32,000 bases of DNA, taken from contig NZ_CP088239.1 of NCBI RefSeq assembly GCF_021054785.1, forward strand, positions 600,001 to 632,000. Direction: 5' to 3'. Below are positions 1-32,000 of this stretch, piece by piece. The notes beneath the pieces were generated by a model that worked only from the letters and a program-made list of their open reading frames with translations, had not been told where the DNA came from and did not search any database. Each line of letters opens with the position of its first letter. Position 1 is the stretch's first letter. A program made the position numbers and the translations under genes. The DNA comes from Tannockella kyphosi (GTDB taxonomy: Bacteria; Bacillota_I; Bacilli_A; Erysipelotrichales; Coprobacillaceae).

Positions 1-103
1 TGAATTTGTTAGTACTTATAAACAAAAAATAGAACAAGTATTTGGCAAAGATAGTTGTCATGTTTTGAAAGTCCGTAAATACGGTGGTAAAAAAATGATA
101 TAA
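1..103 (+). CDS. 3' end of an unidentified CDS (C-terminus ...SCHVLKVRKYGGKKMI*)
   Basis: The open frame (codons from nt 2) runs in from the window edge and ends at TAA 101-103. A hairpin plus T-run follows immediately. Thirty-three residues are too few to name a product. Confidence 0.4.
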   Translation, partial: EFVSTYKQKIEQVFGKDSCHVLKVRKYGGKKMI

Positions 104-123
104 AAAAGCCTCTAGGCTTTTTT
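104..123 (+). terminator. Rho-independent terminator of the upstream gene
   Basis: AAAAGCC (104-110), loop TCTA, GGCTTTT (115-121), merging into a T-run 118-123 directly after the stop codon. Confidence 0.6.
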
Positions 124-173
124 ATATTGGTAGGGTATAATAGAGAATATATGGAGTGAGAAAGGGATATTAT

Positions 174-1604
174 ATGAAACGTTTTGATAACAAAAGTAGA
201 ACGAAGATAGTATGTACGATAGGGCCAGCCTCAGAATCAATGGATATGCTACGTAAATTAACAAAAGCGGGAATGAACGTAATGCGTTTGAATTTTTCTC
301 ATGGTTCACAAGAAACACATTTAGTAAAGATGGATCGTATATTAGAATTGAATGAGGAGCTTGGTAGTGATGTGTCTATTTTATTAGATACAAAGGGACC
401 TGAAATCCGTACAGGTGATTTTGTTGATGGGAAAACAACTTTCAAAAAAGGTCAAGTGTGTACTATTTGTATAGAGGATATTGTTGGAACTAGTGAACGA
501 TTTACAATCACTTATAAAAATTTATTTAATGATGTTCATCCAGGTACTTTTATTTTAGTGAATGATGGTCAAATAGAATTATTGGTTGATCATGTAGAAG
601 GTACTGATATTGTTTGTGTTAGTGCAAATGAAGGGGAAGTAAAAGATAAGAGAGGTATTAATGTACCTGGTATTAAATTAGGTTTTAATTATTTATCGAA
701 AAAAGATATTTCTGATATTGAATTTGGATGTCAACATCCAATTACTTATATTGCTGCTTCTTTTGTTCGTCGTGCACAAGATGTTTTTGATGTGAAAAAG
801 ATTTTAATTGAACAACAAAGAACAGATGTTCAAATTATTGCTAAGATTGAAAATAAAGAAGGTGTTGAAAATATTGATGAAATCTTAGAAGTAAGTGATG
901 GTATTATGGTAGCTCGTGGTGACTTAGGTGTTGAGGTTCCAGCGGAAGATGTGCCATTAATTCAAAAAAGTTTAATTCGTAAATGTAAAGAAGCTGGAAA
1001 AGTGGTTATTACTGCTACGCAAATGTTAGAAAGTATGCAAGAAAATCCTCGTCCTACTAGAGCTGAGGTAAGTGATGTTGCGAATGCAATCTATGATGGA
1101 ACTGACGCTATTATGTTATCAGGGGAATCAGCATCAGGTAAATATCCTCAAGAAGCAGTTTTTATGATGAATAAGATTGCTTTAAAGACAGAACAAACTT
1201 TTGATTTCATATCATTGCATCAACAAGCAATGAAAAATGCTGGTGATACACCAGCTGAGGCTATTTGTATGTCAGTAGCAGAAATTGCTGCTAAATTTAA
1301 AGTGTCTGCTATTATTGCATTTACAGAAACTGGAACTACTGCTAAAAAAATGTCAAGATATCGTCCAGAAGCAATGATTATTGCTGCTACACCTTTTCAA
1401 TCGACTGTCCGTCAATTGTCTTTAAATTGGGGTGTTAAAGGGGTTATATGTAAACCTTTAGATAGTCGTTCAGTAATGATTGATTATGCAAGTATTATTG
1501 CAAGAGAACAAGGTATTAGTAATGGAGAGTTAATTTTAGTTACTGGAGGTACTCCTGGTCTTCAAGGTGATACTAGTTATTTAGAATTAGTAAAAGTTAA
1601 ATAA
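174..1604 (+). CDS. pyk: Pyruvate kinase
   Basis: Conserved PK blocks are present: TKIVCTIGPAS, MNVMRLNFSHG, DTKGPEIRTG, KIENKEG, MVARGDLGVE, TQMLESM, MLSGESA. The GTG at 156 lies just upstream of the SD (AGAAAGGGA 159-167); ATG 174 lies 6 nt after it and is the preferred start. There is no PEP-utilizer C-terminal extension. Confidence 0.95.
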   Translation: MKRFDNKSRTKIVCTIGPASESMDMLRKLTKAGMNVMRLNFSHGSQETHLVKMDRILELNEELGSDVSILLDTKGPEIRTGDFVDGKTTFKKGQVCTICIEDIVGTSERFTITYKNLFNDVHPGTFILVNDGQIELLVDHVEGTDIVCVSANEGEVKDKRGINVPGIKLGFNYLSKKDISDIEFGCQHPITYIAASFVRRAQDVFDVKKILIEQQRTDVQIIAKIENKEGVENIDEILEVSDGIMVARGDLGVEVPAEDVPLIQKSLIRKCKEAGKVVITATQMLESMQENPRPTRAEVSDVANAIYDGTDAIMLSGESASGKYPQEAVFMMNKIALKTEQTFDFISLHQQAMKNAGDTPAEAICMSVAEIAAKFKVSAIIAFTETGTTAKKMSRYRPEAMIIAATPFQSTVRQLSLNWGVKGVICKPLDSRSVMIDYASIIAREQGISNGELILVTGGTPGLQGDTSYLELVKVK

Positions 1605-1610
1605 ATTTTA

Positions 1611-1645
1611 GAAAACTCTTTTGATGTTTCAAAAGAGTTTTTTTG
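1611..1645 (+). terminator. Rho-independent terminator after pyk
   Basis: GAAAACTCTTTTGA (1611-1624), loop TGTT, TCAAAAGAGTTTTT (1629-1642), followed by a T-run. Confidence 0.8.
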
Positions 1646-1743
1646 ACGCTCTAAATAGTTGATAGAATGTTGAAAGTTTTTTGTAAAAGAAAGATATCAT
1701 CTCATTTGAATAGAGCGAGTTGGTGTACTGTAAAAAAGTTAAA

Positions 1744-1789
1744 TGTTGCAATCGGGGTGTATACATCATGTTTGCATAATTGTTGCAAT
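1744..1789 (+). promoter_or_regulatory. Direct repeats TGTTGCAAT (x2) plus a variant, upstream of the PTS operon; candidate activator site
   Basis: Exact 9-mer TGTTGCAAT occurs at 1744-1752 and 1781-1789, with a related TGTTTGCATAAT at 1769-1780. All lie just upstream of a possible extended -10 (TGgTAAGAT, 1819-1827). Confidence 0.3.
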
Positions 1790-1852
1790 TTGTTGTTATA
1801 TTCAAGGTTAAAAAAATTTGGTAAGATAGCATTGTAGGAAGGGGATGAAAAA

Positions 1853-2287
1853 ATGATTAAAAAAGAACTAATTTATTTGGATTTAGAACAAGATAATAAA
1901 CTTGAAATTATTGATTTTTTAGCAGATCTTGCTAATAAAGAAGGAAAATTAAACAACATTGAAGAATATAAAGCAGCTGTTTTAAGAAGAGAAGAAGAAT
2001 TTTCTACAGCTTTAGGATTCTTAGTAGCAATGCCCCATGGACAAAGTGATGGTGTTAACGAACCATTTGTAATTTTTGCAAGATGTAAAGAAGAGATGAC
2101 TTGGGATGAAAATCAAGTTAAATTAATCTTTATGATTGGTGTTCCAATGGCTAATAGAGAAGCCACTCACATGAAAATACTTGCAAACATTTCAAGAAAA
2201 CTTATTGATGAAAACTTCAGACAATCTTTATTAGATGCTGGTGACAGTGAAGAAGTTTATCAAATATTATCACAAATAACAATCTAA
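1853..2287 (+). CDS. PTS EIIA component, fructose/mannitol (EIIA-2) family
   Basis: 144 aa with an EIIA-2 type layout and the phosphorylatable His in LVAMPHG. SD AGGAAGGGG lies 8 nt upstream of the ATG. Confidence 0.88.
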   Translation: MIKKELIYLDLEQDNKLEIIDFLADLANKEGKLNNIEEYKAAVLRREEEFSTALGFLVAMPHGQSDGVNEPFVIFARCKEEMTWDENQVKLIFMIGVPMANREATHMKILANISRKLIDENFRQSLLDAGDSEEVYQILSQITI

Positions 2288-2303
2288 GAAGGAGAAAGAA
2301 ATT

Positions 2304-2612
2304 ATGAAAATTATTGGTGTATCAGCTTGTCCAACAGGTATCGCACATACTTATATGGCACAAGAAGCATTAGAAAAAGCAGCAAAAGCAATGGGACATG
2401 AATGTCAAATTGAAACTCAAGGATCTATTGGTGCTGAAAATGAGTTAAGTAGAAAACAAGTAAAAGAAGCAGACGTAGTTATTTTAGCAGTAGAAGTTGC
2501 TATTGAAGGTATGGATCGTTTTGATGACAAAGTGATTTATAAAGCAAATATTGCAAAATGTATTTCACAAGCAGAAAAAATTATTGAAGAAGCATTAGCT
2601 TTAGTAGGGTAA
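2304..2612 (+). CDS. PTS EIIB component, fructose-type
   Basis: 102 aa with the N-terminal signature GVSACPTGIAHTYMA (active-site Cys) typical of fructose-family EIIB. SD AAGGAGAAAG is upstream. Confidence 0.9.
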   Translation: MKIIGVSACPTGIAHTYMAQEALEKAAKAMGHECQIETQGSIGAENELSRKQVKEADVVILAVEVAIEGMDRFDDKVIYKANIAKCISQAEKIIEEALALVG

Positions 2613-2659
2613 TTAATGCATAAGCATTTATTATAAAAATCTCAGGGAGGAGAAATAAA

Positions 2660-3694
2660 ATGAAAGAATTTTTAACAGATTTAAAAAATCATGTAATGAC
2701 TGGTGTATCTTACATGATTCCAGCTGTTACTGTTGGTGGTATTTGTATCGCTGTAGCATTAGCAACTGGTGAAGCAGGAGATACTGGTATGGTAATTACT
2801 AGTACATTCTGGAACAATGTTAACACTATTGGTGGTATCGCAATTGGATATATGTGTCCAATGTTAGCGGGATATACTGCTTACTCAATTGCAGGTAGAC
2901 CAGGTTTATTACCAGGGTTTGCATTAGGTTCATTAGCTAACACTGCAGTTGGTACTTCAAGTGTATCTACTGGTTTCTTAGGAGCATTAGTTTTAGGTAT
3001 TGCTGCTGGTTATTTAGCTAAATGGGTTAAAGGTTGGAAAGTTCCTAAAGTCATCAAATCTATTATGCCAATCTTAATTATCCCTCTAGTTACAACTATG
3101 ACTATTGGATTATTATACATCTATATTTTCGCTAATCCATTAGGAGGACTTGTTACTGCAATGACTAACGGATTATCTGGATTAAGCAGTGGTTCAACTG
3201 TATTATTAGGTATTGCTGTTGGTTGTATGATCGCATTCGATATGGGTGGTCCAGTTAACAAAGTTGCATTCGCTACATCTGTTGCTTTAATCGCTGAAGG
3301 AAACACTTCAATGATGGGTATGTGTGGGGTTGCTATCTGTGTACCTCCAATTGGTATGGGTCTTGCTACATTCATCTGTAAAAAGAAATTTACTGAAGAA
3401 GAACGTGAAGCTGGTAAAGCATCAGCTGTTATGGGATGTATCGGTATCACTGAAGGGGCTATTCCTTTCGCTGCTTCTGATCCAATCAGAGTATTACCTT
3501 CAATTATGACTGGTTCTGCTGTTGGGGCTGTAATCGCTGGATTATGTGCTTGTACTAACGCTGCACCTCATGGTGGATTAATTGTATTACCAGTAGTTGG
3601 AAATGCTTTAATGTATACTGCTGCTGTATTAGTTGGTTCATTAGTAGTAGTTGGTATGATCTTTATTCTTAAAAAAGACGTTGTAGAAGAATAA
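2660..3694 (+). CDS. PTS EIIC permease, fructose-like family
   Basis: 344 aa polytopic membrane protein with fructose-family EIIC blocks (FDMGGPVNKVA, GITEGAIPFA). SD AGGGAGGAG is upstream. It follows EIIA and EIIB with short gaps. Confidence 0.9.
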   Translation: MKEFLTDLKNHVMTGVSYMIPAVTVGGICIAVALATGEAGDTGMVITSTFWNNVNTIGGIAIGYMCPMLAGYTAYSIAGRPGLLPGFALGSLANTAVGTSSVSTGFLGALVLGIAAGYLAKWVKGWKVPKVIKSIMPILIIPLVTTMTIGLLYIYIFANPLGGLVTAMTNGLSGLSSGSTVLLGIAVGCMIAFDMGGPVNKVAFATSVALIAEGNTSMMGMCGVAICVPPIGMGLATFICKKKFTEEEREAGKASAVMGCIGITEGAIPFAASDPIRVLPSIMTGSAVGAVIAGLCACTNAAPHGGLIVLPVVGNALMYTAAVLVGSLVVVGMIFILKKDVVEE

Positions 3695-3714
3695 TAAAAT
3701 TTAATCTTGAATTT

Positions 3715-3747
3715 AAAAGACGAACTTTTGCAAGTTCGTCTTTTTTC
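3715..3747 (+). terminator. Rho-independent terminator after the PTS EIIC gene
   Basis: AAAAGACGAACTT (3715-3727), loop TTGC, AAGTTCGTCTTTT (3732-3744), then T-run to 3746. Confidence 0.85.
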
Positions 3748-3756
3748 ATGTATAAT
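3728..3756 (+). promoter_or_regulatory. Sigma-A type promoter for the PRD regulator gene, nested in the preceding terminator
   Basis: TTGCAA (3728-3733), a 17-nt spacer, then TATAAT (3751-3756). SD AGGGAG and ATG 3784 follow. Confidence 0.55.
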
Positions 3757-3783
3757 GGGGATATATGACAAGGGAGAAATGTT

Positions 3784-5760
3784 ATGAATTTGCGTCAAAA
3801 ACAACTGTTTAAATTATTAATTCAACAAGACAATTATTTGACTGTCCAAGAAATGGCTGATTTTTTATCGGTTTCTTTAAGAACTGCACATACTGATTTA
3901 AAGATTGTAGAGGAGCTTCTTAATGATAATAATGTAGAACTTGATAAAAAACAAAATGTAGGTATTAAAATAAATGCGGATATGTCAGTTAAAAATTCAT
4001 TATTAAATTTAGTAGATGAAACAAAACAAGAAGTAAGTGTATTATCTACAGAAATAAGAAGAATGAAAATCATATCACGATTATTATTTAATCGTGAAGG
4101 AACATCACTTAATAAATTAGCTGATGAATTTATGGTATCTAAAACATCAATTGTTAGTGATTTTGAAAAAATAGAATTATTTTTAAGTGCTTTTCAACTC
4201 GAATTAATTAGAGATCGTCAAGGTACTAGGGTTTCGGGTAATGAAAAAAATATTCGTCATGCATTAAGTCAGCTAGCAACTAATTTTGTACAGTTAGAAT
4301 TTGATGAAGTATTACAAGAACAAGAATCAAGTCGTTTAGACTTATCTACTTTTTATCGATTGAAGAACATTTTTGAAATCGATGATATTGAAATAATAGA
4401 AAACATTTTAGAAGAAGCACAAGAAAAATTAGGATACATGATAAATGAAGTATCGTATGTGAATCTAATTACTCATTTATTAATATTAATTAAAAGGCTA
4501 AAGAATTCTGTAGTTTATACCCAAGAACAAATAGATCAAGTATATCAAATAGATACTATCGAAAAAGCAATGGCTATTTCTTATTTTATAGCATCTTCGA
4601 TAGAAAAAGAGTTTGATGTTGAAATACCAGAAGCAGAAATAAAATATATTCATCAATATTTAGTTTGTTCTGGAATACAAAGCGATTTTATACATTTGGA
4701 TGCAGATAACTATGCATTAGAAATTGATGATGAATATATGGAACTTATTAACCAATTAATTTCAATTGTTTCTGAATCAGTCCATTATGATCTTACAAAA
4801 GATAAAGAATTAAAGCTTAGTCTAATTACTCATTTTGCACCATTAATACAACGTGTTATTTATGATGTGCATATGGATAATCCCTTAGTAACAGAAATCA
4901 AAACGCAATATGCAGCTATGTTTTCGATTGTAACCATTTCACTAGAAATGTTACAAAATGAACTTTTAAGTGGATTAAGTGATAATGAAATAGGTTTTTT
5001 AACTATTCATTTCCAAGCAGCAGTAGAGCGTTCCATGGAACAAAAACAAATTATTATTGTTTGTCCTGAAGGAATTGGTTTTTCTAGATTACTTTCTCAT
5101 CGAATTGAAAGATATATATCATCTGTAAATATTGTTGATATTGTAGGGCTAAATAAACTAAGTACAATGGATTTATCGGGTATTGATTTAGTTATTTCTA
5201 CGGTACCTATTAAAAAATGTGCCAAACCAGTAGTTTTAGTATCCTCTTTTATGTCTGAGATGGATATTCGTGATATTAATAACTTTTTAGTACAAAGTGG
5301 TCAATCAAGTGAACATCCTAGTTTAGAACATCTTTCTAAAATTATAGATGATACTGTTGTTTTTACTAATTTAGATTATGATAATAAAAAGGATGTATTA
5401 TCTTTTATAATTAAAGAAATGTGTAAAAATGGTTATGTAACAAGAAATTATGAAAAAACTGTTTTTGATCGTGAAGATATTATGAGTACGGATTTAGGGA
5501 ATATGATTGCTATTCCTCATGGTAGTGAAAAAGAAATTATTGAATCAAGACTAGCAATTGTAACATTAAAGAAACCTATTTTATGGGATAAACATGAAGT
5601 AAGTGTTGTTTTCTTAATTGCAATGACAATGGATAACCCTCAAAAGACAAAGAATATTTTAAAGGATCTTTATTCAATTATGGATTCTAAAACAATGCTT
5701 CAAAATATAATTGATGCAAAAGATGTAGAGGAAGTTATTGATTTAATTCATAACAATTAA
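3784..5760 (+). CDS. PRD-domain, PTS-controlled transcriptional regulator (MtlR/LicR/ManR-type: HTH, PRD, PRD, EIIB-like, EIIA-like)
   Basis: 658 aa. The N-terminal winged-HTH region contains LTVQEMADFLSVSLRTAHTDL. The central regions have PRD-like spacing of His residues. An EIIB(Gat)-like block IIIVCPEGIGFSRLL and a C-terminal EIIA-2 block MIAIPHG are present. It sits next to a PTS operon. Confidence 0.85.
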   Translation: MNLRQKQLFKLLIQQDNYLTVQEMADFLSVSLRTAHTDLKIVEELLNDNNVELDKKQNVGIKINADMSVKNSLLNLVDETKQEVSVLSTEIRRMKIISRLLFNREGTSLNKLADEFMVSKTSIVSDFEKIELFLSAFQLELIRDRQGTRVSGNEKNIRHALSQLATNFVQLEFDEVLQEQESSRLDLSTFYRLKNIFEIDDIEIIENILEEAQEKLGYMINEVSYVNLITHLLILIKRLKNSVVYTQEQIDQVYQIDTIEKAMAISYFIASSIEKEFDVEIPEAEIKYIHQYLVCSGIQSDFIHLDADNYALEIDDEYMELINQLISIVSESVHYDLTKDKELKLSLITHFAPLIQRVIYDVHMDNPLVTEIKTQYAAMFSIVTISLEMLQNELLSGLSDNEIGFLTIHFQAAVERSMEQKQIIIVCPEGIGFSRLLSHRIERYISSVNIVDIVGLNKLSTMDLSGIDLVISTVPIKKCAKPVVLVSSFMSEMDIRDINNFLVQSGQSSEHPSLEHLSKIIDDTVVFTNLDYDNKKDVLSFIIKEMCKNGYVTRNYEKTVFDREDIMSTDLGNMIAIPHGSEKEIIESRLAIVTLKKPILWDKHEVSVVFLIAMTMDNPQKTKNILKDLYSIMDSKTMLQNIIDAKDVEEVIDLIHNN

Positions 5761-5787
5761 CTTATAGGATATTCTATAAGTTTTTTT
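5761..5787 (+). terminator. Probable rho-independent terminator
   Basis: CTTATAG (5761-5767) pairs with CTATAAG (5774-5780), followed by T7 (5781-5787). The stem is short and AT-rich. Confidence 0.45.
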
Positions 5788-5840
5788 ATATGAATCCTTT
5801 ATTATTTATGATAAAATGAGCTGATTCAATAGGAGGCATT

Positions 5841-7391
5841 ATGAGTAAAACAGCTATTAAACAAGTAACAACAAAACAAAATAATATAAAAATCGTTTTA
5901 GTCAGTACAATGATAGGACTTAGTGCAGGAATTGTAAGTGTGTTGTATCGTTTGGCTATTTCTAGTGCAGAAAGCATATCACTTACAATGTATAGTTATA
6001 TAGAAGCTCATTTACAGTTTGTTCCTATTTTATTTATAGGACTAGCAATCGCCGGATATTTGATGGGATGTGTTATAACTAAATATCCACTGACTTCAGG
6101 ATCAGGAATACCTCAAGTAAAAGGTCAAATATTAGGATATATAAAGTCAAATTGGTTTACTACACTAATCGTTAAATTTTTTGCTGGAATGACAGCAATT
6201 ATAGCAGGTTTATCATTAGGTAGAGAAGGTCCATCGATTCAACTAGGTGCCAGTGTAGCTCAGGGTGTTTCTGAGAAAATAGGTGCTTCTAATACTGAAA
6301 AAAGAATATTTATTACTAGTGGAGCTAGTGCTGGATTAGCTGCTGCTTTTAATGCACCATTAGCAGGTGTAATGTTTGCATTAGAAGAAATATTTCGATA
6401 TTTTTCACCAGTAGTTTTGCTTTCTACATTAGTTGCTGCAATTGTAGCTGATTTTGTTTCTAAAGTATATTTTGGTATTAGTCCTGTTTTTGACTTTGAA
6501 GTTACTGCTTCTTTACCAATAAGTTATTACTGGCTATTTATTTTATTAGGAATATTCCTTGGATTTTCAGGTGTTTTTTATAACTTATGTATTGTAAAAA
6601 GTCAAAAATTATACAAATATATAAGTGCTATTAACCCTAAATACAAACCTATTTTACCTTTTATGATAGCAGGTATTTTAGGTATTACATTACCTATTGT
6701 TTTAGGTGGTGGACATAGTATTATTCATGAACTAAGTATTGAAAATAGCATGATGTATTTATTGATGATTCTTGTTATTAAATTCATATTTTCTATGATT
6801 AGTTTTGGTTCTGGAACACCTGGTGGGATTTTCTTTCCATTGTTAGTTTTAGGAGCAACACTTGGTGCTATTTTTGCTAAGATAGCTATTCCTGGACTGG
6901 GATTAGATGCAGTATTATTTTATAACTTTGTCATTATTGCAATGGCAGGCTATTTTGCAGCAATTGTAAGAGCACCATTAACTGGTATTATTTTATTAGT
7001 AGAAATGACAGGTTCATTTTCACAGCTTTTACCGTTAATTATTACTTCAACAGTAGCATATCTTGTTGCTGAAGAATTAAACAATAAACCAATATATGAT
7101 TCTTTATTAGAAAACCTATTAGAAAACCATCATATTCATCAAGAACCAGCAAATAGAAGTAAAATAGTAATAGAGAGGGTAGTACATATAGGTGCAAATG
7201 TAGAAAATAAATATTTGCGAGAAATTCAATTACCTGCTCGTTGTCTAATTGTTGCGATATCTCGTGGTGAAAATGATATTACACCAAATGGAGATACATT
7301 TATAAAATCAGGAGATATTCTTACCTTTTTAGTTGATACATCCAATGAAATAGTTGTCCGTCAAGCAATTGAACAATTGCTTGGTGATTAA
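5841..7391 (+). CDS. ClC-family chloride channel / Cl-/H+ antiporter with C-terminal TrkA-C (RCK_C) domain
   Basis: ClC selectivity motifs are present: GSGIPQ, GREGP (gating Glu) and GGIFFP. Many TM segments are evident. The last ~85 aa (IVIERVVHIG...GDILTFLV) look like an RCK_C domain. SD AGGAGG is upstream. Confidence 0.9.
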   Translation: MSKTAIKQVTTKQNNIKIVLVSTMIGLSAGIVSVLYRLAISSAESISLTMYSYIEAHLQFVPILFIGLAIAGYLMGCVITKYPLTSGSGIPQVKGQILGYIKSNWFTTLIVKFFAGMTAIIAGLSLGREGPSIQLGASVAQGVSEKIGASNTEKRIFITSGASAGLAAAFNAPLAGVMFALEEIFRYFSPVVLLSTLVAAIVADFVSKVYFGISPVFDFEVTASLPISYYWLFILLGIFLGFSGVFYNLCIVKSQKLYKYISAINPKYKPILPFMIAGILGITLPIVLGGGHSIIHELSIENSMMYLLMILVIKFIFSMISFGSGTPGGIFFPLLVLGATLGAIFAKIAIPGLGLDAVLFYNFVIIAMAGYFAAIVRAPLTGIILLVEMTGSFSQLLPLIITSTVAYLVAEELNNKPIYDSLLENLLENHHIHQEPANRSKIVIERVVHIGANVENKYLREIQLPARCLIVAISRGENDITPNGDTFIKSGDILTFLVDTSNEIVVRQAIEQLLGD

Positions 7392-7392
7392 A

Positions 7393-7423
7393 GATAAGCA
7401 CAAATTCTTGTACTTATCTTTTT
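7393..7423 (+). terminator. Rho-independent terminator after the ClC gene
   Basis: GATAAGCACAA (7393-7403) pairs with TTGTACTTATC (7408-7418) with one mismatch, followed by a T-run 7419-7423. Confidence 0.6.
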
Positions 7424-7542
7424 ATCTATACAATCAATAATGTGTAGTTACATACTTGTTTGAATTCATGATTCTATATGATACTTTTGTTTACTTGTCT
7501 CTATATTATGGTATGATTATGGGAGATAGTAGGAGGGATAAA

Positions 7543-8232
7543 ATGAAGATAGTTATTGTTGATGATGATAAAGATTTCTTATCTTGTTTTGAAAGAAAAA
7601 TAGATGCTGGTTTTTCTAAAATGATGGATTGTTTTGAAATTAAATGTTTACAAACTAGCTTTATTCATGAAGAAATGGATATATTATTCTTAGATATTGA
7701 AATGAATGGTTTAAATGGAATTGAGATGATTCGTTCTTATTCAAAAGACAATATCAAACAACCTTTATTAATATTTGTATCATCAAAAACGGAATTAGTT
7801 TTTGATGCTATGTCTGTACATCCTTTTTATTTTATTAGAAAATCATTTTTAGATACTGATCTTGCTATTTTCTTTCAATTAATAGAAAATTATATGGTAA
7901 AAAACAGGAAACTACTTACTATTGATTGCAATGGGAGAAAGACATCAATTTTACATTGTGATATTATATACATTCAATCTGATGGAAGATATGTTCATAT
8001 ATTTAGTTATGATGATGAATTTGTATATCGAGAAACACTTAAAAACTTCTTAGGACGAATTGATAATAAGAACTTTGTTCAAATCCAAAAGTCTCTCGTA
8101 ATAAATTTAGATAATGTAAAAGAAATTATTCAAGGGGATATTGTTTTAAAGAGTGGGGAAGTATTTGGTGTAAATAGGTCTTATCGAACTAATTTATTAA
8201 CATTATATGAAGAGTATCTTTTATCATGTTAA
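7543..8232 (+). CDS. LytTR-family response regulator (receiver + LytTR DNA-binding domain)
   Basis: The receiver has an acidic pocket (VDDD), a phospho-acceptor context (ILFLDIEM), and conserved S (FVSS) and K (FIRKS). The C-terminal LytTR block reads DIIYIQSDGRYVHIFS...FVQIQKSLVINLDNV. SD AGGAGGGA lies just before ATG 7543; the in-frame extension back to 7456 has no SD. Confidence 0.9.
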   Translation: MKIVIVDDDKDFLSCFERKIDAGFSKMMDCFEIKCLQTSFIHEEMDILFLDIEMNGLNGIEMIRSYSKDNIKQPLLIFVSSKTELVFDAMSVHPFYFIRKSFLDTDLAIFFQLIENYMVKNRKLLTIDCNGRKTSILHCDIIYIQSDGRYVHIFSYDDEFVYRETLKNFLGRIDNKNFVQIQKSLVINLDNVKEIIQGDIVLKSGEVFGVNRSYRTNLLTLYEEYLLSC

Positions 8233-9437
8233 TACAGATTATTTTTGCTCTTGTGGAGAGTTTTATACAAGCCTGCTTTTTATTTAAAATATTTTCCTTT
8301 GAAAAAAAACATTTGTTTATTGTAGTTTGTACAATGAGTAGTGTTTTACTTACAGAAACATATAATCAATATAAAGAAGTATCAATATTATTTTTATTTA
8401 TATATACTTTTATGATTACAGCTATTGTTTTTCTTTTTAAAAAAAGGCTGTATATCTATGATTATTTAATTGTCTTGATATCTTCTATCTTTTTAATTGT
8501 AGCTAATTTTTGTGCTTTGCTTATTTTAAGTTTGCTGATGGGATGGAATATTGTTGGTTTAGTGGATACAGTTTTTCCACTAATTGTTGGATGTACTATT
8601 TCTAAGGTTATCTATGCACTTATGTGTATTGTATTTTATCGTTTTAAAGATTTATTTAGTTTAAATGAGAAACATAATCGATGGTGGATTGTTGTGCCTA
8701 TCTTTTTATCAATCTTATTGAATAGTTATTTAATTGGTTATGTGATACTAAATGATGCGATTGTTACTAATTCTATACTTATTGCATTATGGAATACTGC
8801 TTTTTTATGTTTTTTAGTGATTGTTCTTTGTTTTGTAATAAACAAAGAAGCTGCTTCACTAATAAGTATGGATATAACAAAACAAAGGCAAGAATATATT
8901 ACGGAAAATAAAAAGATATTAACACGGATGTATCATGAATTATCAACATTAGAACATCAAAATACGTATCATTATATGCAATTAAAATTCTTGATGATGG
9001 ATCATCAATATGATAAAGCAATTGATTTATTAGATTGTAAAATAATGAAATTAGAAAAGTATCAAAATATTGTTCAAACTGGTGATATTTATTTGGATTA
9101 TATGTTGAATGTGGAAATAAATAAAAAACGGATGGAAGAATATGATTTTAAGGTTATTTGTAGTAAACCATCTTATGATATTCAGTTGGATAAAGAACAA
9201 ACAGATAGTATTATTAATATTTTTCATTATTTATTACCTTGTTGTCAAATAGATAAACCATTTATGTTTGAAACTAAAATAACAAGTAATTACTTTATAG
9301 TAAATTATGCATTTAGTTTACATCATAGTATTGATAAAAAGAGTATAGAAAGTTATCTGACAAAAGATATTGTTTTTAACTTAATAACAATTGATTCTTT
9401 AGTAAAAGTGATACTAATGGTAAAGTGTCATAAATAG
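8226..9437 (+). CDS. AgrC/HPK10-like polytopic sensor protein with degenerate ATP-binding boxes (possible pseudokinase)
   Basis: ATG overlaps the regulator stop (ATGTTAA). About 6-7 N-terminal TM segments are present. An H-box-like YHELSTLEH plus DHQYDKAIDLLD resembles the HPK10 pattern RHDxxNH...G.YDEA. The TGDIYLDYMLN block is conserved. The expected N box (NLLDNA) reads NIFHYLL, and no DxGxG/GxGL boxes are visible. Confidence 0.6.
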   Translation: MLIQIIFALVESFIQACFLFKIFSFEKKHLFIVVCTMSSVLLTETYNQYKEVSILFLFIYTFMITAIVFLFKKRLYIYDYLIVLISSIFLIVANFCALLILSLLMGWNIVGLVDTVFPLIVGCTISKVIYALMCIVFYRFKDLFSLNEKHNRWWIVVPIFLSILLNSYLIGYVILNDAIVTNSILIALWNTAFLCFLVIVLCFVINKEAASLISMDITKQRQEYITENKKILTRMYHELSTLEHQNTYHYMQLKFLMMDHQYDKAIDLLDCKIMKLEKYQNIVQTGDIYLDYMLNVEINKKRMEEYDFKVICSKPSYDIQLDKEQTDSIINIFHYLLPCCQIDKPFMFETKITSNYFIVNYAFSLHHSIDKKSIESYLTKDIVFNLITIDSLVKVILMVKCHK

Positions 9438-9448
9438 AGGGTGGGAGA

Positions 9449-9916
9449 ATGAATAAAACAAATGCAATGAGATTATTAGATGCAGCTAAAATAAGCTATA
9501 CGACAAGAGAATATGTAGTAGCGGAGGATAATTATTTTGGAGTACAGGTTGCTAAAAATTTTAAAATGAGTGCAGATCAAGTTTTTAAAACTTTAGTAAC
9601 AAAAGGTGATAAAAATGGATATAATATTTTTTGTATCCCCATTAATTGTGAGTTGGATCTTAAAAAAGCAGCAATAGTTAGTAAAAACAAAAAAATAGAA
9701 ATGATATTAATGAAAGATCTTTTACAGGTAACAGGATATATAAGAGGGGGATGTTCACCGATAGGAATGAAAAAGAAGTTCCCTACTTATATCGATGAAA
9801 CAGCAATGATTTTTGAAGAAATTGGTATTAGTGCAGGAGTTAGAGGTTGTGAAATAGTCCTTTCTGGATATGAATTATGTGCTTATTTAGAAGCTACTTT
9901 TCATGATTTGTCTTAG
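9449..9916 (+). CDS. ybaK: Cys-tRNA(Pro)/Cys-tRNA(Cys) deacylase YbaK
   Basis: 155 aa. It has a YbaK-type N-terminus (TNAMRLLDAAKISY), the KTLV block and GGCSPIGMKK. Confidence 0.85.
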   Translation: MNKTNAMRLLDAAKISYTTREYVVAEDNYFGVQVAKNFKMSADQVFKTLVTKGDKNGYNIFCIPINCELDLKKAAIVSKNKKIEMILMKDLLQVTGYIRGGCSPIGMKKKFPTYIDETAMIFEEIGISAGVRGCEIVLSGYELCAYLEATFHDLS

Positions 9917-9972
9917 AAAAACTGGATTGTAGGAAGGAATATTGAATAATAAGAAAACAGATAGAAAGGGTA

Positions 9973-10425
9973 GTGATTTATTTGATAGTTAGAAAGATAG
10001 AAGATAAAGATGAAGATATTGTATATAGGATGATGGAAGTATTTTATAACTCCCCAGCGGTTTTGGAACAAGTACCTGGTGAGGTGTTAAAGAAAAATAT
10101 TAAGAATTGTATTTATGATCATCGATGTTTAAAAGGATTTGTTTTTGAGAAAAATGATGTTGTTTTTGGGTATGCAATGATTGCTTGGAGTTATTCAACA
10201 GAATTTGGTGGGGACTGTTTATGGATAGAGGATATTTATATTCAAGAGCCTTATCGAAATAAAGGATATGTTTCTATTTTTATGAAGTACTTAGAAGAAA
10301 CGTTTAAAGGAAATGTAGTACGTTTTCGTTTAGAAGTATCAAATACTAATCAAGGAGCTATTAAGGCATATCAAAAAAATGGTTATCAAACACTGTCTTA
10401 TATTCAAATGACAAAAGAAGTATAG
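9973..10425 (+). CDS. GNAT-family N-acetyltransferase
   Basis: 150 aa with a GNAT motif A-like region (IEDIYIQEPYRNKGYVSIFM) and a C-terminal AIKAYQKNGY. The start is uncertain: GTG 9973 or TTG 9982 after SD GAAAGGG. Confidence 0.75.
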   Translation: MIYLIVRKIEDKDEDIVYRMMEVFYNSPAVLEQVPGEVLKKNIKNCIYDHRCLKGFVFEKNDVVFGYAMIAWSYSTEFGGDCLWIEDIYIQEPYRNKGYVSIFMKYLEETFKGNVVRFRLEVSNTNQGAIKAYQKNGYQTLSYIQMTKEV

Positions 10426-10438
10426 AGACGGAGAGAAT

Positions 10439-11146
10439 ATGAAGAAGGAAAAATCAGTAGTACTTATTATGGGAAGTGTCCTATTACTCTTTTTAATAGC
10501 GTTTGGTAGTTTATGTTATGGTGGTTGGTTGCAAAACACAAGGACCTTGAGTGGAATACAAATCATTGTAATGTTGTTTGTATTTTTTGGGAGTATGTTA
10601 TTAGCGTTGGCAATCCTGTTTTCAAACTATAGTTTTTTATTAAGTTATGAATTTCTTAAGAAAGCAAATAAATATAATAACTATGAATTTTCTAAAATAA
10701 ATAATTTTACGAAAGATAGAGTATCTCAAATATTAAAAAAAGAACGTTTTAAAGAAGATGATTCCTATTTTATTAAAAAAAAGTTATCTTTAGCAAAAGA
10801 TAGTATTTCTTATTATGTAAGACAAATTGATAGTTTGGATGTATCTTATACAATTAAAACAGAGTATGCTAGATTTGAAAATAAACAAAAAAAGGTTAAT
10901 TATGCATGTTTATTGTTATTTATTTATTGCGATCAACTTATGGATATGGATTTTGATAATTTGCGAAACTTATCAGTTGATCAATCAACAACGGATGACT
11001 TGTTTAGAACGAAACCCGCTATTTCTAGTTTAGTTATTTTGGTAAATAGCCAAACAAACGAAGCTTACTATTTAGATATTCAAAAAAAATTTTCTATTTC
11101 CTTATATGGTTATAGTTGTAGAACAATAAAAAAATACTTTCAATAA
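10439..11146 (+). CDS. Hypothetical membrane protein (2 N-terminal TM segments plus a soluble domain)
   Basis: 235-aa ORF with an SD (GGAGAG). Two clear hydrophobic helices are present (aa ~8-28 and ~40-62). I recognise no family. Confidence 0.6.
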   Translation: MKKEKSVVLIMGSVLLLFLIAFGSLCYGGWLQNTRTLSGIQIIVMLFVFFGSMLLALAILFSNYSFLLSYEFLKKANKYNNYEFSKINNFTKDRVSQILKKERFKEDDSYFIKKKLSLAKDSISYYVRQIDSLDVSYTIKTEYARFENKQKKVNYACLLLFIYCDQLMDMDFDNLRNLSVDQSTTDDLFRTKPAISSLVILVNSQTNEAYYLDIQKKFSISLYGYSCRTIKKYFQ

Positions 11147-11150
11147 AAAT

Positions 11151-11180
11151 AACCAGAATCTAAATTCTGGTTATTTTTTA
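11151..11180. terminator. Bidirectional terminator between convergent genes
   Basis: AACCAGAAT (11151-11159), loop CTAA, ATTCTGGTT (11164-11172). A-run upstream and T-run downstream. It overlaps the stop codon of the minus-strand regulator. Confidence 0.75.
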
Positions 11181-11851
11181 AATCGATAACCTGCTCCTCG
11201 AACAGTTTGAATATAATTTGGTTTACCAGGGTCTAATTCTATCTTTTCACGTAGACGGTTAATATGAACGGCAACAGTTGCATTATCTCCTAGTGCATCC
11301 ATTCCCCATATACGTTCATAAAGCGTTTCTTTGCTAAAAACAACATCATAGTTGGTAACTAAAAATAACAATAGCTCATATTCTTTGTTTTTTAGTTCAA
11401 TCTCATTTTCTTCTATAAAAACCCTTCTTGTTTTTGTATTAATAGCGAGTTTATCATATACGATAGTTTCAGAAATGTTTTTTGTTAGACGAGCATATTG
11501 TGCTATATTGGATTTTACTTTCGCAACTAGAACACTAGGTGAAAATGGTTTTTCAATAAAATCATCTGCGCCTATTCCTAGACCTCTAATTTTATCAATA
11601 TCTTCTCTAAGAGCACTAACCATTATGATTGGGATATCGATGGATTCACGAAGTCTTTTACATATTGTAAAACCATCAATAGTGGGGAGCATTAAATCTA
11701 ATATTATTAAGTTATAATTTCCTTCTATCGCTTTTTGATATCCGATGGCACCATCTATTTCTATATCTACTTCAAAATTATTTATTTCTAAATAATCTTT
11801 TTCAATAGAAGCAATGGTAATATCATCTTCAATAATTAGTATTTTATTCAT
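11171..11851 (-). CDS. OmpR/PhoB-family response regulator
   Basis: Receiver features: ILIIEDD, LIILDLMLP, MVSA, KPF. The winged-helix C-terminus reads LELKNKEYELLLFL...VAVHINRLREKIE...IQTVRGAGYRF. ATG 11851 is preferred over GTG 11854 from SD (AAGGAG) spacing. Confidence 0.93.
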   Translation of the reverse strand: MNKILIIEDDITIASIEKDYLEINNFEVDIEIDGAIGYQKAIEGNYNLIILDLMLPTIDGFTICKRLRESIDIPIIMVSALREDIDKIRGLGIGADDFIEKPFSPSVLVAKVKSNIAQYARLTKNISETIVYDKLAINTKTRRVFIEENEIELKNKEYELLLFLVTNYDVVFSKETLYERIWGMDALGDNATVAVHINRLREKIELDPGKPNYIQTVRGAGYRFKK

Positions 11852-13310
11852 CACTGATCTCCTTGTGTGGAATACATATAAGTATTTCTAATCCACCGCC
11901 TAACATATTATTCGCAATAACATGTCCATTCATTCGTTCTACTTCCCCTTTAACAATCGCTAATCCTAATCCATTTCCACTTTTAGGATTATGTCTAGAA
12001 GGATCACTACGATAAAATACTTCAAATAAATGTTCTAGGTCTTTTGATTGAACACCATCACCATTATCTTTAAAAGATAAATAAGAGTATTTTCCTTCTT
12101 TTTCTAAGGATATTGTTAGAATAGGATTTCTATTTTTGTTATATTTTACACTATTTTCTAGTATGTTACTAAAGATGGATAGTAGTTGATCATTATCACC
12201 ATAAATGGATGTAGAAGCAATATGTCCTAATTGAATAGTTAATCCTTTTTCTAAGTATTCCATATAATATTTTTGCATATATTCTTTAATGAATCCATCC
12301 AACTGTATATAAATAGGGTTGATTGGTAACTCACCTAACTCTAATTTACTAATAGACATTATTTTAGTAATCATTTGATCGATATCTTCAGATTTGTTTT
12401 TAATGATTTGTAAGTATTTTTGTTGACTCTCTGGTGATTTAGCAATTCCATCTAACAATCCTTCGACATAGGCACGAATAGAGGTAAGTGGACTTCGTAA
12501 GTCGTGGGATATACCAACTAGGATTTCTTGCTTACTTTTTTCATGATACTCACTCCTATCTAAGGATGTTTTTAAACGTATTGCCATTTCATTAAAATTA
12601 TCAAAAACAGGTTTAAACTCATCTTGATAAGGGTATTCAATGCGATAAGATAAGTTTCCTGCTGTTATTTCACTAGTTCCTTTATATAATAATTCTAAAG
12701 GATCTTGAATACGGTTATAAACAAATTTTATTAAAAAATTATTGGTAACTTTAATCGAAATAAGCAGTGCTAATAAAATACTAACACTAATAATACTTAC
12801 ACCTATCTTCAATGTGTTATAAGAAAGATCACTACATGTTGCAAAAATAGCCACTGTATATACTTGATCATTTACAAAGCTTTTTGCCATATATAATTCT
12901 CGTGAATTATTAGAAACAAAACCAACACCACCTAATGATGTAATCGCACTTATTAAACTTTCATCTACTTCTAGTGAGGAACCATAACTATATGTAATTG
13001 TATCATTTGATGAAATAAGAATATAAAATTCATTATTATCTAATGTAACTAATGCTGTATTCGATAAAGAATCAATATATATATCCTCCTTATTTTGTAA
13101 TTGTTCATCTACTACTTCAAAAATATTTTGACTTGCCTTATAAAAAGTTTCACTATCAATAAAGTTTACACCAGTACCAAAACGAACATAAAAAAATGTA
13201 ACAGTGATACCTATTATGATAATAATAATAGAAATGAAAACAGGAATAGCAATTGCTAGTATATTCGAAATATATAATCTCTTTTTCATTGTTAAATCTA
13301 CTTTTTTCAT
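11844..13310 (-). CDS. Sensor histidine kinase (2 TM, ~120-aa extracytoplasmic loop, HAMP, HisKA, HATPase_c)
   Basis: H box GISHDLRSPLTSI, N box LENSVKYN, G1 DNGDG, G2 GNGLGL. The 3' end overlaps the regulator start (8 nt with ATG 11851, 11 nt with the tracked GTG 11854). ATG 13310 is preferred after SD GAGGTG. Confidence 0.92.
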   Translation of the reverse strand: MKKVDLTMKKRLYISNILAIAIPVFISIIIIIIGITVTFFYVRFGTGVNFIDSETFYKASQNIFEVVDEQLQNKEDIYIDSLSNTALVTLDNNEFYILISSNDTITYSYGSSLEVDESLISAITSLGGVGFVSNNSRELYMAKSFVNDQVYTVAIFATCSDLSYNTLKIGVSIISVSILLALLISIKVTNNFLIKFVYNRIQDPLELLYKGTSEITAGNLSYRIEYPYQDEFKPVFDNFNEMAIRLKTSLDRSEYHEKSKQEILVGISHDLRSPLTSIRAYVEGLLDGIAKSPESQQKYLQIIKNKSEDIDQMITKIMSISKLELGELPINPIYIQLDGFIKEYMQKYYMEYLEKGLTIQLGHIASTSIYGDNDQLLSIFSNILENSVKYNKNRNPILTISLEKEGKYSYLSFKDNGDGVQSKDLEHLFEVFYRSDPSRHNPKSGNGLGLAIVKGEVERMNGHVIANNMLGGGLEILICIPHKEISDE

Positions 13311-13354
13311 CAAATCACCTCAAAACAATCATAACATATTTTTACTTTCATTGC

Positions 13355-13382
13355 TTAAACTAGTTGTAAACAATTAGTTTAA
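13355..13382. promoter_or_regulatory. 28-bp imperfect palindrome in the divergent HK/ABC intergenic region; candidate operator
   Basis: TTAAACTAGTTGTA|AACAATTAGTTTAA with 12 of 14 positions complementary. A possible extended -10 (TGtTATAGT, 13423-13431) for the ABC gene lies downstream. Confidence 0.3.
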
Positions 13383-13463
13383 CTGCAGTTTATGTTTATT
13401 TGTTATTGTGTTTAAGTATACTTGTTATAGTAGGAAAGTATTTATAAAGGAAGGAAGGTATAT

Positions 13464-16157
13464 ATGTTACAAATTAAAAATGTAAAAAAGCAATATCAAA
13501 CAGGAGAATATATTCAAACAGCATTAGATGATGTATCATTAAACTTACGTGATAATGAATTTGTTGCTATTCTAGGACCTAGTGGTTCAGGAAAGACAAC
13601 ACTATTAAATATAGTAGGGGGATTAGATCGTTATGATGAAGGGGACTTAATTGTTAATGCTATTTCAACTAAGAAATATAAAGATAAAGATTGGGATTCT
13701 TATCGTAATCATTCCATTGGTTTTGTATTCCAAAGCTATAATCTAATTGGACATCAATCAGTTTTAACCAATGTTGAACTAGCGTTAACTATTTCTGGTG
13801 TTTCAAAAGCACAACGAAGAAAAAAAGCAATTGATGCTTTAACGAAAGTGGGACTAGAACAACACATTCATAAAAAACCAAATCAATTATCAGGGGGACA
13901 AATGCAACGTGTGGCTATTGCTAGAGCATTAGTTAATAATCCTGAAATTTTATTAGCAGATGAACCAACTGGTGCTTTAGATAGTGAAACAAGTGTTCAA
14001 ATTATGAATCTTTTAAAAGAAGTAGCAAAAGATCGTTTAGTTGTAATGGTTACTCATAATCCAGAACTTGCAGAAGAATATGCTACTAGAATTATTAAAT
14101 TAAAAGATGGTAAGATTATTGATGATAATGATCCTTTTGTACCTCATCATGAACAAGAAGTAGCGGAGTATCAAAACATGGGGAAAGCTTCAATGTCTTT
14201 TCTTACTTCTGTCTCACTTAGTTTTAATAATTTAAAGACAAAAAAAGGTCGTACTTTTTTAACTGCTTTTGCAGGATCAATAGGGATTATTGGAATAGCT
14301 TTGATTGTTTCTATTTCTAGTGGTGTTAATACGTATATAGAAGATATTCAAAAAGAAACAATGAGTTCTTATCCAGTAACTATTTCATCTCAAACAATTG
14401 ATTCTGATAGTATACTGGATACAAGACAATCTATGATTGATGATTTTATGGATGAATCATCAGAAGTGTTAGATGCTGTTTATGGAGATAATATGTATCT
14501 AGAAGCACAAGAATCTTTTAATACAAGTATTGTAGAAAATGATTTAACTAATTTTAAAGTTTATTTGGATGATCCTGATAGTGAGATTAATCAGTATGTA
14601 GGAGAAAACGGAGTTGTTTATACGTATGATGTTCAGTTTGATGTATATGCAACAGATAGTGAAGGAACTACTATTAATACAAATGATGATCCTCAAGAAG
14701 AAGAGGGAGTTAGTAGTAATGATGCTCAATTAGAGATGTTACAATCTTTATTAGGTACTTCTAGTTCAAGTGGTGCTGATAATTTTAGTGAATTAATGGC
14801 AAATTCATCAGGTGATGGAATTAGTAGTGTTATTAGTGATAGTTATGATTTATTAGCGGGAGATTGGGCTAGTGAATATAATGAAGTGGTTTTAGTATTA
14901 GGTAGTGATAATCAAATTTCAACTACTGTTTTATATCAATTAGGATTGATTACAAGAGATGAATATGATGCTATTTGTGATCAAATTAGTGATGGTGAAA
15001 CAGGAGATATTCTTAGTTTTGATTATGATGATTTATTAGGATATACATTTAGTTTAGTACCTTATTGTGATTATTATAGTCAAGAAGATAATGGAACATT
15101 TAGTTATTCTACAGAGGACATAGATTCTTTACTTGATAATTCTATTGAATTATCTGTTGTAGGTATTATTAAATCAACAGAGGATGCTGTTAATGATACT
15201 ATTGCTACAAATGTAGCATATACTAGTGCTTTAACTTCTTATATTATTGATTATACAGATGATAGTGCTGTTGTTTTAGCACAAGAAGAAGATGAATCAA
15301 TAAATATATTAACTGGTGTTTCATTTGAAGAAGAGGATGATGATGGAAAAGTAGCTACTACTATTGAATATTTATCAAATTTATCAATAAGTGAAAAAGC
15401 TTCTGTTTATTCTATGATGATGAGTAATCAAACTTCTCAATTTACTAGTGAAGAACAAATGGCTACTGCTTTAGATTATTGGTTAGCTTCATCACCAGAT
15501 CAAGAAGTATTATTAACTATTTATGATACTTATTTAGATCAAAATTCATATATTGATAACTTAAGTGCTTTTGGTAAAGTTAGTTATGATGCACCTTCTT
15601 CAATTAGTATTTATACAGATAGTTTTGAAGATAAAGATGCTATTTCATTAGCAATTGAAAATTATAATGAAACAGTGGATGAGGATGCACAAATAACATA
15701 TACAGATTATGTAGCTTTATTAACATCTTCATTAACATCTATTATTGATGTAATAAGTTATGTATTAATTGCTTTTGTTTCTGTTTCATTAATTGTTTCA
15801 TGTGTGATGATTGGTATTATTACTCATATTTCTGTATTAGAAAGAACAAAAGAAATAGGTATTTTACGTGCTATTGGTGCTTCAAAACGTAATATTTCTC
15901 AAGTATTTAATGCAGAGACACTAATTATTGGTTTATTTGCAGGAACAATTGGTATTGTAGTGACATTGTTATTAATAATTCCAATTAATTCTATTTTACA
16001 TTTCTTGACAGCAAATGAAAGTATTAATGCAGTGTTGCCAATTAATGTTGGAATCATCTTAATTATGATAAGTGTGGTAATTACAGTATTAGCCGGTTTA
16101 TTACCTGCTAAATCTGCTGCTAAAAAAGATCCAGTAATTGCCCTTCGAAGTGAATAA
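13464..16157 (+). CDS. Fused ABC transporter ATPase + MacB/FtsX-type permease with a ~470-aa acidic extracytoplasmic domain
   Basis: N-terminal motifs: Walker A GPSGSGKTT, Q-loop, signature LSGGQ, Walker B LLADEPT, H-loop VTHN (MacB/LolD-like). TM1 lies at ~aa 265-286. A D/E/S/T-rich region spans ~aa 287-758. Three C-terminal TMs follow, with the FtsX hallmark ERTKEIGILRAIGA. Confidence 0.9.
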   Translation: MLQIKNVKKQYQTGEYIQTALDDVSLNLRDNEFVAILGPSGSGKTTLLNIVGGLDRYDEGDLIVNAISTKKYKDKDWDSYRNHSIGFVFQSYNLIGHQSVLTNVELALTISGVSKAQRRKKAIDALTKVGLEQHIHKKPNQLSGGQMQRVAIARALVNNPEILLADEPTGALDSETSVQIMNLLKEVAKDRLVVMVTHNPELAEEYATRIIKLKDGKIIDDNDPFVPHHEQEVAEYQNMGKASMSFLTSVSLSFNNLKTKKGRTFLTAFAGSIGIIGIALIVSISSGVNTYIEDIQKETMSSYPVTISSQTIDSDSILDTRQSMIDDFMDESSEVLDAVYGDNMYLEAQESFNTSIVENDLTNFKVYLDDPDSEINQYVGENGVVYTYDVQFDVYATDSEGTTINTNDDPQEEEGVSSNDAQLEMLQSLLGTSSSSGADNFSELMANSSGDGISSVISDSYDLLAGDWASEYNEVVLVLGSDNQISTTVLYQLGLITRDEYDAICDQISDGETGDILSFDYDDLLGYTFSLVPYCDYYSQEDNGTFSYSTEDIDSLLDNSIELSVVGIIKSTEDAVNDTIATNVAYTSALTSYIIDYTDDSAVVLAQEEDESINILTGVSFEEEDDDGKVATTIEYLSNLSISEKASVYSMMMSNQTSQFTSEEQMATALDYWLASSPDQEVLLTIYDTYLDQNSYIDNLSAFGKVSYDAPSSISIYTDSFEDKDAISLAIENYNETVDEDAQITYTDYVALLTSSLTSIIDVISYVLIAFVSVSLIVSCVMIGIITHISVLERTKEIGILRAIGASKRNISQVFNAETLIIGLFAGTIGIVVTLLLIIPINSILHFLTANESINAVLPINVGIILIMISVVITVLAGLLPAKSAAKKDPVIALRSE

Positions 16158-16180
16158 AATCATCAAAGAGAATAAAAAAA

Positions 16181-16219
16181 TAGTCCCAAAGATAGAGTTT
16201 GCTCTATCTATGGGAACTA
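16181..16219. terminator. Bidirectional terminator between the ABC gene and gdhA
   Basis: A ~17-bp stem TAGTCCCAAAGATAGAG / CTCTATCTATGGGAACTA (one mismatch, one bulge) with loop TTTG. A-run upstream and T-rich sequence downstream. Confidence 0.8.
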
Positions 16220-16238
16220 TCTATTTATTTCTCTTTTT

Positions 16239-17606
<1,368 letters not shown>

Positions 17607-17634
17607 TCACGTTTTTAAAATGTGAAGTATTCCT

Positions 17635-17663
17635 AATATAACATTGTTATGGACAAATAACAA
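17635..17663 (-). promoter_or_regulatory. Probable gdhA promoter (TTGTTA-17-TATATT with TG extension)
   Basis: On the minus strand, the -35 TTGTTA corresponds to + strand 17658-17663. A 17-nt spacer ends in TGT. The -10 TATATT corresponds to + strand 17635-17640, about 65 nt upstream of the ATG. Confidence 0.45.
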
Positions 17664-17784
17664 AGAATTGAGTAATAAATATTAGTCTTTTCTAAATATT
17701 TTATGTGAAAAGTGGAACAACTCACACTTTTGTACTATAATAAATATAGATATATTCATCTATTTTTAGATTTGGAGGAAAACA

Positions 17785-19584
17785 ATGAAAGATAATAAAA
17801 AATTATTTCAAATATATACAATTGTTTGGATTGTATTCTTTCTTGTACTAGTTGCTACCTTATTTAGAATGTATGGGGATGAACATATTATTAATTATAC
17901 TGGTATTGTGAGAGGGTGTACTCAAAAAGTTATTTTAGGTGAAACACAAGGTATTGAGGATGATGAGCTAATAGCTTATGTAGATCAAGTTATTTATGAT
18001 TTACAATCAGCTGAGGAATATAGTTCTTTTGATCTTCAGGATACTTATTATCAAGAACAACTTATTTATATTGATGATTTATGGTGTCAGATAAAAGAAG
18101 AGATTGAAGTTATTCGTTTAGAAGGAAGTTCTAATGATATTTATACGATTAGTCTTTTGCATTATGAAATATCTGATGATTTAGCTCATTATGTGGAAGA
18201 TACTTCAGCTAAAGAATTAAGTGAGTTTTTTTATTTGTTTGGAATATCTTTTGGGTTTGCGATTGTTTTATTAATTTCTTTGTTTTATCATAATCGTAAT
18301 AATTTGAATAAAATAGCAATGAAGGATAGTTTAACAAATATTTATAGTAGAGATGGATTTTCAAAACAATCGAAACATCTACTACAAAATTCATCAAAAG
18401 AACAATATGTTGTACTAGCTATCGATATTGTTGATTTTAAAATATATAATCATCGTTTAGGTCATAGTTTTGGAGATGAGATACTTTGTTTGATAGCTAG
18501 TTGTCTAGAAGAATTTGTAGGTCAAAATGGAATATGTTCCAGAATTAATGGTGATAACTTTAAGGTTTTTATTATAAAAAGAGATCATATGATAGAGGAT
18601 ATTAATACATATATAGTAGAAAAAATGCGTGAAAAAGGATTTTTGATGCTTGCCAAGGATATTCATTTTATATATAGTGCTTATGAGATTATTGATAATA
18701 CAGAAGAAATAGAAGAAATATTAGGAAAAGTAAATTTAGCTCATTCTTATGCAAAAATAATGAATGCGAGAGAAGTAGTTTGGTATGATAGTTCTTTTAT
18801 TAATCAAGTGCAACAAGAAGATGATTATACTTCTCGATTTAATGAAGCTATTGTAAATAAAGAATTTAAAATCTATTTACAACCTCAACTAAATCTAGAA
18901 ACAATGCAAATTAATGCAGCAGAAGCATTAGTTAGATGGGAAGTAGAAGAGGGAAAGATTATTTTTCCTGATTCATTTATTCCTTTGTATGAAGGGAAAG
19001 GACTTATTCCTTTATTAGATTATTATATTTTAGAAGAAGTTTGTAGTTATCTTCAAGAGATTATGCTAGAACATCAAACATTTAGTATTGCGATTAACTT
19101 TTCTAGACTAACGTTAAGTACGGATCATTTTGTTACTTCTTTTTTAGAAATAGTAGAAAAGTATGGAATAGATGCATCTTGTATTGAAATAGAAATCACA
19201 GAAACATCATTAAATGAATTAAGTAATGAAGTCATTGAACAATTAGAAATACTTTCTAACAAAGGTTTCAAAATTGCAATGGATGATTTTGGGGCAGGAT
19301 TCTCTAATTTGTGTTCTTTAACAGATATACCACTTAATATCCTTAAATTAGATAAACAATTTTTATGGAAAATGGATAGTTCAGGAAGTGTATCGGAAAT
19401 TATAGAGAGTGTTGTTAAAATGGCACATAATTTAGATTTAAAAGTAATATGTGAGGGTGTTGAAACAAAAAAACACTTATCATATTTAAGAACAGTTGGA
19501 TGTGATATAGCTCAAGGATATTTTATTAGTAGGGCAATACCAACAAAAGAATTTACAGAAAAATATCTTAGCACTAAAAAATAG
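17785..19584 (+). CDS. Membrane-anchored GGDEF(degenerate)-EAL protein, probable c-di-GMP phosphodiesterase
   Basis: Two TMs flank a ~120-aa outside loop. GGDEF-domain blocks DSLTNIYSRDGF and DIVDFKIYNHRLGHSFGD are present, but the signature reads NGDNF (nt 18547-18561). EAL-domain residues are intact: EALVRW (18922-18930), NFS, EITE, DDFGAGFS, KLDK, EGVET, QGYF. Confidence 0.9.
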   Translation: MKDNKKLFQIYTIVWIVFFLVLVATLFRMYGDEHIINYTGIVRGCTQKVILGETQGIEDDELIAYVDQVIYDLQSAEEYSSFDLQDTYYQEQLIYIDDLWCQIKEEIEVIRLEGSSNDIYTISLLHYEISDDLAHYVEDTSAKELSEFFYLFGISFGFAIVLLISLFYHNRNNLNKIAMKDSLTNIYSRDGFSKQSKHLLQNSSKEQYVVLAIDIVDFKIYNHRLGHSFGDEILCLIASCLEEFVGQNGICSRINGDNFKVFIIKRDHMIEDINTYIVEKMREKGFLMLAKDIHFIYSAYEIIDNTEEIEEILGKVNLAHSYAKIMNAREVVWYDSSFINQVQQEDDYTSRFNEAIVNKEFKIYLQPQLNLETMQINAAEALVRWEVEEGKIIFPDSFIPLYEGKGLIPLLDYYILEEVCSYLQEIMLEHQTFSIAINFSRLTLSTDHFVTSFLEIVEKYGIDASCIEIEITETSLNELSNEVIEQLEILSNKGFKIAMDDFGAGFSNLCSLTDIPLNILKLDKQFLWKMDSSGSVSEIIESVVKMAHNLDLKVICEGVETKKHLSYLRTVGCDIAQGYFISRAIPTKEFTEKYLSTKK

Positions 19585-19592
19585 CGATATGA

Positions 19593-19623
19593 AAACCACA
19601 CCCATTATTGGATGTGGTTTTAT
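19593..19623. terminator. Bidirectional terminator between the GGDEF-EAL gene and manA
   Basis: AAACCACACCC (19593-19603) pairs with GGATGTGGTTT (19610-19620) with one mismatch; loop ATTATT; T-run after. Confidence 0.75.
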
Positions 19624-19627
19624 AGCG

Positions 19628-20572
19628 TTATTTTTTGTTTACATAGCCAACTAGTAATCGAACATTTCCTTTCACTGTAAATGGTTTAGTGCTAATAGGA
19701 ACAAACATACTTTGAGTATAGTTCATTTCTATACTTTCACCAGCACATTCTACTATTCCACTACCATTAACAAATGTAATAGTCATAAATATGTCATTAT
19801 TTGTATCAAATGTTATTTCATCAACTACATCATAGATATCTACATGGAAGAATTCACTATCACAGAGTGTCTTCTTAGTCGTTTTATCATGTTTGATAAA
19901 AGGATTACTGATTTTTTCTGTTCTTTTTGTTAAATCAACCACATCAAAGCTTTTTTCTAAATGCAATTGCCTACCATTACCATTTGCATCTTTGCGATTA
20001 TAATCATAGAAACGATAAGTAGTATTCGAATTAGTTCCTATTTCAATAGCAAAAATATTAGCTCCTAAAGCATGTAACATGGTTTCATCAATATAAATAA
20101 AATCTCCTTTTTCTATTGGAACCTTGCGTAAATATTGTTCTAAATTACCTTCTTTGATTGCTTTTTTTATGATGTTAGGATCATCACACAAAGTACCAGC
20201 AACTAAAGTAGCACCAGCTTCTGCTTCTAGAATATACCATGATTCAGTTTTCCCATTATCATTATCATGTTTTCTAGCATAATCATGATGTGGATGAACT
20301 TGAATTGATAGATCATCTTTTGCATCTAAATATGCAACACGAAGCATATCTTCTAATTCAAAATCACCAATCATTGCTTCTTTATGATCTTCTATCATTT
20401 CCAATAAATTTTTACCAGCATATTTTCCATTAAGAATAATGTTTTGACAGTAAGGGTGAGCACTTACTTCCCAAGCAGTTCCATAACCATCTTCTTTGTT
20501 TCTTATTGTTGTTAACTTATTATTAGCCCAAATAGTTTTATCATAAATAGACTTCATTTTTAATGGATACAT
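19628..20572 (-). CDS. manA: Class I mannose-6-phosphate isomerase (cupin) family protein
   Basis: The MYPLKMKS N-terminus is typical of Firmicute type I PMI. Zn-ligand blocks are LSIQVHP and ESWYILE, with a later HALG. ATG 20572 has a good SD (GGAGAA); the 9-codon extension to 20599 would overlap deoC and lacks an SD. Confidence 0.8.
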   Translation of the reverse strand: MYPLKMKSIYDKTIWANNKLTTIRNKEDGYGTAWEVSAHPYCQNIILNGKYAGKNLLEMIEDHKEAMIGDFELEDMLRVAYLDAKDDLSIQVHPHHDYARKHDNDNGKTESWYILEAEAGATLVAGTLCDDPNIIKKAIKEGNLEQYLRKVPIEKGDFIYIDETMLHALGANIFAIEIGTNSNTTYRFYDYNRKDANGNGRQLHLEKSFDVVDLTKRTEKISNPFIKHDKTTKKTLCDSEFFHVDIYDVVDEITFDTNNDIFMTITFVNGSGIVECAGESIEMNYTQSMFVPISTKPFTVKGNVRLLVGYVNKK

Positions 20573-20585
20573 ATTTTCTCCATCC

Positions 20586-21272
20586 TTATTGATCAGCAAG
20601 GAATCCTGCTAATATTTCCCTAGAAGAACTTGTTCCTATTCTTGTTGCTCCTAATTCAATCATTTGTTTACATGTAGCCCAATCTCTAATACCTCCAGCA
20701 GCTTTTACCTGACAAGCACCATCTACTGTTTTCACCATTAATGCTACATCTTCCAAAGTAGCTCCACCAGTTCCAAAACCAGTACTAGTTTTAATAAAAT
20801 CTGGTTTCACTTCTTTTGCAATTAATGCAACTTCTTTGATTTCTTCTTTCGTTAGATAACAGTTTTCAAATATTACTTTACATAATATATTTTTTGCTTT
20901 GCAAGCTGCTACTATTTGAGTCATCTCCTCTTTAATATAATCATATTGTCCTGCTTTTACTTTTCCTACATTCATAACATAATCAATTTCATCAGCACCA
21001 TCTTCAATAGCTTGTTTTATTTCAAATACTTTTGATGCAATTGTTGTTTGCCCTAAAGGAAAAGCAATAGCAGCACCAACATGAACATCACAATCTTTTA
21101 AATACTCTTTACATACTGACACAGGGTAAGAATTAATGGCAACCATTGCTGTTCCCATTTCTTTAGCATCCTTACATAGTGCTCTTAAATCATCATCAGT
21201 AGCAAAAGCTTTTAATAATGTATGATCAAAAAACTTCGCTAATTGCTTCTCATTTTCAATTTTAATACTCAT
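20586..21272 (-). CDS. deoC: Deoxyribose-phosphate aldolase
   Basis: 228 aa. It shows FDHTLLK, the DYVMN block, the Schiff-base lysine context FIKTSTGF, and VKAAGGIR. A strong SD AAGGAGGG is present. Confidence 0.93.
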   Translation of the reverse strand: MSIKIENEKQLAKFFDHTLLKAFATDDDLRALCKDAKEMGTAMVAINSYPVSVCKEYLKDCDVHVGAAIAFPLGQTTIASKVFEIKQAIEDGADEIDYVMNVGKVKAGQYDYIKEEMTQIVAACKAKNILCKVIFENCYLTKEEIKEVALIAKEVKPDFIKTSTGFGTGGATLEDVALMVKTVDGACQVKAAGGIRDWATCKQMIELGATRIGTSSSREILAGFLADQ

Positions 21273-21546
21273 TATTATCCCTCCTTAAATGTAACTACAT
21301 TATAACATACAAGATAGGATAGTCAATCTATCTTCATGACAGATAACTATCGCTATTAAAAAGATATCAGTAGTTTTTTTTATATTGCTTAAGTGGTATA
21401 GTATATATAAGCACAATAGCTACATGTTTAAATAATATCTAAATAGAGATATAGTTATTCTTTAAGAAATTGATGTTATTTTAACAGTGAGCTTTTTAAT
21501 AAAAGGTTCTTAGAAATCATACATAAAAGGGGAGAGGAATAAGAAT

Positions 21547-23466
21547 ATGGGCAAACGTAAAATAATATTAATAATTAATGGGGTCTTATTTTTAGGACTA
21601 GTTATTTTTACATATGGAACTATTTTAACACTATTAAATGATGATTCGATTTCTATTAGTGATAAAAATGAAATTGCTTATATTGACTTTTCAACGGAAG
21701 TAGTTGAATTGCAAAGCGATATTTTTGAATGGTATCCTAGTGTATTATACACAAGTGAAGATTTTGAATATGATGTAATTGCAATCGCAGATGATGATGC
21801 ATTATATGGAACATATCGAGTCACTTTGGATTTAGAAGAAGGCGAAACATATATGATAGCTGGACAAAGTGCTGACTATGCTCAAAATGTATGGATTAAC
21901 GGAGAACTTTTGTCACAGGTAGGTGTTGTTAGTGATAATGTTGATGACTTTGTAGCTGAGAAAACAGAGTATTCTATTACATTTGTTGCAGGTGAGGAAG
22001 AAGTTGAGATTATTATTCAAAGTGCTTATTTTAACCATGTTAATGGCGCAGTAGAGTCATTGTACCTAGGGGATCCAGATTTAGTGGTGGATTTAACAGT
22101 AACTTATTATATGCATGAAACTTATATTTTAGGAGCTTTAGCTTCGATAGGATTATTTTTTATAGGAATGTATGCTTTCTATTATAAGGATGTTAGTTTA
22201 TTATTCTTTGGTCTTGCTTGTTTTGCTGTATCATTAAAAACAGCATTGTATGGAAATTCGATTATGTTAATATCACCATCATTAAATTGGTATCTTGGAC
22301 ATCGGTTAGAGTGGATTTCGGTATTTGCTTATTTTTTCTGTTTATTTATGTACTTAGATGCAGTATTTCATTGGATGATTAATAAAATAGCAATGATAAT
22401 AGGTTTATCTATATTAGTGGGATTATCTATGTTCTATATGGTTACTCCTTCTTATATATATTCTAGTTATTTAAGTGAAATGGTAGTAGTATTAACATTA
22501 ACTATTTTATTTTTACTTGCAAATGGAGTTTATACATTTATAAAATATGATGGTCTTAAAACAAAAACTCAATTTTTAACTCTACTTTCTGTTATTCTTT
22601 TATCTTTGGCAGCCGGATTAGAACGTTTATTATATCCAAATATAGTTATTAATATTTTAGCACCTACAACCTTAGTAGTAATCTTTATTAATGCAATCAT
22701 TTTTACTTTTAGTTTTACTAACACAGATAAGCAATTATTTATTGCCTCTCAAAAAGAGGCAGAGATTAATAGTAGAAATAATATGTTAGAGAACTTGAAT
22801 TTACTAAAAAATGACTATATGAATACAATAGCTCATGAATTAAAAACTCCTCTAGCGGTTATTACTGGATACTCTCAATTAACGCAATTGCAAATCAATG
22901 AAAATAAAATTAATGAGGAAACAATAGCAAATTTAAAAACAATATCCAATGAAGCAATGCGTTTGTCAAACTTGGTTTCTAAATTATTAACAGTAACATT
23001 AGATGCACATTCTTCAACAGAAAAAACAAAACAAAACTTATATCAATTAATAGAAGAAATGTCCACTATTTTAAAGCCTATTTTAGTTAAAAAAGGGAAT
23101 ATTATTATTAATGATATTGAAGCTGATATTAATGTTAGAATTAATTATGAAATGATTTTACAAGTTTATATCAATTTGGCAGTAAATGCGAATCGACATT
23201 CTAAATCAAGTGTTATTACTTTTAGTAATGATTCAGTAATTGATAATAGGGTATTAGTTCGTGTGGTTGATACGGGAACAGGAATTAGCGAAGAAATTCT
23301 ACCACATATCTTTGAAAAAGGATTTAGTCATGATGGTAGCAGTGGTCTAGGTTTAGCAATTTGTCGTGATATTGTAGAAATGCATAAAGGCGAATTACAG
23401 GTAGAAAAGACAGGTCCATTAGGTACAAGTTTTGCTTTTACATTACCGATATATATTGATGAGTAG
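21547..23466 (+). CDS. Sensor histidine kinase with 7TM-receptor (7TMR-DISM-like) input module
   Basis: An N-terminal anchor and a ~165-aa extracytoplasmic domain precede seven consecutive hydrophobic helices (aa ~195-400). Then come H box IAHELKTPLAVITGY, N box NLAVNANRH, G1 DTGTG and G2 GSSGLGL. Confidence 0.88.
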   Translation: MGKRKIILIINGVLFLGLVIFTYGTILTLLNDDSISISDKNEIAYIDFSTEVVELQSDIFEWYPSVLYTSEDFEYDVIAIADDDALYGTYRVTLDLEEGETYMIAGQSADYAQNVWINGELLSQVGVVSDNVDDFVAEKTEYSITFVAGEEEVEIIIQSAYFNHVNGAVESLYLGDPDLVVDLTVTYYMHETYILGALASIGLFFIGMYAFYYKDVSLLFFGLACFAVSLKTALYGNSIMLISPSLNWYLGHRLEWISVFAYFFCLFMYLDAVFHWMINKIAMIIGLSILVGLSMFYMVTPSYIYSSYLSEMVVVLTLTILFLLANGVYTFIKYDGLKTKTQFLTLLSVILLSLAAGLERLLYPNIVINILAPTTLVVIFINAIIFTFSFTNTDKQLFIASQKEAEINSRNNMLENLNLLKNDYMNTIAHELKTPLAVITGYSQLTQLQINENKINEETIANLKTISNEAMRLSNLVSKLLTVTLDAHSSTEKTKQNLYQLIEEMSTILKPILVKKGNIIINDIEADINVRINYEMILQVYINLAVNANRHSKSSVITFSNDSVIDNRVLVRVVDTGTGISEEILPHIFEKGFSHDGSSGLGLAICRDIVEMHKGELQVEKTGPLGTSFAFTLPIYIDE

Positions 23467-23538
23467 ATTAAATTCGGATGAATAAATACTTGAATAATCA
23501 TCAAAACAGGTATACGATATAAAAATAGGGGTGATTGT

Positions 23539-24207
23539 ATGGCTAAAATATTATTAGTAGAAGATAACTTAGATATTATGAATTTTAATACTTCTTTATT
23601 AACTATGAAAGGATACGAAGTTCTGTGTGCGACTACTCTCAAGAAATGTGGAGAGTTATTATCTTTTCATCAAGTTGACTTAATTGTCTTAGACATTATG
23701 TTGCCAGATGGAAATGGTTTAGATTATTGTAAGGTGATTAAAGAAAAAACAAATACACCAATATTAATGTTAAGTGCATTGGGAGAAAATAAAGATGTTA
23801 TTGCTGGATTGAAAGCAGGGGGAGATGATTATTTAGCAAAGCCCTATGATTTTGAAATATTTCTAGCAAGAATAGAAGCAAGATTAAGATCTGTAGAAAC
23901 TCAAAATCGCTTTATTTATTTTGGAAACCTAAAGTTAGATACAGAATCGATGACTGCTAATTTAGAAGGTGAAGATTTATATCTTACTAAAAAAGAATTT
24001 TCTGTTTTATTAGTATTAGCCAAGAATCCTAATTCTATTGTAGATAAAGAGAAACTTTATGAATCGGTATGGGGTGTTCCAATGTCAGGAGATAGTAGTG
24101 CTTTATGGACTGTTATTTCGAGATTAAAGAAAAAACTAAATGCAGAATTATCTGGTGTCACTATCTCTTTACAACGTTCAGAAGGCTATATTTTAGAAAA
24201 ATTTTAA
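23539..24207 (+). CDS. OmpR/PhoB-family response regulator
   Basis: Receiver features: ILLVEDN, LIVLDIMLPDGNG, MLSA, KPY. The winged-helix C-terminus reads LYLTKKEFSVLLVL...ISRLKKKL...GYIL. Confidence 0.92.
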   Translation: MAKILLVEDNLDIMNFNTSLLTMKGYEVLCATTLKKCGELLSFHQVDLIVLDIMLPDGNGLDYCKVIKEKTNTPILMLSALGENKDVIAGLKAGGDDYLAKPYDFEIFLARIEARLRSVETQNRFIYFGNLKLDTESMTANLEGEDLYLTKKEFSVLLVLAKNPNSIVDKEKLYESVWGVPMSGDSSALWTVISRLKKKLNAELSGVTISLQRSEGYILEKF

Positions 24208-24213
24208 TATATG

Positions 24214-24248
24214 AAACCAAACTTACAAATTTGCAAGTTTGGTTTTTT
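24214..24248 (+). terminator. Strong rho-independent terminator separating the two-component genes from the sipW operon
   Basis: AAACCAAACTT (24214-24224) pairs perfectly with AAGTTTGGTTT (24235-24245), followed by T-run 24243-24248. Confidence 0.85.
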
Positions 24249-24292
24249 GTTGCTTTTTTTAAAGTATAGTATGTGTAACGAAGGCAGATAAT

Positions 24293-24315
24293 GTTTATAA
24301 ACTTGAGTTTATAAC
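24293..24315 (+). promoter_or_regulatory. Repeated GTTTATAA(A)C motif in the sipW leader; candidate operator
   Basis: GTTTATAAAC (24293-24302, itself a perfect 10-bp palindrome) and GTTTATAAC (24307-24315) end 1 nt before the SD AAGGGAGG (24317-24324). Confidence 0.25.
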
Positions 24316-24332
24316 TAAGGGAGGTGGTTAAA

Positions 24333-24869
24333 TTGCATTATATAAAGCGAATTTATAACTGCATATCATCTATTATGTTAGTTTGTTTACTCTTACTTCT
24401 ATTTTTATTAATAGGAGTGAGGTTGTTTGGTTATTACCCTTATGTTGTATTATCTGGCAGCATGGAGCCGTTATATCAAACAGGATCTATGGTCTATGTA
24501 GAAGAAGTAACAGCAGAAGAAATTGAAGTAGGAGATGTTATTACTTTCTATATGATAGATAACGCAACTATAGTAACTCATCAAGTAATAGAAATAGATG
24601 AAATAAATGGATATTATTATACTCAAGGCTTAGCCAATGAAACAGCAGATGGATTACCAACAACAATAGAAAGTATTATTGGTAAATCAAGCTTTTCTAT
24701 CCCATATCTTGGGTTTATCGTAGCATATTTAACAACACCACCATGGAGCTACATCTTAATAGGATTAGTGTTGATGTGGATGATAGGTGTTCATATGATT
24801 GATCTTTGGGAGAAAGATAAAAAAGAAAACATGAATCAACTAAATAGAAAAGATTTAAAAGTGTATTAA
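24333..24869 (+). CDS. sipW: Signal peptidase I, SipW (ER/archaeal, S26B) type
   Basis: N-terminal TM; Ser box VLSGSMEP (24453-24470); His box VTHQV (24576-24587); C-terminal TM anchor WSYILIGLVLMWMIGV. TTG 24333 lies 8 nt after the SD AAGGGAGG, whereas the tracked GTG 24324 overlaps the SD. Confidence 0.85.
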   Translation: MHYIKRIYNCISSIMLVCLLLLLFLLIGVRLFGYYPYVVLSGSMEPLYQTGSMVYVEEVTAEEIEVGDVITFYMIDNATIVTHQVIEIDEINGYYYTQGLANETADGLPTTIESIIGKSSFSIPYLGFIVAYLTTPPWSYILIGLVLMWMIGVHMIDLWEKDKKENMNQLNRKDLKVY

Positions 24870-24911
24870 GAAATAATAGGGAATGGTTCCGACAAGAAAG
24901 AGGAGAAAAAA

Positions 24912-25709
24912 ATGAGAAAATATGCAAAACCAATTACAGCGTTATGTTTAGTGGTGTTATTAACGATAGGAGCTACAATAGCTTACTTAACAGATCAAAC
25001 AGATGAAATTACAAATAGCTTTACAGTAGGAGAAAATGTAGATATTGAATTAGTAGAAACAGATAATGATTATAGTTTAATACCAGGTGAAACTTTCACA
25101 AAAGACCCAACAATCTCAGTTACAGGGGATGATGCATATATCTTTGTAGAAGTAATTGAAACACTGCCAACTGCAGCATTAAATAATGATGAATTCTCAT
25201 TTGCTGATTATGTAACTTATGAAATTAATGGTTCATTTTTAGTAGATCCGTTAGTTGAAGGGGGTTCATTCTATGCTGGAGGATATACAGCTGATGCTAT
25301 AACAACAAATTGGTATTGGAGTTTAGTTAAAACTTCTGCTTCAACTGTAAGTTATTACGAAGGAGAAGCGGGTGATACTTATACAACAATTACTTATGTA
25401 TATGCTTTAGTAGATGGAGATGGATATTTACTTTCAGTTTCAAGTTTAGATCAGATGACTAATCTAGACGAATTAACAAACACTACTGATTTGTATGTTG
25501 CAGCTGAGTTTCCAATTTTATTAGATGATGAAGTAACTATCAATGATAAATTAACGCAAGCAATGCTTAATTTACTGCTAAATAATAATACAACTGAAGA
25601 TAATACGGACACTCATACAGTAGACTTATCATTTATAGGATATGCTATTCAAAGTGATAACATTCTAAATACGGAAAATTTAGAAATAGTATTTAGTTAT
25701 ATAAAATAA
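24912..25709 (+). CDS. TasA/camelysin-like exported protein with SipW-cognate signal peptide (paralog 1)
   Basis: The N-terminus MRKYAKPITALCLVVLLTIGATIAYLTDQTDEITNSFTVGENVDIELVE matches the h-region plus A-Y-x-T-D...N-x-F pattern of TasA/CalY-class SipW substrates. It also shows LIPGETFTKDPTISV and DDAYIFVEV blocks. It lies immediately after sipW. Confidence 0.75.
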   Translation: MRKYAKPITALCLVVLLTIGATIAYLTDQTDEITNSFTVGENVDIELVETDNDYSLIPGETFTKDPTISVTGDDAYIFVEVIETLPTAALNNDEFSFADYVTYEINGSFLVDPLVEGGSFYAGGYTADAITTNWYWSLVKTSASTVSYYEGEAGDTYTTITYVYALVDGDGYLLSVSSLDQMTNLDELTNTTDLYVAAEFPILLDDEVTINDKLTQAMLNLLLNNNTTEDNTDTHTVDLSFIGYAIQSDNILNTENLEIVFSYIK

Positions 25710-25742
25710 AACATTGAAAATATAGAAGAAAGGAGTGGCAAA

Positions 25743-26342
25743 ATGCGAAAGAAAAGAATATACGCTAGTTTCATTTGTCTAATGATATTAGCAGGCACAA
25801 TCGGTTATCAAACAGTTGCATATTTTGTAAATGAAAGTACGACAACAAATGTTATAACCACTGGTAATGTACAAATGGAGTTATATGAAGAGATAAAAAC
25901 AGATGGGATAAATTGGACATTAGTTTCTACAGATGAAAGTATTTCAATATTACCAGGTGATACAGTAGAACAAATTGCTTATATCACTAATACAGGATCT
26001 GAGGATTTTTACACAAGAGTATCAATCAAATTTTATATTGAAGATGTAAATGGCGAGTCGTTAGATTCTAGTGTAGTTAGTTTGAATATCGATGATGAAA
26101 AATGGGTAGAAGATGAAGATGGTTGGTATCGATATGTAAATATTGTGAGATCTGGAGAAACAACAGAGGATCCAGTGTTCAGTGAAATCTCTTTCTCTTC
26201 AGAAATGGATAATGATTATATTGGATCTACTATTACTTTAGTAGTAGGATCTCAGTCAGTGCAATCTGAATATAATGAATTTGAATCAATATTAGAAGTG
26301 CAGGGATTCCCTGAAGTTACAGGAAATGAGGTGAAGAAATAA
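25743..26342 (+). CDS. TasA/camelysin-like exported protein with SipW-cognate signal peptide (paralog 2)
   Basis: The N-terminus is ...LMILAGTIGYQTVAYFVNESTTTNVITTGNVQMELYE, followed by ILPGDTVEQIAYITNTGSEDFYTRVSI. Size is 199 aa. Its stop overlaps the next ATG (TAATG). Confidence 0.75.
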   Translation: MRKKRIYASFICLMILAGTIGYQTVAYFVNESTTTNVITTGNVQMELYEEIKTDGINWTLVSTDESISILPGDTVEQIAYITNTGSEDFYTRVSIKFYIEDVNGESLDSSVVSLNIDDEKWVEDEDGWYRYVNIVRSGETTEDPVFSEISFSSEMDNDYIGSTITLVVGSQSVQSEYNEFESILEVQGFPEVTGNEVKK

Positions 26343-29300
26343 TGAAAAAGAAAATAGCATCAATAATATTATCTCTTATATTAGCAATAACAAGTATCTT
26401 TAGTGCACCAATGCTAATGAATGTTCTTGCAGATGATCAAACGACAGGAGGAGATGCAACAGAAAACAATGAAGGAATTTCTGTTAGTAAGACAGTTACT
26501 TTTTCTTATGATACTGATGATAATGGATTAGCAAGTGAAGATTCTTATGAATATACCTTGAATTTAGATGTTTTTACAACAGGAGAAGTATCAATAACGG
26601 AAGATGAGACAGCTCCAGTTGATATTATTCTAGTTCTAGATCAATCTACAAGTATGATGTGGCCTGCTGATCAAGCAGAAAACTTAACTTATGGTGATAT
26701 TAATATATCACAAGATAGTACTGAGAATCTAAAAAATAATGTAGGTATTATTGATGGAGAATACAAACTTATAACTGATGTTGGTTCAGGAGAGTCAAGT
26801 TATGAATGGGTTCAAGATACATCAATCACAGTTTCTCCTATTGAAGAATCAGCTAGTGTGACTTATGGAGATTGGGTTAGTGAAACAGATACTGTAACGA
26901 TTGAGTCATTATTAAATTCATCTAATAATGAATGGACTAGTTTTTATAAAGCAAACTATGGTTATCTTTATAGCGAAAGTCGTCAAAAAGACCTTGTTGA
27001 GGCTGTTTTGGATTTCATTTTATCATTAGAAACTGATGTTGAGCATCGTATCTCTATCGTGACATATCACAACGATGATACTACTGAATATAGTTTAAGT
27101 GGTTTAGTTGATACAGATGGGGATAATACGCTTGATGTAATAGAAGAGGTACTATCTTGGGTTACTGAGACAAATACATCTTCTGGAAACACATATGAAG
27201 GTGGAAATGCTGATGGTACGACTACCTTTAATTTACAACATAGTACATTAATTGCATTAGGTATAGAAACAGCAGAAGATATCTTATATGATGCTAAATA
27301 CGACGGAACAACAACAAACTTAGAAGAGCTTTATGAAGGTACTGGTAGAACACAACTTTCAGTAATCTTTACAGATGGGATACCAACTCAAATTAATTCC
27401 ACAGGTGATGGATCAGATGATTCATCCGCTAGTACATTAAACAATGTTAATCGTGCATTAGCAGCATCTGCTAGCATGAAACAAGATGGTGTTACTGTAT
27501 TTACCATTGGTATGCTAGATGGAGTATATAGTGATTATACGAATGATGCGAATACTAATAGTACTTCATCATACTACAATGATGGCTATACAACATCTAA
27601 TGGACGAACTACCTATTATATTAATGATGGAAATACGTTTATTAGTTCTTTCTTAGATTTATTATCTAGTAATTATGTAAATGCTAGTACTTATATTTCT
27701 AGTAGTTTCCCTAATTCGTCTGGTATTTATGATGTTGGAACTGCTACAAGTTACACTATTTCTACTACTTATGCTAAAGAAATAGCATCCTATAATGATG
27801 ATGGAACTGTAAAAAGTTATACAGAATATTACTATCCGATTGATACTAATAGTAATGACGTAATCGTATCAGATAGTTTGGCAAGTGTATTTACTAAAGT
27901 TGCTGGCTCATTAACAACATCTGCAACTTATGAACTAGATCAAACAACACAAGTTCGTGATGTTATGACTTCAGAATTTATAATACCAGAAAATTCAACT
28001 ATTAGCTTATATATAGCTTACTGTGAAGGGAAAAATAGTGAGGAGGATAAGGATTATAGCAGTAGTTTATTTGATAGTGGTTACTATACATGGAGTGAAC
28101 GTGTATTAATTTATGACCAAGATGGAAACACAAATGAAATCAATGAAAATCTATCAGTAACTACACAAACGGTGTATGTTAATGATCAAGATGATTCTAT
28201 TGTTTATTACGCTGATGAAGTTAGTACTGATAGCAATGGCACTTATATTATGATAGACGGATTAAGAGTAGACTTATATGAAACACAATTAGTAACAGTA
28301 CAAGGGTTTGACTTTAACAAATATTATGTAACTACTGTTGATAAAGATAATGATGAAGCAAATGGTGAAGATTTTGGTGCAAAACTAATTATTGAATTTG
28401 ATATTGATCCAGTTAGTTCTACTGTGGGTGATAATATTACTAGTGATGGTACATTGGGTGGTAATGCAATTGATACCAATACTTCTGCATCAGGAGTTTA
28501 TATTTATGATTCTTCACATGCAACTTCTGATAGTAGTGGGTATTATTCCTTAGAATCATTTCCTGTACCTAATGCAGATATTCCTATAGATGTAACTGTA
28601 GAAACTACAGATCAAACTATTTATTTAGGTAATGCAATTTCTATCGTAGATTTAGTAGAAATTGATGGAGAATCAATAGATGGAAATAGTAATAAATATG
28701 TTGATATTACTTATGTTTTATATCAAACACAAGAATCAAATAAAGATGAATATGACAAATATACTACGGGTGAAAGTAGCGTTTATGTAGCTTATGATGA
28801 AGAGAAAGATGAATATTACAAATACGCTTTAGATAGTGATAGCAATAGAATTGAACTTTATAGGGTATATATTCCAGCAGGTCAATCAGCAAGTTCAGCA
28901 GATGGTGATAGCTATAATGTAGATACATTAATAACTCCTAGTGATGATACTGATTATCTTGTAGAAATTACTATTTCTCCTCTAACAGAAGGTACAGTTG
29001 GGACAACAACAGTAGAATCTCAATTACTTCGTGTTTATGTATTACATCCTACAATTGAAGTAAATAACATTTGGGTAGATTATGCAACTCCTGTAGATTT
29101 AAGACAAGATAACATTCTATCAGTAGTAGATCCTGATGATATGTCGACGTATGATACATTAGTAACTGATAATATCGCATGGGAAACAACAAATAGTTAT
29201 TCATATGATATTCCTGAATCAACAATAGAAGCACCAACGGTAAACTTCGGTTATACGGCAAGGCGTGGTATCGAATATACAGCGGACGAATTCTTTGAAA

Positions 29301-30979
29301 TAGGAGTTCGTGAAGATAAAGAGTTCTATATTTCTTCGATGACTATTAAATCTTCCGACGGATATTCTAATACTACAAGGTATGAATATTCTCAAGAAGA
29401 AGTAACATCATTTGGAGTATATATTAATAAATATGATTTAGAAATTAGTAAAACAGTAAATGCAGATGATTATGATACATATTCTCAATCATTTATCTTT
29501 GATTTAAGTTATACAGATGCTGAATTTATAACATCTCAAAAATACTATCAAGATGATAATGGTTTAACAGTATTTGAAAGTTCAGACAATGACACAGTGG
29601 ATTTATACATCGATACTACTGGATACTATAGTGGGGAAACAGAATTTGCTATTTACACAAATATTAATCCTCAAGATGATAGTGTATTAGATTCAACATA
29701 CACGGAGTATTATAATATTACGCATCAATTCTTTAGTGAAACGGGTGTTCAAAATACATCAGGAAATTATATTAATGAATCAAATTTCACTATTTCTTAT
29801 AATGGGGCAACATATGAAGCTCGTGTTTTATGGGAAGATGAAGAAAACGAAATACCTTTATACGAAGCAACAGTAATAGATTATGAAAAAACATTAGAGG
29901 TAATTATAGATCCAGATATGTCTAATGTAGAAACCGTAGAATGGACTGATTCTACCGGAACACGTTATTATACTTTTAATGTATTAGTAACTGATTTATA
30001 TTGTGGTGTAGAGCTAGACATTGTTGAAGATACTAATTGGTCTTGGCGTTATGAACCAGGGTTTACAACAACTACTACAACTCAATACGCTGATTATGTA
30101 AGTGGTGATGAAGCAACAGACTTAGACTATGTTACACAAAACATTTATGAATTTGATATAACTGATGGAAAAGTAAGTATTAGTGTTTATACTACTGAAG
30201 TTGACGAAACGGAAGTGACTTATGTTATTGCAAATGTAATAACGGAAGTAGACAACAGTTATCAAGTTCGTACTGTAACTTATGGAAATGTTCAAGCAGA
30301 TATAAGTGATTATTTGGAGGGATTTAATGCTGGAAACTTTGTAAGTATTGATAATTTCATAACTGAAATGTCTGAACAAGGAGTTTATCCAGTGTTTGAT
30401 ACAACATCGGTTATGAGTGAAGATTCTAGTGGAAACATTACACAAACAACTACAACTGAAACATCTGCTTATAAAATTATTGATTATGATGAAGAAATAG
30501 TAGCAAGAATTGAAGGGGATAAAGTAGGAGATAATGATGGTATTCTTGAATTAGGAGAAGGATTATTGGGAACTTACCAAAATACTGATTTTGAAAAAGA
30601 TAATTATATAAATTATGAATATGCATATTACTTAACACAATATACATTTGATTCTATTGCAACAGTAACAACTGCTAAAGATGGATCATCAGCTATGATT
30701 TTAGTTACTAATAGTACTGATTATTTAGATAAAAACGAAAGTGATGATTATTCTGATTGGACAAGAATTGATACTGAGCAATATACATATGAAGATAACA
30801 ATGGAAACTTTGATTTAGATTCAAGTAATACAACAACTATGTATGCACCTGTATCAGCAGTATACTTTGACATTAATGAAGTAGATATTGATGTATATAA
30901 TACATTAATGAATGAATATTGGTTATCATATAGCGAATTAGCTCAAAACACATTTTATGAATTAAGTGATCCAAGATAA
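26342..30979 (+). CDS. Very large (1545 aa) secreted acidic protein with N-terminal von Willebrand factor A domain; adhesin-like
   Basis: Sec-type signal peptide (predicted cleavage after VLA, aa 30). MIDAS DxSxS is present as DIILVLDQSTSM (D100 = nt 26639), with later SVIFTDGIPT and VTVFTIGM vWA strands. The rest is D/T/Y/S/N-rich with only 2 Cys. There is no LPXTG and no C-terminal hydrophobic segment. Confidence 0.85.
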   Translation: MKKKIASIILSLILAITSIFSAPMLMNVLADDQTTGGDATENNEGISVSKTVTFSYDTDDNGLASEDSYEYTLNLDVFTTGEVSITEDETAPVDIILVLDQSTSMMWPADQAENLTYGDINISQDSTENLKNNVGIIDGEYKLITDVGSGESSYEWVQDTSITVSPIEESASVTYGDWVSETDTVTIESLLNSSNNEWTSFYKANYGYLYSESRQKDLVEAVLDFILSLETDVEHRISIVTYHNDDTTEYSLSGLVDTDGDNTLDVIEEVLSWVTETNTSSGNTYEGGNADGTTTFNLQHSTLIALGIETAEDILYDAKYDGTTTNLEELYEGTGRTQLSVIFTDGIPTQINSTGDGSDDSSASTLNNVNRALAASASMKQDGVTVFTIGMLDGVYSDYTNDANTNSTSSYYNDGYTTSNGRTTYYINDGNTFISSFLDLLSSNYVNASTYISSSFPNSSGIYDVGTATSYTISTTYAKEIASYNDDGTVKSYTEYYYPIDTNSNDVIVSDSLASVFTKVAGSLTTSATYELDQTTQVRDVMTSEFIIPENSTISLYIAYCEGKNSEEDKDYSSSLFDSGYYTWSERVLIYDQDGNTNEINENLSVTTQTVYVNDQDDSIVYYADEVSTDSNGTYIMIDGLRVDLYETQLVTVQGFDFNKYYVTTVDKDNDEANGEDFGAKLIIEFDIDPVSSTVGDNITSDGTLGGNAIDTNTSASGVYIYDSSHATSDSSGYYSLESFPVPNADIPIDVTVETTDQTIYLGNAISIVDLVEIDGESIDGNSNKYVDITYVLYQTQESNKDEYDKYTTGESSVYVAYDEEKDEYYKYALDSDSNRIELYRVYIPAGQSASSADGDSYNVDTLITPSDDTDYLVEITISPLTEGTVGTTTVESQLLRVYVLHPTIEVNNIWVDYATPVDLRQDNILSVVDPDDMSTYDTLVTDNIAWETTNSYSYDIPESTIEAPTVNFGYTARRGIEYTADEFFEIGVREDKEFYISSMTIKSSDGYSNTTRYEYSQEEVTSFGVYINKYDLEISKTVNADDYDTYSQSFIFDLSYTDAEFITSQKYYQDDNGLTVFESSDNDTVDLYIDTTGYYSGETEFAIYTNINPQDDSVLDSTYTEYYNITHQFFSETGVQNTSGNYINESNFTISYNGATYEARVLWEDEENEIPLYEATVIDYEKTLEVIIDPDMSNVETVEWTDSTGTRYYTFNVLVTDLYCGVELDIVEDTNWSWRYEPGFTTTTTTQYADYVSGDEATDLDYVTQNIYEFDITDGKVSISVYTTEVDETEVTYVIANVITEVDNSYQVRTVTYGNVQADISDYLEGFNAGNFVSIDNFITEMSEQGVYPVFDTTSVMSEDSSGNITQTTTTETSAYKIIDYDEEIVARIEGDKVGDNDGILELGEGLLGTYQNTDFEKDNYINYEYAYYLTQYTFDSIATVTTAKDGSSAMILVTNSTDYLDKNESDDYSDWTRIDTEQYTYEDNNGNFDLDSSNTTTMYAPVSAVYFDINEVDIDVYNTLMNEYWLSYSELAQNTFYELSDPR
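26615..27530 (+). other. vWA (MIDAS) domain region within the 1545-aa protein, apparently with a long insertion
   Basis: About 235 residues separate the DxSxS strand (26639-26653) from the TDG strand (~27370). That is longer than a minimal vWA fold and is reminiscent of arm insertions in Gram-positive pilus tip adhesins. Boundaries are approximate. Confidence 0.55.
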
Positions 30980-30993
30980 TAGGAGGGGATACA

Positions 30994-31779
30994 ATGAAAA
31001 CAACTAATAAAATAAGAATGAAAATAATAGAAAAATTCTTTCATAAAAACAAAAAAACAATGATGTCCCTTTGTTTAATAGTAATGTTCTTGGTGAGTGC
31101 TATTGGCCTAACTATTGCATATAAAATAGGAGTTAGTGATGAAATTGAAAACAACTTTGAAACACCAACAATTGTTACTCCTATTGAAGAAGAATTTGAT
31201 GGAGTTGTTAAAGAAAGTGTAACAGCAAGCAATTCATCAGATAGTGATGTGGATGTTTATGTAAGATTAAAATTTGTTGTAAATACAATGGAAGTTATCT
31301 ATGGAGATAATGGATATCCTATTCTAATAGATGAGCTAGGAAATGAATATAGTACGACTATAAATGAAGATGGGGAAGTTGTAGTATCTGATGAAAATTA
31401 TGACTCAACAACAGCGAGTACTTTGACTTATAAAACAGGTGCTCTTGTAGCAACTACTAGTTCATTTGATGAAAATGGTTATCTTGCTAATCATGCTACA
31501 ACTATTACAAATGTATTTGATGTAGAAGGCTTAAATGATACTGATTGGATTAGTGATGGAGATGGTGTATATTATTACAAATATTCTTTAGCTCCAGGAG
31601 AAACTGCGAATACATTAGTTGAAAAAATTTATCAAGAAGTATTTTATGATGGAGTAGTAGTAACTTTGACAATTATTGTGGATAGTGTTCAAGTAGATGG
31701 TTTAGAAGATTCATGGCAAGATGTAAGTTTGACGACTGATAGTGATGATAATCCAGTTGTTTATTTAGATAAAGAGTAG
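30994..31779 (+). CDS. TasA/camelysin-like exported protein with variant SipW-type signal peptide (paralog 3)
   Basis: A long basic n-region precedes the h-region SLCLIVMFLVSAIGLTIAYKIGVSDEIENNFETPTIVTPIEEEFDG and DVDVYVRLKF. A strong SD AGGAGGGG is present. Confidence 0.65.
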   Translation: MKTTNKIRMKIIEKFFHKNKKTMMSLCLIVMFLVSAIGLTIAYKIGVSDEIENNFETPTIVTPIEEEFDGVVKESVTASNSSDSDVDVYVRLKFVVNTMEVIYGDNGYPILIDELGNEYSTTINEDGEVVVSDENYDSTTASTLTYKTGALVATTSSFDENGYLANHATTITNVFDVEGLNDTDWISDGDGVYYYKYSLAPGETANTLVEKIYQEVFYDGVVVTLTIIVDSVQVDGLEDSWQDVSLTTDSDDNPVVYLDKE

Positions 31780-31790
31780 GAGGAAGAAAA

Positions 31791-32000
31791 ATGAAGCATA
31801 AAAAGGTTTGTTTAAGTGTTATAGTAACTATGATATTACTAGTTATTACTTCTACCTCTTCCTTTGGTTTAACTTCAACACCAGAAGTAATATTTGATAC
31901 TAGTAGTGGAATGTTTAGTTATAACAATGCAAAAGTAAGCAGTAGCACAGGATGTCCTGATTTATTTACTGATATAAAAGGGGTAATACCTGGAGACAGT
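31791..32000 (+). CDS. 5' part of a further exported protein of the cluster (truncated by the window edge)
   Basis: SD AGGAGGA is followed by ATG 31791. My translation is MKHKKVCLSVIVTMILLVITSTSSFGLTSTPEVIFDTSSGMFSYNNAKVSSSTGCPDLFTDIKGVIPGDS. It has a signal peptide and a DLF...K..IPGD block resembling the TasA NLKPGD strand. Confidence 0.6.
   Translation, partial: MKHKKVCLSVIVTMILLVITSTSSFGLTSTPEVIFDTSSGMFSYNNAKVSSSTGCPDLFTDIKGVIPGDS

Follow-up and report, generated by a model that had tools for sequence, protein, structure and literature searches.

We found that Tannockella kyphosi, a bacterium of the fish gut, has a six-gene operon for a dedicated signal peptidase, a giant vWA adhesin and four fibre subunits resembling TasA and BsaA, of which one ends in a cell-wall sorting signal. 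The operon is neither a new machine nor a sortase-free one; it belongs to a conserved cassette, the bsa-type SipW-dependent fibre system, of which it is probably a canonical, if enlarged, representative. The best model for its products, and one that we consider likely from sequence and from analogy with studied fibres, is a fibre assembled by donor-strand exchange and locked by isopeptide bonds, with a base subunit anchored by sortase and with a vWA adhesin. A preliminary description of this DNA had already proposed a heteropolymer of the donor-strand type in association with a vWA adhesin, which is still judged the most reasonable reading.

The operon lies at the end of the stretch of DNA analysed (the window, 32 kb in length), where six co-directional, closely spaced genes start 3′ of a terminator (Table 1). 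All ORFs described earlier were confirmed, along with the intergenic gaps (42, 33, 14 and 11 nt) and the TAATG at the g3/g4 junction (26340-26344, an overlap of 1 nt). The upstream terminator is a perfect AT-rich hairpin (24214-24245) with a U-run (folding energy -13.5 kcal/mol, z = -3.45); a simple terminator scan gave no match there because the stem is AT-rich. Downstream extension of the contig placed the 3′-end of the operon after g6, at a hairpin of -17.4 kcal/mol. The histidine kinase and the OmpR-type response regulator in front of the operon are possible regulators of it; this neighbourhood is not conserved, as related loci carry other neighbours there, e.g. recombinases.

Table 1. Features of the T. 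kyphosi fibre operon and its upstream region (positions in the window)
Feature	Position	Strand	Remarks
Histidine kinase	21547-23466	+	Pfam HisKA/HATPase_c; directly upstream of operon
OmpR-type response regulator	23539-24207	+	Pfam Response_reg/Trans_reg_C; directly upstream of operon
Intrinsic terminator	24214-24248	+	Closes upstream two-component genes; 5′ operon boundary
g1 sipW, SipW-class signal peptidase I	24333-24869	+	TIGR02228, motifs
g2 (family B), TasA/BsaA-like subunit	24912-25709	+	265 aa
g3 (family C), BsaA-type subunit	25743-26342	+	199 aa
g4 (family D), vWA protein	26342-30979	+	1545 aa
g5 (family E), TasA/BsaA-like subunit	30994-31779	+	261 aa
g6 (family F), sorting-signal subunit	31791-32000	+	First 70 of 241 codons; window edge cuts gene

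The preliminary description held that such a system had not been experimentally described. This is not so: the homologous bsa locus of Clostridium perfringens, with srtB adjacent to sipW-bsaA-bsaB(-like)-bsaC-bsaR-bsaS (Obana et al. 2020, PMC7395162; Kivimaki et al., preprint, PMC11580942), has been the subject of genetic and biochemical studies. The bsa operon has sipW, the TasA-like BsaA and BsaB, the vWA protein BsaC and an LPXTG BsaB-like gene (PMC7395162, PMC11580942). We tested the homology directly on a retrieved C. perfringens-type locus (L095), and four components were homologous.

Sequence comparison identifies g1 as a SipW-class (archaeal/ER-type) signal peptidase I, as previously suggested. 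The match to TIGR02228 (1.2e-29) is above the model's cutoff, the motifs SGSMEP and THQV are present, the Ser and His that serve catalysis in an active ER-type peptidase are kept, and a TM segment is found at both the N-terminal and the C-terminal end. The protein is 34% identical to the C. perfringens-type SipW (blastp, 1.4e-21); against NF046067, the Bacillus SipW equivalog, it scored 83.8 bits (cutoff 190). The TTG start at 24333 is backed by alignment to homologs starting MKVGKIIYN; the alternative is a GTG at 24324.

All four small proteins, g2, g3, g5 and g6, are members of the TasA/BsaA superfamily, a placement based on profile-profile links between their families (93-98% probability; for families C and E, hhalign gave 97.6%, E = 3e-12, 150 columns), on the similarity of g3 to the C. 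perfringens-type BsaA (blastp 7e-17; BsaA versus the family C profile, 5e-46) and on structural matches of the g6 model. For g2, g3 and g5, this agrees with the TasA-like nature seen earlier. These three proteins have SipW-type signal peptides; their N-terminal motifs IAYLTDQTDE, VAYFVNEST and IAYKIGVSDE and the (I/L)PG(D/E) strands were verified. Profile-HMM searches, suggested in the preliminary description as a check, gave support in part. In addition to g1, g2 passed a cutoff (TIGR04088, SipW-cognate signal peptide: 24.9 bits, cutoff 19 bits), and its NCBI name is SipW-dependent-type signal peptide-containing protein. The match of g3 to TIGR04090 (BsaA family) was below cutoff at 2.2e-8, and the curated cutoffs of TIGR04090 and Peptidase_M73 were reached by no small protein of the operon. 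PDB sequence searches found no match.

Functional residues reported for BsaA are V33, N35, F37, E56 and K74; an Asn-Glu-Lys triad locks BsaA polymers via intermolecular isopeptide bonds, and oligomerisation is lost in the K74A mutant (PMC11580942). Aligned to these residues are I33, N35, F37, E49 and K64 in g2 and N53, E66 and K73 in g5; triad-associated residues are 90-100% conserved across 67-100 homologs. In g2, which has the donor-strand motif ITNSF, the triad Asn35-Glu49-Lys64 is complete and widely kept (among 100 homologs, N35 in 99, E49 in 96 and K64 in 90); we regard g2 as a candidate covalently locked shaft subunit. In g5, with a long basic N-region and the SipW-type motif TIAYK, the donor Asn53, Glu66 and Lys73 are conserved in 63-67 of 67 homologs; Peptidase_M73 matches 8 of 60 homologs. 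The donor Asn36 and Glu49 are kept in g3, with Gln77 instead of the acceptor Lys; its relatives have K at this position in 70 of 85 cases and Q in nine, including the clade of the window. As K74A abolishes BsaA oligomerisation, the missing acceptor Lys in g3, the closest BsaA homolog, counts against an isopeptide-locked fibre.

Gene content, homologies, conservation of motifs and the g6 fold are shown here; from these features we infer how polymerisation, isopeptide locking and subunit order, as well as anchoring and adhesin attachment, could be arranged. SipW (g1) would cut the special signal peptides off g2, g3 and g5, thereby exposing at their N-termini a donor strand that carries x-T-N-x-F, and this strand would enter the beta-sandwich of a neighbour subunit in a TasA-like donor-strand exchange. 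Where the acceptor has Glu and Lys, an intermolecular isopeptide bond would form spontaneously between the donor Asn and that Lys, as for BsaA. Thus g2 and g5 may act as donors and locked acceptors, and g3 may act as a donor with Gln at the acceptor Lys position.

The acidic, secreted product of g4 has a Sec signal peptide of the ordinary type, lacks a sorting signal and contains the MIDAS motif DQSTS; in NCBI it is called a vWA domain-containing protein of T. kyphosi. Its earlier identification as a vWA protein stands by way of its relatives, because PF00092 matches seven of nine homologs and the MIDAS residues D100, S102, S104, T302 and D345 are invariant; g4 itself gave no match to VWA models at E <= 1. 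The large MIDAS vWA adhesin would be exported separately and then associate with the fibre, perhaps through its conserved C-terminal tail and the ever-adjacent g5. The tail motif W-L-x7-N-x-F stands at the extreme C-terminus of 49 out of 63 complete homologs (versus 2.8% of internal 45-aa windows). Adjacency of the vWA gene and the g5 family is kept through rearrangements, also in the C. perfringens-type locus.

It is possible, albeit rather unlikely, that the products form a biofilm matrix and not a pilus, the small subunits making fibres that, like those of BsaA and TasA, are released or loosely held, and g4 being a free soluble vWA protein of matrix or adhesion. In C. perfringens, secreted BsaC was obtained as a free monomer of 70 kDa and the BsaA polymers were largely released (PMC11580942, PMC7395162), which speaks against a tip adhesin that must be covalently bound; mutants in bsaB and bsaC merely have a weaker pellicle. 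Also in line with a matrix, the donor-strand profile had no significant match to the g4 tail (best score 5.6 bits; the best match fell in the tail in 10 of 59 proteins). Against a matrix speak the near-universal anchor subunit F, with its sorting signal or SLH domains, the strict conservation of the D-E-F module, the lasting D-E adjacency and the frequency of the tail motif.

The base subunit of the preferred anchored fibre would be g6, whose full length (241 aa) was taken from an identical contig (L001, protein P0040). This exported protein, noticed earlier at the window edge, has a signal peptide of the ordinary type and lacks a donor motif; its AF2 model (pLDDT 76.6) shows a TasA/AbpA-like fold, with the AbpA bundling pilus (7ueg, the top match), PapA, FimG and TasA (5of1, probability 0.99) as best structural matches in Foldseek. 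The complete C-terminus has ILETGD, a TM helix and the Lys-rich tail KKESKEKQK. In the alignment, ILETGD corresponds to the sorting signal xPxTG[D/E] of homologs, nearly all of which have x[P/I]xTG[D/E/Q], a TM helix and a basic tail; T208, G209 and D210 are invariant. The LPXTG_anchor model matches 37 of 56 homologs; on the other side, g6 itself misses the threshold and has Leu where most homologs have Pro. Three homologs carry SLH wall-binding domains in place of the sorting signal, and Cna_B, SpaA or DUF5979 domains occur in some homologs of families F and D. The VPKTGD protein of the bsa locus is similar to g6 (blastp 1.2e-10) and to the family F profile (8e-33). We therefore treat g6 as a candidate cell-wall-anchored base, which a sortase, probably of class B and encoded elsewhere in the Tannockella genome, would fix to peptidoglycan via the sorting signal. 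The acceptor-Lys position of g6 is Gln or Glu and no catalytic Glu is conserved, so the junction of fibre and base may be non-covalent.

A fully sortase-independent, previously undescribed fibre displaying the vWA adhesin, the idea of the preliminary description, now appears quite improbable. No sortase gene is present in the window or within 620 nt downstream of it, g2, g3, g4 and g5 have no sorting signal, and BsaA polymerises without sortase (PMC7395162). Yet about 15 of 64 related loci are immediately followed by a sortase gene, and the three cassette-linked sortases tested were of class B (two above the model's cutoff, one just below); the adjacent srtB of the C. perfringens-type locus matches a cassette-linked sortase at 9e-35. 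The g6 sorting signal and the described bsa locus, with srtB and an LPXTG-bearing gene, weigh on the same side. That no LPXTG substrate was visible is true inside the window and not for complete g6; no sorting-signal protein could be seen because the window ends inside this gene.

A sortase-polymerised pilus, for which the signal-peptidase homolog would serve as chaperone in the way of SipA/LepA in the FCT pili of Streptococcus pyogenes, is very unlikely: the vWA protein, the sorting-signal protein, the sortases near relatives and the pilin-type domains of some F and D homologs recall sortase pilus islands, but a sorting signal is found on only one of the five exported proteins, the linked sortases tested match class B and not the pilin-polymerising class C, g1 keeps its catalytic residues and the subunits are not CnaA/CnaB pilins. 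Hardly more credible are camelysin-type (Peptidase_M73) metalloproteases or spore-associated proteins in place of fibre subunits, since the weak PF12389 matches (0.052 for g2, 0.012 for g3) and the precomputed PF12389 assignment of several homologs face the conserved donor strand and N-E-K triad, the donor-strand fibres of TasA and AbpA, and a 'peptidase' label that is likely a misidentification of CalY (PMC11580942).

The proposed isopeptide-locked, anchored fibre is closest to bsa, which shares the SipW peptidase, the BsaA-type subunit (g3), a secreted vWA protein, a TasA-fold protein with xPxTGD, TM helix and basic tail (g6), a second C/E-like paralog beside the vWA gene, the N-E-K 'exchange-and-lock' triad, a class B sortase nearby (here in relatives) and a two-component system beside the operon. 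The gene order differs (S-C-F-E-D in bsa, S-B-C-D-E-F in Tannockella), family B has no bsa counterpart, and BsaC, of 618 aa, is only marginally similar to g4 (blastp 1e-3; hhalign 49%). In contrast to bsa, the acceptor Lys is replaced by Gln in the BsaA-like g3 (full triads being found in g2 and g5), no sortase gene adjoins the operon in its genome region, and the two-component system is OmpR-type and behind a terminator, whereas that of bsa is LytTR-type and within the operon.

The tapA-sipW-tasA operon of Bacillus subtilis (TasA donor-strand-exchange fibres; PMC9674648, PMC10151520) likewise has a dedicated SipW, a SipW-cognate signal peptide, a jelly-roll subunit polymerising by an N-terminal donor strand and an accessory protein linking fibre to cell. 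Unlike it, the Tannockella operon has no TapA homolog and does have a vWA protein and a sorting-signal subunit; TasA is without the N-E-K triad, hence its fibres are non-covalent. Sortase-assembled Gram-positive pili (with vWA tips such as RrgA, SpaC and GBS104) offer a parallel to the proposed wall-anchored base, covalent shaft and large MIDAS vWA adhesin, and to the pilin-type domains of D homologs (DUF5979 and SpaA), whereas here the fold is that of TasA, the sorting signal is on the base only, class C sortase is missing and links would be Asn-Lys in a strand-swapped interface, not sortase Thr-Lys. Assembly by donor-strand complementation is also seen in archaeal bundling pili (AbpA, PDB 7UEG) and in Sulfolobus threads, the threads reportedly with inter-subunit isopeptide bonds too (PMC9715654); these are homopolymers with no vWA partner, sortase anchor or set of several paralogous subunits.

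The architecture is no rarity of this genome; it is a widespread conserved cassette. Of 84 loci, 45 have the order sipW-B-C-D(vWA)-E-F and 48 contain all six families; at least 45 species-level genomes from gut Clostridia and Erysipelotrichia share the order. Family F comprises 651 cluster representatives at E <= 1e-30. The related cassettes are widespread, barely studied relatives of the C. perfringens bsa biofilm-fibre system.

The six-gene operon of Tannockella kyphosi, a fish-gut isolate (Coprobacillaceae, Erysipelotrichales), is an enlarged member of a widespread, uncharacterised gene cassette related to bsa, the biofilm-fibre locus of Clostridium perfringens. It encodes a sipW signal peptidase (g1), four small exported TasA/BsaA-like proteins (g2, g3, g5 and g6) and a large vWA protein (g4). 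The ORF map, together with hairpin folding, bore out the preliminary description of six co-directional, tightly packed genes following a terminator: g3 and g4 share one base within the sequence TAATG, and the other neighbours are separated by 42, 33, 14 and 11 nt. The upstream hairpin (-13.5 kcal/mol, z = -3.45) was missed by a consensus terminator scan because its stem is AT-rich. The gene g6, cut at the window edge, is complete on an identical metagenomic contig (L001), where a second hairpin (-17.4 kcal/mol) lies 3' of it; therefore, the operon consists of six genes. The suggested extension downstream thus located the operon end, but not the sortase gene sought along with it: none is present in the 32-kb window or in the 620 nt downstream in Tannockella.

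The OmpR-type two-component system situated upstream of the operon, behind the terminator, was rejected as a conserved operon partner because related loci carry different neighbours. A GGDEF-EAL protein (c-di-GMP turnover) is encoded 2 kb upstream of this system and might be linked to the regulation of fibre production. Elsewhere in the window, a regulator/kinase gene pair, divergent from a gene for a fused ABC-ATPase/FtsX-permease (897 aa), belongs to a Bce-like peptide-sensing and detoxification module; a 403-aa ORF overlapping a LytTR response regulator gene has no Pfam match and is possibly an Agr-type sensor kinase.

Coordinates of the operon genes and of other features, in the window unless a related locus is named
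Feature	Coordinates	Strand	Basis or remark
g1 (sipW)	24333-24869	+	ORF map
g2	24912-25709	+	ORF map
g3	25743-26342	+	ORF map
g4, 1545 aa	26342-30979	+	ORF map
g5	30994-31779	+	ORF map
g6	31791 to window edge	+	ORF map; 241 aa in full on L001
sipW, public gene call	24423-24869		148 aa
Codon 77 of g3	25971-25973		
Hairpin upstream of operon	24214-24245		folding; with a U-run
GGDEF-EAL protein	17785-19584		
OmpR-type response regulator and HAMP histidine kinase, with the divergent ABC-ATPase/FtsX-permease gene	11171-16157		regulator and kinase on the - strand
LytTR response regulator, then overlapping ORF	7456-9437		
PTS EIIA, EIIB and EIIC genes, then PRD/Mga-type regulator with its own EIIA and EIIB domains	1853-5760		
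Pyruvate kinase gene	156-1604		
Tyrosine recombinase	L002:4430-5281		directly upstream of sipW (5616)
Two inverted lox-like sites	L002:5273-5547		227 nt apart, between recombinase and sipW
vWA protein, 2555 aa	L030:6404-14071		
vWA protein, 2582 aa	L070:3556-11303		

The product of g1 is an archaeal/ER-type, SipW-like signal peptidase and not an ortholog of the Bacillus enzyme. As had been expected, it scored above the curated cutoff of the archaeal-type model TIGR02228 (sigpep_I_arch; 103.2 bits, cutoff 51.85, E = 1.2e-29); it scored below that of the Bacillus SipW equivalog NF046067 (83.8 bits versus 190). Similarity to the C. perfringens-type SipW was also detected (blastp 1.4e-21). The translation contains the catalytic motifs SGSMEP and THQV as well as a C-terminal hydrophobic stretch, YILIGLVLMWMIGVHMI, serving as membrane anchor. 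The publicly called start of this gene falls inside the first membrane helix; the TTG start at the position in the table gives 178 aa and is backed by alignment to homologs beginning MKVGKIIYN.

The proposal that this operon encodes a TasA-like fibre with a vWA adhesin, sortase-independent and undescribed, found support in its first part only: a TasA-like multi-subunit fibre together with a vWA adhesin is the best reading. That the system is undescribed did not survive comparison with the bsa locus, which is homologous and already characterised. BsaA forms SDS-resistant polymers by donor-strand exchange, locked by an intermolecular N35-K74 isopeptide bond that depends on E56. The vWA protein BsaC has a mass of 70 kDa, most strains also have a BsaB-like gene whose product bears an LPXTG motif, and genes for LPxTG and SpaA proteins, signal peptidases and sortases are noted to accompany TasA/BsaA paralogs (PMC11580942). 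We recovered a bsa-type locus (L095) with a back-translation of the antibody peptide published for BsaC; residues V33, N35, F37, E56 and K74 of its BsaA are identical to the published ones. Using profiles of families B, C, D, E and F (homologs of g2, g3, g4, g5 and g6, respectively), we observed matches of this BsaA to C (5e-46), B (3e-19) and E (1.5e-10), along with a blastp match to g3 (7e-17). A 250-aa VPKTGD protein matched family F (8e-33) and g6 itself (blastp 1.2e-10), the 210-aa protein following it matched families C (2e-32) and E (3e-21), and srtB matched a cassette-linked sortase (9e-35), while similarity between BsaC and g4 was marginal (blastp 1e-3, hhalign 49%). These matches lead us to regard the window operon as a homolog of the bsa system, with the vWA pair only marginally similar.

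All principal components of bsa, i.e. SipW, BsaA, the sorting-signal BsaB-like protein and the vWA protein BsaC, have counterparts in the window operon. Still, the genes are ordered differently, g2 stands for an additional subunit family (B) and the vWA protein is 2.5 times larger. Moreover, bsa has an adjacent srtB and the in-operon LytTR-type bsaRS, whereas the window has no sortase and its OmpR-type system is separated from the operon by the terminator.

Against the models of the expected families, the small proteins gave mixed results. The model of SipW-cognate signal peptides (TIGR04088, 19-bit cutoff) was matched above cutoff by g2 (24.9 bits) but not by g3 (9.7 bits), and g5 had no match, yet aligned in the A-Y-x motif. 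Ordinary signal peptides were found on g4 and g6, the latter of AxA type. Neither g2 (13.8 bits) nor g3 (15.8 bits) reached the 22.5-bit cutoff of Peptidase_M73 (PF12389); among wider homologs this model was matched by 8/60 of g5 type and 3/56 of g6 type. No Pfam or NCBIfam match at E <= 1 was obtained for g4, g5 and g6. The BsaA family model TIGR04090 gave 34.2 bits for g3 (E = 2.2e-8), under its 60-bit cutoff.

With one alignment per family, built from syntenic loci (A1-A4), profile-profile comparison by hhalign linked all four small families: g2 with g3 (probability 96%, E = 2e-9), g2 with g5 (96.5%, E = 8e-10, over only 48 N-terminal columns), g3 with g5 (97.6%, E = 3e-12, 150 columns) and g3 with g6 (92.8%, E = 4e-7). 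The full-length AF2 model of g6, made from a 31-sequence alignment (pLDDT 76.6), has a beta-sandwich joined through an acidic, disordered linker to a helix at the C-terminus. The top Foldseek match of the model was the archaeal bundling pilin AbpA (7UEG, 7ueg_A; probability 1.0, E = 1.1e-3); TasA (5OF1, 5of1_B; probability 0.99, E = 0.014), PapA and FimG were also among the best PDB matches, all of which are donor-strand fibre subunits, with modest TM-scores of 0.30-0.38. On this predicted structure we assign a TasA-like jelly-roll fold to g6, the sole subunit modelled. Sequence-profile searches of the PDB with all five families produced nothing meaningful; therefore, the link to TasA runs only via BsaA homology and this one predicted fold.

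Sortase independence is not supported by the complete C-terminus of g6, a candidate sorting-type end made up of ILETGD, a hydrophobic helix (AF2 helix 214-240) and KKESKEKQK. The aligned residues of close homologs are LVQTGD, APQTGD, VPQTGD, SPETGD, TPDTGD and PPQTGD; T, G and D do not vary throughout the family alignment, and g6 has Leu instead of Pro at position 2. Over 60 homologs, family F has the pattern x[P/I]xTG[D/E/Q], a TM helix and an Arg/Lys tail. The LPXTG-anchor model TIGR01167 was matched by 37 of 56 homologs, though not by g6 itself, and some homologs are named LPXTG or sortase-B sorting-domain proteins by NCBI. A same-strand sortase gene follows the cassette in about 15 of 64 loci; of three such sortases tested against the class B model TIGR03064 (up to 8.6e-54), two were above cutoff and one just below. 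Given its putative sorting signal, its ordinary signal peptide and the lack of an N-terminal donor motif, we read g6 as a candidate wall-anchored, acceptor-type base subunit.

In three loci (L048, L071 and L079) the family F proteins, of ~445 aa, carry SLH (S-layer homology) domains at the C-terminus in place of the sorting signal, another wall-attachment device on the same subunit; this supports an anchoring role of family F. Matches of 33 of 56 members to NF053819 (EF2685/EF0750 sortase-dependent surface protein) were set aside as uninformative because they were taken to reflect signal-peptide and anchor regions (in g6, only residues 1-26); EF0750 belongs to enterococcal WxL loci.

Close relatives of the giant g4 are rare, 9 among 5.8 billion clusters, all of them in the same six-gene order. 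When one genome per species was scanned, 159 relatives of the vWA protein turned up; 80 loci were kept, and their families were assigned by own profiles. All six families were present in 48 of these loci, and the survey suggested earlier, for sipW with several TasA-like genes and a vWA gene, returned the exact order sipW-B(1-3 copies)-C(1-2)-D-E-F in 45; most of the remaining loci are cut by contig ends. The hosts include Oscillospiraceae, Lachnospiraceae, Erysipelotrichaceae, Ruminococcus, Gemmiger and [Clostridium] viride. Family D proteins usually have 800-1200 aa, as compared with 1500-1675 aa in the Tannockella clade, which is therefore an enlarged version. Two still longer vWA proteins (L030 and L070, see the table) indicate that the family tolerates large stalk expansions. 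An exhaustive profile search with family F yielded 4239 cluster representatives; for 651 of these, E was 1e-30 or lower.

In one 'Clostridia bacterium' MAG (GCA_044432645.1), the giant-vWA cassette is present in at least four separate copies, spread over different contigs (L010-L013). Three loci (L032, L034 and L023) are rearranged as D-E-sipW-B-B-(C)-sipW-C-F, with two sipW genes in L032 and L034; their D proteins have no conserved C-terminal tail motif. In the closest metagenomic relative of the operon (L002), the lox-like sites next to the recombinase gene read ACCACATAA-CGTTTA-TTATGTGGT and ACCACATAA-TAAACG-TTATGTGGT and mark a candidate invertible promoter, through which the cassette would be phase-variable. 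Several other cassettes also have recombinase genes upstream; no such gene is present in the window.

Assignment of g4 to the vWA proteins, also its NCBI name, holds through its relatives. The protein itself had no match to the VWA model and has an insertion of ~100 aa after the MIDAS (metal site) motif, but 7 of 9 homologs match PF00092 (best 2.7e-9) and the MIDAS residues D100, S102, S104, T302 and D345 are invariant in the 9 homologs. A further conserved element of the D proteins is a tail with the consensus YWLNGFSxVVKNIFG (EYWLSYSELAQNTF in g4), which follows the last Ig-like strand at a distance of 4-10 residues from the C-terminus. It was present in 49 of 63 complete homologs, versus 2.8% of internal windows, and also in BsaC of L095 (KYFYDNKEKINDF).

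The tail resembles a donor strand, [YW]-L-x8-N-x-F. When 63 D proteins were scanned with a profile of 251 donor strands, the scores were insignificant (at most 5.6 bits) and the tail contained the best match in only 10 of 59 proteins; a helix of the vWA domain (YLTASD..LNNIF) scored as often. An AF2 model for the C-terminal 445 residues of g4 (8 sequences, mean pLDDT 45) was uninformative on whether the tail is free. Adjacency of D and E persists in rearranged loci and in the bsa locus. That the tail docks the adhesin onto the fibre is no more than a hypothesis. Free 70-kDa BsaC occurs in C. perfringens supernatants (PMC11580942, PMC7395162), which speaks against an obligatory covalent link of the adhesin.

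The isopeptide-forming triad of BsaA (donor-strand Asn, Glu and acceptor Lys) aligned to complete triads in g2 (N35/E49/K64) and g5 (N53/E66/K73), while g3 keeps N36 and E49 with Gln77 in place of Lys, and g6 has none of the three residues. In family B (100 homologs) Asn, Glu and Lys were conserved in 99, 96 and 90 proteins, and in family E (67 homologs) in 67, 63 and 63. In family C (85 homologs) we counted 82 Asn and 73 Glu, and at the third position 70 Lys and 9 Gln, the latter including g3 and its close relatives; the residue is thus Gln in the Tannockella clade and Lys in BsaA and 70 of 85 relatives. Family F lacks the donor Asn and has Gln (50 of 62 members) or Glu at the Lys position. 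Gln at the acceptor position could mean a non-covalent junction or a different chemistry. Judging from BsaA mutants, locked links are to be expected of g2 and g5 in either role, donor or acceptor, g3 should be a donor not lockable as acceptor, and g6 should act as acceptor only, binding probably non-covalently. Such roles suggest an ordered heteropolymer, with a presumptive subunit order.

A bolder proposal, which we consider rather unlikely, is that the S-B-C-D-E-F cassette (S for sipW) defines a distinct, widespread class of Gram-positive pili with a locked shaft, a sortase-B base and a tail-captured vWA tip. The shaft would be built of three paralogous TasA-like pilins through donor-strand exchange with intermolecular Asn-Lys isopeptide locks, and the base would be an acceptor-only subunit of TasA fold, fixed to the wall by sortase B. 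Capture of the giant vWA adhesin at the tip would need no sortase and would depend on the conserved C-terminal tail of the adhesin (W-L-x7-8-N-x-F), mimicking a donor strand in the groove of a neighbour, probably the always-adjacent family E protein. Sortase-assembled pili are recognised by a class C sortase and by pilins that all bear sorting signals; in the window operon a sorting-type end is present only on g6, and the cassette-linked sortases tested in relatives match class B (one just below cutoff).

The window operon is one member among many, with the closest characterised relative, bsa, already known, and this single locus is of less interest than the cassette as a whole, which may encode an anchored adhesive fibre of gut Bacillota. 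The triads, the Lys-to-Gln change in g3 and the vWA tail are concrete targets for mutagenesis and for mass spectrometry of cross-links. TasA-type fibres have been described chiefly as matrix of Bacillus and C. perfringens biofilms; in this cassette the TasA-type building block is combined with a putative wall anchor and a large adhesin. The six genes form a fixed module, present in dozens of species of gut Clostridia and Erysipelotrichia. If this module builds an anchored, covalently locked adhesive fibre, donor-strand exchange would be connected with sortase anchoring, two principles usually treated apart, and the fibre would be a major, so far unstudied adhesion organelle of gut commensals.

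Follow-up and report, generated by a model that had tools for sequence, protein, structure and literature searches.

The locus studied here raises the question of how a giant secreted vWA protein of Tannockella kyphosi, which has no anchor of its own, could be held at the cell surface, and what part its small TasA-like neighbours play in this. The window, that is, the whole stretch of DNA analysed, comprises 32,000 nucleotides (GCF_021054785.1 NZ_CP088239.1:600001-632000); its features are collected in the table below. An earlier note on this DNA had suggested retention through protein-protein assembly. We favor, with a probability of about 55%, the reading that the giant is the adhesin of a SipW-dependent donor-strand fibre of the TasA/BsaA type, on which it probably rides, the fibre in turn being fastened to the cell by one of the small subunits. 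The direct basis of this reading is gene content, motifs, conservation, synteny, fold similarity and a statistical likeness between the C-terminal tail of the giant and donor strands.

Table. Coordinates of the genes, domains and residues discussed in the text (positions in the window).
Feature	Position (nt)	Strand	Remarks
Sensor histidine kinase, first gene of the locus	21547..23466	+	multi-span membrane N-terminus; HisKA and HATPase_c on the identical L005 gene
OmpR-type response regulator	23539..24207	+	Response_reg and Trans_reg_C
SipW-type (archaeal/ER-type) signal peptidase I	24324..24869	+	TIGR02228 sigpep_I_arch 1.2e-29, above cut-off
TasA/BsaA-like subunit, "major" class	24912..25709	+	TIGR04088 1.6e-5, above cut-off; weak Peptidase_M73 match
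TasA/BsaA-like minor subunit directly upstream of the vWA gene (T2)	25743..26342	+	TIGR04090 BsaA family 2.2e-8, below cut-off
Giant vWA protein gene	26342..30979	+	1545 aa, 172 kDa, net charge -227
Sec signal peptide of the giant, ordinary type	26342..26434	+	aa 1-31, predicted cleavage VLA/DD
vWA domain	26615..27916	+	about aa 92-525; Foldseek, PF00092 in homologues, CMG2 alignment via P0011
MIDAS DQSTS (D100/S102/S104)	26639-26653	+	aa 100-104
Variable inserted arm, ~105 aa	26654..26971	+	aa 105-210; follows the DxSxS loop and precedes helix alpha-1
MIDAS T302	27245-27247	+	invariant in alignment A2
MIDAS D345, inside FTDG (aa 343-346)	27368-27379	+	invariant in alignment A2
All-beta stalk	27917..29428	+	about aa 526-1029; AF2 strands, BLASTP vs. 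P0011 and P0009, PitA match
Split DUF5979/SpaA-like C-terminal domain	29429..30910	+	aa 1030-1523
K1037	29450-29452	+	conserved, C-terminal domain
E1229 in IVEDTNWSWRY	30026-30028	+	conserved, C-terminal domain
N1520	30899-30901	+	conserved, C-terminal domain
Conserved tail Y1526-W-L-S-Y-S-E-L-A-Q-N1536-T-F1538	30917..30955	+	donor-strand-like
TasA/BsaA-like minor subunit directly downstream of the vWA gene	30994..31779	+	phmmer homologues in 69 sources; orthologues match TIGR04090
Last cassette gene, start only (cut by the window end)	31792..32000	+	241 aa in L005

The giant ORF, named "vWA domain-containing protein" by NCBI, is a real gene, with homologues over its full length at 39-59% identity. 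Its N-terminus consists of MKKK, a hydrophobic core and NVLA/DD (the first slash in such motifs marking cleavage), and sequence comparison showed that a V-x-A/(D/E/A) cleavage site is kept in its homologues. The giant would be exported by Sec and lose an ordinary signal peptide. This sets it apart from the flanking small proteins, as the earlier note had held: the SipW-type signal motif occurred in 5 of 83 vWA family members vs. 141 of 172 upstream small subunits, and TIGR04088 was matched on the side of the small proteins. The residue content of the mature protein (T 12.5%, D 10.8%, S 10.4% and Y 8.6%; 282 D+E vs. 55 K+R) bore out the description of the giant as strongly acidic and rich in Tyr, Thr and Ser. 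Likewise, it has two Cys residues only (positions 561 and 1221) and no obvious repeats, since no DNA tandem repeats were found and internal similarity was weak and driven by composition. The absence of an anchor was also borne out: there is no LPXTG-like motif, the signal peptide is the sole hydrophobic stretch, and no wall-binding modules were detected with Pfam or NCBIfam profiles.

No Pfam or NCBIfam model matched the giant itself at E<=0.1, and its vWA assignment therefore comes from homologue and fold matches. PF00092 was matched by six of eight close homologues (best 2.7e-9) and, at ~1e-20, by the relatives P0010 and P0011. Both match the giant-family profile A1 (E ~1e-42 to 1e-44), and P0011 aligned with the giant by BLASTP at 9e-26. 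In a Foldseek search with the AF2 model, the top PDB match was the tip pilin PitA (7w6b; E=3.8e-12, 952 alignment columns), in line with the likeness to RrgA/GBS104-type tip adhesins noted earlier, and TRAP, CMG2, VWF-A1, TEM8 and the LapA vWA domain were among the matches at probability 1.0. The N-terminal model was moderate overall (pLDDT 59), with a Rossmann-like alpha/beta vWA fold whose core reached pLDDT 65-85. The MIDAS, described before as complete-looking, held up: D100, S102, S104, T302 and D345 were invariant in an 11-sequence alignment (A2) reaching down to 28% identity, and through P0011 the last two align with the Thr and Asp of the CMG2 MIDAS. Across the family, DxSxS was found in 80 and TDG in 81 of 83 proteins. 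The MIDAS head may offer cation-dependent ligand binding.

An insertion of ~130 aa had been claimed within the vWA fold; we obtained ~125 aa, mostly just after DxSxS. The spacing from D100 to D345 is 245 aa in the giant vs. ~120 in P0011, where the inserted arm is absent; the arm varies among homologues and is modelled at pLDDT <50. With a family median of 203 aa for this spacing, insertion at the arm position is common among relatives. An N-terminal strand precedes the vWA head and beta domains follow it, so that the head is nested in Ig-like domains; the strand carries an invariant Lys (K50, alignment A2) and probably belongs to the first sandwich. The giant would thus present its head within an Ig-like sandwich, as do the tip pilins of sortase-assembled pili.

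Behind the head, beta strands were modelled at pLDDT 70-88 over aa 530-900, and the first part of the stalk is common to relatives of 800-1000 aa (BLASTP vs. P0011 and P0009). The long, very acidic all-beta stalk would lead into the SpaA/DUF5979-like domain, to which searches for CnaB/SpaA-like and DUF modules, proposed as a check, led through a relative: P0009 matches DUF5979, DUF7601 and SpaA across the domain homologous to the last domain of the giant, which itself gave no match. The proposed search for isopeptide triads returned a conserved candidate. K1037, E1229 and N1520 are invariant in alignment A3, their motifs occur family-wide, and they are placed where a SpaA/CnaB-type triad would have them, K1037 on the first strand, E1229 on the strand with E…WSWRY and N1520 on the last. 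Probably, K1037 and N1520 form an isopeptide bond, catalysed by E1229, that stabilises this domain. Since the C-terminal model was unusable (pLDDT 44.8) and the N-terminal one moderate, the triad and the placement of the tail alike are read from sequence. Two stretches peculiar to the giant subfamily (about aa 1060-1210 and 1250-1510) break up the domain; these inserts are orphan sequence and rare (5 representatives in 1.84 billion). Rarity in the giant is limited to these inserts.

The giant shares a vWA/MIDAS head with inserted arms, Ig-like nesting and a CnaB/SpaA-type stalk with PitA, RrgA, GBS104/PilA and EbpA, all of them sortase-pilus tip adhesins, and a conserved candidate Lys/Glu/Asn triad lies in its last domain. 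Unlike them, it has no LPXTG sorting signal but a donor-strand-like tail in its place, its locus has neither a pilin-motif partner nor a class C sortase, and its neighbours are SipW-processed subunits of the TasA superfamily.

These neighbours belong to a conserved cassette, in which relatives of the giant were found in about 70 of the 80 other genomes examined. Its order is SipW, two to six TasA/BsaA-like subunits, the vWA protein, a TasA-like subunit of ~190 aa, a TasA-like subunit with a sorting signal and, often, a sortase, and was seen again in loci L001-L004. Among 86 sources (85 loci, three of them duplicates, plus the window), a SipW homologue was present in 62, TasA-like ORFs in 75-78 and a sortase in 22. 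The giant therefore stands out by its size within a common vWA family and is not an orphan, and the recurrence of the cassette in most of the 80 further genomes upholds the functional tie to the TasA-like neighbours that had been proposed. The link from the giant to the small subunits is, for its part, predicted from sequence and synteny. The vWA proteins inside the cassette have no anchors, and the cassette proteins as a whole are strongly acidic. Type IV pilus genes, on which secretion of a BsaC-type partner would depend, were not found among the window ORFs scanned.

In the window, the SipW ORF also matches NF046067 SipW at 1.2e-23, with a later start, at position 24423, in the L005 gene call. 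Labour appears divided among the TasA-like proteins, those upstream bearing SipW-type signals and donor motifs. The major subunit, with phmmer homologues in 66 sources, has the signal …ATIA/YLTD, the donor strand Y25…I33-T-N35-S-F37 and Lys64 in PG…TKDP. The minor subunit upstream of the giant has the donor N-V-I-T-T-G and lacks the KDP Lys, a KDP-like motif occurring in only 1 of 61 subunits of its class; the downstream one has the signal …LTIA/YKIG and the donor strand …I-E-N-N-F-E-T-P. The stop of the upstream gene overlaps the start of the giant (TAATG), as had been noted. However, the stoichiometric relationship drawn from this overlap is weak, because it is kept in the giant subfamily alone and is replaced by a 16-nt gap in the shorter relative L003.

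The C-terminus of the giant (…NTFYELSDPR) had been described as free of anchoring features, which stands, but it is not featureless, since it carries a conserved tail motif. Of 74 vWA proteins from cassettes, 52 had this motif (the other 22 escaped the strict regex); it was absent from all five vWA relatives without TasA-like neighbours, several of which end in an LPXTG-type signal or a membrane span; the tail occupies the place of the sorting signal in the LPXTG-anchored relatives. Its logo and spacing agree with those of TasA-like donor strands, the common pattern being an aromatic residue at -9, an aliphatic one at -8, A/V at -2, N at 0, a beta-branched residue at +1 and F/Y at +2. A stretch resembling the donor-strand form aromatic-aliphatic-x6-7-(A/V)-x-N-x-F sits C-terminally in the giant instead of N-terminally, and N1536 would be the counterpart of N35 of BsaA. 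The donor strand of BsaA involves V33, N35 and F37 and forms an N35-K74 isopeptide bond (PMC11580942). A position-specific scoring matrix built from TasA-like donor strands alone gave its highest score to the C-terminal window in 21 of 68 vWA proteins and placed it within the top 5% in 33 of 68, vs. 3.4 expected; in the giant, the N1536 window reached +8.3 bits and the runner-up among the Asn windows -6.4 (a lead of about 14.6). With a short donor-strand HMM, tails scored <=5 bits, and for only 15 of 75 proteins did the best match lie in the C-terminal 40 aa. The tail of the cassette vWA proteins is a new element which, by sequence, resembles the N-terminal donor strand of TasA-like subunits.

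The vWA proteins themselves carry no detectable TasA-like domain: jackhmmer profiles of four small subunits matched 268-337 ORFs and not one vWA protein. Given the lack of an anchor and of such a domain, together with the donor-mimicking tail, the last ~15 residues of the giant (W1527-L…A1534-Q-N1536-T-F1538) probably occupy the acceptor groove in a TasA-like subunit, and the giant would be the one chain end that only donates, a MIDAS adhesin carried on the fibre by its tail. More tentatively, and at less than even odds, we propose that such a C-terminal donor-strand mimic joins the vWA adhesins of this cassette to TasA/BsaA-type fibres, that the invariant Asn (N1536) may lock to an acceptor Lys by a spontaneous intermolecular isopeptide bond, and that each cassette encodes exactly one protein that only donates, the vWA protein, and exactly one that only accepts, the sorted anchor. 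If true, an RrgA/PitA-like adhesin would be mounted covalently on a donor-strand fibre without a sortase, and the single donor-only and single acceptor-only proteins would fix fibre polarity.

The opposite end of the fibre would be formed by the last cassette protein, a TasA-superfamily member which, in L005, combines an ordinary signal peptide with a DLFTDIKGVIPGD motif and lacks a donor motif; its full sequence there ends in ILETGD, a membrane span and KKESKEKQK. ILETGD departs from LPXTG. Orthologues have APQTGD, PPQTGD or LVQTGD at their ends, and two of them score above the threshold of TIGR01167 LPXTG_anchor. Across last cassette subunits, the signal peptide is of the ordinary type and the sorting signals are of the xPQTGD/LIQTGQ types; 50 of 65 show the consensus and just 4 of 65 a donor motif. 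A sortase adjoins this subunit in 22 sources, where it may process it. For the present locus, no sortase was found within the window or the 11.4-kb contig. By these sequence features, the last subunit is the probable anchor of the assembly: lacking a donor strand, it would accept one, and its ILETGD… signal and membrane span would tie the fibre to the envelope. The earlier note would have counted a downstream sortase with a non-canonical sorting signal against its proposal; such a signal is present, on the last small subunit and not on the giant, where it supplies the missing anchor of the assembly instead of refuting the fibre idea.

The characterised analogue is the sipW-bsaA-bsaB-bsaC(-bsaR-bsaS) biofilm-matrix operon of Clostridium perfringens (PMC11580942, PMC7395162), which includes the two-component pair bsaS/bsaR (PMC7395162); Coprobacillaceae, the host family here, are among the lineages listed with BsaA-like proteins. 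BsaC (CPE0517) is, like the giant, a secreted vWA protein from an operon with SipW, TasA-like subunits and a two-component system, and both types of locus come with a sortase gene or with a small subunit that bears LPXTG. The BsaA-family NCBIfam model gave sub-threshold matches to T2 and to orthologues of the other subunits. The systems differ in gene order, the gene of the giant here being flanked by a minor subunit on either side and preceding that of the anchor, and in size, with ~70 kDa for BsaC vs. 172 kDa for the giant, BsaC being compared by description and not by sequence. The match accounts for context but not for mechanism. In C. perfringens, BsaA oligomers appear membrane-anchored and not wall-anchored (PMC11580942, PMC7395162), and the bsaC mutant forms fragile pellicles (PMC7395162).

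BsaC was found free, in monomeric form, in the culture supernatant, which speaks against a fibre adhesin, and BsaA polymerises without it (PMC7395162). By analogy, the giant could be a free secreted matrix protein, the MIDAS head and acidic stalk of which cross-link fibres, cells, polysaccharide or host ligands, with the tail simply part of the fold of the last domain. Its anchorless state and the strong acidity of the cassette, which fits cation-mediated gelation as reported for AbpX, agree with this. We nevertheless regard it as unlikely, as the gene keeps a fixed position between two dedicated minor subunits in most loci, and the donor-strand-like tail is conserved specifically in cassette proteins, at the place of the sorting signal of LPXTG relatives.

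The donor-strand likeness of the tail would also suit a primarily TapA-like assembly initiator, with the tail as the first donor strand nucleating TasA-like polymerisation and vWA adhesion secondary or absent. TapA is reported as a nucleator of TasA fibres by strand donation (quoted in PMC11821415), and less BsaA polymer was found upon bsaC deletion (PMC7395162). However, BsaA polymerises in E. coli without BsaC (PMC7395162), and an invariant MIDAS on an exposed stalk of ~1,500 aa is hard to square with a pure nucleator, which makes this role improbable as the main one; it overlaps with that of a fibre adhesin and does not exclude it. Very improbable is a stand-alone surface adhesin merely co-regulated with the fibre genes and held by an unrecognised motif or by non-covalent contacts between its acidic region and wall polymers or cations: the lack of a canonical anchor, the extreme acidity and a translational coupling that means co-expression only are compatible with it, but profile searches found no known wall-binding modules, anionic wall polymers would repel an acidic protein unless bridged by cations, and gene-order conservation exceeds mere co-regulation.

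A fibre-borne adhesin, the reading that we prefer, has parallels in other heteropolymeric fibres. Models with tip, adaptor, core and anchor exist for the Tafi and AbpX fibres, and TapA of B. subtilis, TafC/TafE/TafF of the haloarchaeal Tafi and the predicted AbpX tip and LPXTG-anchor proteins follow the same logic, with a dedicated signal peptidase I, major, minor or adaptor, and tip or nucleator subunits and a terminal strand-accepting anchor. The literature searched contained no description of a vWA tip on TasA-superfamily fibres. Tips of the Tafi/AbpX type combine a TasA-like domain with a lectin or laminin-G-like head, whereas in the giant no such domain can be detected and the putative strand lies at the C-terminal end. 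A looser analogy may be drawn with FimH/PapG of chaperone-usher pili, two-part adhesins that end a donor-strand-complemented fibre and have adaptor genes adjacent, although folds and secretion pathway are unrelated and FimH is acceptor-only, whereas the giant would be donor-only.

The giant vWA protein (1,545 aa) of Tannockella kyphosi, a member of the Coprobacillaceae within the Erysipelotrichia, is the product of a genuine gene, since seven relatives with 39–59% identity align with it over nearly its whole length. NCBI lists the identical protein under the bare name "vWA domain-containing protein". In line with an earlier note on this DNA, it begins with an ordinary signal peptide (MKKK, a hydrophobic core and NVLA|DD) and contains the MIDAS motifs DQSTS (nt 26639–26653) and FTDG (aa 343–346). 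The mature chain is acidic (282 D+E vs. 55 K+R) and rich in T, D, S and Y, with only two cysteines, at positions 561 and 1221. A repeat-type adhesin was rejected since tandem repeats are absent, as was a cryptic anchor, given that there is no LPXTG-like motif and that the signal peptide is the sole hydrophobic segment. A cytoplasmic or regulatory protein of the BatA type was excluded by the signal peptide and the genomic context.

The gene lies in a locus that begins with a two-component system and proceeds to a SipW-type signal peptidase and TasA/BsaA-like subunits, as listed in the table below.

Features of the fibre locus in the window (nt) and of the split C-terminal domain of the giant vWA protein (aa)
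Feature	Position	Remarks
Histidine kinase		First in locus order
Response regulator		Second in locus order
SipW-type signal peptidase	24324–24869	TIGR02228, 1.2e-29
TasA/BsaA-like protein (T1)	24912–25709	SipW-cognate signal (TIGR04088)
Second TasA/BsaA-like protein	25743–26342	Directly 5' of the giant
Giant vWA protein	26342–30979 (+)	
Third TasA/BsaA-like protein	30994–31779	Directly 3' of the giant
Last cassette gene	31792–32000	Cut by window end; continues in metagenome contig L005 (10494–11219)
First strand, split domain	at aa 1030	DLEISK1037
Middle strand, split domain	at aa 1227	IVE1229DTNWSWRY
Last strand, split domain	at aa 1515	DIDVYN1520

The start of the SipW gene is ambiguous: the longest ORF begins at the GTG at 24324 (181 aa), whereas the call on the identical contig is at 24423 (148 aa), and a predicted terminator-like hairpin (24391–24422) falls within the longer ORF. 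Promoter and terminator scans were uninformative, promoter-like matches being below, and terminator-like matches equal to, shuffle expectation. No sortase was found in the 32-kb window. Three genes 5' of the fibre locus, on the strand of the kinase, lies a GGDEF-EAL protein of c-di-GMP turnover (17785–19584); signalling genes of this type have been reported near AbpX/TasA-type loci. The TAATG overlap between the giant and its upstream gene is present, but the stoichiometric relationship once read from it is unsupported, as the overlap is retained solely inside the giant subfamily.

A scan of one genome per species with conserved peptides of the family yielded at least 193 relatives, and 80 loci were kept. 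ORFs were called on 85 loci and the window (86 sources, three loci being duplicates) and searched with the proteins of the window. SipW was detected in 62 sources, TasA-like ORFs in 75–78 and a sortase in 22. Gene order was strikingly constant, namely SipW, two to six TasA-like genes, the vWA gene, a TasA-like gene of ~190 aa and a further TasA-like gene whose product has a sorting signal, often followed by a sortase; ~70 cassettes parallel the locus in the window. Ordinary signal peptides were present in 78 of the 83 vWA family proteins analysed, and TasA-like profiles never matched a vWA protein. N- and C-terminal sites were counted by motif, as hmmalign counts were spoiled by end trimming. 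The giant ranks in the top five by length among these 83, against a family median of 989 aa. The broad vWA family is very large, with at least 6,703 clusters at E<=1e-10 in a profile search; most come from gut-type Clostridia, and every source-named cluster was called "VWA domain-containing protein".

The TasA-like subunits of the window and the related loci can be sorted by gene position into four orthologous classes, which differ in donor-strand motif. Subunits encoded two or more genes 5' of the vWA gene combine a SipW-type signal with an N-x-F donor strand and a PG…KDP lysine, which is retained only in this class and could take part in an intermolecular isopeptide lock of the BsaA type; T1 has both N35 and K64. 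The class directly 5' of the vWA gene has an N-V-I-T-T-G donor and the KDP lysine in 1 of 61 members, and the class directly 3' has a P-V-x-N-x-F-x-P donor. Proteins of the last-gene class have an ordinary signal peptide, and just 4 of 65 show the donor motif. In the window's own cassette, the full-length product of this gene, as encoded on the identical 11.4-kb contig L005, is a TasA-superfamily protein of 241 aa that begins with an ordinary signal peptide, contains a DLFTDIKGVIPGD motif and ends in ILETGD, a membrane span and KKESKEKQK, a non-canonical sorting signal. Its orthologues end in APQTGD, PPQTGD or LVQTGD (also LIQTGQ), with a span and basic tail after the motif; the consensus x-[P/I]-Q-T-G-[D/Q] was found in 50 of the 65 last-gene proteins, and two orthologues passed the NCBIfam LPXTG-anchor model.

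The part of the giant most worth pursuing is its C-terminal tail. Cassette vWA proteins end, directly after the last SpaA-like strand (…v-t-f-x-N), in W-L-x-G-x-S-x-x-(A/V)-x-N-(I/V)-F, a strict pattern matched by 52 of 74. The five relatives that have no TasA-like neighbours all lack it, and several of them (e.g., P0017) carry an LPXTG-type signal or a membrane span in its place. With the Asn as reference position, the logo of the tail coincides with that of the TasA-like mature N-terminus (aromatic at -9, aliphatic at -8, A/V at -2, N at 0, beta-branched at +1 and F/Y at +2), with an equal spacing of 9–10 residues. In BsaA, the equivalent segment is the donor strand, whose V33 and F37 enter the core of the neighbouring subunit and whose N35 is isopeptide-bonded to K74 (PMC11580942). 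A short donor-strand HMM gave weak scores against the vWA proteins (<=5 bits), with competing matches within the vWA domain, and was replaced by Asn-centred position-specific scoring with within-protein controls. Here, a matrix built from TasA-like donor strands only, with the Asn column omitted, was scored at each Asn across 68 vWA proteins from the cassettes. The 30-aa window at the C-terminus ranked best of all windows in 21 proteins and within the top 5% in 33, compared to 3.4 expected; in the giant, the window at N1536 scored +8.3 bits and the next best -6.4. Given the weak HMM scores, the likeness of the tail to a donor strand is suggestive and no proof. No description of such a tail was found in the literature searched.

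The most economical reading of the cassette is a heteropolymeric donor-strand fibre, in which the SipW-processed subunits would serve as both strand donors and acceptors, and the last cassette protein, fixed to the envelope via its sorting signal or membrane span, would be an acceptor only. The vWA protein would be a donor only, via its tail, and hence would occupy the distal end, where a long acidic stalk would carry its MIDAS head. For this arrangement we infer metal and ligand binding, isopeptide bonds, tail insertion, fibre polarity and sortase cleavage at ILETGD. Published models agree with such a fibre, both for Tafi (TafC tip, TafE adaptor, TafA core and TafF anchor) and for AbpX loci, with their predicted tip and LPXTG-anchor proteins. 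The locus is also a relative of the sipW-bsaABC system of Clostridium perfringens, and by context the giant is a BsaC-like partner; a degenerate DNA pattern of the BsaC antibody peptide had no match in the genome contigs. In C. perfringens, free BsaC occurs in the supernatant, where its presence depends on type IV pili, and BsaA polymerises without it, although bsaC mutants have fragile pellicles and less polymer (PMC7395162). The vWA protein may therefore instead cross-link the matrix as a free protein, or act as a nucleator like TapA. A stand-alone adhesin, merely co-regulated with the subunits, fits poorly with the conserved gene order.

The giant itself gave no match to Pfam or NCBIfam at E<=0.1, and nothing significant in sequence and profile searches of the PDB. 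The vWA assignment follows from homologue matches, invariant MIDAS residues and fold matches. PF00092 is matched by six of eight close homologues and, over the full model at ~1e-20, by the shorter relatives P0010 and P0011, which themselves match the giant-family profile (E ~1e-42 to 1e-44; P0011 also by BLASTP, 9e-26). An alignment of 11 sequences, with identity down to 28%, shows no variation at D100, S102, S104, T302 and D345, the last two of which align, through P0011, with the MIDAS Thr and Asp of CMG2. The AF2 model of aa 1–1020 (mean pLDDT 59; 65–88 in the vWA core and aa 530–900) matched vWA structures with probability 1.0, the best PDB match being PitA, the pilus islet-2 tip pilin (7w6b, E=3.8e-12, 952 alignment columns). 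The vWA insertion proposed earlier is borne out by a D100-to-D345 spacing of 245 aa vs. ~120 in P0011; the added residues mostly form a poorly modelled arm (aa 105–210) directly after the DxSxS loop, and insertions of this kind are usual across the family (median spacing 203 aa). With PitA as best match and such an insertion, a likeness to tip adhesins of the RrgA/GBS104 type is reasonable at the level of fold, but the LPXTG motif and pilus sortase operon that define such adhesins are absent.

BLASTP comparisons indicated that the giant has the architecture of its 830–910-aa relatives, lengthened by insertions. Its last domain, split in the giant, is the counterpart of the DUF5979/DUF7601/SpaA-like domain in the relative P0009. 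K1037, E1229 and N1520 are invariant in the alignment, within motifs found family-wide, and show the pattern of a putative intramolecular isopeptide triad. The AF2 model of aa 780–1545 reached a pLDDT of just 44.8 with a 10-sequence alignment and was left out of the fold search. Among 1.84 billion representative proteins, HMMER returned 12 matches to this region at E<=1e-3, five of them at E<=1e-30. Non-giant matches span only aa ~830–1075, so that the giant-specific inserts are orphan sequence; the giant contributes mainly size, its extra ~500 residues being orphan. Four proteins of ~1,700 aa (P0012, P0014, P0015 and P0018) have segments in common with the giant family and match PF13859 and PF13088, sialidase/BNR-type domains; these would be related stalk modules on a different head.

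In Bacillota and archaea, fibres of the SipW/TasA/BsaA type form a major scaffold of biofilms. The giant is an unusually large relative within an already known kind of protein, and its locus, together with the ~70 cassettes, provides a concrete, testable architecture of major subunit(s), two positional minor classes, a vWA adhesin with a tail resembling a donor strand, and a sorted anchor. With a role assigned to the vWA family, thousands of genes would gain an annotation, and the Gram-positive adhesive appendages would include one more class, separate from sortase pili.

In the Clostridia bacterium MAG FM_49_G121_V, four or more paralogues of the giant vWA cassette lie on different contigs (L006–L009), and run SRR26879383 contains both the cassette of the window (L005) and a second, 46% identical one (L002); the giant subfamily appears to diversify via duplication within a genome or community. 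The cassette extends beyond Bacillota, as it is complete in the actinobacterium Gordonibacter pamelaeae (L075), with SipW, two TasA-like proteins, the vWA protein and two further TasA-like proteins, the last ending in MPRTGD. Finally, 5' of the cassette in locus L003 (96–5457), three proteins of ~470–540 aa combine SipW-type signals (…GSTFAWFTDS) with pectate-lyase-like beta-helix domains; enzymes, too, appear to carry the SipW/donor-strand N-terminus.
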